Assembly (NCBI GenBank): GCA_965248915.1
Contig: OZ252216.1
Coordinates: 2,857,807-2,921,806, forward strand
DNA from: Alphaproteobacteria bacterium
Lineage (GTDB): Bacteria; Pseudomonadota; Alphaproteobacteria; M2410
Direction: 5' to 3'
DNA length: 64,000 nucleotides
Shown: in pieces, positions 1 through 64,000 of the stretch
Position numbering within the stretch: the stretch's first letter is position 1
How the letters are laid out: the number at the start of each line of letters is the position of its first letter
Made by a program: the position numbers and the translations under genes
The notes under the pieces: generated by a model
Databases searched by the model: none
What the model saw: the letters and a program-made list of their open reading frames with translations, nothing else
Told to the model about the DNA's origin: nothing

Positions 1-123
1 CAATTCGCGAAGGAAAACCTCTTTCTCAGAATAGACGGAATGCACCATGAGGTGCAGGAGACGCGAGACCTCAGCCTGAAAAGCATGGGACTCCGGTTGC
101 TTTACATCACTCATTTGTTCGAC

Positions 124-1278
124 CTAATTTTCTTGTGGTTCATTTGCCTCGATGGGTTGGATTAAAGAGTCCAAAGCAACGGTTAGCTGGTTGCCTTTCC
201 ACTCAGGTATTTTGAAAGTCCAACCTTTCGCGCGGCGATTGATGGCATCAGCCTCAACTTGCGGGCTGGGTTTAATATCCTCAGACAGAGGCTCGCCCTC
301 AGAAGTTACCTCTTCACTTGTCTCATTTGTCGGCTCTGCGGATCGAGCTTCCGCTGTGACGGCAACCCAATAATCACCGTCTTGATTGCTCACACTCAAG
401 GTGATGGTCAAGCCGTCAAAGGTCTCATAGACCAACTGTGCAGCCGCTCCCAAATCAACCTCACTTGCTGGGCGAACGCCTTGCAGGCTAAGCGCCATCA
501 AAGCCGACGCCACACCGTTCGCAGATGTAGGCGCGGTCGCCTCAAATCCCGACGGCACGCCTTCAAGCGTGAAATTGTATTCGCTTGGGCCCACCCGCGA
601 AGCACCAAAGCCCTTTGATCCCTTGCTGGCACTTCCTGGAATGGACGTAACCCTCGCAACGCGCTCCCGGTCGATTTGCAGAAACTCCAGGTCAAGCCAA
701 CCCTGTTCTTCGGTCACTGGCTCCAACCGCCCAAGCGCGACCCAGGTCTGCGTTTCATGGGCCAGACGAACATAGCGCCGCGTTTCCCCGTTCACATCCG
801 GCAAGCCTTGCACATGGCCCACCACAAGTGAGGCGATTACTGATCCTTGACCATCAAGGGCGGAAAGCACAATGCCTTCACCACCCTCTTCAGGGCGCAC
901 AAGGCCCAAATGGTGATGCCAATCGGCTCGCGCTGTCTTTGCTTCAATTAAATCGAGGTCCGCAAGGCTCAAAACCGTTTGACGGACTTGGTCGACGAGA
1001 ACCGGAAAGCCATGAGCTTCTTCAAGCCTCCAAACGAAGTCATCATCACGGTTGATGGTGAGCATATCTTCTTTCGACCAAATTCGGAGCGAACGCACTT
1101 GATCGATCTGCGATTCAAATCCTTCAAAAGCGAGCCGAGGCTTGAAAGAGCCGGTCTCGCCGCCTCTTTGCATTGCCACAGCAATCACCGCAGCGATGAC
1201 GGCGACCAACGTCACAATCGCGAGGGTCATCACATGTCGGTCGCGCGCACTCATGGAGGCAGACTTTGCATCAGACAT
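124..1278 (-). CDS. DUF4340-domain protein (accessory partner of the GldG-type ABC component); start uncertain (1278 vs 1335)
   Basis: Long ORF immediately downstream of a gldG-like gene with a 4-8 nt overlap. N-terminal TM segment (MTLAIVTLVAVIAAVIAVA). This synteny is typical of the DUF4340 family. Confidence 0.45.
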   Translation of the reverse strand: MSDAKSASMSARDRHVMTLAIVTLVAVIAAVIAVAMQRGGETGSFKPRLAFEGFESQIDQVRSLRIWSKEDMLTINRDDDFVWRLEEAHGFPVLVDQVRQTVLSLADLDLIEAKTARADWHHHLGLVRPEEGGEGIVLSALDGQGSVIASLVVGHVQGLPDVNGETRRYVRLAHETQTWVALGRLEPVTEEQGWLDLEFLQIDRERVARVTSIPGSASKGSKGFGASRVGPSEYNFTLEGVPSGFEATAPTSANGVASALMALSLQGVRPASEVDLGAAAQLVYETFDGLTITLSVSNQDGDYWVAVTAEARSAEPTNETSEEVTSEGEPLSEDIKPSPQVEADAINRRAKGWTFKIPEWKGNQLTVALDSLIQPIEANEPQEN

Positions 1279-3226
1279 TTTTGCGGCCTCCGTCCCGGCG
1301 GCGATAAAGAGCAAGTCCAACCGCAAACACACCAATCAAAAGGGGCATCAAGGCGATATTGACAAACTTCACCCGAGATCCAAGCCGGTCGATGTCTTTA
1401 CGTAGATTGTATTGGATATCGCGTCGAGCTTTGCGTGTTTCTGCTGCATCGTTGAGAAGCTGTTGGAGTTCCGTTCTCTCTTCCGGCGTCACCAAGACCG
1501 TCTCGTCCGCCGTCTCATCACTCGACAGGCTTCCGCGGATCTCATCCACGCGCTGGGATATCTGATCAAGTTTGCTGTCGAGCTCCTCTTGCCGCGGTAA
1601 AAATTCAGCCTCCGCCGCCCGTCGAATATCTTCAACCACCGTGAAAGAACGATTGGCTCGGGCCCGCGATCGCAAAGAGATGAGGTCATTGGATCCCATC
1701 AAATTGTCAATCGCGCCAATAACAAAGGCGCCATTGTCAGCCGTTGGCTCCGCATATCGCTCGCCAAGGAATTCTGAAACTTGCACCCAGAAGCGATCAT
1801 CAAAGAGATCCGCATCCGCCACTACGATTACATTGGCATCTTCCGTGGAAGCGATATGCGCTGGCAGTGGCTGTTCAGGTTCATCCTCGCCCGGCGACAG
1901 ATCCTCTTCCGCATCGAGCGCATCTTCTGGTGGAGGCGGACCATCCGAAAACATCGTCTTAACAGGCCCAAACACCCGAGCCGCAATCACATAAGCCTCA
2001 TCATCGGGTAGGAATTTCCGCAACAGCTCATCTGGAGGTGTTTGGAATTTCACGTCCTGAAAATCTAACAACATCGACACATCGCTAGACGTGATCAACG
2101 GCGTAAAACGAGTGCCGGCTTCCGCCAAGGATTTGATGGCTCCGACAGAAGCCATTTGCACTCGGTTCAAACTGCCGGTGACGATATCATCGCTGTTGAA
2201 ATCTTGCGCCTCAAGTCCGATCCAAACCACATAGTCAATGGCACGGTTGTCCGCACCATTTCCCCACCCAACACGCAATGATCGGGCAAGATCACCGACA
2301 ATGTGTTCACCATCGATCTCGACCCCCCAAGAGTTTAAGAGCGGCGCCAGGAAGTTGACAGACGAATCCGCAAATCCCTGCCCGCCTGCACCTTGAACTT
2401 GAGAAAGCTCTGAGAAGGGATCGACAAAGGCAAGAACCCGGCCGCCGCGCATCACGAATTGATCGATGGCATAAAGCGCTTTTTGACCAAGGGCAGGTGG
2501 ATGCGCGATAAGCAGCACTTCGACCTCGGGTGGAATCCGGTCAAACTCCGCGGTCAATTGTTCAACCTCAAAAGCCGCCAGCATCTCCTCATAGATCATG
2601 AAGGGCTGCGCATTGCCCTGCATCGCCGCCACCATGCCTCCAGGACCTGTGTCGAGGGGGAGATCAGAAAGGAGCCCCAAAACCGGTTGGCTTTCTCGGT
2701 TGAGACGATAGATCATCGATGCCAGGTCGTACTCGAGATACTGTTCCCGGTCCGTGGCGAAAAAGGGGATCACTTCCTGACCGTCAATTGTGTTGGATGC
2801 CACCAATCCAAAGTAAATGATCTCGCCACCGACAACTTGCGCGCCTTTTAGGCCGCTTGCCACCGCCTGGTCTTCAGCCTCCGTGTAGGGTTCTGGGTCA
2901 ATCACTTCAACAATGAGTTTGCCATCAGAAACGGACGCAAATTCTGAGAGGAGATCGCGCACCCGCTCCCCCATCACCCGAATTTGTTGGATGTCAGCAG
3001 CAGAAGTCTCCGAATAGTAGAGACGAAAGGTGATCGGCTCTTCTATTCCCTCAAGCGTACGCACCGTGCCGTCGTCTAGAGTGAACAAGCCCTCTGAGGT
3101 TAGGTCCAATCGCGCGCTGCGAAAGACGTTGAGCGCGAAAACATTGAGAGCCAAGAACAAGACGACAAGCAGCGTGATGGTGGCTGCTGTCGCCTGATGT
3201 CTGGAGAGTTTGAAACCGCCCATCAC
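1271..3226 (-). CDS. gldG: GldG-family ABC transporter auxiliary component (ABC-type uncharacterized transport system)
   Basis: 651 aa. N-terminal TM, a large periplasmic domain and a C-terminal TM (ALMPLLIGVFAVGLALY). Follows an ABC-2 permease and ATPase in an operon. Confidence 0.7.
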   Translation of the reverse strand: MMGGFKLSRHQATAATITLLVVLFLALNVFALNVFRSARLDLTSEGLFTLDDGTVRTLEGIEEPITFRLYYSETSAADIQQIRVMGERVRDLLSEFASVSDGKLIVEVIDPEPYTEAEDQAVASGLKGAQVVGGEIIYFGLVASNTIDGQEVIPFFATDREQYLEYDLASMIYRLNRESQPVLGLLSDLPLDTGPGGMVAAMQGNAQPFMIYEEMLAAFEVEQLTAEFDRIPPEVEVLLIAHPPALGQKALYAIDQFVMRGGRVLAFVDPFSELSQVQGAGGQGFADSSVNFLAPLLNSWGVEIDGEHIVGDLARSLRVGWGNGADNRAIDYVVWIGLEAQDFNSDDIVTGSLNRVQMASVGAIKSLAEAGTRFTPLITSSDVSMLLDFQDVKFQTPPDELLRKFLPDDEAYVIAARVFGPVKTMFSDGPPPPEDALDAEEDLSPGEDEPEQPLPAHIASTEDANVIVVADADLFDDRFWVQVSEFLGERYAEPTADNGAFVIGAIDNLMGSNDLISLRSRARANRSFTVVEDIRRAAEAEFLPRQEELDSKLDQISQRVDEIRGSLSSDETADETVLVTPEERTELQQLLNDAAETRKARRDIQYNLRKDIDRLGSRVKFVNIALMPLLIGVFAVGLALYRRRDGGRKNV

Positions 3227-3961
3227 TCAAGTCCTCTTATGATCGATGAGAAGGATATTGATCGTGAGCGCCACCCCGATGAGCGTGAGGAAGAACACCA
3301 TGTCGCGAAGATCAATAACCCCGTCCATGATGGCTTCAAAGTGCGTCATGAAACTGAACGAGGCAATCGCCTGAACCAGAACCGTCGATGGTGACACCGC
3401 TTGAACGAACTCAAGCACAAGGGGCAATCCGCTCACCGTGAACAAGAAACAAACCGTTACGCTCAACACGAAGGCAATAACTTGATTGCGCGTCGTCGCC
3501 GAAAGACAGGCGCCAATGGCAAGATAAGCCCCAGCCATAAAGAACGACCCCACATAACCTGCAAAAATCACTCCATTGTCAGGATCGCCAAGATAGTTGA
3601 CCGTGATCCAGACCGGGAACGTGAGCGCTAGCGCCAGCCCCGCGAAGGCCCAAGCCGCTAGATATTTGCCAATCACCATTGCCCAAAGCGGGATTGGCAG
3701 CGTCATCAAGATTTCGATGGTGCCGCTCTTTTGTTCTTCGGCCCACAGCCGCATGGCGATCGCCGGGATGAAGAAGAGATAGAGCCACGGAAGGAACCCG
3801 AAGAAGGGCGTGAGATCCGCCCGACCTGATTCAAACAGGTTGCCGATGTAGAACGTGAATGCGCCTGTAGCAAACAGGAAGATCACAATGAACACATACG
3901 CCAAAGGTGTCGCAAAGTAGCCCATGAATTCACGCTTGAAGACGGCTTTGAGTTCTCTCAT
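3227..3961 (-). CDS. gldF: ABC-2 family transporter permease (GldF-like)
   Basis: 244 aa polytopic membrane protein. Its stop is adjacent to the gldG start and its start overlaps the ATPase gene by 4 nt. Confidence 0.7.
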   Translation of the reverse strand: MRELKAVFKREFMGYFATPLAYVFIVIFLFATGAFTFYIGNLFESGRADLTPFFGFLPWLYLFFIPAIAMRLWAEEQKSGTIEILMTLPIPLWAMVIGKYLAAWAFAGLALALTFPVWITVNYLGDPDNGVIFAGYVGSFFMAGAYLAIGACLSATTRNQVIAFVLSVTVCFLFTVSGLPLVLEFVQAVSPSTVLVQAIASFSFMTHFEAIMDGVIDLRDMVFFLTLIGVALTINILLIDHKRT

Positions 3962-4911
3962 GCCGGCGCCTCCGCATCTGACGTCGTTAAAGACCGAAAG
4001 ACTTCATCGAGCCGACCCTCTTCAGCGTAAAGCGCTTTGACATTCCAACTTTTCTCAACCGCCAAGGTGCTGACGTCTTCAATCAGCAGACGAGCTGGAT
4101 CGCTCGGGAACAGCGTGAACCTCTGAGCTTGACCTGGACCGTCACTTTCGACCATCTCAGCAATCCCTGAGAGTGAAGACAAAGAAGACCGGGCCGCTTC
4201 TGCCTCATTTGCAGCCACATCCATGGTGACCGCGTTGTGATAACGCGAGCGCGCTGCTAACTCTTCAGGCGTACCGTCGGCAACAATAAGTCCTCGGTCA
4301 ATAATAACTGCACGCGAACAGATCGCTTCTACTTCTTCCAGAATGTGGGTCGAGATAATGATCGCTTTTTCGGAAGCCATTTCGCGAATAAGCTCACGCA
4401 CCGCATGCTTTTGGTTTGGATCGAGACCATCTGTGGGCTCGTCCATGATGAGGACCGGTGGATTGTGCAAGATGGCTTGAGCCAACCCAACCCGGCGCTT
4501 GAACCCCTTTGACAATGTATCAATGGTTTGGTCCAGAACGCCGCCGAGTTGGGTGCGTTCAACCGCAAGCGCCCTTGCCTTCTCAGCCTCGGATCCATCC
4601 AGTCCTCTTGCATCGCAGATGAAGGCAAGAAACTGGCGCGGCGTCATTTCGCCGTAAGCCGGCGCCCCTTCCGGCAAATACCCCATCTTCGTTTGTGCTT
4701 GATTGGAGTGGGAGGCGACGTCGATCCCGCAAACCTCAACCCGTCCGGCGGATGGCGCCAAGAACCCTGTGATCATCCGCATGGTCGTGGATTTTCCTGC
4801 ACCATTCGGCCCAAGAAACCCAAGCACCTCTCCCTTCCCCACATTGAAGGAAAGACCATTGACCGCGGTAAACGATCCGAACTTTTTGACGAGACCTTCA
4901 ATTTCGATCAT
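3958..4911 (-). CDS. gldA: ABC transporter ATP-binding protein (GldA-like)
   Basis: Walker A GPNGAGKST, ABC signature LSKGFKRRV, Walker B VLIMDEPTDGLD. Confidence 0.85.
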   Translation of the reverse strand: MIEIEGLVKKFGSFTAVNGLSFNVGKGEVLGFLGPNGAGKSTTMRMITGFLAPSAGRVEVCGIDVASHSNQAQTKMGYLPEGAPAYGEMTPRQFLAFICDARGLDGSEAEKARALAVERTQLGGVLDQTIDTLSKGFKRRVGLAQAILHNPPVLIMDEPTDGLDPNQKHAVRELIREMASEKAIIISTHILEEVEAICSRAVIIDRGLIVADGTPEELAARSRYHNAVTMDVAANEAEAARSSLSSLSGIAEMVESDGPGQAQRFTLFPSDPARLLIEDVSTLAVEKSWNVKALYAEEGRLDEVFRSLTTSDAEAPA

Positions 4912-5014
4912 GCGCCTGTCCGACCCTTTGAGTTCTGAGCCAAAATCGTGATTTTTTGCATGGGGTTAGATAGTGAAAGTCTGGCCTTCGTGCAAGCCCC
5001 CGGGAGGATTTCTG

Positions 5015-5773
5015 TCAAAACCGTAACAACAGCCCGCCATCGGCTTGAATGCCTTGCCCAGTGATAAAGCCTGAATCGTCCGAGGCCAAGAAAAGTGCCA
5101 CTTTCGCCACATCTGTGGGCGCACCGAGACGTCGAAGCGGTGATTTCTTCGCCCAAACCGCAGCAATATCCTCATTTGAGAAACTCTGCGTCGTCATACC
5201 GGTGTGGATAGCACCGGGCATGATATGATTGACCGTGATGCCGAACTTGCCAAGTTCAAGCGCCAGATTGCGGGTCAAACCGCCGACACCCGCTTTCGAC
5301 GCCGAGTAAGCAGACAAGCCCCAGTCTGTCGCAATGGCCGCCGTCGAGGAGACATTGATGATTCGCCCAGCATTTGATTTCTTTAAATGCGGGATCGCCG
5401 CGCGAGACAATCGAAACGGCGCCTTCAAATTGACGTCCTGGACGAAATCCCACTCTTTGTCGCTTGTCTCTTCTGCCAATGTGCCAACACCCACGCCGGC
5501 ATTGTTCATTAAGATGTCGAGACCCCCGAATACCGCCACGGCTTGGTCGATGATTTTCTCCGGCGCCTCTTCGTCACTCACGCTTTGAGCCAGAGTGACA
5601 ATCCCCGACATATCACTAAAGACCTCACTCAGAGCCTCATCTTGCAAGTCGACCGCAAGAACGCGCGCGCCCTCCGCCACAAAGAGCTTAGCCGTAGCAA
5701 GCCCAATACCTGATACCGCGCCGGTGACAATCGCCGTCCGGCCCTCAAGCCTCTTGTTGCCATGCTCCGCCAT
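5015..5773 (-). CDS. SDR family NAD(P)-dependent oxidoreductase
   Basis: TGAVSGIGLATAKLF Rossmann motif; catalytic YSASK motif; 252 aa. Confidence 0.85.
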   Translation of the reverse strand: MAEHGNKRLEGRTAIVTGAVSGIGLATAKLFVAEGARVLAVDLQDEALSEVFSDMSGIVTLAQSVSDEEAPEKIIDQAVAVFGGLDILMNNAGVGVGTLAEETSDKEWDFVQDVNLKAPFRLSRAAIPHLKKSNAGRIINVSSTAAIATDWGLSAYSASKAGVGGLTRNLALELGKFGITVNHIMPGAIHTGMTTQSFSNEDIAAVWAKKSPLRRLGAPTDVAKVALFLASDDSGFITGQGIQADGGLLLRF

Positions 5774-5877
5774 CTACAATCCTCCTGGTGCTTGAACCTA
5801 TCCTGGGAGACATCCACCAATACCGTCAAGCAGTTAGACCCAGAGCTCCCCCAATGACAACCGGCTCTCAATAGGGC

Positions 5878-6882
5878 ATGCTGACGAAAGTCACACCAAG
5901 CGAGACCCAAATGTCCCACCCAGAAGACACAAGCTTGCCTTGGCTTCAAAAACTGCCGCCTTCAGTCTTTGGGTCTTCCATGGGAGTTCTCGGGCTCGGT
6001 CTTGTTTGGCGCCACATCGTCTGGGTTGAACCGAGCGCCAGGCCGATTGCTGAAGCCATTCTGCTCATCGGTCTTTTCCTGCTCGTTACCTTGATGACAC
6101 TCTATGCCCTGAGAACTGTGCGCTACCGCACGAACCTTATCGCAGACGCGAACACACCCGCGACACTCAACTTCATCGCAACATTTTCCATCAGTGTCTT
6201 GCTTGCCGCCGAGGCTTTAAGGCCGCACAATCTCTTGCTCGCACATATCTTCTTTTTGATTGGGACTTTTGCAGGCCTCGCAATCGCCGTTCGCTCCGTA
6301 CACTGCTGGTTCACAAAGAGCATTGATGCAAAAGACATCGACCCGGGCTGGTTTCTCCCTGTTGTGGGAAACCTTGTTGCACCTTCAATTGCCGCGCCGC
6401 TTGGCTACGCCACCATTGGCTGGCTTATCTTGGGATTCGGATTGATAGGTTGGTTTATGTTGTTGCCGCTCATCGTCTACCGCCTCATTGTCGAACCCGA
6501 ATTGCCAAAATCGCTAAGACCAACCCTCTTCATCATGATCGCCCCGCCGGGTCTCGCAACCTCCGCTTTCATCGCCATGAACGGGCCGGTGCAAGTTCTT
6601 TGGCCTGCCCTTTTCTTCGGGTTCGGATTGTTTTTCTGTCTGTGCCTTGCAGCCATGGTCCGAGACTTCTTGGAAGTGCCTTTCCAGCTTTCCTGGTGGT
6701 CCTACACCTTCCCCCTCCATGCCATGACCATCGCTGCCTTCTCACTCGACCGCGCCTTCCCCCTGCCCGGCCTAACAGAGATTGCGTTCCTATTGACAGG
6801 CATCACAACCACCATAACAGGATGGGTCTGCATCAAAGCGACTTCGGCCACTCTGAGTACGATCAGAGGGCAAAAGTCGTAA
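5878..6882 (+). CDS. TDT/TehA-like (tellurite resistance/C4-dicarboxylate transporter family) membrane protein
   Basis: 334 aa with about 10 predicted TM helices. Family assignment is by overall architecture only. Confidence 0.45.
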   Translation: MLTKVTPSETQMSHPEDTSLPWLQKLPPSVFGSSMGVLGLGLVWRHIVWVEPSARPIAEAILLIGLFLLVTLMTLYALRTVRYRTNLIADANTPATLNFIATFSISVLLAAEALRPHNLLLAHIFFLIGTFAGLAIAVRSVHCWFTKSIDAKDIDPGWFLPVVGNLVAPSIAAPLGYATIGWLILGFGLIGWFMLLPLIVYRLIVEPELPKSLRPTLFIMIAPPGLATSAFIAMNGPVQVLWPALFFGFGLFFCLCLAAMVRDFLEVPFQLSWWSYTFPLHAMTIAAFSLDRAFPLPGLTEIAFLLTGITTTITGWVCIKATSATLSTIRGQKS

Positions 6883-7194
6883 GTTTTTGGGGGGAGAGAA
6901 AACTTAGCCTTCGATCAGCCCATGCCGAACTCAATACGCAGAGCCGACATGGGCCTATCCACGAAGGAATGTTGGCAAGTCAACCTTCTCGCAACCCCGG
7001 GGGGCTGGGGGGGCTGAGTTCAAAACCGAAGCTACAAAACGGCTGCACTCACCAACAATACTAAGCTAGGGATCCAATAGGGCGGCGGAGGGGTTGAACT
7101 TGGGCAACAATGTGGCCACGAATCTCGACGAGAGCTTCGAAACTCATCATGATCAAATAGAGAGCCTAAAACCCCTATAAACGAGAGGATTTTC

Positions 7195-7857
7195 ATGAAT
7201 TTCACCATTCAAATGTCCGAAGAACTCCTAGATTACATTTTTGTAAATGGGGTCCGCGAACACGAAGTGTTGAAAATCTGCCGCGAAACAACGCTGGCCG
7301 ACGAGCGGTTTCACATCATGCAGATCTCTCCTGAACAAGGGGCTTTTATGCAGATGTTGGTGAAGCTGACCGGGACCAAGCGCGCCCTTGAGATCGGCAC
7401 CTTCACAGGATACAGCGCCCTCGCCATGGCACTGGCCATGGGACCCGAGGGTCGATTGACCTGTTGCGATATGTCGGAAGAGTTCCTAAGCAAGGCCCGC
7501 ACCTATTGGCAACAAGCCGGCGTTGAAGATCAGATAGAAACGCTGGTCGGACCGGGGGTCGAAAGTCTCGACACCCTCCTCGCGAACGACAACGAGGGAG
7601 CCTACGACCTCGCCTTCATCGATGCCGACAAAACCGGCTACGACGACTATTACGAAAGGTGTCTGCGGCTCCTGCGCCAAGGCGGCTTAATCGCCATCGA
7701 CAACGTACTTTGGTCAGGCCGTGTGGCAGATCCAAAAGCGGACGATGAAGACACAAAGGCCTTGCAAGCCCTCAACAAGAAGATCCACGGTGATGACCGG
7801 GTCGATATGTGCTTAGCCCCAATCGCCGACGGTATCATGCTTGCCCGAAAGCGCTAA
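7195..7857 (+). CDS. Class I SAM-dependent O-methyltransferase (caffeoyl-CoA O-methyltransferase family 3)
   Basis: LEIGTFTGYSALAMA SAM-binding motif; DLAFIDADK and LLRQGGLIAIDNVLW motifs typical of OMT family 3; RBS-like GAGAGGA upstream of ATG. Confidence 0.8.
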   Translation: MNFTIQMSEELLDYIFVNGVREHEVLKICRETTLADERFHIMQISPEQGAFMQMLVKLTGTKRALEIGTFTGYSALAMALAMGPEGRLTCCDMSEEFLSKARTYWQQAGVEDQIETLVGPGVESLDTLLANDNEGAYDLAFIDADKTGYDDYYERCLRLLRQGGLIAIDNVLWSGRVADPKADDEDTKALQALNKKIHGDDRVDMCLAPIADGIMLARKR

Positions 7858-7918
7858 TTTCTGGGCATTTCGGGCAAAACAGCCGGACTTGCCTTTTCTG
7901 AGAAAACGCGGGAAGATA

Positions 7919-8311
7919 ATGGTGATGGAGGACGTAAAGCCAATATTTCAGGCCCCGGCAAGCGGGGCTGTTCACAAAGGCCAGTCATCCCGCGCGGGAA
8001 AGCAAAAGCGCGGCCCCATCTCGTTCAATCGAAAAGAACTCGACACGATCTTAAGTCTTTATGGTCGGCGTGTGGCCGAAGGTGAATGGCGCGACTATGC
8101 TGTCGATTTCCTGTCTGATGCGGCCGTCTTTAGCGTCTTTCGCAGGTCCAGCGAAATGCCTCTTTACCGCATTGAGAAACAACCAAAGCTTGCCCGTCGC
8201 CAAGGCGCTTATTCGGTCATTGCCGCAACTGGCTTGATCCTCAAGCGCGGCCATGACCTCTCTCAGGTCTTGCGTGTTTTGGAAAAGAAGAAACTCCAAC
8301 TCGTCGACTGA
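7919..8311 (+). CDS. DUF2794-family protein (conserved alphaproteobacterial)
   Basis: Sequence ISFNRKELDTILSLYGRRVAEGEWRDYA recalled as the DUF2794 family. Start placed at MVMEDVK. Confidence 0.5.
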   Translation: MVMEDVKPIFQAPASGAVHKGQSSRAGKQKRGPISFNRKELDTILSLYGRRVAEGEWRDYAVDFLSDAAVFSVFRRSSEMPLYRIEKQPKLARRQGAYSVIAATGLILKRGHDLSQVLRVLEKKKLQLVD

Positions 8312-8377
8312 AGCCCCCAATGAAAAAGCCCCCGAACGTTTCCATCCGGAGGCTCAAATCTGTGCATCAATGTTCTG

Positions 8378-9091
8378 CTAATCGCGGCCGCCGAAGAGGC
8401 GCAGCAAGAACAAGAACATGTTGATGAAGTCGAGATACAATCTCAACGCACCCATGATCGATGCTTTCTTCGCAACATCGCCCATCTCACCAACTTCGTA
8501 GTAGGTGTCTTTGATTTTCTGCGTATCCCAGGCTGTGAGGCCGGCAAAAATACCAACACCGATCACGGAAATCGCAAAGTGCACGACCGATGATTGCAGG
8601 AAGATGTTCACGACCATCGCAACAATCAGACCAATCAGCCCCATGAACAAGAATGTCCCCATAGCGCTCAAGTCACGCTTTGTGGTGTAGCCCCAAAGGC
8701 TCAGCGATCCAAACATGATCGTCGTGATGAAGAACACACGCGTGATTGAGGGAATATTGTACATGATGAAGATCGACGACAGCATCACGCCCAACATGGC
8801 CGCATAAGCCCAAAAGCCGAGCTGGGCTCCAGCGACACTCATCTTGTGGATGCGCGCGCTGTAAATAAAAACAAAAGCCAAGGGACCCAAGAACACGACC
8901 CACTGGAGCGGCGTTCCGAAAATGGCATTCATGAGGGCCGGTGATTGTGAAACAAGGAAGGCCACAATACCGGTCAAGGCGACACCACCTGCCATGTAAT
9001 TGTACACCCGCATCATATAGGCTCTAAGGCCCTGATCGACCTCAACCGCTGATGAATCGCGTCTCACAGTTCTATCATTATAGTCAGACAT
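8378..9091 (-). CDS. Bax inhibitor-1/YccA family membrane protein
   Basis: MSDYND...GLRAYMMRVYNYMAGGVALTG N-terminus characteristic of the BI-1/YccA family; 7 TM helices. Confidence 0.8.
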   Translation of the reverse strand: MSDYNDRTVRRDSSAVEVDQGLRAYMMRVYNYMAGGVALTGIVAFLVSQSPALMNAIFGTPLQWVVFLGPLAFVFIYSARIHKMSVAGAQLGFWAYAAMLGVMLSSIFIMYNIPSITRVFFITTIMFGSLSLWGYTTKRDLSAMGTFLFMGLIGLIVAMVVNIFLQSSVVHFAISVIGVGIFAGLTAWDTQKIKDTYYEVGEMGDVAKKASIMGALRLYLDFINMFLFLLRLFGGRD

Positions 9092-9257
9092 GCGTTTTTC
9101 CTTCCTCCGATTAAACGGACAAACCTGCACCTTTATATGGGGCAAAGGGGGCGGACTTCAAGAAAATCAGGGTCCCGCACTTCACAAAACCCCAAGTTCT
9201 CCTTAACTTTTTGTTAATGATCACGAAAATGTGGCCTATCCTACGAGAACGCCACCC

Positions 9258-11798
9258 TTAGGCCGAGCGAAGGACCGGGGCTGCTTTCGCGCCGAGAACC
9301 CGCCAAGTGCCAAGAAGACCCAAACCCACCGTCACCACCGTTGCGACGGCGATTGTGAGAAAGAGCCGCCCCGGCAAGAAGATCCATTGCGATCCCATCG
9401 CTTGCGTCACAACCAAGTAGGCCGAAAAAGTGCCGAGGATCGCAGCAATCGAAGCCGTCATCAGCCCCAATGCGGCAAACTCAAAGATGTAGACTTTGAT
9501 CACCCACCCCTTTGTCGCTCCCAACACTTTAAGGACTACCGCGTCGTAGATGCGTCGCCGATGTCCCGCCGCCAGCGCGCCCGCCAACACCAAGATGCCA
9601 GCAACAACCGTTACCAGGCTGGTAATACGCACCCCCAACGTAAGATCACTCAGTATGTCGTTGATGGCGCTCAAGGCTTCTTTAACGCGCACGATCGTGA
9701 CGCCTGGATACTCATCACCAACCCGGCGGTAAAGCTCTTCTTCTTGCGCAGGATCGACGCGCACATTGCCAACAAACGTATGCGGCGCCGCTTCTAAAGT
9801 GCCAGGCGCAAACACGAAAGCGTAATTGAAATCGGGCGCCTGCCAATCGAACACGCGCGTATTGGCAAGAGTTGCAGTTATCTCACGTCCCAAAACGGAG
9901 AACGTCAACGTGTCCCCAACACTAAGACCAAATCCGCGCGCCAACTCTTCTTCAATAGAAATCAATGGCGGTCCTAGGTAGTCGGAGTGCCACCAGGAAC
10001 CTTCAGCCAATTGCGACCCTTCAGGGATCACCGTCGCATAAGTCAAGCCGCGATCCCCATTCAGAGCCCACCGCGCTTCTGGGTCGACTTCCGCTTCTGT
10101 CACAGGCACTTCGTTTAGACGCAAAATGGGTCCGCGCAAGTTTGGTACCCGGTTGAAATCGCTAACCCCTTCGAGCTCTGCCATCAACCCATCAAAAGCC
10201 TCAATCTCTGCTTTTTGAATATCGATAAAGAAGAAGGCAGGTGCGTCCTCTGGAATCTGTGAGGTAATCTGGCGGCTCAAATTGCCGTCAATAAGCGCGA
10301 CTGTCACAACAAGAGTAAGCCCAAGCCCCATAGATAGCACCACGCTTGTCGTAGGCGCTCCCGGTCGGTGAAGGTTCGCAAGAGCCATGCGCCAACTGGC
10401 ACGTCGTGCCCGCGGAGCTTTTTTGACCACAAACAAAAAACAATAGGCCGCTCCCGCCAATAGAAGAAACGAAACAGCGACGCCCGCAAGAAAGAAGGCG
10501 GCAAAGGGCGCGTAGGGACTGAAGAAAATAGCACTCCCGACCATCACAAGAACCGCAACGGCAATGCCTGCAAGATATGGCCATCGTGGCCAGCCTCTCT
10601 CCTTACCAACAAGATCGCGAAAGAGATTAGCTGGGCTCAAGTCACGCGCCCGCGCCAAAGGCCACAAAGCAAATGCAATGGTGACCAACACACCAAACAA
10701 AGAGGCCTGCGCCATAGCGCTTGGGTAAAACCCAGGCTTGACCGGGATTGGCAAGATTCCGCCGAGCACCGCGGCCAATACCAGAGGTACCATGGCGCCC
10801 GCAATCAGACCTAAAGCGATCGCGACCAGCGCCATAGCCAAGACTTGTACCAAATAGATGGCAAAGATAGACGCACCATCCGCACCTAAACATTTAAATG
10901 TCGCAATCACTTCTTGTTTCCGGTCGAGATATGACTTCACCGCATTCCCGACGCCAACGCCGCCAACAATAAGAGCGGCAAGTCCGACCAAACTTAAGAA
11001 CATCGAAACGCGATTGATGAAGAACCGAACTCCGGGCGCGCTGTTGCGCCGGTCTTGTATGCGCCAGCCTGCACCGCCATAGGCTTCCTCCGCACCGTCA
11101 CGAAAGAGCTGCAACGTTTCATCATCCTGGGCGGTTTCAGGAAGTGCAAGACGGTAGCGATACCGGATCAAACTGCCCACTTGAACCAAGCCGGTTTCAC
11201 CCAAGGCTTCAGTTGAGACCATCACCCGCGGGCCATACCGAAAGCCCCCGGCAACGCGATCTGGTTCATCTTTGATGATCCCACGGATCGCAAATTCACT
11301 CGCACCAATCCGCAAACTGTCGCCGACATCAAGACCAAGTCGGCTCAGCAGTGTCTCTTCAACAAGCGCACCATATCGTCCCTCGCGTTGCACCAGTCGG
11401 TCTTGAAACGATGAGGCGCCATCATGTTTTACCGATCCGTAGAGTGGATAGTTCTGATCGACCCCTTTGAGCTCAATCAATCGACGGTCGTCCGACTTTG
11501 GCGCAAACCCCATGGTTTGAAAACTGATGACTTCCGAGAGTGAGCCCCATTCTTGCAGCCAGGCCCGTTCTTCCTTTGTTGCCGGGCGGTGAGTCAACCT
11601 GACATCGAGATCACCGCCAAGAAGCGCGCGCGACTCTGTTGCAAGGCCAGCAACGAAGGACGACGTCACAGTGCCCACCGAAGCAATGGCACTCACCCCG
11701 AGGAAGAGGCAAATGAGAAAGACCCGGAACCCAGAAAAGCCAGCGCGCAACTCACGCCGCGCTTGACGAAACACAAAACCCGTATCGAAACCGTTCAC
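9258..11798 (-). CDS. ybbP: ABC transporter permease, FtsX-like, YbbP family (846 aa, duplicated 4-TM FtsX modules)
   Basis: 846 aa with two FtsX-like permease repeats. Sits in the conserved tesA-ybbA-ybbP arrangement. Confidence 0.75.
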   Translation of the reverse strand: MNGFDTGFVFRQARRELRAGFSGFRVFLICLFLGVSAIASVGTVTSSFVAGLATESRALLGGDLDVRLTHRPATKEERAWLQEWGSLSEVISFQTMGFAPKSDDRRLIELKGVDQNYPLYGSVKHDGASSFQDRLVQREGRYGALVEETLLSRLGLDVGDSLRIGASEFAIRGIIKDEPDRVAGGFRYGPRVMVSTEALGETGLVQVGSLIRYRYRLALPETAQDDETLQLFRDGAEEAYGGAGWRIQDRRNSAPGVRFFINRVSMFLSLVGLAALIVGGVGVGNAVKSYLDRKQEVIATFKCLGADGASIFAIYLVQVLAMALVAIALGLIAGAMVPLVLAAVLGGILPIPVKPGFYPSAMAQASLFGVLVTIAFALWPLARARDLSPANLFRDLVGKERGWPRWPYLAGIAVAVLVMVGSAIFFSPYAPFAAFFLAGVAVSFLLLAGAAYCFLFVVKKAPRARRASWRMALANLHRPGAPTTSVVLSMGLGLTLVVTVALIDGNLSRQITSQIPEDAPAFFFIDIQKAEIEAFDGLMAELEGVSDFNRVPNLRGPILRLNEVPVTEAEVDPEARWALNGDRGLTYATVIPEGSQLAEGSWWHSDYLGPPLISIEEELARGFGLSVGDTLTFSVLGREITATLANTRVFDWQAPDFNYAFVFAPGTLEAAPHTFVGNVRVDPAQEEELYRRVGDEYPGVTIVRVKEALSAINDILSDLTLGVRITSLVTVVAGILVLAGALAAGHRRRIYDAVVLKVLGATKGWVIKVYIFEFAALGLMTASIAAILGTFSAYLVVTQAMGSQWIFLPGRLFLTIAVATVVTVGLGLLGTWRVLGAKAAPVLRSA

Positions 11799-12511
11799 GA
11801 GGCCACCGTCTCTTTGACGTGTGTGTTGGTTCTCTCATCACTGACGATTTGTCCGTCGCGCAAACGAATGATGCGGTCGCACCGCCCCGCCAATTCTTCA
11901 TCATGAGTTATGAGAAACAACGTCGTGTCGGAACGGTCATGCAAATCGAAAAGCAAATCAATAATCTGGTGCCCGGTGTTACCGTCGAGATTGCCGGTCG
12001 GTTCATCCGCCAAGATCACCTTAGGGCTTCCCGCCATTGCACGCGCCAGTGCGACACGCTGTTGTTCACCTCCTGACAACTGTCCCGGATAGTGCCCAGT
12101 GCGGTGATCAAGACCGACCGCCGCCAGCCGTTCTGCTGCAATGTCGAGAGCTCCTTCTTGCCGGGCCAGTTCAAGAGGCACGGCGACGTTCTCCAGGGCG
12201 GTCATGGTAGGAATGAGGTGGAAGGATTGAAAAACAATCCCGATCTGTTTTCGGCGAAAGACCGCCAAGCCATCTTCCGACAATCCGCCAATATCAATTC
12301 CCGAAATTTGGACCTGGCCTTCCGTTGGCTTTTCAAGGCCCGCAAGAACCATAAGGAGCGTTGATTTCCCCGATCCTGAAGGCCCGACCAGCCCAACGGT
12401 CTCCCCGTCGCTGACATTGAACGTGAGACCCCGTAAGATATGGACGGGGCCTGCGCTCGACGGCAAGGTCACATGAACATCGTCGAGTTGGATAAGCGGC
12501 GCTTCTGACAT
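11795..12511 (-). CDS. ybbA: ABC transporter ATP-binding protein (YbbA/LolD-like)
   Basis: Walker A GPSGSGKST, signature LSGGEQQRVALARA, Walker B ILADEPTGNLD. Confidence 0.85.
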   Translation of the reverse strand: MSEAPLIQLDDVHVTLPSSAGPVHILRGLTFNVSDGETVGLVGPSGSGKSTLLMVLAGLEKPTEGQVQISGIDIGGLSEDGLAVFRRKQIGIVFQSFHLIPTMTALENVAVPLELARQEGALDIAAERLAAVGLDHRTGHYPGQLSGGEQQRVALARAMAGSPKVILADEPTGNLDGNTGHQIIDLLFDLHDRSDTTLFLITHDEELAGRCDRIIRLRDGQIVSDERTNTHVKETVAS

Positions 12512-12561
12512 TATCTATCTTTCGAGGCTTGAGGACGAAACAGGTGTTGGTTAGGAACAAT

Positions 12562-13227
12562 ATGGGTGAGTTTGGCTCAATTTCGACAATTCTGGCAATC
12601 ATCGCCGGTGTTTTCTTCGGTACAAATGCGGCTGCTGCGGAAAATACTGACGCTGATGTGACAACCATCGTGCTCTTTGGCGACAGTATTGCGGCTGGAT
12701 ATGGCCTCCCCCCAGAAGATGGCCTAACGAGCAAACTCGAAGCAAGGCTCAAGGCCTCAAGTCCCCAGATCGTGATGAAAGCTGCTGGCGTCTCTGGCGA
12801 TACAACCGCAGGCGGTTTGGCAAGGCTCGATTGGTCGGTCGGGCCCGACACCGATGTCGTCATTCTCGTTCTTGGCGGCAATGATGCACTTCGCGCCATT
12901 CCGCCAAGCGAAACCGCCGCCAATCTCGACGCGCTGGTTTCCGGGCTTGTGGACAAAGGCGTTCAGGTCCTTCTGACCGGCATGCGAGCGCCACCCAACT
13001 TGGGCTCAGAATATGCAGAAGAGTTTGAACCCATTTTCGCCGCGGTCGCCAAGAAACATGGCGTCACGTTCTATCCCTTTATCTTGGAAGGTGTGGCAGC
13101 CGACCCCAACCTCAACCAAGCCGACGGCATTCACCCCAATGCGCAAGGGGTCGATGTCATTGTTGAAGGTCTCGCGCCGTTCATCCTTCAAATGATCGAG
13201 CAGGCAGACGCCATGGGCGCATCTTAG
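12562..13227 (+). CDS. tesA: Arylesterase / acyl-CoA thioesterase I (SGNH/GDSL hydrolase, TesA-like)
   Basis: GDSI block (LFGDSIAAG), GGND block, signal peptide. Divergent from ybbA as in the E. coli tesA-ybbA locus. Confidence 0.8.
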   Translation: MGEFGSISTILAIIAGVFFGTNAAAAENTDADVTTIVLFGDSIAAGYGLPPEDGLTSKLEARLKASSPQIVMKAAGVSGDTTAGGLARLDWSVGPDTDVVILVLGGNDALRAIPPSETAANLDALVSGLVDKGVQVLLTGMRAPPNLGSEYAEEFEPIFAAVAKKHGVTFYPFILEGVAADPNLNQADGIHPNAQGVDVIVEGLAPFILQMIEQADAMGAS

Positions 13228-13236
13228 CGAGGCGTC

Positions 13237-13791
13237 ATGTCAATACGGCTCTTTGTAGGATTGGAAATTCCCCCCCAAGCGAGAGTACGATTGGCCACTC
13301 TTCAAAACGGTATTCCAGATGTACGTTGGGTTCCGCCAGACAACTTGCACCTCACCTTGCGGTTCATTGGTGACATAGAAGAACCCCGGCTTCAGGATCT
13401 CACTGACAATTTGAGCCGGATCGATATAGAGAGTTTTGAACTCACTCTTGCGGGGTTTAGCACATTCGGCCGCGGCAAACCGCGCGCGCTCTGGGTGGGC
13501 GCAGAACCCAATCCGCGTCTCCTGCAGCTTCAAGAGAAGATTGAACGCGCCATTCAAGCCGCAGGCCTACCGCCCGAACAGCGCAAATTCACACCGCACG
13601 TCACATTGGCCCGCTTCAAGCAGACAAAGCCTTCGAAGATTGTTCCCTATCTAGAGGTCAATGGAGCAATCATACTCCCCTCGCTCGAGATCCAACATTT
13701 CACATTGTTTTCAAGTCAACTGAGTCACAGAGGAAGCACCTACCGCATCGAACATCAATTCGATCTGCGACGGGGACACCTGCTCACCTAG
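13237..13791 (+). CDS. thpR: RNA 2',3'-cyclic phosphodiesterase (2H phosphoesterase, ThpR/LigT)
   Basis: Two H-x-T-x motifs (HLTLRF and HVTLARF). Confidence 0.85.
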   Translation: MSIRLFVGLEIPPQARVRLATLQNGIPDVRWVPPDNLHLTLRFIGDIEEPRLQDLTDNLSRIDIESFELTLAGFSTFGRGKPRALWVGAEPNPRLLQLQEKIERAIQAAGLPPEQRKFTPHVTLARFKQTKPSKIVPYLEVNGAIILPSLEIQHFTLFSSQLSHRGSTYRIEHQFDLRRGHLLT

Positions 13792-14266
13792 TATGTGTGG
13801 CGCGCAAATATTCAAGAAAGGCCCGCGAGCCATCCTCAATGAGATCCATCGCTTTTTCGAAACCTTTGCGCCGACCGCTGTAAGGATCAGGCACATCGAC
13901 AGCTTTGTCCCCTTGCGCAAAGCGCATAAACAAATGAACCTTCTCCTGCACTTCATCAGATTGCCCAGCTCGTAGGGTCTCTTCTACAGAGCGATCCATC
14001 GCGATCAAATAATCGAAGCCATTGAAATCTTGCCAGTGCAAGGGTCGGCTCACGCAGGTTGATAAATCATACCCTCTTTTTTTCGCAATGGTCAAAGCGC
14101 GTCTTTCCGCAGGTTCACCTTCGTGCCAACCAGAAGTTCCAGCAGAATCGATCTCAATAAGGTTGCCCAATCCAGATTCGTCCACCAATTGCTGGAACAC
14201 GCCCTCCGCCATCGGCGACCGACAGATGTTGCCTAGGCACACAAATAAAACACGGACTTGGCTCAT
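13784..14266 (-). CDS. Low-molecular-weight protein-tyrosine phosphatase
   Basis: CLGNICRSPMAEG P-loop signature (C-X5-R). Confidence 0.85.
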   Translation of the reverse strand: MSQVRVLFVCLGNICRSPMAEGVFQQLVDESGLGNLIEIDSAGTSGWHEGEPAERRALTIAKKRGYDLSTCVSRPLHWQDFNGFDYLIAMDRSVEETLRAGQSDEVQEKVHLFMRFAQGDKAVDVPDPYSGRRKGFEKAMDLIEDGSRAFLEYLRATHTR

Positions 14267-14431
14267 TTCGTAAACTCTTGTGTCATTCTCACCACGGCCC
14301 CATATCCAACAGGACCTGAAGGGCGTTGGCAAGCCGCCAATAACCCTTAAAAGTGCATCACGTTCCCTTTTGTTGAGCTAGTTGAGGGGACAGGCTAATA
14401 TATCGACCGCAGAACAAAGAAGGATCTACTT

Positions 14432-15157
14432 ATGAACAAGGACGTTTTGTTGGAGTGGGGCAAAACCATCGCCATCGTCGTTGGACTGGTTTTTGCCATT
14501 CAAACCATCGCCTTTGCGTCTTTCCACATTCCGTCTGAAAGCATGGCGCCTACATTGACAGTTGGTGATCGTGTTGTGGTGACGAAATTTTCTTATGGCT
14601 ATTCACGCCACTCTGTTCCTTTCAGCTTGGCCCCATCGCTCCCAACCAAGAGCGGACGCATCATCGGCCAAATACCTAGTCGCGGCGACATTGTTGTCTT
14701 TAGACACACCCGCGACGACATCACCATGATCAAACGTGTGATTGGGTTGCCTGGAGATCGCGTGCAGGTAAAACAGGGTCAACTTCATCTCAATGGAGAA
14801 TTGGTCGAACGAGAAAAATCCCGCGAGTACACATACACGACTCGAAACGGTCAATCCTACCAAGTCCGCGAGTACATTGAACAACTACCAGATGGGCCGG
14901 CCCACACGATCATCGAAATTGCGCCAGATAGCCTTATGGACAATACGAGAGAGTATACGGTCCCCGAAGGGCATCTGTTTATGATGGGAGACAATCGAGA
15001 CATGTCGAGCGACAGTCGGTTCCTCAACAAACTCGGCTTCGTGCCATTCGAAAACCTCATGGGCCGAGCTCAAGTGATCTCATATTCCTTGCACAATTGC
15101 GCCAAGAAGAACCCCGATATCTGCAATTCGAGCAGAATTCTGAAACGGCTGAAGTAG
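14432..15157 (+). CDS. lepB: Signal peptidase I (copy 1)
   Basis: N-terminal TM, catalytic SESMAPTL (Ser box), IKRVIGLPGD (Lys box), GDNRDMSSDSR box. Confidence 0.9.
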   Translation: MNKDVLLEWGKTIAIVVGLVFAIQTIAFASFHIPSESMAPTLTVGDRVVVTKFSYGYSRHSVPFSLAPSLPTKSGRIIGQIPSRGDIVVFRHTRDDITMIKRVIGLPGDRVQVKQGQLHLNGELVEREKSREYTYTTRNGQSYQVREYIEQLPDGPAHTIIEIAPDSLMDNTREYTVPEGHLFMMGDNRDMSSDSRFLNKLGFVPFENLMGRAQVISYSLHNCAKKNPDICNSSRILKRLK

Positions 15158-15179
15158 GCAAGGTAACAACCGGAAGATC

Positions 15180-15932
15180 ATGTCAAGAAACTCCACAAAC
15201 AAAAATAGGTGGCACAAGAAGCCAAGAGAGTGGATTGCAAGGATATTGTTCGTTGTTGCCTTCACGGTGGCTATCAGTTTTTATGCAAGCAAGACATACA
15301 CGGTCACCGCGGATAGCATGACTCCGGCACTTGTCGCCGGCGATCGTGTCATTGTGAGCAAATTCACGTATGGAATTTCACGCTATTCGTTTCCCTTCGG
15401 AATACTCCCCTCTTTCCCGACCAAATCAGGGCGCCTATTTGGGAGTGAGCCCAAGCGGGGACACATTGTTGTATTTCACCACACCAAAGAACAAATTGTA
15501 ATGATCAAACGGGTGGTTGGCTTGTCTGGTGACCGAGTTCAGGTCAAAGGGGGGCAACTTCACCTCAACGGCAAGCCTGTCGAAAGGGAAAAGTCCCGAG
15601 AGTACGAATACGCGGCTCGCATCGGGCAATCGTATCAAGCCCAGGAATACATTGAGCGCCTGCCAGGCGGATCAGCGTATGCTATTATTGAAATCACAAA
15701 CGATGGGCCATTGGACGACACGGATGAGTTCACGGTCCCAGATGGACACTTGTTTATGATGGGGGACCACAGAGATATTTCGAGCGACAGTCGACTCATC
15801 GATCGTCTCGGCTTTGTACCTCTTGAAAACCTGATGGGGCGAGTGCGTTTTATCTCCTTTTCGAAGGGAGATTGCGATGAAAGGAATCCCGATATCTGCA
15901 ACTCAAGCAGAATACTAAAGAGACTGCATTAG
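15180..15932 (+). CDS. lepB: Signal peptidase I (copy 2, tandem paralog)
   Basis: Same boxes ([29 protein letters not shown]). About 60% identical to copy 1, including an identical C-terminus [14 protein letters not shown]. Confidence 0.9.
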
Positions 15933-15948
15933 GGAATACGCAATACAC

Positions 15949-16239
15949 ATGGTCAAAAAACTCAAATCAGAAGATCGCGCAAAAGAGGTTGGTAACCTCT
16001 CCGGCTGGCAGGATGTCGAGGGGCGAGATGCCATCCAGAAAACGTTCACCTTTGAAGATTTTAATGAGGCCTTCGCTTTTATGACGCGCATCGCCTTGCT
16101 CGCAGACAAAGTTGACCATCACCCAGAATGGTTCAATGTCTACAATCGCGTTGAAATTTTACTATCAACTCATGACGCGGGCGGCGTCAGTGAACGTGAC
16201 ATCAAAATGGCACAATTCATCGAAAAAATCGCCACATAG
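15949..16239 (+). CDS. phhB: 4a-hydroxytetrahydrobiopterin dehydratase (pterin-4a-carbinolamine dehydratase)
   Basis: 96 aa; motifs [26 protein letters not shown]...STHDAGGV match the PCD/DCoH family. Confidence 0.85.
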
Positions 16240-16295
16240 TCCGGCGAAAGAAGGGCTGGTCAAAGATCAGCAGGGGAAATTGGGGAAGATTTGAT

Positions 16296-16691
16296 ATGGG
16301 GTCGCAAGGGTTTACAAATTTCTTGATGCGCTATTTGCTGACGCTTGTGCTCGTCTTTGGCGCCTACAACATCCGTGAACAATCGTTCTATCACCTCATC
16401 GATGGAACCATCGCGCTGCCGTTGTCCGTCAAAGTGTTTGCTGGTCTCATACTCTCGATACTGTTGTTCTTCTGCATTCGCGCCACCGTGCTCGCCATCG
16501 GCCTCGTCGGCATGGTTGTGGCAACGACAGTGATTGGCGTTCTAATCTGGGTCCTGACAGACTACGAACTCATGACAATCTCAGGCGAAGATTACGTCAT
16601 CTATATTGGGCAAATTGTTCTTGCGACCGTTGTCGCCCTCGGCATGTCTTGGGGTGATATCCGGGGACATCTGGCCGCTCGTATCAGATAG
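16296..16691 (+). CDS. Hypothetical small membrane protein (4 TM)
   Basis: ORF with hydrophobic helices; no recognisable motif. Confidence 0.35.
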   Translation: MGSQGFTNFLMRYLLTLVLVFGAYNIREQSFYHLIDGTIALPLSVKVFAGLILSILLFFCIRATVLAIGLVGMVVATTVIGVLIWVLTDYELMTISGEDYVIYIGQIVLATVVALGMSWGDIRGHLAARIR

Positions 16692-16741
16692 AAAAAAGGC
16701 CCGCCTAAATCGGCAGACCTCTCATCCATAGTTCAAAAATC

Positions 16742-17509
16742 TTACCGCGGCGCCATTCGGATCGCACCATCAACACGGATGGTTTCGCCGTTCATCATGC
16801 CATTCTCACAGAGCTGACGCGCCATTTGCGCAAATTCATGTGGGTGGCCAAGACGAGACGGGAAAGGCACTTGTGAGCCGAGCGCATCACGCACTTCTTG
16901 CGGTGCAGCGGCAAACAACGGTGTGTTAAAGAGCCCAGGCGCAATGGTGTTGACACGAATGCCGTTGCGCGACAGGTCCCTGGCAATCGGCAGTGTCATG
17001 CCCACAATGCCGCCTTTGGAAGCAGAATAGGCTGCTTGTCCGATTTGACCGTCAAAAGCAGCAACCGATGCGGTGTTCACAATGGCGCCTCGCTCACCGT
17101 CTTTCGTCAAAGGTTCTGCTGTACTCATGCCAAGCGCGGCTTTGGCGATACAGGTAAATGTGCCGATCAAATTGACGTCCAAGACCTTTTTGTAGAGCCC
17201 AAGTGGGTGTGCGCCATCTTTGCCGACGGTTTTGACGGCAATGCCAATGCCCGCGCAATTGATAAGTATGCGCTCTTGCCCTTGAGCCGCGCGCGCCTTT
17301 TCAAATCCTTGATCCACACTTGCCTCGTCAGACACATCAACCTGACAAAAAACGCCCCCGAGTTCACTTGCCAGAGCCTCACCTTTTTCTTCATTGAGGT
17401 CGAACAAAGCGACTTTGACACCTTGGGAAGCAAGTTCCCGCGCTGTGGCTTCTCCGAGCCCGGATGCGCCGCCTGTAATGACAGCTGCAATATTGTTATT
17501 CAATTCCAT
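16742..17509 (-). CDS. SDR family oxidoreductase (3-hydroxyacyl-CoA dehydrogenase type-2-like)
   Basis: [16 protein letters not shown] Rossmann motif; YSASKGG catalytic motif. Confidence 0.85.
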
Positions 17510-17642
17510 GGATTTCCCTTCCCTCGATCGGTCGCAAGTAGAGGATTGACCTTGAATTTCGCGCGACCGGCTCTGTTCTTAGCAAGCCAGGCGCCCGCCT
17601 GCAATCACTTGGCATTAGGCGATTAGTCCCCATATTGGATAG

Positions 17643-17975
17643 ATGGAAGAGAACAGGACATTTGAGGAAGACGAGAAGGTCGTTACCTCTGGCTTTTGGC
17701 CCAAAGTGCGCAAGATTGCAGGCCAAGTCCCCTTCATGGATGATCTCACCGCGGCTTACTTCTGCGCACTTGACCCCAAGACGCCGACTAAAGTCAGAGG
17801 GGTTCTGATGGCGGCCCTTGCCTATTTTGTCTTCCCCACCGACATGATCCCGGACGTCTTGTTAGGCGTTGGGTTTACCGATGACGCGACGGTCTTGGCC
17901 ACGGCCATTGGCATTGTCAGCGGTCACATCAAACCTCCTCATCGTGAGGCGGCTGCGGCGCTCTTGATGCGGTAG
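17643..17975 (+). CDS. YkvA/DUF1232 family membrane protein
   Basis: YFVFPTDMIPDVLLGVGFTDDATVLATAI matches the DUF1232 signature. Confidence 0.65.
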   Translation: MEENRTFEEDEKVVTSGFWPKVRKIAGQVPFMDDLTAAYFCALDPKTPTKVRGVLMAALAYFVFPTDMIPDVLLGVGFTDDATVLATAIGIVSGHIKPPHREAAAALLMR

Positions 17976-18969
17976 TGTCCTTCTCCGCCGAAGCACTCTG
18001 CGGAGGGCTATAATCGCGGCTCGCACCAAAAGGAGGATCCAACCCGACGATCTTTGTTCCCCGCTCAAGTCCTGCTTCGCGCAAAGTGATGTAGAGCGTG
18101 GAGGCAACAATAAGCCCAGCTCCAATCCAAACCGCCAAGTCGGGAACATTGCCAAAGATCGCAAATCCAACAATTGTTGAGAAGATCAAACGCGTGTAGT
18201 CGACCGGCGCAAGCGCACTCACTTCACCAATCGAGTAGGCGCGAATGAAACACGTATGCGCCAAAACACCGAACCCTCCCATCAAAAACAACATCAAAAG
18301 GTCGGACAGGCTCAAAGCCTGCCAAACCATGGCCGCAGGAATTGCTGTCGCGGTGATGCCAATCAAGTTTGAGTAGAAAAGAAGTGTCGTCGGCGGGTCG
18401 GTTCGCGACAGGAGTTTCACACAAATCACAGCCACGGCCACAGCAACCGCACTTGCCGCCGCAACCAAAGCAGCAGGGTCCATGGAACTATTGGGCCGTA
18501 ATATGATGAGCACACCGGCAAACCCCACTAAAGCCGCAAAGATACGCCTCGGACCAACCACTTCATTTGCCACGATGATAGCCAGTGGTACGAGAAAGAT
18601 GGCGCGCGAAAAACTAATGGCGCTCGCCGTTGCGAGTGGGAGATGAACAAACGCATAGAACCCACACATCATACCGGTTGAACCGGCAATCCCTCGCGTG
18701 AGATGAAGGACCGGGTGTTTGGTTTTAAATGCTTTGCGCCCCTCAGCGTGACGCAGCATGAACGGCACAACGAAAACCATGCCGGTGAAGGCGCGGAAAA
18801 ATGCAATCTGGAATGAATTGAGGTTTTCACCGAGCAATTTAACCAAAGTCGACATAGCCGTGAACATCAACGCCGAACCCAGCATCCAAAACACACTGCG
18901 TAGACTAGCCGGCCAGCCCGTCCATCGACGGACGAGCGGGTCGCCGATCTGACGCAGCCAGCTCAACAC
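17929..18969 (-). CDS. DMT superfamily (EamA-like) transporter
   Basis: About 10 TM helices in two EamA-like halves; start uncertain. Confidence 0.65.
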   Translation of the reverse strand: MLSWLRQIGDPLVRRWTGWPASLRSVFWMLGSALMFTAMSTLVKLLGENLNSFQIAFFRAFTGMVFVVPFMLRHAEGRKAFKTKHPVLHLTRGIAGSTGMMCGFYAFVHLPLATASAISFSRAIFLVPLAIIVANEVVGPRRIFAALVGFAGVLIILRPNSSMDPAALVAAASAVAVAVAVICVKLLSRTDPPTTLLFYSNLIGITATAIPAAMVWQALSLSDLLMLFLMGGFGVLAHTCFIRAYSIGEVSALAPVDYTRLIFSTIVGFAIFGNVPDLAVWIGAGLIVASTLYITLREAGLERGTKIVGLDPPFGASRDYSPPQSASAEKDTTASRAPQPPHDEEV

Positions 18970-18996
18970 ACATTGTTCCTTTTTGATTAGATCGCG

Positions 18997-19995
18997 TTAC
19001 GGGGTAAGAACGACCTTGCCGAGTACCTTTCGGCCCGCCATGTCCTGCAGCGCCTGCACCGCTTGGTCCAAAGGATAATGAGCAGAAATGCGCGGCTTGA
19101 TTTTGCCGTCGCGGTACAAACTCATCAGCTCTTTGACGTTTTCTCGGTGCAGCGCATTCTCAACGCCGGTGAACATGCCCCAAAAAACGCCGACGATCTG
19201 ACACCCCTTGAGAAGCGCCAAATTCAGCGGGATTTTTGGGATTTGTCCTGCCGCAAAGCCGACCACGAGATATCGGCCCTTCCAGGCAATGGCCCGCAAT
19301 GCGGGCTCCGCATAGTCATCACCGACGGGGTCGTAGATGACATCTGCGCCCTTGCCGCCCGTCAATTCCTTGATCTGGTTCGACATCGCCTTTTGCTGAT
19401 CACGGTCAAGCGGGCCTCTTGGATAGACAAACCCCTGGTCCGCTCCGTATTTCAAGCAATAGTCGACCTTTTCCTGGCTGGAGGCGGCTGCAATCACATG
19501 TGCACCCATGGCTTTACCCAGCTCCACAGCAGCAAGACCAACACCGCCGGATGCCCCAAGCACAAGAAGGGTTTCGCCCGGTTGGATTTCGGCACGCTGT
19601 TTGAGGGCGTGATGGGATGTTCCGTAGACCAACATGAGCGCTGAGGCTTCATCGAACGGCATTTCTTCTGGAATAACAGTTGCATTGGTCGCGGGGACCA
19701 CACACTCTTCTGCAAAGCCACCGAACCCACTCGAGCCAATCACCCGGTCACCCACTTTGAGATCTGTAACACCCTCACCCACAGACTTGATAACACCAGA
19801 AACTTCGCTGCCAGGAGAGAACGGCGGCTCGGGTTTGAATTGATAAAGATTTTGAACAATCAGCACATCGGGAAAGTTCACACTGGCCGCTTTGACATCA
19901 ATGACCACGTGTTCCGGACCGGCACTAAGGTTGTCGATTTCCTCAACAACCAAGTTTTCGATGGGACCATATTCTTTGCAGACGACAGCCTTCAT
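18997..19995 (-). CDS. qor: NADPH:quinone oxidoreductase / zinc-independent MDR family alcohol dehydrogenase
   Basis: GASGGVGLAAVELGKAMGAHVIA nucleotide-binding motif; 332 aa MDR fold. Confidence 0.8.
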   Translation of the reverse strand: MKAVVCKEYGPIENLVVEEIDNLSAGPEHVVIDVKAASVNFPDVLIVQNLYQFKPEPPFSPGSEVSGVIKSVGEGVTDLKVGDRVIGSSGFGGFAEECVVPATNATVIPEEMPFDEASALMLVYGTSHHALKQRAEIQPGETLLVLGASGGVGLAAVELGKAMGAHVIAAASSQEKVDYCLKYGADQGFVYPRGPLDRDQQKAMSNQIKELTGGKGADVIYDPVGDDYAEPALRAIAWKGRYLVVGFAAGQIPKIPLNLALLKGCQIVGVFWGMFTGVENALHRENVKELMSLYRDGKIKPRISAHYPLDQAVQALQDMAGRKVLGKVVLTP

Positions 19996-20069
19996 GGCTC
20001 ATTTCTCCCTAAGCTTTTTGCTTTTGTTTTTGTTGCTTGGACCTGTCCTACGCGGGGGCTTGGGAGGGG

Positions 20070-21110
20070 TCAAGCCTCAAGCCCTTCGACCGCGACCTCC
20101 AAGAGATTCGCGGACACATTCATCCCGCCAACCGTCCGCCCAACCGTGTTCACGACTTCGGGCTCCAGAATATCGCCCAAATCCTCGTTTGAGGCATCCA
20201 AACAGCCCAGCCGATTGATCACATGTGCCAAGACCAATCCACTCGCACGGCCCGCGCCATCATCGACTTTCAAGGCAACACCCACGCCCAATTTCGGCAG
20301 AACCGCGCCGTAGCACCCTTCAGCGCCTGACTTCACAAGTCCGCCGCCAATAAGGTGCGGGACAAGACGCGTGCATACCCGTCCTTCACCGGCGATGAGG
20401 TGCGGGTGGTGTTCGATGGCCCCTAGCATTGCAGACGCAGCACTGGCGCGTTTCGGTGAGAGACTTTCTGTCCGGCCCAATCGAGCGAGCCCATGCGCCA
20501 GCGAAGTCAATGGCAGTGCATAGTTGGGGGCGTTGCATCCATCAGGTCCAACGGGATGGGCTGATACATCGTATCCAACCATTTCACCGATAACGGAGGC
20601 GATCAGCTGTTGAACCGGATGATCGAGCTTTGTGTAGCCCGCAACATCCACCCCCATATGCCGGGCAAGCGTCATAAAGCCTGTGTGTTTGCCTGAACAA
20701 TTGTTGTGCAGAGCATTGGGTTTGTGTCTCGCCTCTATAAGGCGATGCGCAGACCCTTCATGAACAGGCAAATGCGGACCGCATTCAAACATATCGATGC
20801 TGCAATCGATTTTCCGCAACCACTCCGCAACGGTGGTGGTATGGGTGGGTTCTCCGGAATGGGAGGCACACGCCAGGGCAATCTCTTTTTCCCCAAGGTC
20901 AAAATGCTCTATGGCGCCGCTCTCCAACAACGCCAACGCCTGTAGAGGCTTCAAAGTCGACCGTGGACACATCGGGGTCTCAATGTCGCCCAGCGACATG
21001 AGCACCTGTCCCCCAGCGCTGACCACCGCGACAGCGCCGCGATGAACGCTCTCCACAAATCTTCCCTGTTCAGGGTCACGGGTCACTTCGACTAGGATGG
21101 GGTTGGCCAT
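20070..21110 (-). CDS. Asparaginase-II family protein (PF06089-type L-asparaginase)
   Basis: N-terminal RGAVAVV...PRSTLKPLQAL and central HSG motifs typical of the Rhizobium-type asparaginase II family. Confidence 0.7.
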   Translation of the reverse strand: MANPILVEVTRDPEQGRFVESVHRGAVAVVSAGGQVLMSLGDIETPMCPRSTLKPLQALALLESGAIEHFDLGEKEIALACASHSGEPTHTTTVAEWLRKIDCSIDMFECGPHLPVHEGSAHRLIEARHKPNALHNNCSGKHTGFMTLARHMGVDVAGYTKLDHPVQQLIASVIGEMVGYDVSAHPVGPDGCNAPNYALPLTSLAHGLARLGRTESLSPKRASAASAMLGAIEHHPHLIAGEGRVCTRLVPHLIGGGLVKSGAEGCYGAVLPKLGVGVALKVDDGAGRASGLVLAHVINRLGCLDASNEDLGDILEPEVVNTVGRTVGGMNVSANLLEVAVEGLEA

Positions 21111-21170
21111 TGGGGTACTCTCACATCTGACTCGGAATTCACTCCGGGCCTCAAGACTTGGGAAATCACC

Positions 21171-21701
21171 ATGCGAGGATATTTCGGAATTGGCGTTGAG
21201 GGAATATCGAAACCGATGAATGTCGGAAATTTGTTCCGTTCAGCGCATGGGTTTGGTGCAAGTTTCGTTTTCACCCTTGACGCCTTCGACCGCGTTCGCG
21301 AGTTGTCCTCAGACACCTCAAGGTCCTATGAACATTTGCCATTTTTCGACTGGGATGGTGTCGAAACCATGCGAGTGCCCAAAGGATGCCAGGTCGTTGG
21401 GGTCGAGTTGCTGGATGAGGCCGTTGAGCTCCCAAGTTTTCGTCACCCCTTGCAAGCAACCTACGTATTGGGCCCGGAAAAGGGCGAACTCTCTGAAGAA
21501 GTGCTCGCCATTTGTGATCACATCATCAAGATCCCCACCAGTTTTTGCATCAACGTCGCCACCGCAGCCGCCTTGGTCATGTATGACAGAACCATAAGCC
21601 TGGGCGGATATCCCGTGCGCCCCCTGATGCCTGGCGGGCCGCAAGAAATACCGCCTGAGAAAGATTGGCGTGAACCGCCAGTCAGAATTCAAAAAGACTA
21701 A
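21171..21701 (+). CDS. TrmH/SpoU-family RNA 2'-O-methyltransferase
   Basis: GIGVEGISKPMNVGNLFRSAHGFGASFVF N-terminus matches the alphaproteobacterial SpoU-like RNA methyltransferase family. Confidence 0.6.
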   Translation: MRGYFGIGVEGISKPMNVGNLFRSAHGFGASFVFTLDAFDRVRELSSDTSRSYEHLPFFDWDGVETMRVPKGCQVVGVELLDEAVELPSFRHPLQATYVLGPEKGELSEEVLAICDHIIKIPTSFCINVATAAALVMYDRTISLGGYPVRPLMPGGPQEIPPEKDWREPPVRIQKD

Positions 21702-21728
21702 ATGAGCGCAGGTGTGTGCCGAGTGGGC

Positions 21729-22304
21729 TTAAGCGTCCAGCGCTTTGCGCAAATGGTCAAGCCCAAGACGCAATCGGGATTTAACCGTCCCTAAGGGCAA
21801 GCCGGTTTCTTCAGCAATGCCGCGGTGGCTCAGTTCATCAAAGAAGGAAAGGCGTAAGAGGTCGGATTGTTCTGGTGAAAGCGTCCCTATAGCGTCATTC
21901 AATTGTTCTTCTGCCAAACGCTCAGACAGGGCCTCGTCGGGTTTTTGTGGGGCCTCACGGAGAAGAATGGGATCATATGGGTTGGCGCGCCGCGTTTGCT
22001 CTCGTCGCGCCGCATCAATTCGCCGGTTCCGAGCAATCCGGTAGATCCATGAAGTGACAGAAGACCGTCTCGGATCAAACTCTGCCGCCCGCTGCCATAC
22101 CACCAACATTACTTCCTGCGTCAATTCTTCGGCCTGCGCCTCCCGAGCACCTGCGCTGACAAGGAAACCTCTGATTTTCGGGCCCAGTAAAGAATACAAA
22201 ATCGCGAAGGCCTGCTTGTCCCGAGAAGCCCCAATCCGACCGACAAGGTCGGCAAGGTCCTCATTAGAGGCGCTGGGATGATGGAGGCGACCAAGGACCG
22301 TCAT
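21729..22304 (-). CDS. ECF (sigma-70 family) RNA polymerase sigma factor
   Basis: Region 2 (VVWQRAAEFDPRRSSVTSWIYRIARN) and region 4 HTH (LSHRGIAEETGLPLGTVKSRL). Confidence 0.85.
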   Translation of the reverse strand: MTVLGRLHHPSASNEDLADLVGRIGASRDKQAFAILYSLLGPKIRGFLVSAGAREAQAEELTQEVMLVVWQRAAEFDPRRSSVTSWIYRIARNRRIDAARREQTRRANPYDPILLREAPQKPDEALSERLAEEQLNDAIGTLSPEQSDLLRLSFFDELSHRGIAEETGLPLGTVKSRLRLGLDHLRKALDA

Positions 22305-22577
22305 GGGGAGGCCCTAAGCAGCTGCCCTCTCCACAAAGTCGCCAAAGGAGCGCGACTTTCATGGTTTGTTAACCAACCGGTCACCTTTGACATGGCACAG
22401 TTCCTTCGCAAATTCGCCGCTTTTCCTGGTATAATTGGATCAAACCAAAATTCAGTTTTGCGCGCGCGTCGATCTCAATGAGGGCAGTAGACCACACTTT
22501 AGAATGATTTCAAATAACAACAGTGTGGCACAAGCAGTCCGCAAGGGATTCTTAGAGTTGAGAAGGAGTTGAGACCC

Positions 22578-23108
22578 ATGAAAGTCGTTGGTCAAACCAA
22601 CCTCACCCACCGAGGTCTAAATGTCATTGCAGCCATTCTCTTGAGCCTGGGTCTCGTATCGCCAGCCTTTTCGGCAACACCGAAGCCTCTGGGAACCTTT
22701 AAAGACTGGAAAGCCTTCGCCATGGATGAAGGAGGCCGCAAAGTCTGTTTCATTGTGTCGACCCCCAAAGATACCAATCCAAAAAACGTCCGGCGCGGCG
22801 ACATCTTCTTCTTTGTGACATCTTGGGGCGGTGGCAACGCCGAACCGAGCGTCACGATCGGCTACCCTTTCAAAAAGAACTCGACCTCTATTGCCAAAAT
22901 CGGCTCTGACAAATTCACTTTGTTCACCACCGATGACGGCGCCTGGTTCAGAGATCAGAAGGATGAAAAGCGCCTGGTCAATGCGATGAAACGTGGCAGC
23001 TCCATGAACATCACGGGCACATCGAGCCGCGGCACTCTGACAACAGATCGTTACTCTCTGTCGGGAATCACGGCTGCCCTGGACAAAATCCGCCGAACCT
23101 GCAATTAG
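22578..23108 (+). CDS. Invasion-associated locus B (IalB) family periplasmic protein
   Basis: Signal peptide, then LGTFKDWKAFAMDEGGRKVCFIVSTP, typical of the IalB family. Confidence 0.7.
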   Translation: MKVVGQTNLTHRGLNVIAAILLSLGLVSPAFSATPKPLGTFKDWKAFAMDEGGRKVCFIVSTPKDTNPKNVRRGDIFFFVTSWGGGNAEPSVTIGYPFKKNSTSIAKIGSDKFTLFTTDDGAWFRDQKDEKRLVNAMKRGSSMNITGTSSRGTLTTDRYSLSGITAALDKIRRTCN

Positions 23109-23185
23109 AACCGGGATTTCCTTGAATGAGGACCGGGTGAAGCCAGAAGTCAAGCAGTTGCTTCTGTTGTCTTCTTTGTAGAAAC

Positions 23186-24301
23186 ATGACGTCGACGGAC
23201 AAAACGCAACTCATCGGGCTCTCTCGCGAAGAACTGAGAGAGCAGTGCTTGCAGGCTGGCATTGCCGAGCGACAAGCCAATATGCGTGTGTCTCAATTGT
23301 GGAACTGGTTCTACCAACGCGGCGCCACTGATTTCAATGCGATGACAACCCTCTCCAAGGACCTCCGCACAAGTCTCACTGAGAAATTCACCATCGATCG
23401 CCCCGAAATCGTCAGCGAACAGATTTCCAACGACGGCACGCGCAAATGGTTGATCAAGTTCGCCCCAGGTGTTGAGGCAGAAACTGTGTTCATCCCAGCT
23501 GACGCACGCGGAACTCTATGTGTTTCAAGTCAAGTTGGATGCACCCTCAACTGCACTTTCTGTCACACCGGAACCCAGAAACTTGTCCGCAATCTCACCG
23601 CCGGTGAAATCGTTGATCAAGTCTTGATCGCCAAAGATGCGCTGGGAGAATGGCCAGACCAAATGGAACCCCGCGAACCGCGACGCATCACCAACATTGT
23701 CATGATGGGCATGGGTGAACCTCTCTACAATTTTGACAATGTAAAAACCGCCCTCCACATCGTGTCCGACAATGAGGGGCTCTCACTCTCCAAACGGCGC
23801 ATCACGCTTTCAACCTCTGGCGTCGTGCCAGAAATTGAGCGTTGCGGCGAAGAGATCGGGGTGATGCTGGCCATATCCCTGCACGCAGTGCGAGACGACA
23901 TCCGCGATGAACTTGTGCCGCTCAACAAGAAATACCCTTTGAAAGAACTACTAAATGCCTGCCGCAATTACCCAGGCGTCTCGAACGCTAGGCGTATTAC
24001 GTTTGAGTATGTCATGCTGAAAGGCCTCAACGACAGCGTGGCAGACGCCAAGAAACTCGTACGACTGCTTGGCGGCATTCCCTCAAAGATCAACTTGATA
24101 CCGTTCAACCCTTGGCCAGGATCACCTTACGAGTGCTCCGATTGGAAACAAATTGAGGCCTTCGCCGAAGTGGTCAATCGAGCAGGATACGCCAGTCCCA
24201 TTCGCACCCCGCGCGGTCGTGACATCATGGCCGCCTGCGGTCAGCTCAAGTCAGCGAGTGAAAAGGTAAGAGCATCGGCTTTGAGAAAGGCGCCCGCCTA
24301 A
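23186..24301 (+). CDS. rlmN: 23S rRNA (adenine2503-C2)-methyltransferase / tRNA m2A37 methyltransferase, radical SAM
   Basis: [18 protein letters not shown] radical-SAM CxxxCxxC cluster; conserved downstream Cys (MAACGQL). Confidence 0.9.
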
Positions 24302-24304
24302 GTC

Positions 24305-24760
24305 TTACTCGTCCAGCCGACGTGAGGGTTCTAGCGCCGCAAGCGGCGAGCCCACCCGGTCTTCGCGATCCACAACCGCTTTGCCGATCGGCCAAATCGC
24401 AAGACCCCCGAACTTCAAATGCTGCCAAGCAAAAGGAATACCGATGATCGTGATGGCAAGACCAAAGGCGGTCAGAATGTGCCCGATCGCGAGCCAAATC
24501 CCGGCAAAGAGCAACCAAACAATATTTCCAATCACGCCGAGCGCGCCCGTGCCAATATCTTCGCGGCCTGAATAATCATCCCTAGCGACAATCGTGCGCC
24601 CGAACGGCCACAGAGCAAAGATGCCCATATTGAACGCGGCACGCGCAAACGGAATACCCACAATGGTGATGATCATGATCACACCCGCGACAAACCAAAA
24701 GACCGCCATGCATAGACCGCCAAAGATGAGCCAAAGGATGTTGAGGAGAATGTTGATCAT
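24305..24760 (-). CDS. yccF: YccF-domain inner membrane protein (tandem YccF repeats)
   Basis: Two repeated modules (IVGIPFA...AFNMGIFALWPFGRTIV and IIGIPFAWQHLKFGGLAIWPIGKAVV). Confidence 0.75.
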   Translation of the reverse strand: MINILLNILWLIFGGLCMAVFWFVAGVIMIITIVGIPFARAAFNMGIFALWPFGRTIVARDDYSGREDIGTGALGVIGNIVWLLFAGIWLAIGHILTAFGLAITIIGIPFAWQHLKFGGLAIWPIGKAVVDREDRVGSPLAALEPSRRLDE

Positions 24761-24852
24761 GTGAGTGCAGATCCTTTTTGCGTCGACCCAAAGGGGTCAC
24801 CAAACCGAATATAGGAACTGCCTGTCAAAATTTCTGCAAACCGGTTTGCAAA

Positions 24853-25881
24853 TCATCCCTTTTCCTGTTGGAATCGTTGGAAAACCTCGTCTTCCGCCCC
24901 ATAGTCGAAGTCTTTCTCCTCGGCCTCATCCAACGATTGCCGCTCATAGTCGATGGTGCGCTGGACGGCATCTGGCAACCCAACCACGTCCTTATATCCA
25001 AGCTGTTGACGGATCTTGGACGCGTCCGCCAACAGGTCTTGAGCCAGATCGATGATTTGAAATTCGGATGCTAGATGCTCTGGTAATTGGCGCGATGGCA
25101 AAGGCACAATTTCCCCTGACCATGGAAAGGCATCTCCAAATGTCCGTGTCCACCCCTTCATGTCGAGCACAGTGTCGTCCATGACGTTGTAAATCTCACC
25201 GGCTGCGTTCGGGCTTGTTGCTGCCAAGCCAATCGCGGCCGCCACATTGTCCACAAACCCAAAGGTGCTTCGCCAACCCGCGTAAGCCTCATCCAACAAA
25301 ATGAACGGCCGCGCATCTGACATGCGCTTGACCACATCACGAAAACGGTGTTGCCGGTCGTCGGGACCGTAGACCATCGGCAAACGCACGATAGTGCCAG
25401 GCAACGACGACGATCCCAAAACGAGTCTCTCTATAGGGATTTTGTCATAGGCCTCAGGCCCCGCTTCTTCTTCCTTGGCATAAGGATAGAGTTTGGTGCG
25501 AAGCGGCGCTTCCTCATCCACTGGGACGGAAACCGGTCCGTCTTCTTCTTTCTTCACCAAAACCCCGTAAGCTTTGTAAACATCACAGGAACTCGCAAGC
25601 ACATAGCGATCAGTTCGACCATCAAAGAATTCCAGTATGGGCCGCGTGGACGCTTCCGTCATAGCGATCATATCGATCACCACGTCTGGTCCGATTCTGT
25701 CGATCTCATCGCCAAGACCAGGCAAATCGTCGCGCTCACCTTGAAGACCCCGTACACCTTCTGGCAAAGCTGCGACCCGCTCACCCCGGTGGAGAACATG
25801 CACCTCGTGTCCTTGAGCCAAAGCCCAAGTCGAAAGCGGGGTTCCCATGAACCCAGTGCCGCCAATGATCAGTACTTTCAC
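24853..25881 (-). CDS. NAD-dependent epimerase/dehydratase family protein
   Basis: GTG start with GGAAAGG RBS; VLIIGGTGFMG Rossmann motif. Confidence 0.8.
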   Translation of the reverse strand: MKVLIIGGTGFMGTPLSTWALAQGHEVHVLHRGERVAALPEGVRGLQGERDDLPGLGDEIDRIGPDVVIDMIAMTEASTRPILEFFDGRTDRYVLASSCDVYKAYGVLVKKEEDGPVSVPVDEEAPLRTKLYPYAKEEEAGPEAYDKIPIERLVLGSSSLPGTIVRLPMVYGPDDRQHRFRDVVKRMSDARPFILLDEAYAGWRSTFGFVDNVAAAIGLAATSPNAAGEIYNVMDDTVLDMKGWTRTFGDAFPWSGEIVPLPSRQLPEHLASEFQIIDLAQDLLADASKIRQQLGYKDVVGLPDAVQRTIDYERQSLDEAEEKDFDYGAEDEVFQRFQQEKG

Positions 25882-25954
25882 GTTGAACCTTTCCCTTTTC
25901 TCTGTCGCCAATATGCCTATAGTGCCCGCGGCATAGTGACAAGGAAAGCAACCG

Positions 25955-27175
25955 ATGACGAACGACAAAATCAAGAAAGTCGTGCTCGCCTATTCCGGCG
26001 GCCTCGACACGTCGATCATCTTAAAATGGCTCGAGACCACCTATGGCTGCGAGGTGGTGACCTTCACCGCTGACCTTGGCCAAGGCGAAGAACTTGAGCC
26101 CGCACGTAAGAAAGCAGAACTGATGGGGATCAAAGAGATCTACGTCGAGGATCTGCGTGAAACTTTCGTGCGCGACTATGTCTTTCCCATGTTTCGTGCC
26201 AACGCCCTTTACGAAGGAACTTATTTGCTCGGCACGTCGATCGCCCGGCCCTTAATCGCCAAACGCCAAATCGAGATTGCAAAGGAGGTTGGCGCCGACG
26301 CCGTCTCTCACGGTGCCACTGGCAAAGGTAATGACCAAGTGCGCTTTGAGCTTGGCTACTACGCGCTTAACCCAGACATCAAAGTCATTTCACCGTGGCG
26401 GGAATGGGAGTTCGTCGGTCGCGAGGACCTGATCAAATTCGCCGAACAAAACCAGATCCCCGTCGACAAAGACAAGCGCGGCGAAGCACCCTTCTCGGTC
26501 GACGCAAATCTCCTCCACATCTCCTGCGAAGGCAAAGCACTGGAAGATCCGGCCGCTGAGGCCCAAGAGTATATGTATCAACGCTCCGTTGCACCGGAAC
26601 AAGCGCCCGACACCGCAACTGTGATTGAGGTTGAATTCAACAAAGGTGACGCGGTCGCCGTCGATGGCAAAAAGCTCACGCCCGCCACCTTGCTCACCAA
26701 ACTCAATGAGTTGGGTGGCGCAAACGGCATTGGCCGAGCCGACATTGTTGAGAACCGTTTCGTGGGTATGAAATCTCGTGGTGTTTATGAGACGCCAGGT
26801 GGCACGATCCTGCTCGCAGCCCACCGCGCCATGGAAAGCCTGACCCTCGACCGCGAAGCGACCCATCTCAAAGACGAGATCATGCCGCGTTATGCCAAAC
26901 TCATCTACAATGGGTTTTGGTTCTCACCGGAACGCGAAATGCTGCAAGCCTTGATCGATAAGTCGCAAGACTTTGTCACCGGCTCCGTGAAACTGAAACT
27001 CTTCAAAGGCTCAGTGAGCGTGGTTGGACGCGCCTCGCCCTATTCGCTCTATTCAGAAGAACATGTGACCTTTGAAGAAGACTCAGTTTACGATCAGAAG
27101 GACGCCGAAGGCTTTATACGCTTGCAAGCCCTTCGCCTCCGCCTCCGCGCCAAAGCACAAGAAGTGCCGGAGTAG
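25955..27175 (+). CDS. argG: Argininosuccinate synthase
   Basis: [11 protein letters not shown]-loop motif; 406 aa type-1 ArgG. Confidence 0.92.
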
Positions 27176-27200
27176 TTGTTCAAAAGCTTGGTGGGTTTTT

Positions 27201-28202
27201 CTATTCACCCGCCGGGACTGTGAGCGCTTCAAGTGATTCAAAGAGTCTCTCGAAGTGCATTTGAATCAGCGTGCCCTCAAGGACCAACTCTGCCCAAGGA
27301 AAAACGACAACTAGTAAGAGAATAAGCATGATCGCGATTGGAGCGAAGACCAGCACCTGCCCAGTCCGTGTCAATCTAACAATCCTACCTTTGAGTTGCC
27401 CAAACTCTAGTGGCTTAGGGTCTCCAGACGCATCCGTTTCATTCAGAGTATTCAGGTACTCACCCACGCCAAATCTTCTTGCAAGCCAACTGTTATAGCC
27501 AATCAGACCAACGATAATGGGATACATCAAAACAAACAGGGCACCGAATGACAGAGCCACAATCCATGTCATCAAAATTGAGGTCTCGAGAAAAAGTCGC
27601 GTGAAATCATGCCCGAGGTTTGCGCCAGAGATAAGCACAGGAATGACACTGGCATAGTACACGCTGCCAAGCGCGAAAACAGCCGACAGAACTACCATCA
27701 ATGGCATCACTTTTATAATTTCCTTCACAGCCCATTGCTGTCTATCAGGCACCGCAACACCTCGTGGGTACGGATTGGCTTTTCCAGACAGACCGAATTG
27801 TATAGTTGGGAGTATTGCCATCAACGCTGGAATCCAAGCGCCGACAAATATGAACCCATTATCGTCGAGCAATAGTGGAAGCAACAACAATCCTGGCCAC
27901 AGCCCCACTAGAGGAATGAGAAGCAGCATTCCGGGCCAGAAGGCGAAGTTCTTAACTGCCAACAAACCAAGCGCCAGCAGAACAACAAGTGCACCCGTCA
28001 CAATCAGATGAAGACTAAAGACCGGAACAAACGACGCGTGTGAGGGAATAGGGTCATCAAACAAGGCGAACAGGGGCGCCGAGTCATTGATCCCCGCCCA
28101 AATTGCCCAGCAGCCGATAGCGACATTGACCGCGCCAAGCGCCAAAAACAAAATCCGCCGCACAGGACTTTCATTCCCAACGTTCGGCTCAATCTTTTCC
28201 AT
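27201..28202 (-). CDS. Hypothetical polytopic membrane protein (paralog A)
   Basis: 333 aa; lower-GC codon usage; shares architecture and a C-terminal module with 30169..31173. Confidence 0.5.
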   Translation of the reverse strand: MEKIEPNVGNESPVRRILFLALGAVNVAIGCWAIWAGINDSAPLFALFDDPIPSHASFVPVFSLHLIVTGALVVLLALGLLAVKNFAFWPGMLLLIPLVGLWPGLLLLPLLLDDNGFIFVGAWIPALMAILPTIQFGLSGKANPYPRGVAVPDRQQWAVKEIIKVMPLMVVLSAVFALGSVYYASVIPVLISGANLGHDFTRLFLETSILMTWIVALSFGALFVLMYPIIVGLIGYNSWLARRFGVGEYLNTLNETDASGDPKPLEFGQLKGRIVRLTRTGQVLVFAPIAIMLILLLVVVFPWAELVLEGTLIQMHFERLFESLEALTVPAGE

Positions 28203-28459
28203 CTATCTCGCCACCCAACAACTTGAACCAAGCACCTTAACTAAACCTACAGTTGAAACAAAAGGCCGTCAATACAGACCCCAGCGAGAGCGCCTTGCCA
28301 TCACGGGGTGCTCCTCCTAGGCTTCAAGCCAACAAACAAAAGACAAAACCACCCGGGGGTTCTCATGGCGCATCGCCCTTCCCTGTTCTTCGTGCTTATC
28401 CCTTTTCTTTTTGTCACCGCCTGCGGCCAAGAAACGGTTACATCACCTTCGGAGGATGA

Positions 28460-29085
28460 ATGACCTACGCGCTCTACGCACGCAAAGGCTGGGGCTCTGC
28501 CATCTCAGAGGCCATGCTGGCCTACGCAAGCCTCGACTACGAACTTAGAGATCCCAAAGGCAACCGCGCCAAAGGCGTGCCTCCTTTGAAGGAAATCAAT
28601 CCTCTCGTTCAATTCCCAACCCTCGTCTGCCCGGACGGGCACATCATGACCGAAAGTGCCGCCATCCTTTTCCATATCGACGACATGGCACCAAAAGCAG
28701 GTCTCGTGCCAAAAAGAACGCGAAAGAGCGACGCGACTTTTTGCGGATACTTCTGATCATCGTCGGCGCCATCTACCCGACATTCACTTACGCCGATTTT
28801 CCCGGCAGATATGTCTCATCGAAGAAGGCGCAGACCGAACTCGTGACTTCCAGCAAACAAAAGCGCAACGAACTCTGGCTCGACATCGAAAATCTCATCG
28901 ATCCAGATCCTCATGCCCTCAGCAAGCGATTCACCGGTCTTGATGTTTATGCCGCCGTAATGACCCATTGGGGTCCTCGAAGACGGTGGTTCACAGAGCA
29001 CTGTCCGAAACTGATGTCCGCCGCCAAAGCCGCCGAAGGCATCGACACACTACAGCCCGTTCTTCATAGGAATTTCAAATCATGA
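28460..29085 (+). pseudogene. Glutathione S-transferase, frameshifted (N-terminal thioredoxin-like domain in frame 2, C-terminal helical domain in frame 1)
   Basis: ORF 28460..28756 carries a GST N-terminal domain (YARKGWGSAISEAMLA...VPTLVCPDG...ESAAIL). ORF 28741..29085 carries a GST C-terminal domain. Continuity needs a frame change near 28700-28745. Confidence 0.6.
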
Positions 29086-29465
29086 CAGACCCGGTCAACC
29101 ACAAAGGTGGGTGTCACTGCGGTGCCGTCAAGTTCGAGGTCCGCGCGGGCGCACGCATTGAGGTGGTTGACTGCAACTGTTCCGTCTGTCGAATGACCGG
29201 TTTCAAACACTTGATCGTGCCGAAGGAAGATTTCACGCTTCTCACCTCAGAAGAAGCGCTCACCGACTACCAGTTCGGAACCAAGACCGCCCACCACTTG
29301 TTTTGCAAAACCTGCGGCATCAAATCTTATTACCTCCCCCGCTCACATCCAGATGGCGTGTCAGTCAATGTGAATTGCCTCGAACCGGTAACCATCAAAG
29401 CCATGGAACTAACCCCCTTTGACGGCGCCAATTGGGAAGACGCCATCGACGACCTCACCGACTAG
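29082..29465 (+). CDS. GFA family protein (glutathione-dependent formaldehyde-activating enzyme / CENP-V-like)
   Basis: GGCHCGAV...CNCSVCRMTG zinc-binding Cys pattern. Confidence 0.85.
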   Translation: MTDPVNHKGGCHCGAVKFEVRAGARIEVVDCNCSVCRMTGFKHLIVPKEDFTLLTSEEALTDYQFGTKTAHHLFCKTCGIKSYYLPRSHPDGVSVNVNCLEPVTIKAMELTPFDGANWEDAIDDLTD

Positions 29466-29597
29466 GAGTTTCAGGTGCCGCAAAACATCTTTGTTCCAAT
29501 GGTGTACAATAACAAAGCGCTTCCAGGAAAAGTGGAGGCCGGTTTTCCGGCCGGAAGCGCGTTAGAAAAACAGGCGTATTCGAGCTAGCCAGAGGAG

Positions 29598-30164
29598 TTG
29601 ATAGAGATGACGAACGTTTTCGTGCCGATGGCATACAATAACGCCTGGGCCAACCATCGCCTGATTTCCGCATGTGAAAAACTCACCCAAGAAGAATTTG
29701 AAGCCGAACGCGTGAGTTTCTTCCCGACGCTCAAGGCAACACTCAATCACAATCTCACCGTCGACCGGTTCTATGTGGATGCCCTTGAAGGTGGCGATCT
29801 TGGCTCAGCGGCCTTCGACGAGGATGAACCTTGCGTGACACCGCGTGACCTGAAAGAAAAACAAGAGAAGGTGGACCGACGGCTCATCCAGTTCTGCAAA
29901 AGTTTGAGGCCTGACGATCACACCGCAATCACCGCCATCAATCGCGGGCCTTACGTGCAAGAAGAGCTCACCGACCGCCTGCTCCTCCATCTCTTCCAGC
30001 ACCAAATTCACCACCGCGGTCAGGTCCACGCCATGCTCTCAGGCACGTCTGTCAAACCACCGCAACTCGACGAGTTTTTGATGTCTGGCGAACGCGCCCG
30101 CAACGCCCGCGCGGGGGACATGGAAGCCTTAGGTTGGACGGAAGAGGAGATTTGGGGAACCTAG
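29598..30164 (+). CDS. DinB/YfiT-like (DinB_2) family metal-dependent thiol transferase-like protein
   Basis: NNAWANHRLISACEKLTQEEF...TLNHNLTVDRFYVDAL...HQIHHRGQV, i.e. the His-triad DinB_2 pattern. Confidence 0.7.
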   Translation: MIEMTNVFVPMAYNNAWANHRLISACEKLTQEEFEAERVSFFPTLKATLNHNLTVDRFYVDALEGGDLGSAAFDEDEPCVTPRDLKEKQEKVDRRLIQFCKSLRPDDHTAITAINRGPYVQEELTDRLLLHLFQHQIHHRGQVHAMLSGTSVKPPQLDEFLMSGERARNARAGDMEALGWTEEEIWGT

Positions 30165-30168
30165 GTCA

Positions 30169-31173
30169 TCAAGGTCTGGGCTCAACAAACAGACCATCGA
30201 CTGACTCGTAGTTGTGCTCCCAGACCGCAAAGAAGAGCCGACTCAACCAACTCTCTGGATTATCAATGATGAAGAATTCAATTCCAACAATCAGAGCCAG
30301 CATCACTAAGATCGCAAGCAGCCAAATTGTGATTTGAATTCGAACTCCTGTCTTGGAGACCTTGATGTACTGTTGGCCTTGTGATGTTCTCGGCAGAAAA
30401 CGGTGCTCCATGGGATGTTTCCGGTAGACCCCCACTGCAAAATGTCGAGATATCAATCCACCTGACCAGATGAAGGTCGCAAGCAATAGGATCATCGGGA
30501 AGGTGGAAATCACCACAAACGGCGTCATCGCAATGCTGCTTGTAACGACAAGCGAAACCAATGCAATGCCAAACCCTTCGATAGGAGCAAGTCCCTTCAC
30601 GAATATTGAGAACTCTATCGACGGCAATATATTGAAGACGGAAAATAAAAACGCCGAAAAAAGTACAATGAAAGGCAGAACAATAACTGGTGGCCCAGGA
30701 ATCGCGGCACGCCATGGCATTGCAATTGAATCTGGGTATAGAATTTGAGGTCGTAGCCCGACGGCCGAAGATATACCATGTAACAAAGCGACTGCTGCAA
30801 GACCGGGAAAGTGCAATTCGAAGAATGGAATGACAGTCATGGTCACTCCAGCCGATATCTCCACTAAGAATCCCATCAACATCAAGAGAACGATCAAGAT
30901 CGAAAAGAACTGCCGTCTAACTGAATTCCAAAGTACGCCCAATGAGAAGACGCTCAAAATTACACTCAGCCACAAATGGATCGTCATGAGACGCACGGCG
31001 TGCTCTGTCGGGTACGGAAGGGCAGACATCGGCGAATAGGGAACCGCGACACCAAGTGCCGCTCCAACGGCCCAGGCAAAAGCCACCACATTGAGCCCCA
31101 TCAGGATGAACAATGTACGCTTCCGCGTCTTCGAAAGCACAGGATCGACAGGATCGATAAGTTCCACGCGCAC
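30169..31173 (-). CDS. Hypothetical polytopic membrane protein (paralog B)
   Basis: 334 aa; low GC; architecture parallels 27201..28202. Confidence 0.5.
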   Translation of the reverse strand: MRVELIDPVDPVLSKTRKRTLFILMGLNVVAFAWAVGAALGVAVPYSPMSALPYPTEHAVRLMTIHLWLSVILSVFSLGVLWNSVRRQFFSILIVLLMLMGFLVEISAGVTMTVIPFFELHFPGLAAVALLHGISSAVGLRPQILYPDSIAMPWRAAIPGPPVIVLPFIVLFSAFLFSVFNILPSIEFSIFVKGLAPIEGFGIALVSLVVTSSIAMTPFVVISTFPMILLLATFIWSGGLISRHFAVGVYRKHPMEHRFLPRTSQGQQYIKVSKTGVRIQITIWLLAILVMLALIVGIEFFIIDNPESWLSRLFFAVWEHNYESVDGLFVEPRP

Positions 31174-31222
31174 CCCACACCAAAACCGTGAGGGGAACCC
31201 ATCTCACACTAGGGAATTCTCG

Positions 31223-31444
31223 TCAAATCTCCATGGGGATCTTGGGACGGAAGAAGTTGAGGCGTAGCGCGTCAATCTTGGCGACAACTTCCGCCTCAAG
31301 CGCACCCAACGCTTCTGCATCAACAATCTCTTGAAGCTCTTGCCGATTCTTCACGCCGAGAACGAGCGTGTCGACCCCGTCCATTTGCAAGGCATAGCGA
31401 TGGGCCAGGATGGCCGGGTTTTCCCCGAGCTCTGCACACAAGGC
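31223..31444 (-). pseudogene. Orphan duplicated 3' end (last 74 codons plus stop) of the aldo/keto reductase gene at 32772..33776
   Basis: 222 bp nearly identical to 32772..32993, with 2-3 synonymous mismatches in the first 30 nt. It begins exactly at the stop codon. Confidence 0.9.
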
Positions 31445-31520
31445 TTTGTTATGTAACTCGCAAAAATCCCAATTTCTAGGTTTGTATAAGGTATTTTCGG
31501 AATTATGCGGCACGAGGTGG

Positions 31521-31600
31521 CTTGTGATTCACCAGTGATTCACAAACCTATTTGTATTTCATATTTTGAGTTTTATGATTCACAAACATATTTGTGTTAC
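31521..31600 (+). promoter_or_regulatory. AT-rich promoter/operator region upstream of fic with repeated TGATTCAC / TGATTCACAAAC(C/A)TATTTGT motifs
   Basis: TGATTCAC at 31524, 31536 and 31576. Two 20-nt near-identical repeats at 31536-31555 and 31576-31595. Imperfect palindrome ACAAACATATTTGT. Confidence 0.45.
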
Positions 31601-31660
31601 ATAAATGTTTGTTTATAAGCCACAATTGATTGCACCAATTCAACCCTTAGAATAAGATGG

Positions 31661-32767
31661 GTGTCCATGCAACCATATACTCCAGAAGCGCTACCGCCAA
31701 GAGATCTCGACTGGGCGCAACTCATCGAGGGCTTAAGCAATGCCAACCAAGCTATTGCTCGCTATGACGGAAGGTTGGAATCACTCCACAATCCAGCAGT
31801 CCTGCTGTCACCGCTTACAATGCAGGAAGCAGTCATGTCTTCTCGCATCGAAGGTACCGTAGCAACGTTGAGTGACGTGCTAGAATACGAAGCTGGACAA
31901 ACAGACATTCACCCCGAAAAAAGAGAAGACATTCATGAAATTCTAAACTACCGCACAGCGATGAATGTCGCTGTTCGAGAATTGGTATCGAGTCCTATTA
32001 CCCTAAAGTTGATCAAGCGCCTGCACTTTATTCTCATGGACAGCGTTAGAGGTCGTAACAAGAGAAGGGGAGAAATTCGTGTAATACAAAACTGGATCGG
32101 CCCCAAAGATCGCCCAGTTGAAGAGGCGTATTTCATTCCCCCGATTGCTCTTGATCTCGAAAGACATCTTACCCACTTCGAAACATATGCCAATTCTCGC
32201 CAGCCAGACGCACTCATCCAGGCGGGCCTTCTTCATGCTCAATTCGAACTACTTCACCCATTTCTCGATGGTAATGGAAGGCTCGGACGACTTCTCATCC
32301 CGCTCTTCCTATCCAAGCAGGGCGTATTGCAGTCGCCAATGTTTTACATTAGTGGCTATCTGGAAACACATCGGCAAGAATACTATGACCGACTACAAGC
32401 CCTGTCCGAGCAAAGAGATTGGACCGGCTGGCTCAACTTCTTTCTGAAGGCCATCACGTCGCAATCAGACGAGAACTCCGGGCATATACAGGCAATTCGC
32501 ACTCTCTATGAATCGATCAAGGTCAATGCAATCGAAGAGATAAGGTCACAATATTTCATTCAAGCGATCGACACAATATTTACCCGCCCATATTTCACGA
32601 CAACGCTGTTCACCGAAGAGTCAAGCATACCCAGACCAAGCGCAATCAGGTTATTGAATGCTCTTGAGGAACTTGACATCATACTTCAACTCCGGCCGGC
32701 GAGCGGGAGTCGGCCCGCCGTCTATTCATTCCCGGAGCTTCTTTACATCGCCGAACGAAACGACTGA
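31661..32767 (+). CDS. fic: Fic family protein (AMPylase-type, class II with N-terminal inhibitory helix)
   Basis: Fic active-site motif HPFLDGNGRLGR; inhibitory motif SSRIEGT (S-x-x-x-E-G) near the N-terminus; lower GC than surroundings. Confidence 0.9.
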   Translation: MSMQPYTPEALPPRDLDWAQLIEGLSNANQAIARYDGRLESLHNPAVLLSPLTMQEAVMSSRIEGTVATLSDVLEYEAGQTDIHPEKREDIHEILNYRTAMNVAVRELVSSPITLKLIKRLHFILMDSVRGRNKRRGEIRVIQNWIGPKDRPVEEAYFIPPIALDLERHLTHFETYANSRQPDALIQAGLLHAQFELLHPFLDGNGRLGRLLIPLFLSKQGVLQSPMFYISGYLETHRQEYYDRLQALSEQRDWTGWLNFFLKAITSQSDENSGHIQAIRTLYESIKVNAIEEIRSQYFIQAIDTIFTRPYFTTTLFTEESSIPRPSAIRLLNALEELDIILQLRPASGSRPAVYSFPELLYIAERND

Positions 32768-32771
32768 CCCC

Positions 32772-33776
32772 TCAAATCTCCATCGGGATTTTGGGACGGA
32801 AGAAGTTGAGGCGTAGCGCGTCAATCTTGGCGACAACTTCCGCCTCAAGCGCACCCAACGCTTCTGCATCAACAATCTCTTGAAGCTCTTGCCGATTCTT
32901 CACGCCGAGAACGAGCGTGTCGACCCCGTCCATTTGCAAGGCATAGCGATGGGCCAGGATGGCCGGGTTTTCCCCGAGCTCTGCACACAAGGCGCGGTAG
33001 GGCTCAGCACGGATGTAATCCTGCATATCCGGCTCGTTGACATCCATCGACCGGTCAATTTGTGCCGTTAGTGCGCCTGCTTGCACAGCGCGAATGCCCA
33101 TGACACCCACATCATTGTTCTTCGCGGTGCGGATGATATTGCGCGGCTCCGGTGGTTCCTCATAGCGACGAATGCCGCCGGGCGAATCCATCAAGTTCGT
33201 GATCGCTTGAACGACCGCCGGCTTTGTCTCTTGTCGAAGTGCCGCCATGATGGTGGCGGGAAGGCCTGTGCCGGTAAGGCCCCAAGCGCCGATGAGCCCG
33301 CGCTCCTTCAAGTTTTCAACAGCAGGGATGAAAGCGTCTAAATAGTTCGACCACGACACCGTCCAGCGTTCTTGGGTATCACTGTTTTGCGCCATCACAT
33401 AATTGTCGGGGATGACCTGACAATGCAGGAAGAAGAGATCAACGCGGTCTTGTTTGAGGGCTTCGAAACTTCGCATGAGTGAGCGTTCAATCTTGGCCAA
33501 CATGTCATCTGGCGGCAATGTGCCGGTCAGGCATTTGGTGGTGACGCACACACCCTCTGGCAACCTGCCGCCAAAGGTCTCCCCCACCACGCTTTCTGCT
33601 TCGCCGCGCCCATACATCGGCGCCAGGTCAAGGAGCGTAATGCCAGCATCAACAGCCGCCTTCACCGTTGCGACCGCTTCTGCCCGCGTCGTTTCACCCC
33701 AAATTTGTCCAAGTCCGCCACCGCCCAGCGTCAGCGCACTTACAGGGCCAAAGCCCCCAAGCTCTCTCATGTCCAT
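32772..33776 (-). CDS. Aldo/keto reductase family oxidoreductase
   Basis: 334 aa with AKR fold motifs (GLTGTGLPA; C-terminal module). Its 3' 222 bp are duplicated at 31223..31444. Confidence 0.8.
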   Translation of the reverse strand: MDMRELGGFGPVSALTLGGGGLGQIWGETTRAEAVATVKAAVDAGITLLDLAPMYGRGEAESVVGETFGGRLPEGVCVTTKCLTGTLPPDDMLAKIERSLMRSFEALKQDRVDLFFLHCQVIPDNYVMAQNSDTQERWTVSWSNYLDAFIPAVENLKERGLIGAWGLTGTGLPATIMAALRQETKPAVVQAITNLMDSPGGIRRYEEPPEPRNIIRTAKNNDVGVMGIRAVQAGALTAQIDRSMDVNEPDMQDYIRAEPYRALCAELGENPAILAHRYALQMDGVDTLVLGVKNRQELQEIVDAEALGALEAEVVAKIDALRLNFFRPKIPMEI

Positions 33777-33832
33777 GGGGTAATGTTTAGCAGAGTCCGG
33801 CGCCCAAAGGCATCAGGTCTTCACGATAATTT

Positions 33833-34507
33833 CTAACTAACGACCCCGTATTGGTCGTAAAGATCGGTCCGGTAGTAATCACGTTGCTGTTCGAGCTCGA
33901 CGAGATCCTGCTGCAAATACTTGATCTCCTTTTCGAGATCATCCTCAGCTTTCGACAGCTCGACCACTTTGATCACCAACTTCATGCGGGCCAAATCGGT
34001 CATATCCCCTTCGACGATCTCCCACTGGGTCTCTTCGATCTCATGGATGATGTCCTCAAGGTCAGACCGGTGCGACCGGATCGTGGCTTGTTGGGCAGCC
34101 ACTTTCCGGTTGTATTGATAGAGTTGACGCCCCGCCTGATAAGCTGCCGAAAACACGCCGTCGCTGTCCTCAGGGCACACATTGGCGTAAGCACCACCAC
34201 GAATACCGACTTGCAGGCCATTGGGTTCGCGACAATATGTCTGAAGGCCCTCTTCGCGGCCGTCCGAATAGGCAAGGAAGTTGGGTGTCACACCATGGGC
34301 CGCACACGCTTTGCGGTGACGCGCGATGTGATCTGCTGAACGGCCCTGAACGCCGTCCTCAAAGCCAACCGCATTCCAATCAGCGGCGACACATTCACTC
34401 TCGCTCATAGAGGCACACGCACTCAACAAAGAGGCACCCCCCAGCATGGCAACAAGCGCAATTGACTTCAGTCCCGTCATCATCCGTACCCTTCTTATTT
34501 GAATCAA
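33833..34507 (-). CDS. DUF2799-domain lipoprotein
   Basis: Lipobox LLSAC; the ECVAADWNAVGFEDGVQGR repeat is typical of DUF2799. Confidence 0.55.
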   Translation of the reverse strand: MIQIRRVRMMTGLKSIALVAMLGGASLLSACASMSESECVAADWNAVGFEDGVQGRSADHIARHRKACAAHGVTPNFLAYSDGREEGLQTYCREPNGLQVGIRGGAYANVCPEDSDGVFSAAYQAGRQLYQYNRKVAAQQATIRSHRSDLEDIIHEIEETQWEIVEGDMTDLARMKLVIKVVELSKAEDDLEKEIKYLQQDLVELEQQRDYYRTDLYDQYGVVS

Positions 34508-34591
34508 ATTCGAACGGTTTCCCGTTCAAACCTGCATCAATGAGAAGTGTAGGAGGGAGGGACTAACAATTGCTTAGACTTACTTAAGAGT

Positions 34592-35848
34592 TTAACGATA
34601 CCCGCGAATATCCCAAGCACCTTCATGACCAAGCGCGAGGCGCGCGATCTTCTTTGACATGTTGTAACCACCGCGCTTGCGGCTGACGAAATCCAGGAAC
34701 CCGCCAGTATTGGTAAGAATGACAATACCGTCACCGGTATCTGGATCAATGACGAAAAGACCCTGGTAGCCTGGGTTACTGCCCCAGTGCCAATAGGTCG
34801 TGCGCTCATCAGACATATCGATGCCGATGCCCGCTGCCCAGGACGTGCGTTTGTTGATTTCAACCATCGGCGCCAACATGGCATCACGCGTTTCCACTGA
34901 AACAAGAGTGGGCTTGATGAGCTCCACCGCGAAACGCGCGAGATCATGAACCGTAGTCTCAAGGCTTGAGGCCAACATCACCTCGTTTTCTACCGAATTG
35001 ATGGGAACGGTAACCCGGGACATGGCAAAAAGAGCGCTAGCGCCAATAACAAAGATGGTCAGGACGGAAAGAAAGAGACCGCGAACAAAGCCGAAAGATC
35101 TAAAGAAGAAGGCCGCACCAAAGAGAACAATAACACTGAGAATGATCAACATGGTTCTGCCACGTTTTTGATCGACCTCTTGTGCCCGGCCTGACAACAG
35201 ACCAAACACCAGATCCACATGGCCAGTCGCCATCTGTTCCGTCACCGCCGGTTGAAACCGTGCACTTGTCATATCAAGAGGCGTAAAAATTCGCTCCTCA
35301 ATCCAGGCGTTCGCCGCCACGCCTGTTTCCGCTTCAATCATGGATTGGACCACATGATAGCCCTGGCCTGCATAGGAAAAGTCGGGCTCATCTGAACAGG
35401 CAGCGACAAATTCCTCTGCAAAGATATCGTTGCCAAGCCCAGCTGTGTGGGAAAGGGCCTGACCCAAAGTGGGGCGTGCGCAATCCTTCTTGAGTGTTAG
35501 TCGCGCATCCTCAATCGGGTCATTTAAGGACATGCGCCCCTCTTCGATCAGCGCAAAGGATGCGTAGGCCGCAATCATCTTGCCGTTCGACGCGGCCTGG
35601 AACTCGGTTTCCATGTCTGTGAGTTCTAGGGTCTCCATGTTCTTGACCCCAAACATCTCTACCCAAGCAATCTCACCATCGCGAATAAGCGCAATGCCCG
35701 CGCCCGCGACATCTGCCTCCTTCATGAGGTCAGGGATCGCCGCGCGTAGCTCATCAATCGAGACAGGCTCCGCACTGGCGCCAGCAAGAGAGCCGGTAAA
35801 TCCAAAGGCGAGCATCAAAGGGGTTAGAATTCTGAGAAAGAAAGTCAC
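34592..35848 (-). CDS. Serine hydrolase (beta-lactamase/PBP-like transpeptidase fold)
   Basis: Signal peptide. S-x-x-K-like motif FQAASNGK; class C beta-lactamase-like fold with a C-terminal membrane segment. Confidence 0.65.
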   Translation of the reverse strand: MTFFLRILTPLMLAFGFTGSLAGASAEPVSIDELRAAIPDLMKEADVAGAGIALIRDGEIAWVEMFGVKNMETLELTDMETEFQAASNGKMIAAYASFALIEEGRMSLNDPIEDARLTLKKDCARPTLGQALSHTAGLGNDIFAEEFVAACSDEPDFSYAGQGYHVVQSMIEAETGVAANAWIEERIFTPLDMTSARFQPAVTEQMATGHVDLVFGLLSGRAQEVDQKRGRTMLIILSVIVLFGAAFFFRSFGFVRGLFLSVLTIFVIGASALFAMSRVTVPINSVENEVMLASSLETTVHDLARFAVELIKPTLVSVETRDAMLAPMVEINKRTSWAAGIGIDMSDERTTYWHWGSNPGYQGLFVIDPDTGDGIVILTNTGGFLDFVSRKRGGYNMSKKIARLALGHEGAWDIRGYR

Positions 35849-35851
35849 AAG

Positions 35852-36751
35852 CTAGTCCAACGCCGCCGGAACCGGCACGCCTGCTTGGCGACACGCGGCC
35901 ACCACCGTGTTGCGCAAAAGGCAGGCAATGGTCATCGGCCCGATGCCACCGGGCACAGGTGTGATCGAGCCCGCAACGTGCTTAGCCGCCTCAAAATCAA
36001 CGTCTCCGATGAGACGGGTCTTCCCTTCGCCTTTCTCTGGCGCAGGGATCCGGTTGATGCCGACGTCCAAAACGCAAGCACCAGGCTTCACCCAATCGCC
36101 TTTGATGAGATGGGCCACGCCAACAGCCGCAACCAAAATATCAGCACTGCGGCACACTGCATCCAAATCGCGTGTGCGGGAGTGGGCCATGGTCACCGTG
36201 CAGTTTTCATTGAGCAAGAGTTGTGCAACAGGTTTGCCAACCAGGATGGACCGGCCAACCACAACCGCGTTAAGCCCTGTGAGATCGCCGACCGCATCTT
36301 TGGCCAACATCACCGTCCCAAAAGGTGTGCAAGGCACCATCGTGTCTTGTCCGAGCAAGAGCTTGCCTGCACTCACAGGGTGCAAGCCATCAACGTCCTT
36401 CGCGGGCAGGATGGTTTCCACCACCAGTTTCTCATCAACCTGTTTCGGCATCGGCAACTGACATAAGATGCCGTGCACCGCCGGGTCGGCATTGAGCTTT
36501 TCAACCATCGCCACCACCTCTTCATGAGGTGTGTCTTCAGGCATGGTGTGCGTCCATGAATTCATGCCCGCCTCTAAGGTCTGTTTGCCTTTGGAGCGCA
36601 CGTAGACCTGGCTGGCCGGGTCCTCCCCGACGAGCACGACAGCGAGGCCGGGCGTCAGGTCATGGGAAGATTTCAATTCCGCAACGATCTCGCCGATGCG
36701 GGCCCGCAACTTTTCAGCAAAGGCCCGACCATCAATAACTCTAGCGCTCAT
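35852..36751 (-). CDS. folD: Bifunctional methylenetetrahydrofolate dehydrogenase/methenyl-THF cyclohydrolase
   Basis: Conserved motifs GKPVAQLLL and [10 protein letters not shown]. Confidence 0.92.
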
Positions 36752-37062
36752 GACATCCCCTCAATCCAGGCTCGAATCTGTCTTGTCTGCTCATCCCCGC
36801 CACCGGAAATCGCCACCACTTTGATCCGGCTGGTCTCACCTGATTGTAGCGTCAGATGAGAGGCCGGAACACCCGCTGATTTAGCAATCAGCTTGATGAG
36901 TTGCGCGTTCGCTTTACCCTTTTCTGGTGCGGCTGTCACCCGTGCTTTCAGGGCCCGCCGCCCGTCTGCTAGATCGACGATCCCCTCTATCGCCGCCCGC
37001 GATGACTTCGGCGTCAAACGCACCGTCAGAGCCAGGCCGGCCTTGGTGGTTTTGAGCGGCAT
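36748..37062 (-). CDS. yggU: DUF167/YggU family protein
   Basis: 104 aa; (K)AR-x-x-A-x-P-E-x-G-KAN motif; conserved yggT-yggU pairing. Confidence 0.7.
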
Positions 37063-37085
37063 CGCCGTCCTTCAGAACTGGCTAT

Positions 37086-37373
37086 TTAGAATATGTAGAA
37101 AATGACCCGCCGCAAAAACATGATCCCGATCAAGAGCACGATCGGTGACAAGTCGAGCCCGCCAATGGGAGGGATGACATTGCGGATCGGCTGCAACAGC
37201 GGCTGTGTCACCCGCGCGGTAAAGTCCGTAATGGTGCGCACCGCCTGATTGGCACGGTTGATCACATTAAATCCGATGAGCCAGGAGAGCACGACGTCAA
37301 TGATCACGATCCACACGAGAATGTCGAGCAAGAGCATAATCAGCCAAAGGATCGGGTTCGAATGAGAAGACAT
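37086..37373 (-). CDS. yggT: YggT family membrane protein
   Basis: 95 aa, two TM helices. The signature PIRNVIPPIGGLDLSPIVLLI is typical of YggT. Confidence 0.75.
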   Translation of the reverse strand: MSSHSNPILWLIMLLLDILVWIVIIDVVLSWLIGFNVINRANQAVRTITDFTARVTQPLLQPIRNVIPPIGGLDLSPIVLLIGIMFLRRVIFYIF

Positions 37374-37559
37374 GAATGAGAAACTCCTTAAAATTCCTGC
37401 GCCCGCAGAGACCTGGTCAACGCAAGATACCGGTCCGCAGGCTTACAAGCCGGGCTGTCTGTTCTCACATGTAGCGATTGAGGCGCGCCCCTGCAAGCCC
37501 ACCTCTGAAAAGCACTGCCTTGTCAGGCGGTTGCCAGAGGGTCACAATGATCCTGAAAT

Positions 37560-37635
37560 GGGGCCGTAGCTCAGTTGGGAGAGCGCTACGTTCGCAACGT
37601 AGAGGTCAGGGGTTCGATTCCCCTCGGCTCCACCA
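37560..37635 (+). tRNA. tRNA-Ala (anticodon CGC)
   Basis: Manual cloverleaf: acceptor GGGGCCG/CGGCUCC with the G3:U70 alanine identity pair. D arm GCUC-AGUUGGGA-GAGC. Anticodon loop UUCGCAA. T arm AGGGG-UUCGAUU-CCCCU. Encoded CCA end. Confidence 0.9.
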
Positions 37636-37653
37636 GGGATTTGGGAAAACACA

Positions 37654-38139
37654 ATGCGTCTATCACTGGCCGCCACTTTTCTTTCTTTTTTCATCGTGGT
37701 TGCACCAAACAGCGCCAAGGCCGTTTGGTCCCCGTGGGAGTATTTTGAGGTCGGCGGCGGCGCGGCAAAGGGCGGAAGATCCGGTGTCAAAGTTGCGGAC
37801 CCACGCAAAGGTCAATCTATCGCCATCATCTGTATGCCAGCCCAAAATCAATTGGTGGTCGCGATCCGCAACGGCCCAAGAGACAACAGGTATGACAAGC
37901 AGCGAGCGGTCACCTGGCGCGTCGATCTCGCTCCCGCGGTCTCAACAACTTTCATGAATTTGGACCAAGGCGGGGCCGGCCTGTTTGATCCCAACCAAGT
38001 TCGCACATTTATGAGCGCATTGCGCTTCGGGCGCGACAATGTCCTCATTCGAAGCAACGGCGACACCATCGAAGCTCCCTTAGATGGCTCTGCTTCTGCC
38101 ATCGGCGAGTTGATTGAGGCATGCCCCCTCGTAAACTAG
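37654..38139 (+). CDS. Hypothetical exported protein (signal peptide)
   Basis: N-terminal signal peptide ending APNSAKA-VW; no recognisable domain. Confidence 0.45.
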   Translation: MRLSLAATFLSFFIVVAPNSAKAVWSPWEYFEVGGGAAKGGRSGVKVADPRKGQSIAIICMPAQNQLVVAIRNGPRDNRYDKQRAVTWRVDLAPAVSTTFMNLDQGGAGLFDPNQVRTFMSALRFGRDNVLIRSNGDTIEAPLDGSASAIGELIEACPLVN

Positions 38140-38145
38140 CGCACC

Positions 38146-38235
38146 TCACACAAAAGGATGCGGATAATCGGGCGGGCGCCCTTGAAATTCCAAGACGGCG
38201 GGCTTCTGGACCACCCCTTCATCTACAGTGATCAC
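38146..38235 (-). pseudogene. Diverged orphan copy of the 3' end (about 29 codons plus stop) of the gene at 39245..40387
   Basis: Minus-strand translation VITVDEGVVQKPAVLEFQGRPPDYPHPFV* versus the gene C-terminus NTDEGVIQKPAILEFQGRAPDYPHSFV*. About 80% nucleotide identity. Confidence 0.8.
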
Positions 38236-38296
38236 GTCAAAAAAAGTCATACCCGATTTCCTCTATTCTCGGTCCACAAGCACCAAGCAATCACAA

Positions 38297-39025
38297 TTAC
38301 CACATTGCGTTTGGGGTCTTCTTTTGTTCGTGCAAATCCCCGCCGCTTATCCGGTCCCAGAACCGGCCGCCGACCAATTGCTCTGCGTCATAAGTGACAA
38401 CAAGATATTCACCGAGATCGCCAGTTAACTCTCGATTCTCCATCTCAAAAGTCCAAAGCGACAATCTTCCTTTTGCATCTTCGGCAAGAACACTTTTGAT
38501 GAATGCATGGGGAACAGGCACATCGATGCCATAGTCGTCATTCTCATCCCCAATTGTCTCCACTTTCTCTCCAAAGTAAAAGACCGGGGCTGTCAAGACA
38601 TAGGTCTCAAGGATATCCTCTCGATCATTCAATACCCGCACTGCCTTCTCAAGCTCTCGCCACTTGCGTCGATTGAATTCCGGTTTTTGCGGTGACATGT
38701 TTGACAGCAAAAAGGTTTCGCTATTTTGAATCTCCTGAATGTCTTGGTTTGCACTTGCAACAAGATGGCCGCGATCAAATCCGCTACCGCTGTAAGCACC
38801 AAGACCCGCGCGGAAACGTTTTGGTATTCTTGTTTCCGCCCGAAAGTGGTCTTGGCGTTCTACTTCTGAAAGGAGATGTTCGTTTCGATTTACAATTTCC
38901 AGCGTCCATTTTGCTTGTCTGAAGTACCATGAATAGCCAATCGTAAAAAATCGACCCGTTAGTATCTCATCACATACGGGAGCTCCGTAACGAAGTTCAG
39001 GTTGAATCTGAAATGGATCATTCAT
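38297..39025 (-). CDS. DNA/RNA non-specific endonuclease (Serratia nuclease/EndoG family; DRGH motif); alternative start at 39097
   Basis: FDRGHLVASANQ catalytic motif with a downstream SNMSPQ (N) motif. No signal peptide. Lower GC than neighbours. Confidence 0.8.
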   Translation of the reverse strand: MNDPFQIQPELRYGAPVCDEILTGRFFTIGYSWYFRQAKWTLEIVNRNEHLLSEVERQDHFRAETRIPKRFRAGLGAYSGSGFDRGHLVASANQDIQEIQNSETFLLSNMSPQKPEFNRRKWRELEKAVRVLNDREDILETYVLTAPVFYFGEKVETIGDENDDYGIDVPVPHAFIKSVLAEDAKGRLSLWTFEMENRELTGDLGEYLVVTYDAEQLVGGRFWDRISGGDLHEQKKTPNAMW

Positions 39026-39244
39026 ATCAATTCTCTTTCGGTCATCATCGTTCAATTGCTCGTGGCCAGCCAATCGACAAACCACACATGAAAACATCTA
39101 ATAATTGTTATTCCACAGAAAAGCAACCTTCGACAATTGAGCAAACTCATTCCTATGTCAATATCAATCTAGTGAACGTGACGGCGAATGCGGGCGGAAG
39201 ACATAGTAGGTTTCTACGGCACTTCAAATTTCACGATCCCAGAA

Positions 39245-40387
39245 TTACACAAACGAGTGCGGATAGTCGGGCGCGCGCCCTTGAAATTCCAAGATGGCGG
39301 GCTTCTGTATCACCCCTTCATCTGTGTTGATCGCCTGGCGGATGGATTCACATCCCTGCCACTCATCGCGGCCAGCAAGAACCGTTTCGACATGAGGCAC
39401 TAGCGCTTCCGAAAGGCACCGCGAGGCACTCTCCCAAAGATAACAAGGGGTGTGATCGACCGCGTAGTACCCCACATCGCCGACCCAAAACATGGGATCA
39501 TCAAAACCCGTCGGCTTGGCAAAATAAAACCCCATGCCTTCGTCGCAACTCACATCAATCACGAGCGCCCCCGCTTTCAGGCTGTCTCTTTCCTTTTCGG
39601 TAACGAAGAGAAGCGGGTTGTTGGGATCTTGAAAAATGCCATTGATCAAAATGTCCGTTTCGCTAATGAGATCGGACAACGGTCTCTCCGTGCCATCGAC
39701 TGCACATGCCACCAACCGCGGCTCACCGGCACGGCCGTCGCGCAAGCGCATATAGCTACACCCCAAAACCTCCTCACGGATCACATAGTCCGGTTGCTTC
39801 GTGCAAACCGTGATGTCTTGAAAACCGAGCGCCTGCAGTGCACTGATGGCCCCGAAGCTCACCGCACCGAACCCAAAAATGACAACCTTACGGTTGTTAC
39901 CGTAGTGTCCATTGATGCCGCTCAAATGGGTTGCATGTAACACCGCGCAATATCCCGCCAGTTCATTGTTCTTGTAAAATGTGTGACGACGGGGCCGACC
40001 GCGTGGGCTCCAAACATACATGTCCTCAAAGGCAATGAGCGTGAGTTTCCGGTCGATAGCAGCTTGGGTAATGTCCCCTTGTTGGGCGCAATGGGGATAG
40101 CCCCACAAAATGCCCCCATCAGGCATTTCCTCAAGATCTTTGAGCATAGGCTTGGCAAGAATGGCCGCCCCAATGTCCGACAATATTTCCCGGCGCGACG
40201 TCACCCCGCCTGTCATCTCAGTGATCTGTGCATCAGACCATCCAAACCGCTGGCCGTAGCCTTCTTCAAAGACAAGATGGCGCCGAACGTCTTCAGACAG
40301 TCGCTCCAAATGATCCGGATGAAGCGGAACGCGCGTTTCATTTTTCTTTCGTGACGTTCCGATCACGCCAAATGTCAATTGGGTCAT
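39245..40387 (-). CDS. Alanine dehydrogenase/PNT-family NAD(P)-binding protein (N5-(carboxyethyl)ornithine synthase-like)
   Basis: AlaDH/PNT-type N-terminal and Rossmann domains (VVIFGFGAVSFGAISAL). Start at MTQLTFGVIG with an AAGGAA RBS. Confidence 0.6.
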   Translation of the reverse strand: MTQLTFGVIGTSRKKNETRVPLHPDHLERLSEDVRRHLVFEEGYGQRFGWSDAQITEMTGGVTSRREILSDIGAAILAKPMLKDLEEMPDGGILWGYPHCAQQGDITQAAIDRKLTLIAFEDMYVWSPRGRPRRHTFYKNNELAGYCAVLHATHLSGINGHYGNNRKVVIFGFGAVSFGAISALQALGFQDITVCTKQPDYVIREEVLGCSYMRLRDGRAGEPRLVACAVDGTERPLSDLISETDILINGIFQDPNNPLLFVTEKERDSLKAGALVIDVSCDEGMGFYFAKPTGFDDPMFWVGDVGYYAVDHTPCYLWESASRCLSEALVPHVETVLAGRDEWQGCESIRQAINTDEGVIQKPAILEFQGRAPDYPHSFV

Positions 40388-40518
40388 GTCATTCCTTATG
40401 CAAACCAAATTCACGCCGAAATCAAACGGCGACTAGCATCTACGATTCTGAAGAGATCATGGCCTAACGCAGCAGTAGGCGCAATTGCTGCTTGTGGGGC
40501 CTATGCGCGCACCACGGT

Positions 40519-40905
40519 CTAGCTTAGCTCACGGCGTGCCGCTCGCGCATCACCAAAGCTATACCAGATGATCCAGAGCAACAGGACCTGAAGCAACAAT
40601 CGGACATATAGGGCGATCAAAGGCACATCCGGAAAGAGCTCTGGGTTCATGGCCATGTGAATGTTGGCGGGCGTGACCGCAAGCGTGAGCGCGATCAACC
40701 CATAGCCCGCCATCAAACGCGTGCGAGTGAGGAGGAGACCGAGCGCGCCTAAGATTTCAAAGGCACCACTGATCCACACAATTTCCAAGTGGTGCGGCAA
40801 ATAGGGTGGCATGATCGCCACGAAAAATTCAGGATTGGTAAAATGGTTGATGCCGCCAAACAAGAAATAGGCAGCGACCAGTAAGATCGCGATGATCCGG
40901 AGCAT
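40519..40905 (-). CDS. DoxX family membrane protein
   Basis: 128 aa, 4 TM, DoxX-like pattern. Confidence 0.6.
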   Translation of the reverse strand: MLRIIAILLVAAYFLFGGINHFTNPEFFVAIMPPYLPHHLEIVWISGAFEILGALGLLLTRTRLMAGYGLIALTLAVTPANIHMAMNPELFPDVPLIALYVRLLLQVLLLWIIWYSFGDARAARRELS

Positions 40906-40937
40906 TCTCCCCCCTTGGTATTGTTATGCGAGCGCCT

Positions 40938-41216
40938 TTAACTCACCGCTTCCAATTGGCGAGGCGTTGGCGTGGTTAGGACCTCACTCAACGCATCAAG
41001 CGCATTATTGACACGTCGGCGCTCTTCCAAGAGATGATTGAACTGTTGATCACACCCCGCAATGGGCGTTGGGTAATTGGAAATCTCAACGTCCAACAAC
41101 TTTGCGGCTTCATCTAATTTCGCCTTCGCAAGCATGACACTACTCTCATACCTCATCGCAAGATCCCTTCCGATTGAACCTTGGCCCAGTCTATCACGGT
41201 TCACCACAGCTCGCAA
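40938..41216 (-). CDS. Hypothetical protein (92 aa)
   Basis: ORF only; no motif recognised. Confidence 0.3.
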   Translation of the reverse strand: MRAVVNRDRLGQGSIGRDLAMRYESSVMLAKAKLDEAAKLLDVEISNYPTPIAGCDQQFNHLLEERRRVNNALDALSEVLTTPTPRQLEAVS

Positions 41217-41265
41217 AAGGCAAGCTGCAAGCGCTAAGGTTACGATGTTGCGAAGGTGCTAGAAT

Positions 41266-41859
41266 TCAAGAGGCGCGTGGGGAGTGCCGACTGGGTCGCT
41301 CACTGCGCCATTGCACAGGGCTCATGTCATATTGTTCTTTGAAACAATGGTTGAACCGGCGCACACTTCCAAAGCCTGCCTCCATCGCAACATCAATCAT
41401 GGGCGATGAAGTGTCACTCAGCAAATGGCGCGCCTTGTGAAGACGTTTTGTTTGCGCCACTTGCTGCGGTGTGGCGCCCAAATGCTCTTCAAACAAGCGA
41501 CGCAAATGACGACCTGAGATGCCCAACCGGTCCGCAAGCTCATCAACCGTTCCTGAATTAAGAGCCCCTTGGTCAATGAGCTTCATGGCGCGATTAACCG
41601 TCGCCTGGGTTCCAATCCAAGCCGGTGAATTGGGGATCGCATCCGGTCGGCATCTCTTGCAAGGTCGAAAGCCGACGAGTTCCGCCTCAGTGGCAGACCG
41701 ATAAAATGAACAGTTCTCATACTTTGCTTTTCGCGCCGGGCAGATCGTGCGGCAATAGATACCTGTGGTGCGCACCCCGATGAACACGCGCCCATCATAG
41801 GATTTGTCGCGGTTGAGCAACGCCTCGTAATAAATTCGGTGGTCATCCGTTTGCAGCAC
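41266..41859 (-). CDS. Ada N-terminal-type regulator (methylphosphotriester-DNA alkyltransferase Zn domain + AraC-type HTH; AdaA-like)
   Basis: Cys4 Zn motif (YCRTICPARKAKYENCSFY...FRPCKRCRPD); AraC HTH region (GISGRHLRRLFEEHLGATPQQ...RLHKARHLL). Confidence 0.75.
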   Translation of the reverse strand: MLQTDDHRIYYEALLNRDKSYDGRVFIGVRTTGIYCRTICPARKAKYENCSFYRSATEAELVGFRPCKRCRPDAIPNSPAWIGTQATVNRAMKLIDQGALNSGTVDELADRLGISGRHLRRLFEEHLGATPQQVAQTKRLHKARHLLSDTSSPMIDVAMEAGFGSVRRFNHCFKEQYDMSPVQWRSERPSRHSPRAS

Positions 41860-42017
41860 TTAGATTCTCCTGCGCTCACAATACCTCGGATCGAGAGCCG
41901 AATCACGCCACATTCGGACTCCTATGAAACCCGCCATTCGCGTCCGAAAACGGCCAGACAATCGTCGGTCACCAGGCTTAATGAGGGGCAACCATTCCTC
42001 AACCCCCAACACGAACA

Positions 42018-43229
42018 ATGACCCAAGACACAGAGATAGCACTGAAATTCACAGCGGTCGTCGGATTTGCCCTGACCATGTTCAACATTGGTGCCTTCTT
42101 CCTGTCGCTCTCGCCAGCTCTCCACAGCATAGCCGCAGACTTGAAACCGCCTTCTAACCAGATCGGACTTCCGGGCGCCATCTACGGGGCCTGCTTGGGG
42201 GCAATGGCTCTTGTGGCCTCAGTGATCCTCGATCATTTCGACCGGCGAGTGTTCTTTTTTGCCGGATTGACCCTCCACGCGATTGGCATACTGACAATTG
42301 TTACAGCACAGGGTTGGCTTCTCTTCACTCTTGGATGGGCCTTTTGCGGGTCCGGCGCAGGCCTCCTTCAGCCATGTGCCTATGCCATGATCTCTGACGC
42401 CTCGACAGACGAAACCCGAGCGAAAACACTGGGCCGTGTCAATATCGGATGGGCCGGCGCAACCCTCATCGGCGTTCCAGCAAGCGCAACACTTTTGGAC
42501 ATCTTAACTTGGCGCTACGCTCTCGCGTTTTATCTGATCCTGTGGACCATCGTTATCCTCTCAATCGCGCCGTCCTTTCTCCAGCAAGCTCAACACGTGG
42601 CATCAACCGCAACGCACACAGGCATCTGGTCTCGTGATCGACTGAAGAGAGTGATCGCTTTGAGATTGCACTGGCTGTTCCTATCCACAGTGTTCATCTT
42701 CATTGGGTTCTACGGTGTATACTCATTTCTTGGGATCGCAATAACAGACCAATTGGGACTGGAGCCAAGCGGCGTCGGTCTCTTTGTTGCCATATACGGC
42801 GCAGGGTTTCTCTTAGGCACACTCAAGTCAGGTACCATTGATCAAATCGGGCACCTTCGAGCCTTAGTAATGGCAACCGCTGGATTGTCCCTCATTCTCT
42901 TGAGCGTACCTTTTGCAACCGCAAGCGTGTTTGCATTGGCAGGGGTGATGGTGTTGTGGGGGATCTTTCAAGTCGGTGCCTTCACAGCCCTAACCGCGGT
43001 TGCAGGAGGGGTCGCCGCGGAGGTCAGAGGCCTCGCCCTCGCTCTCAATGCAGCCGCCGTGATGATCGGTGCCTCACTTGGGTCAGGGCTCATGGGTTTC
43101 ATGATGTCCCAATGGAACTACAAGATGGTTGGTCTGGCCTGCGGTCTCTCCACATTTATTGCAATGGGCATCGTCGCCCTGCTAGTACGCCCTCAGCAAC
43201 AAGCGATGAACGCCGCCGCAAAGAGCTGA
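42018..43229 (+). CDS. MFS transporter
   Basis: 12 TM; MFS motif-A-like GRVNIGWAG. 403 aa. Confidence 0.7.
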   Translation: MTQDTEIALKFTAVVGFALTMFNIGAFFLSLSPALHSIAADLKPPSNQIGLPGAIYGACLGAMALVASVILDHFDRRVFFFAGLTLHAIGILTIVTAQGWLLFTLGWAFCGSGAGLLQPCAYAMISDASTDETRAKTLGRVNIGWAGATLIGVPASATLLDILTWRYALAFYLILWTIVILSIAPSFLQQAQHVASTATHTGIWSRDRLKRVIALRLHWLFLSTVFIFIGFYGVYSFLGIAITDQLGLEPSGVGLFVAIYGAGFLLGTLKSGTIDQIGHLRALVMATAGLSLILLSVPFATASVFALAGVMVLWGIFQVGAFTALTAVAGGVAAEVRGLALALNAAAVMIGASLGSGLMGFMMSQWNYKMVGLACGLSTFIAMGIVALLVRPQQQAMNAAAKS

Positions 43230-43290
43230 ACGAGAACCTGAAGATCTCAAATTCTCTTGCTCTGATTCTCCAAATTCCGCATAAGTTTGA

Positions 43291-45165
43291 TTGTCATTGC
43301 ACTTAGCTTCATGTCGCGACAGCAGGGGTTATCAAAGTATGGATGCGCTTTTGGGTCTTCTGCCATCAGCCATGATCACACTTCCGATTGGTGTCATGTT
43401 AGTGAGCTTAAGTGTTGCGGCCTATGCCTGGTCGATCAGACAACACCTTGCCTGGCAGAACGTTAAGTTCGGACACAACCAAACCGAAATTGACTGGCAG
43501 TCTTTTGCAATCCTTGTCCTCATTATTGCGGTGGGATTAGCGGCCCGACTCTGGGGACTTGGCGAGAAGTCACTGACCCATCCCGAAGCCTACATTCCAG
43601 GTATTGTTTTGCCACCGGGTATCTCCGAGCCTCCGCCACGTTACGGGTTCTACGAGACCTTCTGGTGGCATTTCCACGGTGAACCACACCCCATGGGATT
43701 CTACATGGCCATGTGGGCTTGGGTGAAAGCCTTCGGAACCAGTCTAGAATCCCTTCGCCTACCCATCGTCTTGGTCGGAACCGTCTCTATCTACTTCATC
43801 TACCGGCTCGCCGCAGATCTTTACGATCGATCTGTTGGCTACCTAGCTGCTGCACTCTTAGCCCTTCATGGCTTGCACATGTATTGGAGTCAGATTTCAA
43901 GAATGTATGTGCCAGGAACAGCATTGGGTTTGCTTGCAACGATCTTGCTCTGGCGTATCGCAACAAGACCCGGTCCAAACCTGCGACTTGAAGGCCTCTA
44001 TCTCGGCGTTCTTGTTGTCGGAACTTCTGTGCAACTCTTTTTCTGGCTTCTGATGGGACTTCACATCGTCTGGCTGGTTCTCAATCATCGTGCGGCCGAG
44101 GGTGTTGTCCCGCGATTAGCGGTCATCTTGTGCGCCGCCATCGCTCTATCGTCGCCGAATATGATCCAAGCACTCTACACCGCCTATGACGCGGTCCTCC
44201 CCGGGCCAAGCGCGGGCTTTTTGCTTGAGTTCTATAGTTTTGGGTTTGCTTTTGAGACAGATCAATTCTCGCGGCCCACGCGCGGATTGCCACTTGCTCT
44301 TTCCGCCATCTTGTCCGTCATCTGCATTGGCCTTGCACTTCGCGGCCTTACCTTGCCTCAAAACAACGCTGCATATATAGGGTCCGCTGCAATCGCGAAA
44401 TCCTTCAAACCTCTCTATGTTCTGGCCTTTGGTATGTTCTTTGTCTGTCTCGGTCTAACCGCTCTGGCTTGGCGGGAAACTGAAAAGTTGATGATTGTAA
44501 GTCTTCTCCCTCTTCTTGCCCTCAGCATATTGCCCTTTGCCCGATACTTTACCCCGCGGCTAAGATCTCACGGATTGGACACCGCAAAACAAAGGCCTTG
44601 GATTGCAGCGCTACTCTCCCCCATCGGATTACTTGCCATCATCTCTGTGCCAACCATCTTCCTAGGATCATTCTATCAAACGGTCCTGGCCCCACGGGCC
44701 TTCATGATCTTCGTGCCCTATCTGCTCATCCTTATTGCCGCTGGTGTCGCGACAATCCGTTCTCGTCGATATGTTTACGCACCCGCAATTGCCGCGCTCC
44801 TTGTCATATTCGCATTGAGCACAGCACATTTCAAAACGACACCGAACAGCCCGCGGGACTACAAAGGTTTGGCGGAAAGGCTCGTGCCTGAAATCGAACC
44901 GAACGATCAGGTCTTCGTGCTCCATCGCAATTGGTGGCAAACACCCATATTCTACTTCCTCAATCACGAGCAACTCGTTGCCGAAAATTTCGATGAGGCT
45001 GTCGCCGCAAAACCCGACGCCCGTATTTGGTTCATTGTCATCGAAGAACTAAATCCAGAACTCGAAATGGTAAAGGCCGTGCAAGCCACTCATCGACAGA
45101 CCCATGACATCAATGTTCTAGGTCACCGAGCCATCCTCTTTGAGCCCTGGCAAACCATGCAGTAA
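43291..45165 (+). CDS. Glycosyltransferase family 39 / ArnT-like integral membrane glycosyltransferase (start may be 43339)
   Basis: Large polytopic N-terminal domain plus a C-terminal soluble domain. Sits beside GT2 and GtrA genes, the classic undecaprenyl-phosphate sugar triad. Confidence 0.6.
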   Translation: MSLHLASCRDSRGYQSMDALLGLLPSAMITLPIGVMLVSLSVAAYAWSIRQHLAWQNVKFGHNQTEIDWQSFAILVLIIAVGLAARLWGLGEKSLTHPEAYIPGIVLPPGISEPPPRYGFYETFWWHFHGEPHPMGFYMAMWAWVKAFGTSLESLRLPIVLVGTVSIYFIYRLAADLYDRSVGYLAAALLALHGLHMYWSQISRMYVPGTALGLLATILLWRIATRPGPNLRLEGLYLGVLVVGTSVQLFFWLLMGLHIVWLVLNHRAAEGVVPRLAVILCAAIALSSPNMIQALYTAYDAVLPGPSAGFLLEFYSFGFAFETDQFSRPTRGLPLALSAILSVICIGLALRGLTLPQNNAAYIGSAAIAKSFKPLYVLAFGMFFVCLGLTALAWRETEKLMIVSLLPLLALSILPFARYFTPRLRSHGLDTAKQRPWIAALLSPIGLLAIISVPTIFLGSFYQTVLAPRAFMIFVPYLLILIAAGVATIRSRRYVYAPAIAALLVIFALSTAHFKTTPNSPRDYKGLAERLVPEIEPNDQVFVLHRNWWQTPIFYFLNHEQLVAENFDEAVAAKPDARIWFIVIEELNPELEMVKAVQATHRQTHDINVLGHRAILFEPWQTMQ

Positions 45166-45197
45166 CACTCTTTCACGTGGCGTCGGCAGGATAGTGA

Positions 45198-46175
45198 CTA
45201 TTTGGGGGGAGGTTCAGTGGCTTTGCCATTGGAGACCACAGACTCTATGACAAAGAGGGGGCGTCCTTTCGATTGCATGAAGATGCGCCCCACATATTGC
45301 CCAATAATGCCGAGGGCAATCAGCTGCAAGCCACCCAAAAGTAAGAGAACAACCATCACACTTGCCCAACCAGCCACCGTCTCCCCTTGAAAATAGGTAA
45401 CCAACGTCCGGATCAACATGAGGAGAGCGAAAAACGAAAACGCATACCCAATGTAGGAAACCACGCGCAACGGTACGGTTGAAAAGCTGGTGATCGCATC
45501 GGTCGCAAAATAAAGCATTTTTCGAAATGGGTATTTTGTCGTGCCGGCAAATCGCTTTTCCCGGCGATAGTGTAAGGGAACCTGATTGAACCCGACCCAA
45601 CTCACCATGCCGCGAATAAACCGGTCGCGTTCTTCCATGTTGTTCAAAACATCAAGCACGCGTCGGTCAATCAACCTAAAATCACCGGTGTCCCGCGGAA
45701 TGCTGATTGACGTCAATTTGTCGAGCACCCAGTAAAATGACTTCGCCGACACTTTCTTAAGAGCCGTTTCCCCTTTGCGGCTCAATCTCTGGCCATAAAC
45801 AACATCCGCCCCCTCATCCATGAGAGCCATCATGTCCGACAACAGTTCAGGTGGATCTTGCAGGTCGGCATCGAGAATGAAAACACGTTCCCCACGGCAA
45901 ACACTCAGTCCAGCTGTCAATGCCAATTGGTGACCATGGTTGCGAGCAAGCAGGACCCCCACCACTCGGGTGTCATTGTTCGAAAGGTTTTGGATAAGAT
46001 CGCGAGTTTGATCGGAAGAGCCATCGTCCACTAGAATAAACTCGAAATCACTGCCAACCACAGTTTCGGTCGCCTCCACCACCCTCGTATAGAGTTCAGA
46101 CAGGGATTCTTCTTCGTTGTAGCAAGGCACTACAACAGAGAGCGGAAGATCAGAACTGTTTTCCATCAATGTCAT
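45198..46175 (-). CDS. Glycosyltransferase family 2 (polyprenyl-phosphate sugar synthase, ArnC/DPM1-like)
   Basis: LSVVVPCYNEE and ILVDDGSSD GT-A motifs; DAD motif (ILDADLQDPPE); two C-terminal TM helices. Confidence 0.85.
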   Translation of the reverse strand: MTLMENSSDLPLSVVVPCYNEEESLSELYTRVVEATETVVGSDFEFILVDDGSSDQTRDLIQNLSNNDTRVVGVLLARNHGHQLALTAGLSVCRGERVFILDADLQDPPELLSDMMALMDEGADVVYGQRLSRKGETALKKVSAKSFYWVLDKLTSISIPRDTGDFRLIDRRVLDVLNNMEERDRFIRGMVSWVGFNQVPLHYRREKRFAGTTKYPFRKMLYFATDAITSFSTVPLRVVSYIGYAFSFFALLMLIRTLVTYFQGETVAGWASVMVVLLLLGGLQLIALGIIGQYVGRIFMQSKGRPLFVIESVVSNGKATEPPPK

Positions 46176-46346
46176 CGATCGATCACCAAAAGGTTCAGCA
46201 TGTCTCGCATTTCACCCAGATCCGGTAGCAAAGTCCAGATTTCCAAGACCCAATCCACGGCCGCCAATATTACGGAAAGGAGCGCTGAAGAATGTCCGGT
46301 CGAATATCGTTTCAGTTCGTTAAGAAACCTGTAGCAGAGGGTAGGA

Positions 46347-46763
46347 TCACTCCGCTCGAAATGCCCAAAACTTGCTAAGCGCGAATGTGGAAAGAGGCGT
46401 CAGGAAAACAATGAAGATCAGCGAATAGCGATAAGATATCTGCCAGACGTCTGTGACAAAATAGACGGCCAGCGAATTGAGGCCCAACCCAAAGGCGGCC
46501 ACCACAAAAAAACGGGTCTGTGCAGCAAAGACCGACCGCGCATTTTCGCCGTTTCTCTGCTCGCTAAATGTCCACAAATAGTGGCCTGTAAAGGACACAC
46601 AAAACCCAACCAAATAGCCAATGAGATTTGAGGCAAGTGGTGAACTCCACCCCAGTTCAACAAGTCCAGTAAAGAGAACCGCATGAACCGCGGTCGATGT
46701 CAGGCCAACGATCGCGAACTTCGAAATCTGTTTTGTAAGCGCAAATTTCCGGTCTTTGCTCAT
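46347..46763 (-). CDS. GtrA family membrane protein
   Basis: 138 aa, 4 TM. The N-terminal KFAIVGLTSTAVHAVLF is typical of GtrA. Confidence 0.7.
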   Translation of the reverse strand: MSKDRKFALTKQISKFAIVGLTSTAVHAVLFTGLVELGWSSPLASNLIGYLVGFCVSFTGHYLWTFSEQRNGENARSVFAAQTRFFVVAAFGLGLNSLAVYFVTDVWQISYRYSLIFIVFLTPLSTFALSKFWAFRAE

Positions 46764-46771
46764 CGCCTCCC

Positions 46772-47635
46772 CTACATTCCCGCCAGCGGTTCAATGAGAC
46801 AGAGCACCCGAACCAGCGTCCCAGTTTTGCGCAAGCGCTTGCCGGTCGACCTGAGATTGCGTCGCTCAAATGCGTCCTCATCGAAGAGAACCGTTCCTTC
46901 GTCGGCCGCGTTGCGTTGTGCGAGTCGCAAAGCGCCAAAGAGTGACGAAGGATCAGCGGTAAACACGCGCCCCCGGCGAATACTTGACGCCACCGTCAAA
47001 CCAACGACATCGCCATGCTCGCTCATCACCATTCCTCCTGACAACCCACCCAAGGTTCCTTTGAATTCAGGGAGGCGGACATTTTCCGCCCAGGCGATCA
47101 CCGGTTCCCGAATACGGTATCGCCCATGGGTTAACATCTTCCGTCGACCAATGAGGGTTGTGTGCACTTGCCGTGCGTATCCTTGTGGATACCCAAAATG
47201 GGCCCCGGGCTCACCAAAAGTAAGAGGCTCAGATGACATGTTTAATGGCGGCGCTCTCAACGCCGCCCGCAATACCGCAACATCCGCGGACGGATGAACC
47301 GTGACATGGCGAACAAAGACGGGGGCATCGCCGTCTTTGACCAAGGCAATCACTGCGCAGCTGTCAACCACATGGCGTGCGGTCAACCAAACCCCGCTTT
47401 CATGGACGGAGAAGCCGCTCCCAAGTCCAGGCTCAACCTGACCCTCAATTGTGATCGATATGGAAGGATCATCAAAGTTCGGCACCGGCAAAGTGCGTCC
47501 AACTTCACCATCAGGTATCGCCGGTGGCACGCGAGGCGTGCGTGGGGACTGATCTTCCAGGAACAAAACAGCGTAGAAAAACACAAATGCAAAGATCCAA
47601 GCGACCATGCGACGGATGAATCTGACAGAAAGCAT
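46772..47635 (-). CDS. Trypsin-like (S1 family) serine peptidase, exported
   Basis: N-terminal TM/signal. His (LTARHVVDS), Asp (ADVAVL) and Ser (GLSGGMV) catalytic triad contexts. Confidence 0.6.
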   Translation of the reverse strand: MLSVRFIRRMVAWIFAFVFFYAVLFLEDQSPRTPRVPPAIPDGEVGRTLPVPNFDDPSISITIEGQVEPGLGSGFSVHESGVWLTARHVVDSCAVIALVKDGDAPVFVRHVTVHPSADVAVLRAALRAPPLNMSSEPLTFGEPGAHFGYPQGYARQVHTTLIGRRKMLTHGRYRIREPVIAWAENVRLPEFKGTLGGLSGGMVMSEHGDVVGLTVASSIRRGRVFTADPSSLFGALRLAQRNAADEGTVLFDEDAFERRNLRSTGKRLRKTGTLVRVLCLIEPLAGM

Positions 47636-47641
47636 GTGTCT

Positions 47642-48055
47642 CTATCCAGATATCGCGGCTGCGTTCACAAAAGCCGTTGCGAGCTTTATAGACACCAAAA
47701 AGATTGCCGAACTCATTTGACCCTCAGCAATACGCTTTGACAAATCTCGCAACACGAAATCGGCAATGAAAAACGCCGCTAATTGAAATCCGAGCGTAAC
47801 TACACCCCACACGACAATGTCTGACGCACTCACCGCAAATGCGAGGCAAAAGGACAAGGGCATCGCCAACCCAACCACCGCGCCTCCAAGGGAAACGGCC
47901 GCCGCATTATTACCCTCACGTACCAACGCCAACTCCTTGTGCGGCGTAATGGCAACGTAAATCACAAGCCCCATCCCTAAAATCACAAAGGTAAGGATGG
48001 AATGAAGCAAAAGATGGGGAAGCCCAGCCAATAAACTATCGATGATTGCCATCAT
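47642..48055 (-). CDS. DUF350 family membrane protein
   Basis: 137 aa with repeated TM modules typical of DUF350. Confidence 0.5.
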   Translation of the reverse strand: MMAIIDSLLAGLPHLLLHSILTFVILGMGLVIYVAITPHKELALVREGNNAAAVSLGGAVVGLAMPLSFCLAFAVSASDIVVWGVVTLGFQLAAFFIADFVLRDLSKRIAEGQMSSAIFLVSIKLATAFVNAAAISG

Positions 48056-48087
48056 GATTGCGTCCTAGTCTCTTCTTTGTACGAATC

Positions 48088-48558
48088 TCAATGTTTGGAA
48101 AACACCGTCTCGGTCTGACCTGCAGCGTCTTGTCCAAACAAGAACACCTCATAAGCCTCGCTGTGAGATCCCATCTCCATGCCTGGAGAACCAATGGGCA
48201 TTCCCGGTACCGCGATCCCAACCGCATCCGGCTGTTCTTCCAGGAGTTTCAAAACGTCAGAGGCCGGCACGTGGCCCTCAACGACATAATTGCCGACCTT
48301 TGCGGTGTGACAAGATTGCAAATGGGTCGGCACGGAGAGCGCGCTCTTAAGGGGGCCGAGGTTCTCCTCATCTTTGACCGTGACTTCAAACCCATGCATC
48401 TCCATATGCTTGATCCATGCAGAACAGCACCCACACCACGGGGTCTTATAAACGGTCATCTCATGTGTGTCGGCCAAGGCCCTAGGTGTGCTTAAGAACA
48501 TCCCCACGCCCAAAGCACAGCCCAACATGAACGCGAATAGAAAATGACGGTGGATCAT
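48088..48558 (-). CDS. DUF411 family periplasmic metal-binding protein (CopG-like, copper-resistance associated)
   Basis: Signal peptide; YKTPWCGCCSAW; C-terminal Met/His-rich MPIGSPGMEMGSH. Confidence 0.6.
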   Translation of the reverse strand: MIHRHFLFAFMLGCALGVGMFLSTPRALADTHEMTVYKTPWCGCCSAWIKHMEMHGFEVTVKDEENLGPLKSALSVPTHLQSCHTAKVGNYVVEGHVPASDVLKLLEEQPDAVGIAVPGMPIGSPGMEMGSHSEAYEVFLFGQDAAGQTETVFSKH

Positions 48559-48668
48559 GGAACGCTTCTCCTTCCGATTTCGTCGAACAAATCACGGTCC
48601 GGCCCGAAGAGCAAGAAAGCAACACTCAATCAATGACAGTCTTTATCTGAGGTGTCTAAACGAGAAAG

Positions 48669-48694
48669 AGCCCCGCCAGTAAAGGCGGAGCTCA
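48669..48694 (-). terminator. Putative rho-independent terminator hairpin downstream of the ompA-like gene
   Basis: GAGCCCCGCC-AGTAAA-GGCGGAGCTC stem-loop with a T-rich tract on either strand. Confidence 0.35.
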
Positions 48695-48741
48695 ATTCTT
48701 TTTGTGACCCTCAAGAAGGGGGTCGCTTAAACCGTCAAGTC

Positions 48742-49173
48742 TTAGTTGACACCAACTTCAACGCGGCGGTTGTCAGGATTACGAACGCCGTCGCCTGTTT
48801 CAACAGCAAGCTCGGATTCACCAGCATATGACGTGGAGATGTCATTAACGCCATTAGAAGCCAAGGCACCGGCAACGCGGTTCACGCGACGCTCAGAGAG
48901 GCCCATGTTATAGGCGTTGGTACCAGACGAATCCGTGTGACCACGAAGTGAGAAGGAGCAATTGCCGTAGTCGGAGGCCATCGCAGCAATGGCGGAAGAA
49001 GCAGCACCCGTAAGCGTGTCTTCGTCCCAGCCAAAGTAAACTGGATTAGGATTAGCGTCGCAATCAGCAACCGGTGCTGGTGGCGGCGGTGGTGGTGGTG
49101 GCGGTGCTGCCACCGTGCAGCAAGCACTTAAAAGAAAGGCCAACGCACTAAGTACTACTGGAAATCTCGTCAT
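48742..49173 (-). CDS. OmpA-family peptidoglycan-binding lipoprotein with poly-proline linker
   Basis: Lipobox LLSAC, then a PPPPPPPPPAP linker. OmpA C-like domain (GHTDSSGTNAYNMGLSERRVNRV). Confidence 0.8.
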   Translation of the reverse strand: MTRFPVVLSALAFLLSACCTVAAPPPPPPPPPAPVADCDANPNPVYFGWDEDTLTGAASSAIAAMASDYGNCSFSLRGHTDSSGTNAYNMGLSERRVNRVAGALASNGVNDISTSYAGESELAVETGDGVRNPDNRRVEVGVN

Positions 49174-49360
49174 TTACCCGTATCCCCCTTGTAGGAAGTC
49201 CAAAAAGCAGTCTCGACTATAGCGACTCGTCCCAGTGAGCGCAATAATCTGAAGGGGACAGTTTGACCCACTATACCCGCTTTGTGAAGGTGCAATGAGA
49301 ACTGTGACTATCGGGTCACAGTTTTGACGGGATTCCGCGGGTTTTAACCTTATTCCAGCC

Positions 49361-50821
49361 CTATACGGACCATTCATGCACTGGTTGTTTAGATTTTTGA
49401 CGCGCCAAATAGGCCTGGGTCAGCTGCGCCATATCCTTACCCTGGGACGCAACAAAATTTCGTTGCCAAGTAGCACCGGTTCGACCCGTGCGGGTTCGCG
49501 CTTCAATCACCCCCAAATACCCGTCAATGTCCTCTTTGGAAATCTCAAGCTTTTCAAGGCCCTGGCGCGCCATTGGCAACAGTTCTTCTAAGATAAGGTC
49601 CCGAACCCGGATCTTGCGATGGTTGAGCCAGACCACTTCTGCCGCCAGTCCATCCTTGGCCGCCGCGTAGAAATTATTCCGAGAGAATCGGTAAGGTAAA
49701 TCTTCCTCCGGCGGCACAGCCTCGTGCGCCAAAACCTCAACCAGACCAAAATAGAAGGCCGCATTGGCTACACAATCGCGAATCGTTGGCCCAGCCGGAA
49801 TAACCCGGTGTTCAATCCGCAAATGGGGCTGACCATCAGGCTCATTGCCCAGCAAAGCGCGATTCCACCGCCAAATCGTTCCATTGTGAAGTTTGAGGTG
49901 GCCCATTTCGGAAGGCGGGCCATCGCTATTACGCGGCAACAACGCTGGATAACGTTGGCGATTAGCCACGAACATCTCAGACAAGCACCGGTCCAAATAA
50001 CGAACACCAAAAGTCACCCGCTCTGCATAGTCCCACTCGCCAACGGAAATGGCCTGCTCGAACAAAGGAATGCGCGTTTCGTCCCACAAGTCTCGCCCGA
50101 ACAAGTAGGGCGAGTTCGCAGAAATTGCGACCATCGGTGCACTGACAATTTTCGAGGCGTTGTAGTAGCGCGCACCGCTATGTTGGTTGACTTTGAGATG
50201 GATTTGATACGAAGTCGCCGCCGCCTCGAGCATTACATCATAGTGCGTCGTGCTAAGTCTCTCGCGCCCTTCTATTTCCAAATTGATGGGTTTGCCTTCC
50301 CGCATTCGGAAGATTTGTTCGTTAAGTGCCTTATACCTCTGCCAAGCTGACATGTGCTCGTTGGTAAGATCTTGCTCACGCACCGTTGGCAAGATGCCGA
50401 TCATCATCAGGTCGAGCCCCATCTCGGACGCTTTGTCGGCCGCCATTTGCCAGGTCCCAGACAATTTCTCATCCATCTTAGACAATGCATCTGATTTGAG
50501 AGTTTCGGGATCCGTGTTGAACTCGACGTTGAAGAGGGAAAGTTCTGGCACCACTAGGGGGCTATTGAGGGCCTCCAGATATTCAGTATTTCGAGGTGCG
50601 GGTAATCCATCTTTGTCGATGAGCCAGGCCTCAAGTTCGGATCCGCCTTGATGGGCGCCGGAATAGAACTTCTCTTCCTTGAACCAGGTCTCCAGAAGCT
50701 CGGTTTCCGCACGAAGATTACGTTCAAAAGTGGCGAAGTCCTCATCGTTGAAGAACGCCTTGCCGATCTCTTCTCCCATACGCCGCCTGCCTCCTCCATC
50801 GACGAACCAATTACGGGACAT
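49361..50821 (-). CDS. gshA: Glutamate--cysteine ligase, plant/alphaproteobacterial type (GCS2 family)
   Basis: 486 aa. The motifs PTVREQD...MMIGILPT and the overall pattern match the GshA of plants and alphaproteobacteria. Confidence 0.75.
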   Translation of the reverse strand: MSRNWFVDGGGRRRMGEEIGKAFFNDEDFATFERNLRAETELLETWFKEEKFYSGAHQGGSELEAWLIDKDGLPAPRNTEYLEALNSPLVVPELSLFNVEFNTDPETLKSDALSKMDEKLSGTWQMAADKASEMGLDLMMIGILPTVREQDLTNEHMSAWQRYKALNEQIFRMREGKPINLEIEGRERLSTTHYDVMLEAAATSYQIHLKVNQHSGARYYNASKIVSAPMVAISANSPYLFGRDLWDETRIPLFEQAISVGEWDYAERVTFGVRYLDRCLSEMFVANRQRYPALLPRNSDGPPSEMGHLKLHNGTIWRWNRALLGNEPDGQPHLRIEHRVIPAGPTIRDCVANAAFYFGLVEVLAHEAVPPEEDLPYRFSRNNFYAAAKDGLAAEVVWLNHRKIRVRDLILEELLPMARQGLEKLEISKEDIDGYLGVIEARTRTGRTGATWQRNFVASQGKDMAQLTQAYLARQKSKQPVHEWSV

Positions 50822-50934
50822 GATAGAGTACTTTTGCAGTCCTGGAAATCATTCTTCGACCTCAAGGTAATCCGACATTTGTGCGGAAGACTTTTTCGCT
50901 GGAAGCAGTGTCAGGAAAAGTCTACCCAAGTGGC

Positions 50935-52077
50935 ATGGAACGATTTGACATCATAATCATTGGCGCCGGCATCGCCGGCGCTTCGGCGGCCTTTGAGATG
51001 TCCCGGACCGCCCGCGTTCTTGTGTTGGAAATGGAAGATCAAGTCGGGTCTCACGCAACCGGGCGTTCCGCGGCGTTCTTTTCTGAGACCTATGGCAACG
51101 CGACCATTCGCGCCCTGACAACCGGCTCAAAAGATTTCCTGTGCACGCCACCGGTTGGCTTCAATGAGATCCCACTCCTGCTCAAATGCGGTGCGTTGTT
51201 CATCGGCCGCGCCGACCAACTTGCGAAACTAGATGAGTACTTTGTAGAAGTTCGGGCCCAGGTCCCAAATGTAGAGCGCTGCGGACCAGAACGAGCCCTA
51301 AAATCGGTGCCAATACTACGACCCGAATATGTCGCGGGTTGTGTTTGGGAGCCGGATTCCCATGCGATCGACGTCCACGAACTCTTCTCAAGCTACATCC
51401 GCGGCGCAAAGAAGAGAGAGGCAACGTTCAAAACTCACGCAGGCGTCAATGGACTTCAATATTCTAAAGGTGCCTGGATGGCGGAAACGCCAAATGGCAA
51501 CTATAGCGCACCTATCGTCGTCAATGCCGCCGGTGCCTGGGCCGACCAAGTCGCTGAACTCGCAGGGCTACCTCCTCTCGGCCTAACGCCCATGCGAAGG
51601 TCCGTTTGTGTGCTTAGCCTCCCAGAAACCCATGACGTCTCCAAGTGGCCCCTCGTCCTCGATGTTGAAGAGAACTTTTACTTCAAGCCAGACAACAATC
51701 AATTGTGGCTATCCCCCGCCGATGAAACACCCATGCCCCCATGCGACATCTACCCAGACGACTTGGATATTGCGACGGCCGTTGATCGTTTCGAGAAAGC
51801 AACCACGGTGAAGGTCAACCACATCCATCATAGTTGGGCCGGGCTCAGAACATTCGCGCCGGATCACACGCCAGTGGCCGGTTTCGACCCCAATGCAGAA
51901 AATTTCTTTTGGCTTGCCGGTCAAGGTGGTTACGGAATTCAAACCTCGCCTTCTATGGCAAGAACATCTGCGGCTCTCATCAAGGGGGAAGATATACCCG
52001 ACGATCTCAAGCAACTGGCTGTCACGAAATCCGCGCTCGCGCCCGATCGATTCCGAAGCCAAACGCGCGATGACTAA
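50935..52077 (+). CDS. FAD-dependent oxidoreductase (DAO family, glycine/D-amino-acid oxidase-like)
   Basis: IIIIGAGIAGASAA dinucleotide-binding motif; C-terminal GQGGYGIQTSP motif. Confidence 0.75.
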   Translation: MERFDIIIIGAGIAGASAAFEMSRTARVLVLEMEDQVGSHATGRSAAFFSETYGNATIRALTTGSKDFLCTPPVGFNEIPLLLKCGALFIGRADQLAKLDEYFVEVRAQVPNVERCGPERALKSVPILRPEYVAGCVWEPDSHAIDVHELFSSYIRGAKKREATFKTHAGVNGLQYSKGAWMAETPNGNYSAPIVVNAAGAWADQVAELAGLPPLGLTPMRRSVCVLSLPETHDVSKWPLVLDVEENFYFKPDNNQLWLSPADETPMPPCDIYPDDLDIATAVDRFEKATTVKVNHIHHSWAGLRTFAPDHTPVAGFDPNAENFFWLAGQGGYGIQTSPSMARTSAALIKGEDIPDDLKQLAVTKSALAPDRFRSQTRDD

Positions 52078-52100
52078 AAATCCATTTGTTCTTGAGTGAG

Positions 52101-52149
52101 TGGCCACTGGCCTAGCCGCCAAAGAGATCTCAGAAAGGCCAGTGGCCAT
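52101..52149. repeat. 13-bp perfect inverted repeat TGGCCACTGGCCT/AGGCCAGTGGCCA with 23-nt spacer
   Basis: Read directly from sequence. Lies in a 290-bp convergent intergenic region with further GC-rich dyads. Confidence 0.6.
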
Positions 52150-52368
52150 TTGCCGGATGTCGTCCCGTCAGTGGGGGTCTGACTGCCTGAGTGCATCCAG
52201 CCTCTTGCCCCAGTTGCCCCTGAGGCAGTGACCGCGAGTCAGCCGCAGGGTCGGCAACTCATCGGTCCTGAAAGTCTACCCGGTTCAGAAATTATGTCAA
52301 TAAAATCTATTAATTACAAAGGCTTAGTAAGTTTTCACTAAATGGAAGTGGACTCTGAAAGGCCTCGT

Positions 52369-52884
52369 TTACCGCGAACTCTCAGGCCGTTGAACGGAGT
52401 CCTCCAGATGATCAATCACACTGCGTGCATCATACGCAGAAGGATTGTCAGCAGGTTTTGCGCCCTTCCCGACATAGATTTCCGCAACGGCGGTAAAGCG
52501 CTCGCTTGAACGAACCGTCTCATGGCTCGTGTGGTGCGGGTGGTACCAAGAATACGGATAGTAGTGATACGGGAAACGGCCTCCAAACGGGTATTCACCG
52601 GACGAGTGGTAGGTCGTCTTCTTATCGATGTCTTGTTCGACCACAACAAAATAATCATTACCTGTTTCAAGGGTTAGCTCCGCCGCGCGGTAGAGCAGGT
52701 AGGATTCAACAATACGTCGATCAGTCAGAGAATTTCCGCGAAACTCAACCCGGTAGTGATCGCTCTCAAGTTTGACTTCCGTGTAGCCGTAACCGTCATC
52801 CGTCTCTTGATAGGCGGTCGGCCCCCCACACGCCACCAACAATCCGGCGGCCAAAAACCCTGCGATAATGATTTGTACTCTCAT
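52369..52884 (-). CDS. Hypothetical lipoprotein
   Basis: Lipobox LLVACGG; His/Tyr-rich C-terminal half. Confidence 0.5.
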   Translation of the reverse strand: MRVQIIIAGFLAAGLLVACGGPTAYQETDDGYGYTEVKLESDHYRVEFRGNSLTDRRIVESYLLYRAAELTLETGNDYFVVVEQDIDKKTTYHSSGEYPFGGRFPYHYYPYSWYHPHHTSHETVRSSERFTAVAEIYVGKGAKPADNPSAYDARSVIDHLEDSVQRPESSR

Positions 52885-52987
52885 GGTTTTTCTCCCGAGA
52901 AAACTCGAAGCCCGTCATGCCCTCAATAGGGTCCACTATACCCCAAAAAACACTTGAACATTGAAGAATCTTGACCGGACAGCTGCG

Positions 52988-55009
52988 TCAGCTTGCCATA
53001 TGTTGGGCAAGAAAAGCATCAAGTTCTTTCAGGAACTTGATGCGGTTCTTCTCCAGAGAAAGGTGGTGATCACCATCTTCGAGAATAACAAGCTTGTGAG
53101 GTTTGCCCGCCGATTTAAGGCGTCTGGCCATGAGTTCAGAATGTTCTTTGCTTACGACACGGTCGTTTTCACCGTGAACGAGAAGGATGGACGCGGAAAT
53201 ATTGTCAGCATTGTTCGCCGGCGACGTGTCGCGACGACGCCCACGGTCGCTCCATTCTTCTCCAGCACGAGGTCGATTAAAATCACTGAACTTATATTGT
53301 TGCATCTCATTCAACATCTTCTGAATGCTGGTAACTCCGGCAAAACTTACAGCACAACGATAGAGGTCAGGCGTTTTCACCGCCCCCATAAGAGCCGCAT
53401 ATCCTCCATAAGAACCACCAACAATGCACACGCGATTTTTATCAGCAACGCCCTCCTCAATGAGAGTGCGGACCCCATCCGTAATGTCATCCTGCATTTC
53501 CAAACCCCAGCGTTGGCGACCAGCGTCCATGAAAGCATCCCCATACCCTGAGGATCCTCGAAAGTTTGGCTGTAGGACTGCGTAGCCGCGAGACACAAGA
53601 AATTGAACCCAATAGTTGAAGTCTTCTTTGTCTCGTGCGCTCGGGCCGCCATGGGGCAATACCACCAAAGGAAAAGGCGCGTCTCCCTCAGGCTTGGTCA
53701 GATAGGCCGGTATCCGCAGGCCGTCTGTAGCGGCATAGGGACGGTAGTGAGTTTTGGCCAAACTCATTGAGGCAAGCCCCGGATAGGCGTCACCAATTTT
53801 CAGCAAACTCTTTGAGGCCGCCATGAACAAATAGTAAGACGGTGCTTGGTTCGAACTTGATGCCCGCACCACAATCTTCTTTCGTTCGCGGTCGTAGCTC
53901 GTAATTCTGTTGTTTGTGTTCGGGAGTTTTCGGTCAATCTCCGCCTGAATCGTCTTGATACCAGAATCAAAAATCTCAGCGGTCGTAAAGTGCTCGGTGT
54001 AGTAGACACCGTTCAGTCGAAAATCGAAAGGATCAAGCCAGACCCCAATAACGTCAACGCCCGCGCGAGAGTAAACCTCTTTTTCAATGCCCTGACGACC
54101 AACGTCATAGGTGTAGCTGCCCAAATATCCCTTCTCATTCAATCCGTTGACGTAAAGGAGATTTGGATCTGCAGAAAACTTATCAATCGTGAATGGCGGA
54201 CCATCGACCCTCTTGAAGCCAAACCAATCGCTCCAGCTCTCTTTGTTGGAGAACCGTATCTGACGTTCAATTTTGCCCTGATTGGCGCGAGAGCGAATGC
54301 GCACTTGGCCTTGCTTGTCAGCCCGATAGGATAGAGTCGAAGAAGGCCCATCTACCAACTTCTGCAAGCTGCCTGTGTAGATATTGAGGCGATAAGCGTT
54401 GAGTTCCCAGCCTTTGCCCTCTCGGTCCAATTCAATGAGAATATGATCCGGATCGCTTGGCAACAAACTTATGACCCGGTCTTGAAATTGCGGGTTGGAT
54501 CCAATCAGATTGCCCGCCTTACTACGCTTCACCTTTTTTAATTTTGGAATGACCTTGTGTTCCGACAAATCAGTGGAGACGGATAACATGCGGGTCTCGA
54601 TGGTCCGCACCAGCCCAAGTTTAGATCGCCGATAAGTTGGCGCCTCGACGACGGCGATCAATCGTTCATCATTCGCCCAAAAGATTCGATCCAACTCTTC
54701 CTCAACACCTTTTTGCGCTTTAAAGGACATGAATTTGGCATTCTTACCTGGAGTTCCATAGAGGTCATAAATGGCGAGGATCTCTTGACCCGAGTGTTTT
54801 TGGATCGCAGCATAGTGGGTGCCGCCCGGAGAGATCACGACCCCTTTGATGGTCGGCAGCTGACCGAATGCCTCAACCGGCGGTGCCGCCTTGGTGGGCG
54901 TCGCCAACACAAACAATAGCACTGTTGCAATGACAGTGTTGCGCACAGTTACATCAATCAGCATCTCAAACCCCCACTTCACAGCTCGCCAAAAAGAATA
55001 TTGTTGCAC
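52988..55009 (-). CDS. S9 family peptidase (prolyl oligopeptidase/acylaminoacyl-peptidase-like)
   Basis: N-terminal beta-propeller region. C-terminal alpha/beta-hydrolase with GGSYGG nucleophile elbow; catalytic His in GDHHLS. Confidence 0.85.
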   Translation of the reverse strand: MQQYSFWRAVKWGFEMLIDVTVRNTVIATVLLFVLATPTKAAPPVEAFGQLPTIKGVVISPGGTHYAAIQKHSGQEILAIYDLYGTPGKNAKFMSFKAQKGVEEELDRIFWANDERLIAVVEAPTYRRSKLGLVRTIETRMLSVSTDLSEHKVIPKLKKVKRSKAGNLIGSNPQFQDRVISLLPSDPDHILIELDREGKGWELNAYRLNIYTGSLQKLVDGPSSTLSYRADKQGQVRIRSRANQGKIERQIRFSNKESWSDWFGFKRVDGPPFTIDKFSADPNLLYVNGLNEKGYLGSYTYDVGRQGIEKEVYSRAGVDVIGVWLDPFDFRLNGVYYTEHFTTAEIFDSGIKTIQAEIDRKLPNTNNRITSYDRERKKIVVRASSSNQAPSYYLFMAASKSLLKIGDAYPGLASMSLAKTHYRPYAATDGLRIPAYLTKPEGDAPFPLVVLPHGGPSARDKEDFNYWVQFLVSRGYAVLQPNFRGSSGYGDAFMDAGRQRWGLEMQDDITDGVRTLIEEGVADKNRVCIVGGSYGGYAALMGAVKTPDLYRCAVSFAGVTSIQKMLNEMQQYKFSDFNRPRAGEEWSDRGRRRDTSPANNADNISASILLVHGENDRVVSKEHSELMARRLKSAGKPHKLVILEDGDHHLSLEKNRIKFLKELDAFLAQHMAS

Positions 55010-55194
55010 AAATCAACACAATGCAACCATTGCGGAGATTGTGAGGTTTCTTCCAAGAGGAATCCTGACAGAACCGGCCGTTTCGCAGCGCAGCATTTGC
55101 GTTTACTTGAGGGCAGTGACGGACTAAATTGGCGCAACTCCAACGCGAAAGGCGATGGCACCAGCCCAGCAACAACAAACAAAAATTGCATCAC

Positions 55195-57212
55195 ATGACA
55201 GATCAGCCGCTTAACCTGGGGACCGAATTCCAATCCCCAACCGAAGAAGATTGGCGAGGCCTTGTCGAAAAGGCACTCAAAGGCGCGGACTATGAAAAGA
55301 CGCTAGTTACGACCACCTACGACGGTTACCCGATCAATCCGCTCTACACCGAAAGAGATTGGCCAAGCGCCGCAGATGAGGCTGGCCTCCCAGGCAGCGC
55401 ACCACTCACGCGCGGCATGCATGCCATTGGCCCCACCGATCCACCTTGGGACATCCGGACCTATCACTCCCACCCCGACCCCAGCGCGGCCAACAAAGCC
55501 ATTTTGGAAGATTTTGAAGGCGGTGCCACCTCAATTGAGTTGATGATCGATCCAACCGGTGAGCACGGCATCTGCGTTCAGAATTTGAGCGACCTCGAAG
55601 ACGCTTTGCAGGGCGTCTTTCTCGACATGGCCCCTATCACATTGACCGCCCGCGGTTCTGGTCTTGCAGCAGCCACCCTTCTGGCCGCGCTTTGGAAAAA
55701 ACGTGGAATCTCAAACGACAAAGCACTGGGCGCTTTCAACATCAATCCCATCAGCACTGGTCTCGCAACGGGCAGATTGCCCTGCGGCATGGAAGAGGCA
55801 CTAGGACATGTCGCCAAACTGGCCGCCCACGTATCCGCAACCTATCCAAATGTCTCAACCATTAGCGTCGATGCCCGCATCACCAATGACGGTGGTGCGA
55901 CGGGACCGCAAGGCATTGGCAATGCCCTCTCAACAGGTCTCGCTTATTTGCGCGCCATGACGGATGTAGGGATGAGCATCGAAGAGGCCGCCAGCCAAAT
56001 CTCGTTGACACTCGTGACCGACGCCAATTTCTATGAGAGCATTGTAAAGGTCCGTGTCGCCAGAAAACTCTGGGGACGGATCATACTGGAATCCGGCGGC
56101 GATCTCTCCAAGGTCAACACCAAGATCCACGTTGAAAACGTCTCGCGTACCATGACCAAGCGAGATCCCTGGGTGAATATCTTAAGGACAACAGTGGCCG
56201 CCTTCGGCGCGGCTCTGGGTGGCACAGATTCGATCTCAGTTCTGCCTTTTACCCATGCACTCGGGCAACCCACAAGCTTCGCACGCCGGGTCGCCCGCAA
56301 CAGCCAGATCATTTTGGCGGAAGAATCAAATCTTGGGCGTGTCATGGACCCTGCCGGTGGTTCCTGGGCTATAGAGAAATTCACCGACGATTACGCACGC
56401 ACCGGCTGGGGCTACTTCCAAGACATTGAAGGGCAAGGCGGCATCGTCGCGGCAATCCGTTCTGGCTGGCTGCAAAGCTGGATTGCCAAAGCCAAAGACG
56501 ACCGCAGTGAGAAAGTGGCGACGCGAAAACTCCCCATCACCGGCGTCTCCGAATTCCCTGACCTACACGAGGCCGCGGTTGCCTTCGAGACCGTGGATAC
56601 CAGCGCCATCGCTGAAAAGAGAAGAAAACCAGCAAGTGGTGTAGACATCGAAAGCACCACCTTTGACAATCTTGTGAGCGCCGCTGAAGCAGGCGCCACT
56701 CTAGGTGAATTGATGGCGCCTTTTGAGACGAAAGAAGAAACGTTCATCACTCTGACTCCTTATCGTCTTGCAGAAGACTTTGAAGCCCTACGTGACGCGA
56801 GCGACGCGCATCTGGAGCGCACCGGAAGCCGACCGCAAATCTTCCTCGCCAATATGGGAACCATCGCGGACTTCACAGCGCGCGCAACATTTGCCAAAAA
56901 CTTTTTTGAAGCCGGCGGCATCGAAGCACCGTCGAACGAAGGTTTCGAAACTCCCGTCGCTGCAGCTGATGCCTTTGCCGCCTCCAATACCACGGTCGCC
57001 ATTCTCTGTTCCAGCGACGGCAAGTATGCAGAAAACGCTAAGAGCTTTGCGAAAACGCTCAGAGCAAAAGGCGTGAACCGTCTTTATCTCGCAGGGCAGC
57101 CGGGCGACAGGCGCGAAACACTTGAGGCGGCAGGCGTCGATGAGTTCATACACATCGGCTCAAACGTGCTCGATGTTTTGACCCGTGCCCACGAGACGTT
57201 GGGGGTCAAATC

Positions 57213-57216
<4 letters not shown>
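55195..57216 (+). CDS. mcmB: Methylmalonyl-CoA mutase small (beta) subunit
   Basis: MCM-like fold lacking the B12-binding DxHxxG motif. Its stop overlaps the start of the large-subunit gene (ATGA). Confidence 0.75.
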
Positions 57217-59399
<2,183 letters not shown>

Positions 59400-59522
59400 G
59401 TTTCGACTGTTCCGATCACCAAGAGTGAGAATTTGGTCAACTCAATATAGAAAATCCTTTTCTTGAGTGATAAACAATGAGATAAGGTTTCTAGCTATAC
59501 AACTATTCATAAATTTTCTCAT

Positions 59523-59744
59523 TTGGTACGATGGGTGCCGCACTCCATGGGCAACACGTCAAAATCGCTGGCAGCGATTGTAACCATTCTTGCGATCATC
59601 ACCGTGGTCGTCGGCGGATTGTTCCTTTTTACCTATTCAATGGTGGTTGCCAAACGGGAACCAGCGCCAGAGACCGAGACCGAGACCGAGACCGTACCTC
59701 TTGTGGATCCCCAACGACGGGTCAAACCACAACCGGAGGACTAA
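59523..59744 (+). CDS. Hypothetical small membrane protein containing (ET)4 repeat
   Basis: ORF with one TM; contains the hexanucleotide repeat (GAGACC)x4. Coding status uncertain. Confidence 0.25.
   Translation: MVRWVPHSMGNTSKSLAAIVTILAIITVVVGGLFLFTYSMVVAKREPAPETETETETVPLVDPQRRVKPQPED
59670..59693 (+). repeat. Hexanucleotide tandem repeat (GAGACC)x4
   Basis: Read directly: gagaccgagaccgagaccgagacc. Confidence 0.9.
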
Positions 59745-59805
59745 CAGTCGCAAGTCCTTTTCTCTTCAGCTTGTATGTAGAGCGCGCACAGTACATGACG
59801 ATCCA

Positions 59806-60633
59806 ATGACGAACTCCATCTCCAATGCCCAACACCTCAAAGACGAGCAATACAAGACGTCTGCAAATCTCAAAATGCGCATGGCGCTCTATGAGCACTC
59901 CAAAGGCCCCAAGCAGCAAAGTTGGCACGACTTCGTCCTTGATCACCTAGCGTTAGAAATTTCAGACCGCGTCATCGATTTCGGTTGCGGTCACGCGGTT
60001 CTGTGGCAAAAGTTGAAAGAGATCGGATCGTTACCAACAGACCTCACATTGGTCGATCTCTCAGAAGGCATGCTGCAAGAGGCAAGAGCGGCACTCGGCG
60101 ATGATCCCACCTACATTGCCCACGATCTCAACCAACCTCTCGAAACGGACCAGACCTATGATGCGCTCATCGCCCTTCACATGCTCTATCATTTGGACGA
60201 CCCACTCGCAGGTCTAGACAACATGGTCGCGCGATTGAACTCAAAGGGTAGTGCGTATATCGGCCTCAATCAGCCCGGCGGCTTTAGGGAAATGTATCGG
60301 CTCATCAACAGGTTCGAAACCCGTGAAACTGTGCCGTCACAAGGGATCAACCCGCCGCCACATCCCGATGTTGTGGTCAAACATCTCAAAAATTCATTCG
60401 AAAGGAATGAGACTATTGTCTCCGAGGGAGCCGTCTATGTGAGCAATGCAAAACCCCTGTGTGATTATATCCTCAGCATGGAGACATTGCATGGCAATCG
60501 CTATCAGGACCCGGACCGTCGCGATGCGTTGTTTGCTTTTCTGACAGAAGAAGTCGTACGCGCCGTCAATAATGATGGCGCCCTCATTTTGCGCAAGGCG
60601 GCAGTCCTATTAAAATTTGACGGTAAGAAGTAG
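59806..60633 (+). CDS. Class I SAM-dependent methyltransferase-like protein
   Basis: VIDFGCGHAVLW (motif I) and the acidic post-I residue. Lower GC; inserted between mcmA and meaB. Confidence 0.55.
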   Translation: MTNSISNAQHLKDEQYKTSANLKMRMALYEHSKGPKQQSWHDFVLDHLALEISDRVIDFGCGHAVLWQKLKEIGSLPTDLTLVDLSEGMLQEARAALGDDPTYIAHDLNQPLETDQTYDALIALHMLYHLDDPLAGLDNMVARLNSKGSAYIGLNQPGGFREMYRLINRFETRETVPSQGINPPPHPDVVVKHLKNSFERNETIVSEGAVYVSNAKPLCDYILSMETLHGNRYQDPDRRDALFAFLTEEVVRAVNNDGALILRKAAVLLKFDGKK

Positions 60634-60640
60634 ACCGCAC

Positions 60641-61057
60641 CTATTCTGGCTTGTCGCCTAAGACGAACCGCACTGTCGCTCGCAACACGATCCACATCGC
60701 CGGCACCAAAGCAAACGTCCAAATACCAATCTGTGTCCAAGCGCCTGGGATCATGTAGAGGGGCGCTAAGAATGCGAACTCCTGCAGCGGTGTTCGTATG
60801 AAGCTGGTGGTCTTGGTTTTGAAAACCCCGGACACATCATCGTGCCGTCCAAGCCAGGCGAGCAGAACCGAGCGCCCAATGGCCGAAACCGAAAACGCGA
60901 TGGCCGCAAGCTCAAAAGAATTGCCGCGGTAGGCGATCCAGGTGACGTAACCAACCCCCAGACCTGTCGCGATTGAAATGATTCCCCGTATCAGTCTCAA
61001 CATATTCCCACCCCCTTTATGCCATGTCAGTCTAGTACAGATCGGGGTGACGGCCAA
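60641..61057 (-). CDS. Hypothetical membrane protein
   Basis: 138 aa, 3-4 TM helices. Confidence 0.4.
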   Translation of the reverse strand: MAVTPICTRLTWHKGGGNMLRLIRGIISIATGLGVGYVTWIAYRGNSFELAAIAFSVSAIGRSVLLAWLGRHDDVSGVFKTKTTSFIRTPLQEFAFLAPLYMIPGAWTQIGIWTFALVPAMWIVLRATVRFVLGDKPE

Positions 61058-61129
61058 ATTGGGGCGGGCTCTTGCAATTTACCCCTCATTCTGTCATCCC
61101 CGAAAGAGCCCGACAATGACAGGTGATAT

Positions 61130-62119
61130 GTGGTAAAGCCCAACCGTCCCACCGTTAAAGAACTGATCGAAGGCGTGCGTGCAGGCGACCGCTCCCTGCT
61201 CGCCCGCGCCATCACCTTGATCGAGTCGAACAATCCTGAGCATGCAGGGGACGCTCAAGAAGTCTTGGTGGCATTGCTTCCAGAAACCGGCAAAGCCCAC
61301 CGCATCGGCATCACCGGCGTGCCCGGCGTTGGCAAGTCAACCTTCATTGAGGCTTTCGGCAAAAACTTGACAAAGCAAGGCCACAAAGTCGCCGTTCTCG
61401 CCGTCGACCCCACCTCAAGCCGCACTGGTGGATCGATCCTCGGTGACAAAACGCGCATGGGCACCCTTGCCGCCGACAAGGACGCGTTCATCCGCCCCTC
61501 GCCATCGTCCGGCACACTCGGCGGCGTCGGCCGCATGACCCGCGAGACCATGGCGATTTGTGAAGCGGCGGGCTTTGATGTTGTGTTGGTGGAAACCGTC
61601 GGCGTCGGACAGTCTGAAACCGTCGTCGCCGAAATGGTCGATTTCTTCTTGGTACTGATGTTGCCAGGCGCTGGCGATGAACTTCAGGGGATCAAGAAAG
61701 GCGTGATCGAAATCGCTGACATGATTGCGGTCAACAAGGCCGATGGGAACAACGGCCCTCGCCGTGCCCAAGCCGCGATGCGCGAATACAAAACCGCCCT
61801 TGACATCATGACACCCCACTCGCCCAATTGGCGCCCGCCGGTGGTCACCTGCTCGGGTCTTAAGAACACAGGTCTCGACGAGATTTGGGCCAAGGTCGAA
61901 GAACATCGCGCCACCTTGTCAAAGTCAGGCGAACTCGCGGACAAACGCACAAGCCAACAGATCCGCTGGATGTACGCCATGATCGAAGACCGGCTCATGG
62001 CCCGGGTGCACGGCAACAAGAAGATCGCCGCGCGTCTGAAAGCCCTCGAAGCAGAAATCTCCGACGGCAAAACCACCCCCACCCTGGCAGTCAAAGAAGT
62101 GTTGGGAATGTTGGTATAA
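61130..62119 (+). CDS. meaB: Methylmalonyl-CoA mutase-associated GTPase MeaB (ArgK)
   Basis: P-loop GVPGVGKST; NKAD G4 motif; VETVGVGQSE switch region. Confidence 0.9.
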   Translation: MVKPNRPTVKELIEGVRAGDRSLLARAITLIESNNPEHAGDAQEVLVALLPETGKAHRIGITGVPGVGKSTFIEAFGKNLTKQGHKVAVLAVDPTSSRTGGSILGDKTRMGTLAADKDAFIRPSPSSGTLGGVGRMTRETMAICEAAGFDVVLVETVGVGQSETVVAEMVDFFLVLMLPGAGDELQGIKKGVIEIADMIAVNKADGNNGPRRAQAAMREYKTALDIMTPHSPNWRPPVVTCSGLKNTGLDEIWAKVEEHRATLSKSGELADKRTSQQIRWMYAMIEDRLMARVHGNKKIAARLKALEAEISDGKTTPTLAVKEVLGMLV

Positions 62120-62139
62120 TCTATTTGCCGGTGTTCAAT

Positions 62140-63237
62140 TCAGGTATTCGACCGAACCACCGACCAAACTGCCCCAATGATCGAGCTCGCCGGATGTTTG
62201 CTTTCATTGCTGAAAACGACAATAACGATACCTAGTTCTGACGCCCAAAAATAACCAGCTTCAAAAACATCATTGGCACCAAAAGACACTGCGTATGGGT
62301 CACCGGACTTGAATCTTTCAGAGAAATAGCTGTGATACGACTTCAACCCCTTGCCGCCCACCAGCTTGCCTGAACCCAAGGCATCAAACATCTTTGCCAA
62401 GTCGATTGCATCTGAATACATGCCGCCGGACCCTCTAAGAATCCACGAAGGGCCGTCCGATTGCCATGGCCAATCCAGTGTCGTACCCCAACGACTTCCA
62501 TCAATGTACCCAACCGCTACATCGTCTCTTCCATATCCCGGAATGAGATATCCTGTCCGTGTCATATTGGCTGGTTTGAATATGTTCTCAGAGATATATT
62601 GCTCATATGGCAGTCCCGACACCTCTTCGATGACGACAGCCAGCAGTCCATATCCAAAGTTCGAATACAGCTCGTCGCCCTCCGGCACGCTCTGAAGTTG
62701 TGACATCAGTGTTCGATGCACGAGCTGTTCTTTCGATATCATTATCCCGTCAATTTCAGGTGTGAAAGGGATGGGACGAAAATTCTCATCAACAATATCT
62801 GCTAAACCAGAAGTGTGTGTAAGGATGTCAACGAGCCGAATGTCTTTCTTGTCATCCGGTACGTTTGGGAAATGTTGGTCCAGCCTGTCTTCGACACTCA
62901 GAAGACCCCTTTCATCTAATTGATAAACTGCAAGAAACGTCATCTCTTTGACAAGAGATCCAATGTCATATGGTGTATACGGCGTATTACGCTCATGCGC
63001 CTCACGATCAGCGAACCCGTACCCTCGTTGAAACAGAACCGATCCATGTTGTTTGACCACCACGACGCCCGATCCACCCTCAGCTTCCCAAGACAGGAGT
63101 TTTTCGTTCAGTGTCGATTCCAGGTCCAAAGTATGATTCGAGCCCACGCTTCGACAAGAAATAGGGATCGAAACAACAAGAAGAAAAGTCGCGAACCTTG
63201 ATATCATCTCATTCATCAAATCAGTTCCATCTGCCAT
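62140..63237 (-). CDS. Serine hydrolase (beta-lactamase family)
   Basis: Signal peptide. Class C beta-lactamase-like SxxK (SLVKEMT) and YSN motifs. Confidence 0.7.
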   Translation of the reverse strand: MADGTDLMNEMISRFATFLLVVSIPISCRSVGSNHTLDLESTLNEKLLSWEAEGGSGVVVVKQHGSVLFQRGYGFADREAHERNTPYTPYDIGSLVKEMTFLAVYQLDERGLLSVEDRLDQHFPNVPDDKKDIRLVDILTHTSGLADIVDENFRPIPFTPEIDGIMISKEQLVHRTLMSQLQSVPEGDELYSNFGYGLLAVVIEEVSGLPYEQYISENIFKPANMTRTGYLIPGYGRDDVAVGYIDGSRWGTTLDWPWQSDGPSWILRGSGGMYSDAIDLAKMFDALGSGKLVGGKGLKSYHSYFSERFKSGDPYAVSFGANDVFEAGYFWASELGIVIVVFSNESKHPASSIIGAVWSVVRSNT

Positions 63238-63472
63238 GCGTACAAACTATGAAATTGCCAACCATAAGGAATCTTGCTCACGTTCAATAGAAGCTCGAGG
63301 TTTTTCAAGACCCTGCATATCGACGAAACCCTTCTCAAAGGGCCCCTGCCCACAGGAGTATCATGACATCTAAGCTTGCCGCCAAGTTTTACGGAGCAAG
63401 ATGGCGGTCCCCCTTGCCCACACCCCCTCCCTCGCCTACCTTTCTTGACAAAAGAACGAGAGGGAGAGGCCC

Positions 63473-64000
63473 ATGACCGCGCCGTCACAAGAACTCATGG
63501 CTAAGATCGCGAGCATCGTCGGGGAAAACGGCGTGATCGAGGACGAAATGCGCGGCCCCGGACCCATCGTGCGCCCCCACAACACGCAAGAAGTGGCGGC
63601 CGTTTTAAAACTTTGCAATGACGCCGGTCACCCCGTCGTGCCCATGGGCGGCAACACCACCATGGTGCAAGGCACCCACCGGATGTTGGATGAGATCGCG
63701 ATATCCTTGGAGCGCATGAACGAAATCGAAGAGATCGATGAAGCCTCGCGCACCATGACCGTCGGCGCCGGCGCCATTTTGCAAACCGTGCAAGAAGCTG
63801 CCGCAGAAAAGAATTTGCTCTTCGCCCTCGACCTTGGCGGACGCGGGTCCGCCACCATCGGCGGCAACATTTCCACTAATGCCGGTGGCAACCGCGTCAT
63901 CCGCTACGGCATGGCCCGCGACATGGTGCTCGCGGTAGAAGCGGTACTGCCCGACGGCACTATTCTGCCCATGCAAGGCAAAGCGCTCAAGAACAACACC
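63473..64000 (+). CDS. FAD-binding oxidoreductase (GlcD/D-lactate dehydrogenase-like), 5' partial, runs off window
   Basis: FAD-binding PCMH-type domain motifs (VVPMGGNT...GGNISTNAGG); RBS GAGAGGG upstream. Confidence 0.75.
   Translation, partial: MTAPSQELMAKIASIVGENGVIEDEMRGPGPIVRPHNTQEVAAVLKLCNDAGHPVVPMGGNTTMVQGTHRMLDEIAISLERMNEIEEIDEASRTMTVGAGAILQTVQEAAAEKNLLFALDLGGRGSATIGGNISTNAGGNRVIRYGMARDMVLAVEAVLPDGTILPMQGKALKNNT

Follow-up and report, generated by a model that had tools for sequence, protein, structure and literature searches.

The interval at 27201–32771 of the 64,000-nucleotide stretch analysed here (the window) is probably the local state of a long-standing, often reshuffled slot between two convergent anchors, argG and AKR-folD, AKR being an aldo-keto reductase gene. 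The slot here is a mosaic of three: resident small enzymes, namely GFA and DinB together with a frameshifted GST; the orphan membrane genes memA and memB; and a self-contained fic unit. The explanation as a whole, in which the slot is variable, its cargo mosaic and fic recombined into it, is one we consider likely to be correct. The host belongs to an unclassified alphaproteobacterial lineage, and the cargo of the slot differs by lineage. The features are, from left to right:

27201–28202, minus strand: memA, an orphan polytopic membrane protein of 333 aa with some 7–8 hydrophobic helices
28460–29085, plus strand: GST gene with a 1-nt frameshift; GST_N on residues 5–74 of the first ORF
29082–29465, plus strand: GFA/CENP-V family zinc protein of 127 aa (PF04828, E 3.5e-15)
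29598–30164, plus strand: DinB-family protein of 188 aa (PF05163, E 4.7e-21)
30169–31173, minus strand: memB, an orphan polytopic membrane protein of 334 aa
31223–31444, minus strand: left repeat copy, the displaced, non-functional last 73 AKR codons plus stop (Aldo_ket_red profile positions 230–289)
31445–31666, plus strand: fic upstream region, 32.9% GC, beginning at a novel junction
31536–31615: 40-nt tandem repeat in the fic upstream region, carrying two palindromes
31667–32767, plus strand: fic, 366 aa, a predicted class II SoFic-like Fic AMP transferase with Fic_N and Fic domains
32772–32993, minus strand: right repeat copy, with which the intact AKR gene ends; the fic stop codon is 4 bp away
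32772–33776, minus strand: intact AKR gene, 334 aa (PF00248, E 1.7e-51), the conserved right-hand anchor

The frame folD-AKR-gap-argG-rlmN is kept in about 17 related loci. The order folD-AKR-gap-argG(-rlmN) was seen in L003, L016 and L020–L037, with gaps of 2.1 to 4.4 kb, and AKR orthologs of 57–78% identity adjoin folD in about 20 related loci. Gap size has its extremes in L001, which is among the two closest relatives (AKR 74%, ArgG 85%) and where the slot is empty and the anchors lie 35 bp apart, and in this window (5.6 kb). The gap of the closest relative, L016 (AKR 78%), holds SnoaL, a hypothetical gene, AAA_28, GFA and Fe-ADH, and that of L009 holds ppa, PnuC, AAA_28, AadA_C, GH20, a protease and fic. 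An AAA_14/DUF4143 ATPase lies within the gap in L025; in distant relatives the cargo includes a beta-lactamase-fold gene, a Tag glycosylase and ppa. An earlier note on this DNA had called the interval accessory, with Fic as its right edge, and both points hold, since it is wholly absent in L001 and fic adjoins the AKR stop codon; the content of the gap likewise varies among relatives, within a conserved anchor frame. No integrase or transposase domains were found in the interval with Pfam, nor is there an adjacent tRNA, the nearest being 4.8 kb off, past folD. The arrangement thus resembles the core-gene-flanked defence and accessory hotspots without mobility genes, having fixed flanks (argG, AKR-folD), variable cargo, no integrase and a candidate defence gene. 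It differs from these in that the cargo is mostly metabolic or of unassigned function, and in that the relatives were compared at genus or family level (AKR 57–78%) and not within one species' pangenome.

The earlier note had taken the whole 5.6 kb for a single horizontally acquired glutathione/thiol electrophile-stress module with fic at its edge. Its absence from L001 would agree with this, as would its standing as about the lowest-GC stretch of its length in the window: at 50.6% GC versus 53.6% elsewhere it ranks in the bottom 0.5% of all 5,571-bp windows, the lowest of which (50.5%) begins at 27051, and the computed profile is not flat. The drop is, however, smaller and patchier than claimed. 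The flanking genes have 53.5–58.7% GC (argG 54.7, AKR 57.4, folD 58.7) and not 57–60% throughout, and the 48–52% said to run throughout applies to memA (49.8%), memB (48.8%) and fic (48.8%), low GC being restricted to these and the fic upstream region, but not to GST (53.8%), GFA (54.7%) or DinB (55.4%), which are at background level. These last three show GC3 of 0.60–0.68 and host-like codon scores and are compositionally native. memA, memB and fic have GC3 of 0.50–0.54 (memA 0.52) and codon scores under all 24 reference genes, and the GC dip is due to these three atypical genes only. By GC and codon scores together the genes of the interval fall into a native and an atypical set, that is, its composition is a mosaic. 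Tetranucleotide deviation does reach the window maximum at 30001–33000, but 27–30 kb is unremarkable. Comparable GC dips occur in the window at 14–16 kb (signal peptidases), 38–39 kb and 62–63 kb.

The domains on which the module had been built (GST_N, GFA and DinB, together with Fic_N and Fic) were confirmed by profile matches, and it is in these that the likeness to known GST, GFA/CENP-V (PF04828) and DinB (PF05163) detoxification genes consists; a difference is that GST here is frameshifted, as the earlier note had recognized. The single-nucleotide shift is most simply placed in the A5 run at 28711–28715, where A5 to A6 restores a 208-aa protein, both halves of which appear in three-frame translation; once repaired, this protein shows a weak alignment to GstA across residues 6–172. 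Either the gene is a pseudogene, or the shift is a sequencing error in the homopolymer. The GFA start overlaps the GST stop by 4 bp (ATGA) in the manner of operon partners, which again would suit a single island. Yet GFA is found, at 69% identity, in the argG-AKR gap of L016, and the GFA-DinB adjacency is kept without GST on the short contig L015 (GFA 83%, DinB 77–80% identity); GFA and DinB therefore look like resident small enzymes rather than imports. In L013/L014 a 61–65% identical GFA lies 7 bp downstream of fic. The upstream neighbour of GFA in relatives varies (SnoaL, AAA_28, HAD hydrolase or fic), five different genes preceding it in all. NCBIfam gave no equivalog-level assignment for GST, GFA or DinB, and we found no evidence of the three sharing one pathway. 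A gshA-like gene of the GCS2 family does lie at 49361–50821, 16.6 kb off and close to the claimed 17 kb, but it is linked to the interval in none of the relatives examined. memA, memB and fic, the genes whose composition is foreign, have no connection to thiol chemistry, mobility genes and an adjacent tRNA are missing, and the internal 222-nt repeat described below represents at least one separate event limited to the fic end. The single-island reading is thus largely refuted by composition and synteny, and we regard it as very unlikely.

memA is convergent with argG at a spacing of 25 bp, and memB follows the displaced AKR 3' fragment after 49 bp, in the same orientation. memA has no match in Pfam, NCBIfam or PADLOC; its profile, run against 1.84 billion cluster representatives, recovered memA and memB alone, and memB against 5.8 billion protein clusters matched only itself; among about 15 billion proteins the pair has no homolog. 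The AlphaFold2 model of memA was unusable (pLDDT 43). The paralogy of the two had been claimed earlier and is borne out: they are 24% identical with a Smith-Waterman score of 120, reached by 0/400 block shuffles (z 4.6 with 15-aa and 3.4 with 8-aa blocks). On their sequences we take them to be distant paralogs, apparently lineage-specific as well as compositionally atypical.

fic is a candidate defence gene of the SoFic type, SoFic being the Shewanella oneidensis class II Fic AMP transferase, a toxin known as a single-gene anti-phage system. The protein shares with SoFic the order Fic_N, Fic core and C-terminal region (the latter aligning with the SoFic winged-helix domain), an N-terminal inhibitory [ST]xxxE[GN] helix (SSRIEG at residue 58), the HxFx[DE]GNGRxxR core (HPFLDGNGRLGR at residue 197) and its length (366 versus ~372 aa). 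It matches the PADLOC SoFic model over its full length [E 2.7e-108]. Kinship is nonetheless distant, with E ~1e-32 to SoFic structures 3eqx, 3zcn and 9tc4 (residues 22–343) and 159 bits against the NCBIfam SoFic equivalog, far under the 550-bit cut-off. A further difference is the lack of a small AS1-like gene after fic, the AKR stop codon being 4 bp away. The ATG start at 31667 is supported by P0001, an identical 366-aa protein. A role in defence and the targeting of EF-Tu are extrapolations from ~30%-identical proteins.

The tandem repeat upstream of fic carries CACAAA-N4-TTTGTG palindromes at 31541–31556 and 31581–31596, the only two matches in the 64 kb at no more than one mismatch (0.16 expected; 0/100 shuffles give two). 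Strong copies (0–1 mismatch) lie 58–135 bp upstream of fic homologs in L013/L014 and L010, in unrelated contexts; the fic homologs of L009 and L011 have weaker matches only (2–3 mismatches). SoFic dimers bind their own promoter <100 bp from the start codon (bioRxiv 10.64898/2026.07.09.737422), and the AT-rich upstream region with its dyad-symmetric sites is consistent with this. By analogy, a Fic dimer would repress its own gene by binding the palindromes with the C-terminal winged-helix domain, the inhibitory helix presumably keeping the enzyme in check; once activated, Fic might AMPylate a host protein such as EF-Tu, the activity proposed to lie behind SoFic abortive-infection phage defence. 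Low GC of fic is common to the family in several hosts and is therefore uninformative on when the gene arrived.

On either side of fic stands a copy of the final 222 nt of AKR, the two being 99% identical (2 mismatches) and forming a direct repeat which the earlier note overlooked. The repeat begins precisely at the AKR stop codon; the repeat-bracketed fic unit measures 1,549 bp, and the 1,327 bp between the repeats hold only fic and its promoter. Both mismatches lie close to the stop codon in third codon positions and are synonymous, and the left copy shows the state that is derived by comparison with L016 and L009. At both sites, and at 3 nt past the stop codon, the right copy shares the L016/L009 state. 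There is one novel junction, between 31444 and 31445, where CACACAAGGC meets TTTGTT; its resemblance to the fic upstream palindrome hints at microhomology. In L009, fic is convergent with AKR, 13 bp apart, and there is no duplication, so that L009 appears to represent a donor-type haplotype with fic abutting the AKR 3' end.

We infer that two alternative gap haplotypes were brought together by a single crossover or by homology-facilitated illegitimate recombination. Closely related strains would have carried either memB or fic next to AKR; the former haplotype is purely conjectural because memB has no homolog anywhere searched. Among the relatives compared, none of them of the same species, neither memB beside AKR in the absence of fic nor a near-identical donor was seen. 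The two could have been joined if a circularised fragment with fic and 222 bp of AKR entered through a single crossover, or if homologous recombination within AKR was combined with one illegitimate join; the AKR gene would have been left intact. In E. coli, single-crossover integrants show duplication of the homologous segment over 109–950 bp (PMC3240628), a range into which 222 nt falls, and here, as in such Campbell-type scars, the homologous anchor stands in direct duplicate on both sides of a foreign or alternative segment, and the target gene remains intact. One homologous side with one illegitimate junction, as here, has been proposed for displacement of T6SS/Rhs toxin modules (PMC5361080), although the cargo here is a Fic gene and not an effector-immunity pair. 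Ours also differs in being a natural case, read from one genome with both haplotypes inferred.

Alternatively fic may always have stood beside AKR, the AKR 3' copy having been inserted 222 bp upstream of it within one genome and without strain transfer, either as filler DNA, through template switching when a break was repaired, or as what survives of a larger, partly deleted duplication. Fic proteins of the window, L009 and L013 are ~62% identical to each other, a divergence similar to that of AKR (68%) and GFA (61–69%), so fic could be an old, vertically inherited resident of the slot; the fic-AKR adjacency is common to L009, and with ancestral states in the right copy the left one could be decaying. 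Two substitutions are too few to separate allelic difference from decay after duplication. However, the copy starts exactly at the AKR stop and is followed by the 49-bp spacer and co-oriented memB, as expected of genuine AKR-downstream context and not of random filler. An event of this kind also requires two novel junctions versus one, and that both substitutions of a decaying copy be synonymous has a chance of roughly 7% by our rough estimate. We think this origin unlikely, if conceivable.

Islands that target tRNA genes or gene ends carry a replacement 3' end, and direct repeats of a gene's 3' end beside the intact gene are their classical signature. The 222-nt repeats next to an intact AKR match it, and fic adjoins the AKR 3' end here and again in the lineage of L009, so one might read the repeats as attL and attR of a degraded site-specific element directed at the AKR 3' end, its integrase since lost. 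Against this, domains of an integrase, excisionase or recombinase are lacking both between the repeats and in their vicinity, L009 has no repeat, and other close Fic relatives occupy unrelated sites, beside a transporter, the ribosomal protein L25 gene or GFA. Such an element strikes us as very unlikely. Hardly credible at all is an assembly artefact: the source is apparently one 3.54-Mb contig and the GST A-run frameshift hints at homopolymer errors, but two positions tell the copies apart, their four flanks are distinct and well defined, and one copy completes an intact AKR ORF of conserved length. Moreover an artefact would need expansion, whereas the usual assembly error at repeats is collapse.

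The most informative feature of the slot is its SoFic-type fic, bracketed by the 222-base duplication, which, if the joining of two haplotypes is accepted, would record how the gene came in by recombination. RecA-mediated recombination between the repeats could also remove fic again, as a 1,549-bp circle.

The fic gene, last in the interval between argG and the gene for an aldo-keto reductase (AKR), stands between two copies of the end of AKR. The last 222 nt of AKR, stop codon included, occur in direct orientation at 31223–31444 and 32772–32993, with two mismatches (99% identity) and a start-to-start spacing of 1,549 bp. The earlier note had missed this repeat.

Features of the interval 27201–32771 and its flanks, with GC content
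argG, left flank: 54.7%
27201–28202, minus strand: memA, hydrophobic protein; 49.8%
28460–29085, plus strand: GST, frameshifted; 53.8%
29082–29465, plus strand: GFA; 54.7%
29598–30164, plus strand: DinB; 55.4%
30169–31173, minus strand: memB, hydrophobic protein; 48.8%
31223–31444, minus strand: AKR fragment (left repeat copy); 56.8%
31445–31666: fic upstream region; 32.9%
31667–32767, plus strand: fic; 48.8%
32772–33776, minus strand: AKR, right flank; 57.4%

The right copy completes an intact gene for a 334-aa AKR; the left is a fragment, beyond which a 49-bp spacer leads on the minus strand into memB. Between the copies lie fic and its 222-bp upstream region, and nothing more. The homology begins exactly at the AKR stop codon and breaks off sharply at 31444|31445. 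The two mismatches lie no more than 12 nt from the stop codon, at third codon positions, and are synonymous; the right copy has the state found in two relatives, L016 and L009. An anchor duplicated directly around an insert, with the right copy continuous with the intact gene, would be expected as the scar of a single crossover or of homology-facilitated illegitimate recombination (HFIR). That the duplication is an artefact of assembly is extremely unlikely, given the two differences between the copies and their four distinct flanks.

A classical genomic island or integrative element was also considered and rejected: no ORF between 27.2 and 32.8 kb carries a recombinase or transposase domain by Pfam, the sole tRNA of the window lies at 37560, past folD, and a repeat search of the window gave no pair with one copy towards argG and the other towards AKR. 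A degraded element once driven by an integrase is highly improbable, since there is no recombinase and the related locus L009 lacks the repeat.

The earlier note took the whole interval for a horizontally acquired thiol-stress module of lowered GC. The drop is real, because 27201–32771 ranks in the bottom 0.5% of 5,571-bp windows across the 64 kb (50.6% GC vs 53.6% for the other DNA; window mean 53.4%), but it amounts to about 3 points instead of the roughly 8 estimated by eye, and it is not uniform. By GC and codon usage three genes are atypical and three native. Against 24 reference genes from the window, GST, GFA and DinB have GC3 values of 0.60–0.68 and codon scores within the reference range, whereas memA, memB and fic have GC3 values of 0.50–0.54 and codon scores under the reference minimum; the dip is due to these last three. 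The proposed sliding plots, when run, gave a GC profile that is not flat and a tetranucleotide deviation with its window maximum at 30001–33000, unremarkable over 27–30 kb.

GC dips of like size occur at 14–16, 38–39 and 62–63 kb. Two tandem S26 signal-peptidase paralogs (14432–15157 and 15180–15932) form a 49%-GC dip, the second with atypical codon usage. The tRNA-Ala(cgc) at 37560 is followed by an ORF without Pfam match (37654–38139) and a low-GC gene for a non-specific endonuclease (38297–39097, GC3 0.44), and 37560–39097 may be a small islet at the tRNA. A beta-lactamase-fold gene at 62140–63237 has a GC3 of 0.47 and atypical codon usage.

The gene content claimed for the interval held up, Pfam finding GST_N, GFA, DinB and Fic_N plus Fic domains as well as the flanking aldo-keto reductase. 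The GST is indeed broken by a 1-nt frameshift, and one A added to the A5 run at 28711–28715 restores a 208-aa protein; either the gene is a pseudogene or the sequencing erred in this homopolymer. Programmed frameshifting was rejected: CCA-AAA-AGA does not fit the slippery heptamer X-XXY-YYZ, and adding one A is enough to restore the frame. Nor do these genes form a glutathione-dependent detoxification operon, the GST being frameshifted and GFA being kept in relatives alone or with DinB; in no relative examined does a GST lie upstream of GFA. The "plant-type gshA" said to lie 17 kb away corresponds to a 486-aa ORF (49361–50821), 16.6 kb from the interval, whose match to GCS2 exists but is weak (E 5e-7); no related locus examined links such an ORF to the interval. 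The thiol module thus fails, since the composition of GST, GFA and DinB is native, the content of the gap is variable and the GST is broken. A single imported thiol-stress island covering the whole interval is very unlikely, since composition, synteny and the broken GST all speak against it.

The products of memA and memB, each about 333 aa and strongly hydrophobic, are 24% identical. They are distant paralogs; none of 400 block shuffles preserving the layout of hydrophobicity reaches their Smith-Waterman score, and the earlier note had already called them paralogous. Neither has a homolog among about 15 billion proteins: memB retrieved nothing but itself from 5.8 billion clusters in a word-indexed search, exhaustive profile searching with HMMER across 1.84 billion representatives brought up the two proteins alone, and Pfam, NCBIfam and PADLOC gave no matches. 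An AlphaFold2 model of memA was too poor for use (pLDDT 43). The pair is a small curiosity.

The interval is accessory, as the earlier note had it, in that the content of the gap between argG and AKR varies among relatives.

Closest related loci found, with percent identities
L016 and L017: AKR 78%, FolD 81–82%, ArgG 87%; argG, SnoaL, hypothetical, AAA_28, GFA (68–69%), Fe-ADH, then AKR and folD
L001: AKR 74%, ArgG 85%; argG and AKR convergent, 35 bp between them
L009: AKR 68%, FolD 78%; ppa, PnuC, AAA_28, AadA_C, GH20, protease, fic (62%)
L015: SnoaL, GFA (83%), DinB (77–80%)
L013 and L014: fic (62%), then GFA (61–65%) 7 bp on

The frame of folD, AKR, gap and argG is also kept in L003 and in some 15 metagenomic loci that are more distant (AKR 57–64%), most of them with rlmN beyond argG; their gaps, of 2.1–4.4 kb, hold mainly a beta-lactamase-fold gene, a Tag glycosylase gene and ppa, and now and then extra genes. 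Since the order folD-AKR-argG is kept while the gap genes differ, the frame is conserved and its content is not. The comparison across relatives thus bears out synteny for the flanks only, the content between them varying and shrinking to 35 bp in L001. Of two distant loci, L029 has gained three small genes in the same gap, DUF7689 among them (12652–13863), and L025 an AAA_14/DUF4143 ATPase gene (13312–14751); such gains fit a recurrent insertion hotspot.

In the closer relatives GFA, with DinB, appears to be a recurrent resident of the slot. At least three lineages have had fic as part of this neighbourhood, its position differing between them; the next Fic relatives (54–56% identity) are in unrelated contexts. 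The fic and GFA of the interval are directly coupled in another organism, because they are adjacent in L013 (403–1875) and L014 (412–1818), on the same strand. In the window AKR and folD are separated by a DUF2799 gene and a gene of beta-lactamase fold (33833–35848). Most relatives have folD directly next to AKR, with the beta-lactamase-fold gene on AKR's other side, so the locus has undergone a second rearrangement.

In L009 fic and AKR converge with 13 bp between them, and the duplication of the AKR 3' end was sought there and is absent. Because fic already abuts the AKR stop codon in that locus, the fic|AKR junction need not be new, and novelty is required only at the junction 31444|31445, where an AKR 3' end with its own downstream context (spacer and memB) runs into the region upstream of fic. 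Most simply, two closely related strains would have had different slot haplotypes, with memB downstream of AKR in one and fic in the other, and these haplotypes would have recombined. Either a circularised fragment carrying fic and 222 bp of AKR would have entered by a single crossover, or homologous recombination inside AKR would have been completed by one illegitimate join, with the same product. Both routes are documented; single-crossover integrants carried 109–950-bp duplications of the homologous segment (PMC3240628). The repeat boundary at the stop codon fits recombination of two haplotypes, and synonymous differences are what one would expect if both copies come from functional alleles. 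An intragenomic duplication or filler-DNA event is unlikely, as it requires two novel junctions and would make the start at the stop codon a coincidence.

L009 provides the donor-type arrangement, with fic abutting AKR. Scans with AKR gave best matches of 74% identity in genome contigs and 64% in metagenomes, and no same-species empty site or donor haplotype; protein searches found no memB-AKR arrangement without fic, memB having no homologs. At 31435–31450 the novel junction reads CACACAAGGC|TTTGTT, a match with two mismatches to the palindrome CACAAA-N4-TTTGTG; it is only suggestive, but this operator-like sequence may be microhomology used at an illegitimate join. The gap between fic and AKR holds no meaningful small ORF (an AS1-like antitoxin was sought), and the hairpin there, examined as a terminator, is no better than that of shuffled sequence (z -0.28).

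The Fic protein (366 aa) has the catalytic motif HPFLDGNGRLGR at residue 197, which agrees with HxFx(D/E)GNGRxxR, and inside Fic_N, N-terminal to the Fic core, the inhibitory motif SSRIEG at residue 58, which agrees with (S/T)xxxE(G/N). Because of these two motifs it belongs to class II as defined in PMC3667792 and PMC12249575. Its closest solved relatives are structures of SoFic, the AMP transferase of Shewanella oneidensis (E ~1e-32); the sequence alignment, residues 22–343, spans the C-terminal domain, a winged helix in SoFic. The PADLOC SoFic profile PDLC03963 matches over positions 7–359 of 361 (E 2.7e-108), while its score with the NCBIfam equivalog NF046030, 159 bits, is far under the cut-off of 550 bits and does not reach equivalog-level orthology to S. 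oneidensis SoFic. We therefore regard fic as encoding a SoFic-type AMP transferase and as a candidate anti-phage defence gene. SoFic is reported to be a single-gene anti-phage system and toxin (PMC12249575), to AMPylate EF-Tu and, as a dimer, to bind its own promoter less than 100 bp from the start codon (bioRxiv 10.64898/2026.07.09.737422).

Upstream of fic a 40-nt tandem repeat contains two CACAAA-N4-TTTGTG palindromes, the only matches in the 64 kb (0.16 expected; two reached in none of 100 shuffles). Homologs of fic in L013/L014 and L010 are preceded by the same palindrome, at a distance of 58–135 bp; in L009 and L011 no match is better than a weak one of 2–3 mismatches. It is a candidate autoregulatory operator, and a concrete one for the promoter binding reported for SoFic; presumably fic moves as a self-contained unit of promoter and gene. 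Its low GC is a family trait and no tool for dating, because fic is also lower in GC than its neighbours in L009, L013 and L010. Relatives in the plasmid collection (at most 47% identity) and the phage collection (at most 38%, the sole full-length match 32%) gave no clue to a vector.

The interval is thus an ordinary variable slot made up of resident small enzymes, two orphan membrane genes and a scarred SoFic-type Fic unit. A bolder reading, which we consider a long shot, is that the argG/AKR gap is a defence-type hotspot in an alphaproteobacterial lineage not yet described, where self-regulated SoFic units are swapped by RecA-dependent recombination through the duplicated end of a core gene, as a reversible "pop-in/pop-out" cassette free of mobility genes, with memA and memB as previously unseen partners (effectors, sensors or immunity proteins, for example). 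Were the repeats to recombine, fic could be removed precisely. The duplication signature has been reproduced experimentally and is seldom seen intact in genomes. Kept in front of diverged SoFic-like genes whose surroundings are unrelated, CACAAA-N4-TTTGTG is a candidate SoFic operator, and the 222-nt scar suggests how host recombination by itself, with no mobile-element machinery, can bring a candidate defence gene into a chromosomal hotspot and perhaps take it out again.

What the first reader, a model, noticed from the sequence alone, without database searches (positions are those of the whole stretch)
31223..32993. Fic AMPylase cassette flanked by a 222-bp direct repeat of the aldo/keto reductase gene's 3' end
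The last 222 bp of the AKR gene (32772..32993, starting exactly at its stop codon) recur at 31223..31444, also starting at a stop codon. The two copies differ only by 2-3 synonymous substitutions in the first 30 nt. Between them lies a 1.33 kb lower-GC segment carrying a single cargo gene, fic. That gene has HPFLDGNGRLGR and an N-terminal SxxxEG inhibitory helix, plus an AT-rich promoter region of about 30% GC. A duplicated gene 3' end starting at the stop codon is the attL/attR signature of an element integrated site-specifically into the 3' end of a protein gene, as seen for tRNA-targeting islands. No integrase or excisionase is present. The synonymous divergence suggests one copy came in with the element from a different lineage.
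Basis: seen in the sequence. Interest (0 to 1): 0.8.

Follow-up and report, generated by a model that had tools for sequence, protein, structure and literature searches.

The report
Defence gene flanked by duplicated gene end
A single anti-phage defence gene (SoFic, a Fic AMPylase) sits just downstream of an aldo/keto reductase gene, bracketed by two near-identical copies of that gene's last 222 bases and with no recombinase nearby, which looks like an integrase-free insertion anchored on the gene's 3' end rather than a classical integrative element.

Summary
The 222-nt stretches 31223-31444 and 32772-32993 are 220/222 identical. Both begin at a stop codon, and both differences are synonymous. 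They bracket a 1,327-bp low-GC insert that holds one gene with its own AT-rich promoter/operator. That gene is a full-length SoFic-type class II Fic AMPylase, a described single-gene anti-phage system.

The att-site reading is only partly supported. I found no integrase, transposase or phage gene among the Pfam-scanned ORFs of the 64 kb. None of 68 other AKR loci carries an orphan AKR end. The 30169-31173 ORF is a membrane protein, not an AKR paralog.

The closest described phenomenon is "insertion with long target duplication", known for restriction-modification genes. I favour one-ended homologous (Campbell-type or homology-facilitated) insertion of a fic + AKR-3' fragment from a related fic+ strain. 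One relative (L001) has a 62%-identical fic abutting AKR, while nearer relatives lack fic.

About 13% of SoFic loci in metagenomes (9/68) are bracketed by direct repeats of 36 nt or more, against 1% of control windows (7/624); in about six the repeat is an adjacent gene's end. Two loci show arrays of SoFic cassettes separated by copies of a peptidase gene's 3' end. A second such insertion, carrying a nuclease gene, lies 6 kb away in this window. The mechanism is inferred and no conspecific empty site exists.

The parts
31223..31444 (-). Orphan copy (copy A) of the last 222 nt of the AKR gene, including its stop codon. It keeps what is presumably the native downstream flank (31174-31222).
   Evidence: 220/222 identical to 32772-32993, encodes the same 73 aa plus stop. 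tblastn of AKR aa 261-334 hits it at E=4e-42.
31223..31513 (-). Chimeric 96-aa ORF made of 22 novel residues fused to the AKR C-terminal 74 aa. Probably a by-product of the junction rather than a gene.
   Evidence: ORF list. The junction at 31444/31445 is seen.
31445..31666 (+). AT-rich 5' region of the cassette (33.8% GC). It holds two ACAAAC-N4-TTTGT palindromes (31542-31555 and 31582-31595) inside a 40-nt tandem repeat (31536-31615), plus two sigma70-like promoter matches (31539-31567 and 31626-31653). Inferred to be the SoFic promoter/operator.
   Evidence: (family D4). The same ACAA-N6-TTGT palindromes lie upstream of homologous fic genes in L087 and L089, and a TGCACAA-N3-TTGTGCA palindrome lies upstream in L175. 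The window and L087 upstream regions are alignable. SoFic binds its own promoter within 100 bp of the start codon (bioRxiv 10.64898/2026.07.09.737422).
31667..32767 (+). fic: a SoFic-type class II Fic AMP-transferase of 366 aa, a single-gene anti-phage defence system. It is the only cargo gene.
   Evidence: Pfam Fic_N 6.7e-26 and Fic 1.5e-15. PADLOC SoFic model PDLC03963 at E=2.7e-108, covering 7-359 of 361 positions. PDB SoFic entries 3EQX/3ZCN/9TC4 at E about 1e-32 over aa 22-343. Motifs HPFLDGNGRLGR and SSRIEG. GC3 is 0.50 against 0.58-0.69 for neighbouring genes.
32772..32993 (-). Copy B of the repeat: the 3' end of the intact AKR gene. Its stop codon lies 4 nt from the fic stop codon.
32772..33776 (-). 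Intact aldo/keto reductase gene (334 aa), the target or anchor gene.
   Evidence: Pfam Aldo_ket_red 1.7e-51. Full-length orthologs at 60-78% identity in Parvibaculaceae and related MAGs, next to folD in nearly all of them (blaC in L084).

Best explanation
The insert is a self-contained SoFic defence cassette (own promoter/operator plus fic) placed immediately 3' of the AKR gene by an integrase-free event of the kind described as "insertion with long target duplication".

The route I favour has four steps.
1. In a closely related donor strain, fic already lay directly downstream of AKR. That arrangement is shown to exist in relative L001.
2. A DNA fragment spanning fic-upstream, fic and the last 222 or more nt of AKR entered a fic-less cell.
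3. It recombined through the AKR 3' homology on one side only. The other end joined illegitimately, either by prior circularisation followed by a Campbell-type single crossover, or by homology-facilitated illegitimate recombination across sister chromosomes.
4. The result is an intact AKR fused to one copy of the 3' end, the cassette, and the displaced other copy as an orphan next to the old downstream flank.

Host RecA-type recombination does the work, not an element-encoded recombinase. The 222-nt repeats should also allow RecA-dependent loop-out of fic plus one repeat as a circle.

The cargo is expected to behave like SoFic. It would be autorepressed through its C-terminal wHTH at the palindromic operators, and on phage infection it would AMPylate EF-Tu and stop translation (abortive infection).

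Shown: the anatomy, the cargo's identity, the absence of recombinase genes among the scanned ORFs, fic-less orthologous loci, a relative with fic abutting AKR, and enrichment of such repeats around SoFic genes.
Inferred: the donor, the transfer route, the recombination pathway and the regulation.
For: (1) Anatomy. The repeat is 220/222 identical and starts exactly at the stop codon in both copies, and AKR stays intact.

(2) No integrase, transposase or phage gene was found among the Pfam-scanned ORFs of the 64-kb window. The insert has no terminal inverted repeats, and there is no tRNA nearby.

(3) The cargo is compositionally foreign. GC3 is 0.50 against 0.58-0.69 for neighbours.

(4) The three closest AKR relatives (78, 74 and 72% identity; L082, L084, L086) and L002 have one AKR 3' end and no fic. 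The AKR-argG interval varies in content between relatives.

(5) L001 has a 62%-identical fic convergent with AKR, with a 13-nt spacer. Its sister locus L002 (77% nt identity) has AKR followed directly by the next gene. Donors with fic abutting AKR therefore exist, and fic presence is patchy.

(6) Similarity ends exactly at the stop codon. This also holds for the second repeat in the window (TGA versus TAA stops, orphan still in frame with I/V-type changes), for L143 (GAA TGA versus GAG TAG) and for the M24 arrays. This is what coding homology between two alleles would give, with one allele arriving with the cargo.

(7) In L146 the 414-nt hsdM repeat differs mainly at third codon positions (8:6:26). 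Its orphan is fused in frame to what reads like an hsdS 5' fragment (my reading of the translation), so the insert came from a homologous operon.

(8) The duplicated length varies (58-95 nt) at one and the same target.

(9) SoFic loci are enriched for bracketing direct repeats: 10/68 against 15/624 control windows overall, and 9/68 against 7/624 for repeats of at least 36 nt (Fisher p=3e-6).

(10) There is precedent. RM genes are known to be inserted with 46-423-bp target duplications and no mobility genes (PMC2853133).
Against: - No conspecific or near-identical genome is available. The best AKR match outside the source genome is 78%. There is therefore no true empty site and no identified donor.
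- With only two differences between the copies, an in-situ duplication cannot be told apart from a donor-borne copy.
- A trans-acting recombinase elsewhere in the 3.5-Mb genome cannot be excluded.
- The illegitimate junction at 31444/31445 has no independent support, because the donor's flanking sequence is unknown and microhomology cannot be assessed.
- In the L109 array, copies c2-c4 resemble one another more than the functional copy does. That fits in-situ duplication or gene conversion as well.
- Some of the repeat-positive SoFic loci are of a different kind: operator repeats in L175, a multi-copy 37-mer in L145, and an intergenic terminator-like repeat in L120.
- fic next to AKR in both the window and L001 could also be old vertical inheritance followed by several losses.
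Confidence: 0.55

Rival explanations
1. Remnant or satellite of a site-specific integrative element. The 222-nt copies are attL/attR. The element carried its own replacement AKR 3' end, as e14 does for icd. The integrase has been lost (a CIME-like remnant) or acts in trans from elsewhere in the genome.
For: A duplicated gene 3' end that starts at the stop codon, with synonymous differences, is what e14/icd-icdC shows (PMC13626634). CIMEs are att-flanked elements without recombination genes (PMC5704250). fic lies at the AKR 3' end in two lineages, the window and L001.
Against: No recombinase gene was found among the Pfam-scanned ORFs of the 64 kb. The insert is only 1.3 kb with no trace of other element genes. 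Identity runs over the full 222 nt rather than a short core with divergent arms. No orphan AKR ends or islands occur at this site in 68 other AKR loci. L001 has no second AKR fragment. Analogous SoFic arrays have variable repeat lengths and no integrase between their conserved flanks.
Confidence: 0.15
2. In-situ "long target duplication" in the strict sense. A fic fragment was inserted at a staggered break, or by template switching or sister-chromatid misjoining, at AKR's 3' end. Both repeat copies derive from the resident AKR, and the two differences arose later.
For: The copies are 99% identical. In Furuta et al. the two flanking copies are more alike than either is to the empty site (PMC2853133). 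L101 c1/c2 are 58/60 identical and L109 c2-c4 are 55-56/60 identical to one another.
Against: The repeat boundary falls exactly on the stop codon, here and in several other cases. That needs an extra assumption of selection. Both differences are synonymous and lie 6 nt apart. Older examples keep reading frame and stop codon in the orphan. Third-position bias is seen in L146.
Confidence: 0.2
3. Purely local rearrangement of an ancestrally resident fic. A tandem duplication of [fic + AKR 3' end] was followed by deletion of one fic copy, or the AKR end was copied across fic by ectopic conversion. No horizontal transfer was involved in making the repeat.
For: fic homologs at 62% identity lie in the same neighbourhood in related hosts (L001, L087), so fic may be an old resident. 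Fic divergence (62%) is comparable to AKR divergence (68%) between the window and L001.
Against: The model needs a deletion ending precisely at the stop codon, with no trace of fic sequence left of copy A. fic is absent from the three closest AKR relatives. fic GC3 is 10-20 points below its neighbours in all three lineages, which argues against long residence.
Confidence: 0.07
4. Assembly artefact: the repeat or the junctions are mis-assembled.
For: Read-level support cannot be checked here.
Against: The two copies differ at two positions and have four distinct, clean junctions. The repeat (222 nt) and its spacing (1.5 kb) are short relative to long reads, and the source is a single 3.54-Mb contig. 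A second, more diverged repeat of the same architecture lies 6 kb away.
Confidence: 0.03

Closest known systems
"Insertion with long target duplication" of restriction-modification genes (Nobusato et al. 2000, Gene 259:99, cited from memory; Furuta, Abe and Kobayashi 2010, PMC2853133)
   Same: A small insert of one or a few defence or addiction-type genes, flanked by long direct repeats of local chromosomal sequence. Repeats are 46-423 bp there and 222 bp here. No transposase or integrase is present, composition is foreign, and some repeats overlap the 3' end of a flanking gene.
   Different: The cargo here is a Fic AMPylase, not a nuclease-containing RM system. This removes the double-strand-break property that those authors suggested as the common cause. 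The repeat here begins exactly at a stop codon. No conspecific empty-site genome is available to prove target duplication.
e14 and phage 21 integration into the 3' end of icd in E. coli, giving the icd/icdC pair (PMC13626634; Hill et al. 1989)
   Same: The target gene stays functional because a replacement 3' end is contiguous with it. The displaced or alternative 3' end persists as a C-terminal pseudogene on the far side of the insert. Differences between the copies are conservative or synonymous.
   Different: e14 is a 15-kb prophage with its own integrase and SOS-induced site-specific excision. Here the insert is 1.3 kb, and no recombinase was found in the scanned ORFs.
CIMEs, cis-mobilizable elements derived from decayed ICEs or IMEs (PMC5704250)
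   Same: Flanked by direct repeats that include the end of a target gene, with no integration or transfer genes of their own.
   Different: CIMEs keep short att sites recognised by the integrase of a related ICE. They are found at sites repeatedly used by such ICEs. No ICE, IME or integrase is seen at AKR in 68 loci.
Campbell-type single-crossover integration, homology-facilitated illegitimate recombination, and transformation-generated merodiploids (PMC3240628, PMC3784515; titles and abstracts only)
   Same: One homologous anchor is enough to insert adjacent foreign DNA. Single-crossover integration of a circle duplicates the homologous segment on both sides of the insert. No element-encoded enzyme is needed.
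   Different: These are laboratory-defined processes. Their footprints have rarely been pointed out at natural defence-gene insertions.
SoFic single-gene anti-phage defence system (PADLOC SoFic; PMC12249575; bioRxiv 10.64898/2026.07.09.737422)
   Same: Full-length match to the SoFic model and structure. It has the catalytic motif, the N-terminal inhibitory motif and an AT-rich upstream region with palindromes.
   Different: It is roughly a 30%-identity relative of S. oneidensis SoFic. No downstream small AS1-like gene is possible, since only 4 nt separate the fic stop from the AKR stop. Activity, target and phage protection are untested for this protein.
Integron gene cassettes
   Same: Single-gene cassettes, arranged in arrays separated by repeats in loci such as L101 and L109.
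   Different: The repeats are pieces of a host gene's coding 3' end, not attC hairpins. No IntI is present. The cassette carries its own promoter.

Membership tests
SoFic / class II Fic AMP-transferase | Fic catalytic motif HxFx(D/E)GNGRxxR | tested here: met
   HPFLDGNGRLGR at aa 197-208. Pfam Fic at 1.5e-15.
SoFic / class II Fic AMP-transferase | N-terminal inhibitory helix motif (S/T)xxxE(G/N) located before the Fic core (class II) | tested here: met
   SSRIEG at aa 58-63. Pfam Fic_N at 6.7e-26.
SoFic / class II Fic AMP-transferase | Full-length SoFic architecture, including the C-terminal wHTH domain | tested here: met
   The PADLOC SoFic HMM matches aa 2-363 to model positions 7-359 of 361 at E=2.7e-108. 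PDB SoFic chains align over aa 22-343. Pfam SoFic-like_C itself was not reported for this protein, though it was for the L101 paralog.
SoFic / class II Fic AMP-transferase | AMPylation of EF-Tu, toxicity and phage protection | not testable with these tools
   Known only for S. oneidensis and E. coli SoFic.
Site-specific integrative element (att-flanked island, IME or CIME) | Tyrosine or serine recombinase encoded in or next to the element | tested here: not met
   No recombinase Pfam hit among the 66 window ORFs scanned (all 60 greedy-list ORFs of at least 123 aa, plus six shorter).
Site-specific integrative element (att-flanked island, IME or CIME) | Same target site used recurrently by related elements in other genomes | tested here: not met
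   None of 68 other AKR loci has an orphan AKR 3' fragment. Only L001 has fic at this site, and it has no repeat.
Site-specific integrative element (att-flanked island, IME or CIME) | Short identical core with a fixed crossover point | tested here: inconclusive
   The window has 222 nt of near-identity with no recognisable core. Analogous M24 arrays show variable 5' boundaries of 58-95 nt.
Site-specific integrative element (att-flanked island, IME or CIME) | Recombinase-dependent excision to a circle | not testable with these tools
   Needs PCR or read data.
Insertion with long target duplication (criteria of Furuta et al. 2010) | Insert under 20 kb, flanking direct repeat over 30 bp, and no mobility-related genes in or beside the insert | tested here: met
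   Insert of 1,327 bp, repeat of 222 bp, and no mobility genes.
Insertion with long target duplication (criteria of Furuta et al. 2010) | The repeat aligns to a single-copy sequence in an empty-site genome of the same species | tested here: inconclusive
   Only distant relatives are available, at 60-78% AKR identity. All have a single AKR 3' end and no fic. No conspecific genome was found.
Insertion with long target duplication (criteria of Furuta et al. 2010) | Cargo is a restriction-modification system | tested here: not met
   The cargo is SoFic. This is why the case is a new member rather than a listed one.
Integron cassette | attC recombination site and an IntI integrase with attI | tested here: not met
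   The repeats are AKR coding sequence. Inverted repeats: one unrelated 20-nt pair in 28000-36000, none of 40 nt or more in the window. No integrase is present.
IS element or transposon | Terminal inverted repeats, a short target duplication and a transposase | tested here: not met

The most novel reading that the evidence does not exclude
SoFic genes, and other single-gene defence or nuclease cargo, may spread through an integrase-free cassette system. Each cassette would travel with a copy of the 3' end of the conserved gene it sits behind. It would insert by one-ended recombination, displace the resident 3' end as an orphan, and by repetition build integron-like arrays at gene ends, as at the M24 peptidase gene in L101 and L109. 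This would be a general route by which defence genes enter "core" hotspots that lack any mobile-element genes. A stronger version is that the SoFic protein itself, through its wHTH domain and operator, promotes the event.
Probability: 0.2. Interest if true: 0.8.

Novelty: new member of a known kind. Interest (0 to 1): 0.55.

Why it matters
Many anti-phage systems sit in chromosomal hotspots between conserved genes, with no integrase or transposase in sight, and how they get there is unresolved. This locus preserves a fresh footprint of such an arrival: a 99%-identical duplicated gene end that starts at the stop codon.

The same footprint recurs around SoFic genes in unrelated metagenomic contigs and around a nuclease gene 6 kb away in this window. 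If the footprint reflects one-ended homologous insertion, the question becomes testable. One could look for recA dependence, circular fic-plus-repeat molecules, and empty and filled alleles in populations.

It would also extend "insertion with long target duplication" beyond restriction-modification genes. That would remove the proposed need for a cargo-encoded nuclease.

Tried and rejected
- Exact-protein look-ups of the window's Fic and AKR found no encoding contig on record. The source genome and any conspecifics could not be retrieved, and cluster look-up gave no name.
- The genome-contig scan with AKR returned nothing above 66% identity. The protein database gave 78% at best. A true empty site could not be obtained.
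- I searched for further AKR fragments in the window with tblastn and short-word blastn and found none.
- I searched L001 for a decayed AKR fragment or a remnant of L002's intergenic region and found none.
- The integron/attC idea for the repeats in L101 and L109 was rejected once the repeats were read as the coding 3' end of an M24 peptidase gene.
- I checked for an integrase at the far end of the L101 and L109 arrays. The candidate roughly 340-aa ORFs are zinc alcohol dehydrogenases.
- An Rfam scan of 30000-34000 gave no hits.
- The viral-contig scan gave only 8 Fic loci, too few to replicate the enrichment.
- A search for relatives of the CEOS/AlaDH-like gene, to find an empty site for the second repeat, gave only about 65% homologs from many phyla.
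- Literature searches found no paper linking Fic or SoFic genes to flanking target duplications.
- I considered the idea that the 30169-31173 ORF is an AKR paralog, or a paralog of 27201-28202. It was rejected (Pfam; BLASTP E=0.005).
Full report
**1. The observation**

The 222-nt stretches 31223-31444 and 32772-32993 are a direct repeat with 220/222 identity, 1,549 nt apart. The same repeat scores E=1e-112 in the flank-against-flank test. None of 40 control positions along the window gives any bracketing repeat in that test.

The mismatches are at repeat positions 13 and 19. In the AKR reading frame (minus strand) they are AAG/AAA (Lys) and CCC/CCG (Pro), so both copies encode the same 73 residues plus a stop. 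Both copies begin exactly at the stop codon. Sequence on either side of both copies is unrelated.

The segment between the copies (31445-32771) is 1,327 bp at 46.3% GC, compared with 56.8% for the repeat and 57.4% for AKR. It consists of a 222-bp AT-rich leader (33.8% GC) followed by one gene.

**2. The cargo**

The gene is 31667-32767 on the + strand. The ATG at 31667 agrees with the database protein P0001 and with homolog N-termini. Evidence for its identity:
- Pfam Fic_N and Fic.
- The catalytic motif HPFLDGNGRLGR and the class II inhibitory motif SSRIEG.
- An alignment over aa 22-343 to the solved Shewanella SoFic structures.
- An end-to-end match to the PADLOC "SoFic" defence model at E=2.7e-108.

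Published work shows several properties for SoFic. It is toxic and confers abortive-infection-type phage defence (PMC12249575). [quoted passage not shown]

The window's leader contains two ACAAAC-N4-TTTGT palindromes (31542-31555 and 31582-31595) inside a 40-nt tandem repeat, plus two sigma70-like promoter matches. Equivalent palindromes lie upstream of homologous fic genes in L087 and L089. A 28%-identical homolog in L175 has TGCACAA-N3-TTGTGCA. The window and L087 leaders are alignable. I infer that the leader is the cassette's autoregulated promoter and that it travels with the gene. There is no room for the small downstream AS1-like gene described for E. coli SoFic, because the fic stop lies 4 nt from the AKR stop.

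**3. Surroundings and the search for a recombinase**

I scanned 66 of the 70 ORFs in the greedy ORF list with Pfam: all 60 of at least 123 aa and six shorter ones; four ORFs of 90-96 aa were not scanned. The window is ordinary chromosomal sequence. It encodes argG, folD, methylmalonyl-CoA mutase, ABC transporters, signal peptidases and similar genes. No integrase, transposase, relaxase or phage gene was found. The only tRNA is tRNA-Ala at 37560.

It shows no meaningful similarity to AKR or to the other membrane ORF at 27201-28202. No third AKR fragment exists in the window.

**4. Relatives**

The source genome is a singleton in the databases. The next best Fic is 62% identical and the next best AKR is 78%. 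Relatives are Parvibaculaceae-like alphaproteobacteria.

Nearly all of them have folD immediately upstream of AKR; L084 has a blaC-like gene there instead, as in the window. All have a single AKR 3' end. The content between AKR and argG varies: nothing in L084; Fe-ADH, GFA and AAA_28 in L082; and a beta-lactamase-like gene in Parvibaculum. None of 68 other AKR loci holds an orphan AKR 3' fragment.

fic is absent from the three closest AKR relatives. It is present, at 62% identity, in L001. There it is convergent with AKR with a 13-nt spacer and no repeat. L002, which is 77% identical to L001 at the DNA level across folD-AKR, has AKR followed after 113 nt by the next gene. A third 62% homolog (L087) lies in the same neighbourhood but upstream of the GFA gene.

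In all three hosts, fic GC3 is 10-20 points below that of its neighbours. The fic gene is therefore patchy, compositionally foreign and associated with this variable interval within one host clade. The 99%-identical repeat in the window must be far younger than the 62% divergence between these Fic proteins.

**5. Is the architecture peculiar to this locus?**

A metagenome scan with a Fic alignment returned 80 loci at about 50% identity. Direct repeats bracket fic within 1.5 kb on each side in 10 of 68 testable loci. The corresponding figures are 5 of 141 for displaced windows in the same loci and 10 of 483 for windows in the AKR loci. For repeats of at least 36 nt the counts are 9/68 against 7/624 (Fisher p=3e-6).

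In most positive loci the repeat is the end of an adjacent host gene:
- L143: 110 nt of an hsdR 3' end.
- L111: an hsdS end.
- L146: 414 nt of an hsdM 3' end around fic plus a TIR gene.
- L117: the 5' part of dtd.
- L101 and L109: 58-95 nt of an M24 peptidase 3' end.

L101 and L109 are arrays: the full peptidase gene, then two or three different Fic-family cassettes, each followed by another copy of the peptidase 3' end with its own in-frame stop. One cassette is inverted and one is truncated. The conserved flanks are the peptidase and a zinc-ADH gene, with no integrase between them.

A minority of the positive loci are of another kind: operator repeats in L175, a multi-copy 37-mer in L145, and a terminator-like intergenic repeat in L120. 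About six of the 68 testable loci are clear gene-end duplications, plus two found outside the 1.5-kb test (L146, L111).

**6. A second case in the same window**

The only other direct repeat of at least 40 nt in the 64 kb is 38146-38233 / 39245-39332, with 75/88 identity. It brackets a single low-GC gene, a DNA/RNA non-specific endonuclease at 38297-39097 (GC3 0.44). That gene lies immediately downstream of a CEOS/AlaDH-like gene at 39245-40414.

Again both copies start at a stop codon (TGA in the orphan, TAA in the gene). The orphan stays in frame with conservative changes such as I/V. Both long repeats in the window therefore share one architecture with different cargo. This points to a host-level or general process rather than something specific to Fic.

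**7. Mechanism**

The closest described phenomenon is "insertion with long target duplication" of restriction-modification genes. Those cases have 46-423-bp repeats, no mobility genes, foreign composition and an unknown mechanism (PMC2853133). The window meets those operational criteria except for two: the conspecific empty site, which is unavailable, and the nature of the cargo.

Several features favour the idea that one repeat copy came in with the cargo, rather than a staggered-cut duplication of resident sequence:
- Similarity ends exactly at the stop codon in the window (twice), in L143 and in the M24 arrays. That is where two alleles of a gene stop being homologous when one of them is followed by cargo.
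- Differences between copies are synonymous or conservative, including alternative stop codons.
- Third-position bias is seen in L146 (8:6:26 by codon position).
- The L146 orphan is fused in frame to what reads like an hsdS 5' fragment (my reading of the translation), so the insert came from a homologous operon.
- A relative with fic abutting AKR exists (L001).

The variable repeat length at one target, the absence of recombinase genes, and the lack of recurrent use of the AKR site argue against a site-specific att system of the e14/icd or CIME type.

I therefore favour one-ended homologous insertion. This means either Campbell-type integration of a circularised fic + AKR-3' fragment, or homology-facilitated illegitimate recombination. 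The donor would be a closely related fic+ strain. I put this at about 0.55.

The rivals are:
- Strict in-situ duplication (about 0.2). It is supported by the near-identity here and by the mutual similarity of copies c2-c4 in L109.
- A decayed or trans-mobilised site-specific element (about 0.15).
- A purely local rearrangement of an old resident fic (about 0.07).
- An assembly artefact (about 0.03).

**8. What is shown and what is inferred**

Shown:
- The repeat and its boundaries.
- The intact AKR gene and its orphan fragment.
- The cargo's family and motifs.
- The absence of mobility genes among the scanned ORFs of the window.
- fic-less orthologous loci.
- A relative with fic abutting AKR.
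- Enrichment of bracketing repeats around SoFic genes.
- A second example in the window.

Inferred:
- The donor, the transfer route and the recombination pathway.
- Autoregulation at the palindromes.
- EF-Tu AMPylation and phage defence by this particular protein.

**9. Verdict**

It is an insertion at a gene's 3' end, but most likely not a site-specific integrative element. I class it as a new member of a known kind: long-duplication insertion, here with a SoFic defence gene. The broader pattern is preliminary but statistically supported, and it would matter if it holds up.

Noticed in passing
window 38146-38233 and 39245-39332, bracketing 38297-39097: This is the second gene-3'-end duplication in the window. 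The last 88 nt or so of a CEOS/AlaDH-like gene (39245-40414, minus strand) recur 1,099 nt away with 75/88 identity. Both copies start at a stop codon (TGA versus TAA). Together they bracket a single low-GC Endonuclease_NS gene (GC3 0.44). The orphan stays in frame with conservative changes.
   Followed up: partly
L101 4567-8590; L109 143-4767: These loci hold arrays of SoFic-family cassettes downstream of an M24 peptidase gene. Each cassette is followed by another 58-95-nt copy of the peptidase 3' end with its own in-frame stop. No integrase lies between the conserved flanks (M24 and a zinc ADH). L109 has one extra inverted Fic cassette relative to L101.
   Followed up: partly
L146 3554-3992 and 7094-7507: A 414-nt hsdM 3' end is duplicated at 89% identity, with mostly third-position differences. 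The duplication surrounds an insert carrying SoFic and a TIR-domain gene. The orphan copy is fused in frame to what reads like an hsdS 5' fragment (my reading of the translation; not tested by Pfam).
   Followed up: partly
L143 2981-3094 / 4310-4423; L099 256-293 / 1537-1574; L111 460-496 / 1687-1723: Within type I R-M or Abi operons, the duplicated upstream-gene end carries the overlapping stop/start junction. As a result the fic start codon and the displaced downstream gene's start codon sit at the same position in the two copies. Translational coupling appears to be preserved for both genes.
   Followed up: partly
window 31536-31615; L087 269-352; L089 about 770-790; L175 4880-4950 and 6075-6150: ACAA-N6-TTGT or GCACAA-N-TTGTGC palindromes are conserved upstream of SoFic-family genes down to 28% protein identity. 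They are likely the operator for the C-terminal wHTH domain.
   Followed up: partly
window 27176-32771, compared with L082, L084, L086 and L004-L047: The AKR-argG interval is a variable hotspot in Parvibaculaceae-like genomes. In L084 AKR is followed directly by argG. In the window it holds two low-GC membrane ORFs with no Pfam hit (27201-28202 and 30169-31173), a GST, GFA, DinB and fic. In addition, a beta-lactamase-like gene plus a DUF2799 gene (33833-35848) separate AKR from folD here. These two genes are adjacent in nearly all relatives.
   Followed up: partly
window 28460-29085: A glutathione S-transferase gene appears frameshifted. The GST_N part is 28460-28756, and the rest continues in another frame at 28741-29085. 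This could be a pseudogene or a sequencing error.
   Followed up: no
L145 2945-2981, 3872-3909, 5711-5746, 7193-7229: A 37-nt repeat (GGGGGCGGTTGGGCAGGTTCAGAACTTTTGACTGG) occurs four times around a SoFic gene. Its nature is unknown; it could be REP-like or a cassette boundary.
   Followed up: no

Follow-up and report, generated by a model that had tools for sequence, protein, structure and literature searches.

Insertion-duplication by single crossover and homology-facilitated illegitimate recombination (HFIR) are linked with the names of de Vries and Wackernagel and of Prudhomme et al. In E. coli, a single crossover between the chromosome and a circle carrying a truncated homologous segment duplicated 109–950 bp of a gene end around foreign DNA, and the inserts acquired by HFIR average about 1 kb (PMC3240628). 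Models of HFIR and of 'C-terminal displacement' have been put forward to account for the orphaned 3′ regions of T6SS and Rhs loci (PMC5361080). In chromosomal hotspots, many genes for defence or toxins stand alone without recognisable mobile-element machinery, which raises the question of how they arrive.

Here we analyse two cassettes in a 64 kb stretch of DNA (the window), in each of which a lone gene lies between two copies of the 3′ end of a neighbouring host gene. With middling confidence we read them as scars of homology-anchored recombination in a gene end, and not as a new self-mobile element.

Results

Two gene ends are duplicated around single low-GC genes

A first-pass annotation of the window had described two gene-end duplications bracketing single low-GC genes, and these are real: both pairs align and both host genes are intact. 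The features of the two cassettes and their context are as follows.

31223..31444, − strand: orphan 1, the last 222 nt of the AKR gene (73 codons and the stop)
31445..31660, + strand: Fic upstream region, AT-rich (GC 0.33), adjoining orphan 1
31661..32767, + strand: cargo 1, Fic, 368 aa, with Fic_N and Fic domains, convergent with the AKR gene
32772..33776, − strand: host gene 1, intact aldo/keto reductase (AKR) gene, Aldo_ket_red 1.7e-51, whose last 222 nt (32772-32993) are the repeat copy
37560..37635, + strand: tRNA-Ala(CGC), context beside cassette 2
38146..38233, − strand: orphan 2, the last 29 codons and stop (TGA) of the AlaDH/PNT-like gene
38297..39025, − strand: cargo 2, nuclease, Endonuclease_NS 2.8e-32, 242 aa from M25, the mechanical ORF extending to 39097
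39026..39244, − strand: nuclease upstream region (GC 0.42), from the host-gene stop to the nuclease start
39245..40414, − strand: host gene 2, intact AlaDH/PNT-like gene, AlaDh_PNT_C and AlaDh_PNT_N, stop TAA, whose last 88 nt (39245-39332) are the repeat copy

The first pair of repeats (31223-31444 and 32772-32993) is 222 nt long and identical at 220 of 222 positions (99%), both mismatches being synonymous, and corresponds to the 3′ end of the AKR gene. Orphan 1 lies 49 nt upstream of the start of a membrane-protein gene (30169..31173, − strand), and the ORF that contains it (31223..31513) matches the Aldo_ket_red profile at profile positions 230–289 only. The Fic stop is 4 nt from the AKR stop, with the two genes on opposite strands. 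The second pair (38146-38233 and 39245-39332) comprises 88 nt including the stop codons, is about 86% identical, and corresponds to the 3′ end of the AlaDH/PNT-like gene. Orphan 2 is in frame without indels, retains its stop, keeps the residues DEG, ILEFQGR and YPH that comparison with homologues shows to be conserved in the family, and is separated by 6 nt from the stop of a convergent ORF (37654..38139, + strand). The differences between the two ends of cassette 2 are synonymous or conservative and fall at conserved positions, a pattern that looks like the one expected of two functional alleles and is unlike that of a decaying copy.

In both pairs the similarity begins at the stop codon, as originally annotated, and nothing past the stop aligns; each cassette has an A-B-A layout whose A copies are anchored at the stop codon. 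The window has no other long dispersed direct repeats, the remaining repeats being one 40-nt tandem and two 36–37-nt matches at about 70%. The pairs are 6.5 kb apart and each brackets one low-GC gene, with a GC3 of 0.50 for Fic and 0.44 for the nuclease against 0.64 and 0.60 for the AKR and AlaDH/PNT-like host genes respectively.

The common order proposed for the two cassettes (host gene, upstream block, cargo, orphan) describes the nuclease cassette; the Fic gene is on the opposite strand and its promoter block abuts the orphan. The upstream blocks are of low GC. Sigma-70-like sites are predicted upstream of Fic (two sites) and not upstream of the nuclease, where no consensus promoter was found.

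Two familiar kinds of mobile unit were considered and rejected. An integron gene cassette does not fit, as the repeats fold no better than shuffled sequences (no attC-like fold; z from −1.8 to +1.5) and no intI was recognised in the window. A transposon or IS does not fit either, as there are no inverted repeats at the insert ends, the duplications are 88–222 nt long and there is no transposase.

The cargo genes

Cargo 1 matches the Fic_N (7e-26) and Fic (1.5e-15) profiles, the PADLOC SoFic model over its full length (1.3e-108) and the SoFic structures 3eqx and 3zcn in PDB (about 6e-32), with SSRIEG aligned to SSEIEN. Its active-site motif is HPFLDGNGRLGR and its inhibitory motif SSRIEG, and it has the Fic_N, Fic and C-terminal domains together with the HxFx(D/E)GNGRxxR and (S/T)xxxE(G/N) motifs of class II Fic proteins. 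On these features it is a predicted SoFic-type AMPylase with a built-in inhibitory helix. SoFic is a known single-gene anti-phage defence (PADLOC PDLC03963; PMC12249575), and the window protein resembles it in the full-length match, the HPFxDGNGRxxR motif, the N-terminal S-x-x-x-E-G motif and its stand-alone gene, although its identity to the S. oneidensis protein is only about 30% (by eye from the alignment).

The E. coli Sofic is reported to have a 47-aa antitoxin, AS1, encoded downstream; with 4 nt between the Fic and host-gene stops there is no room for such a gene here. The observation that neither cargo has an adjacent antitoxin was correct: neither has the small adjacent antitoxin gene of a type II toxin-antitoxin system, and no ORF in 31445-31660, 32768-32771, 38234-38296 or 39026-39244 fits, save orphan read-through. 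For Fic the puzzle largely dissolves, because a SoFic-type protein has an intramolecular inhibitory motif.

Upstream of Fic are two CACAAA-N4-TTTGTG palindromes (31541-31556 and 31581-31596; two matches against 0.16 expected by chance), and the same type of palindrome occurs upstream of Fic relatives in two other genomes, L004 and L176. These are probably operators through which Fic is probably autoregulated. In L004, a distant relative (AKR 68%, FolD 78%), a Fic gene (62%) with a homologous operator region adjoins the same reductase convergently and there is no duplication; in L176 the same Fic module adjoins a GFA gene instead.

Cargo 2 has an EndoG match (1e-20) and the PF01223 (Endonuclease_NS) DRGH catalytic motif, within GFDRGHL; it is a predicted cytoplasmic EndoG-like beta-beta-alpha-Me nuclease. 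Its real start is probably M25 at 39025, as homologues of 242–256 aa (76–89% identity) cover 91% of the ORF. Like the EndoG/NucA family (Pfam PF01223) it has the DRGH active-site motif and matches the beta-beta-alpha-Me fold family; it differs in lacking a visible signal peptide and a nearby gene for a NuiA-like inhibitor. The subfamily spans Bacteroidota, Alpha- and Gammaproteobacteria at 76–89% identity, and this nuclease is widely exchanged among marine bacteria. PADLOC does not include the subfamily, and isolated phages and plasmids gave no close match (all <60%).

Variable occupancy and recurrence of the arrangement

The yggT-DUF167-folD-AKR synteny is kept in about 65 Parvibaculaceae loci (closest AKR relative found, 78% identical), whereas the DNA downstream of AKR is different in every relative, and about 65 relatives lack Fic at this site. 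At cassette 2, gene content on the yggT side of tRNA-Ala(CGC) is conserved in relatives, and the other side (ORF161, orphan 2, the nuclease and the AlaDH-like gene) is absent from all of them; no repeat of the tRNA-Ala 3′ end was found within the window. The AlaDH/PNT-like gene is a rare accessory gene, and none of 80 homologous metagenome loci (AlaDH-like, 59–65% identity) has the nuclease near it.

A blind scan for stop-anchored duplications by self-BLAST of 175 sequences (2.26 Mb in total) gave three further cases, one in L083 and two within 21 kb in L044. A PemK-like toxin gene and an SNase-like nuclease gene are the cargo in two of them, and in the other it is a diverged copy of a native neighbour gene. 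The arrangement therefore recurs beyond the window. Together with the varied occupancy of these sites in relatives (below), this runs against the outcome that the first-pass annotation said would refute it, namely a pattern seen nowhere else and repeats explicable as strain-specific tandem duplications with no variable cargo. In all five cases the GC3 of the cargo is far under that of the host genes, the duplicated ends being host-like, and the inserts are compact single-gene units of 0.73–1.46 kb. This counts against homology-anchored insertion, as random illegitimate joins would not obviously give such compact units, which discrete cassettes would. The junctions of the five inserts lie 8–183 nt past the cargo stop or, for Fic, 216 nt ahead of its start. 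Also unfavourable to homology-anchored insertion is that in five of five cases the cargo begins 0–4 nt past the host stop, so that the original insertion must be sought in a donor that has not been seen. Further, recombination across 51–88 nt with 85–88% identity would work very poorly if the divergence was already there at the time of insertion.

The same sites in relatives are empty or occupied by other genes. The rlmN-MOSC gap is empty (33–133 nt) in seven genomes, holds a GST-like gene in two, and holds the SNase and an orphan in L044; the Caulobacter site has three different single genes, with an orphan beside one only. On this comparison of genomes the insertion sites are flexible hotspots. 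An inserted 428-aa gene in L044 is 35% identical to the native downstream gene and also homologous to the neighbouring GST of seven relatives; an intact GST is present as well in five of these. The L044 functional end looks imported, because the orphan carries clade-typical bases at two sites where the functional end differs. The cargo is found beside the same host gene in a related genome for Fic (L004) and for the L044 GST case, and not for the nuclease; for the window cassettes, neither a near-identical donor nor a conspecific empty-site genome was found.

These data bear on two simpler accounts. The first, which we consider highly improbable, is tandem duplication or rearrangement in situ in this strain, without horizontal input. 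The 99% identity of pair 1 is as expected of a recent local duplication, but tandem duplication gives A-B-A-B and one cargo copy is seen, the composition of the cargo is foreign, and Fic is missing from the site in about 65 relatives; moreover, the ends of cassette 2 differ like alleles and the L044 orphan holds the clade-typical bases. The second is that two unrelated events look alike, the nuclease cassette being for example the decayed end of a prophage or island and the Fic cassette the product of recombination between two AKR-downstream haplotypes, with selection against gene disruption alone yielding the stop-anchored appearance. The repeat identities of 99% and 86% imply different ages or sources, the cargos have opposite orientations relative to their host genes, one cassette sits in a conserved block of core genes and the other past a tRNA in strain-specific DNA, and Fic has a syntenic relative where the nuclease has none. 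Against this, the window has only two such repeats and they lie 6.5 kb apart, and the architecture recurs twice in one 21 kb locus of L044 on a background of three cases per 2.2 Mb, so that we regard unrelated events as unlikely. Two events within 8 kb here and two within 21 kb of L044 suggest lineage-specific activity; this, like the negative search for a donor, counts against homology-anchored insertion.

Recombinases and attachment sites

Both cassettes have flanking direct repeats that restore the target ORF, as a site-specific element would. It is possible, though we would not call it probable, that they are integrase-less elements of this kind, either CIME-like miniatures moved by a tyrosine recombinase encoded elsewhere or what is left of a larger island or prophage after deletion of its integrase. 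The repeats would then be attL and attR, and the element would bring along a substitute 3′ end for the gene it targets, in the manner of phage 21 and e14 at icd. Stop-anchored surrogate gene ends are the hallmark of target-preserving integrative elements (PMC7192596), and integrase-less elements with flanking att sites are a recognised class (PMC5704250; ICEberg 2.0). The compact units with sharp edges, the conservative changes in the 86% surrogate of cassette 2, the position of that cassette in strain-specific DNA beyond tRNA-Ala, and the presence of the closest nuclease homologue (88%) on a phage-like contig, adjoining a portal gene, are all consistent with this.

However, each cassette has a single gene, and the recombinase that had been postulated in trans was not recognised among the ORFs of the cassettes or of the 64 kb window, whose translations were read, Pfam being run on the genes of the region. 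Similarity between the two repeat pairs does not exceed that of shuffled controls, and therefore this reading requires at least two different integrases for the window and five across all five cases. Neither element was seen in other genomes at its site with the boundaries it has here, and no cognate integrase-bearing element occupies these positions in about 65 AKR or 80 AlaDH-like loci. The L004 Fic lies beside AKR without a second att copy and the L176 module beside a different gene; the nuclease homologues have no flanking repeats, with DNA homology confined to the CDS (38298-39025); and the L044 cargo and the native neighbour are homologous, which an autonomous element would not predict.

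Discussion

We propose that each cassette arose from one recombination event. The incoming DNA would have been a foreign gene joined to a copy of the resident gene's 3′ end, and would have entered by a crossover inside the resident gene end through the host's general recombination machinery. This could have been the single crossover of a small circular molecule, or HFIR, with a homologous join within the gene and an illegitimate one 88–222 nt before the stop. Either route would give an intact host gene (its end maybe donor-derived), the cargo, the displaced native end and native downstream DNA, in that order, and the cargo genes would be ordinary flexible-genome passengers. The similarity of the copies would end at the stop codon because the cargo already directly followed that gene in the donor. 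What is seen directly is the anatomy, its recurrence, the changing occupancy of such sites and the lack, within the window, of a recognised recombinase and of shared sites; the recombination route, the donors and the regulation are inferences. Of the two mechanisms first offered for these cassettes, homologous recombination anchored in the gene end fits better, because no recombinase was recognised, the repeats share no sequence and have no attC fold, and in two cases the cargo is a neighbour in relatives; an integrase acting in trans is a less likely route.

A bolder version, which we think doubtful, is a minimal mobile element made of a conserved gene 3′ end and one toxin or defence gene, which would be recombined by host RecA and would use the gene end as an attachment site that travels with it. 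A crossover between the repeats would release a circle of about 1–1.5 kb and restore the empty site; after transfer by transformation, gene transfer agent or phage, the circle would re-insert by one crossover into a related cell's copy of that gene end. This would account for units that are compact and hold one gene, for their anchoring at stop codons and clustering in particular genomes, and for the lone defence genes in hotspots without mobile-element genes.

If homology-anchored insertion is the correct reading, the cassettes preserve insertion junctions in which the end of the neighbouring gene arrived as a replacement copy with the incoming DNA, and illustrate one way for lone defence-type genes to enter chromosomes without a recombinase. 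Should the pattern be common, stop-anchored gene-end duplications could be a searchable signature of recombination-driven gene gain, which could be used to date and count gains and to tell the donor from the recipient side. The 222-nt repeat at 99% identity predicts loss and regain of Fic at a measurable frequency.

Among known systems, the integrative elements at gene 3′ ends (phage 21 and e14 in icd, ICESt1 and CIMEs in fda), surveyed in PMC7192596, share with the cassettes the repeats of the target-gene end, the intact gene and the displaced native end as a pseudo-fragment, and CIMEs are likewise integrase-less. The cassettes differ in having no integrase or cognate element that was found, in being one-gene units of 1.0–1.5 kb at targets without a common core, and in that the same cargo occurs without repeats in relatives. 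In C-terminal displacement (Rhs, CDI, T6SS; Jackson et al. 2009; Kirchberger et al. 2017, PMC5361080) an incoming 3′ part similarly displaces the resident end, which is left downstream as an orphan. There, however, the new end is a different toxin domain with its immunity gene, whereas in the window the new end repeats the sequence of the old, and what is added is a separate gene after the stop codon. The cassettes also resemble insertion-duplication and HFIR, in which about 1 kb of foreign DNA enters by a homologous anchor, part of which is duplicated on either side, with no element recombinase; both cassettes show such duplication of part of a locus, and the 222-nt repeat is inside the experimental range of 109–950 bp with the 88-nt repeat just below it. 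Those were laboratory events with engineered substrates, whereas the cases in the window are natural and involve intact genes, whose 3′ ends they adjoin with the boundary exactly on the stop codon; each carries one gene of toxin or defence type.

Anatomy of the two cassettes

A repeat search across the whole 64-kb window finds only two pairs of long dispersed direct repeats. Each pair consists of the genuine 3′ end of a host gene and an orphan copy of that end, with a single gene, the cargo, between the two.

31223-31444 and 32772-32993: repeat pair 1, 222 nt with 220 identical bases
32772..33776, minus strand: host 1, an aldo/keto reductase (AKR) gene whose true 3′ end is one copy of pair 1
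31661..32767, plus strand: cargo 1, a Fic protein gene
38146-38233 and 39245-39332: repeat pair 2, 88 nt including stop codons, about 86% identical
39245..40414, minus strand: host 2, an AlaDH/PNT-like gene whose true 3′ end is one copy of pair 2
38297..39097 (ORF), minus strand: cargo 2, an Endonuclease_NS protein gene

In both pairs the similarity begins at the stop codon, and the bases past the stop are unrelated. Both cargo genes are compositionally foreign, GC3 being 0.50 for Fic against 0.64 for host 1, and 0.44 for the nuclease against 0.60 for host 2. The first-pass annotation had described two cassettes of identical structure; the repeats, their anchoring at the stop codon and the single low-GC cargo in each stand, but the common gene order does not. 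The order host, upstream block, cargo, orphan applies to the nuclease cassette only, whereas the Fic gene converges on the AKR gene, with its stop 4 nt from the AKR stop, and the AT-rich block upstream of Fic (31445-31660, GC 0.33) abuts the orphan AKR end. The differences between the two host-2 ends are synonymous or conservative at family-conserved positions, and both copies are in frame and have a stop. On this comparison the two ends look like two functional alleles, unlike a gene and a decaying copy of it.

Several other features of the window may be recorded here. Between folD and the AKR gene lie a DUF2799 gene (33833..34507) and one of the beta-lactamase family (34592..35848). In about 65 related genomes folD and AKR are immediate neighbours with a gap of about 15-50 nt, and the beta-lactamase/DUF2799 pair is a third insertion in the conserved block, without duplication. 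Two low-GC membrane-protein genes (27201-28202 and 30169-31173) lie in the variable DNA that runs from argG to the orphan AKR end. Each encodes about 334 aa and lacks a Pfam match, and over their full length the two are distant paralogues (24% identity); neither is present in any of the relatives retrieved. The tandem signal-peptidase-I-like genes at 14432-15157 and 15180-15932 (about 68% DNA identity over 598 aligned nt) are an ordinary paralogue pair.

The two sites in related genomes

The block comprising tRNA-Ala, yggT, DUF167, folD and AKR is kept in about 65 Parvibaculaceae species representatives, and the genes after AKR vary from genome to genome. The closest AKR relative is 78% identical, and a genome-contig scan for sister strains with the neighbouring beta-lactamase-like gene as query gave no match. 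Fic follows AKR in none of the roughly 65 representatives, and no orphan AKR end is detected in 85 loci of relatives, even at E<10. The exception is a metagenomic contig, L004 (AKR 68%, FolD 78%), in which a Fic gene (62%) converges on AKR, 13 nt separating the two stops; it has a homologous operator region and no gene-end duplication. A third Fic relative (62%) lies upstream of a GFA gene in L176.

The AlaDH-like host 2 is itself a rare accessory gene, and among the 80 closest metagenomic loci (59-65% identity) neither the nuclease, nor the convergent ORF161 (37654..38139, plus strand), nor an orphan is found near its homologues. No relative with the tRNA-yggT-folD block has any of the segment 37636-41000, which starts 3′ of tRNA-Ala(CGC) and carries ORF161, a DoxX-like gene, the AlaDH-like gene and the nuclease cassette. 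A repeat of the tRNA-Ala 3′ end that might mark an island boundary was not found within the 64-kb window. In several metagenome contigs the AlaDH-like gene is bracketed by direct repeats, which in L130 (1-2472) are copies of an IS6-family transposase in a composite-transposon-like arrangement and in L131 (117-233 and 1944-2061), L098, L169 and L165 are non-coding. This bracketing indicates that the host gene is mobile elsewhere, and we rejected these repeats as further gene-end cases because they are not gene ends.

Recurrence and variable cargo

Self-BLAST of 175 sequences (2.26 Mb), restricted to direct repeats with a boundary no more than 6 nt from a long ORF's stop, identified three clean cases besides the two in the window, bearing out the earlier suggestion that the architecture recurs.

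L083 (Caulobacter MAG): last 92 nt of a pentapeptide-repeat gene, copies 99% identical; cargo a PemK/MazF-like toxin gene
L044, case 1 (Rhodobiaceae MAG): last 55 nt of rlmN, copies 85% identical with stops TAG and TAA; cargo an SNase-like nuclease gene
L044, case 2: last 51 nt of a GST gene, copies 88% identical; cargo a 428-aa gene

All three cargos have GC3 well below that of their hosts. Matches in L081, L020 and L082 were excluded as internal or paralogous repeats. The events are clustered: 8 kb of the window contains two and 21 kb of L044 another two, whereas the 2.2 Mb outside the window yields three overall.

The proposal that the cargo at such sites is variable also holds, as the rlmN-MOSC and Caulobacter sites are empty or carry different genes in relatives. 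In seven genomes 33-133 nt separate rlmN from MOSC, a GST-like gene occupies the gap in two, and the nuclease with its orphan is present in L044 only. The L044 orphan lies where rlmN ends in the empty-site genomes, and it has the clade-typical base at two positions at which the functional end has another, although this is weak evidence. At the Caulobacter site three genomes have three different single genes, with an orphan in one only. In one genome this Caulobacter hotspot carries a gene (L082, 14384-16606) for a 740-aa protein whose C-terminal region resembles a CHAT/caspase-like protease by eye, and which may be another defence-type single gene. The cargo of the L044 GST case is homologous both to the native downstream gene (35% identity) and to the gene found next after GST in five relatives, so that the insert looks like an imported syntenic block. 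At the position of the 17-codon L044 orphan, one close relative has a 67-codon 3′ piece of GST (L061, 4349-4549) and another, L034, has none; from these differences the history of this site is more complex than a single insertion.

The Fic cargo

With a full-length hit to the PADLOC SoFic model (1.3e-108) and hits to solved SoFic structures from S. oneidensis (about 6e-32), the Fic protein is of the SoFic type. Its catalytic motif reads HPFLDGNGRLGR, and SSRIEG in its sequence aligns with the SoFic inhibitory-helix motif SSEIEN. Given these matches it is a class II, self-inhibited Fic protein, and proteins of this kind are catalogued as single-gene anti-phage systems. An E. coli homologue is reported to be accompanied by a downstream antitoxin of 47 aa (PMC12249575), for which there is no space at the window Fic locus.

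The block upstream of Fic contains two sigma-70-like sites and two CACAAA-N4-TTTGTG palindromes (31541-31596; chance expectation 0.16 matches). Palindromes of the same type occur upstream of the Fic relatives in L004 (6370-6450) and L176 (255-345), and are thus conserved upstream of three Fic genes even though the relatives are only about 62% identical to the window Fic. They are probably the operator for this SoFic lineage, possibly recognised by the C-terminal winged-helix domain of Fic itself.

The nuclease cargo

The nuclease matches solved EndoG structures (1e-20) and contains the DRGH motif; no signal peptide is visible. As its homologues are 242-256 aa long and cover 91% of the ORF, the true start is probably M25, at 39025. 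Homologues 76-89% identical are found in Rhizobiaceae, Rhodobacterales, Marinobacter and many Bacteroidota, an identity across these groups that implies frequent horizontal transfer; the subfamily, mostly marine, spans Bacteroidota, Alpha- and Gammaproteobacteria. DNA similarity to the homologues ends at the CDS boundaries. One homologue is beside a portal gene on a phage-like contig (L086), and others stand alone among unrelated genes (in Rhizobiaceae and one Parvibaculaceae genome), with neither a conserved neighbour gene in the subfamily nor flanking repeats around the homologues. A scan of a viral contig collection found no relatives, and isolated phages and plasmids gave no match at 60% identity or more, the best being below 60%. 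PADLOC has no match for the nuclease, ORF161 or the AlaDH-like gene.

Mechanism of gene-end duplication

Two mechanisms had been put forward for the cassettes, a trans-acting integrase encoded elsewhere in the genome and homologous recombination at the conserved gene end, and we favour the latter. We looked for four signatures of a dedicated element and found none of them. Reading the ORF translations of the 64-kb window, with Pfam profiles applied to the region's genes only, brought out no recognisable recombinase or transposase, a local alignment between the two repeat pairs scores no better than shuffles and so gives no sign of a common core, the repeats show no attC-like folding, and no conserved non-coding ends travel with the cargo.

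By analogy, the anatomy of the cassettes matches known products of homologous recombination. When E. coli received a plasmid with a lacZ-end segment, most integrants were single crossovers, which duplicated 109-950 bp of the gene end around foreign DNA; in homology-facilitated illegitimate recombination (HFIR) the insert is typically about 1 kb (PMC3240628). In the model that we propose, the donor would be a linear fragment of the form [gene...stop][cargo], entering by one homologous join inside the gene and one illegitimate join shortly before the recipient's stop, and the product would be an intact gene, the cargo, the orphan end and the native downstream DNA. Ordinary double crossovers would give cargo without an orphan, as is seen at the same sites in other genomes. 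The model would also account for similarity that ends at the stop codon and for cargo that, in relatives, can sit next to the same host gene.

Some features fit the homologous-recombination model less well. All five inserts are compact single-gene units, which it does not explain, and the cargo starts 0-4 nt past the host stop in every case, so that the primary insertion in an unseen donor is also unexplained. Stretches of 51-88 nt with 85-88% identity would seldom recombine, unless they diverged only afterwards. Compactness, spacing, short diverged repeats and the clustering of events are why a trans-acting integrase or a decayed integrative element, rather unlikely in our estimation, keeps a place beside the model. 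For the same reasons we retain a sub-case of homologous recombination in which RecA would excise the unit itself as a circle that can insert again, the gene end being its attachment site, a route we hold to be quite improbable.

HFIR is also the model proposed for the orphaned 3′ regions of T6SS and Rhs loci (PMC5361080), and the present cassettes are best filed as a natural, recombinase-less variant of these known phenomena of gene-end duplication and displacement.
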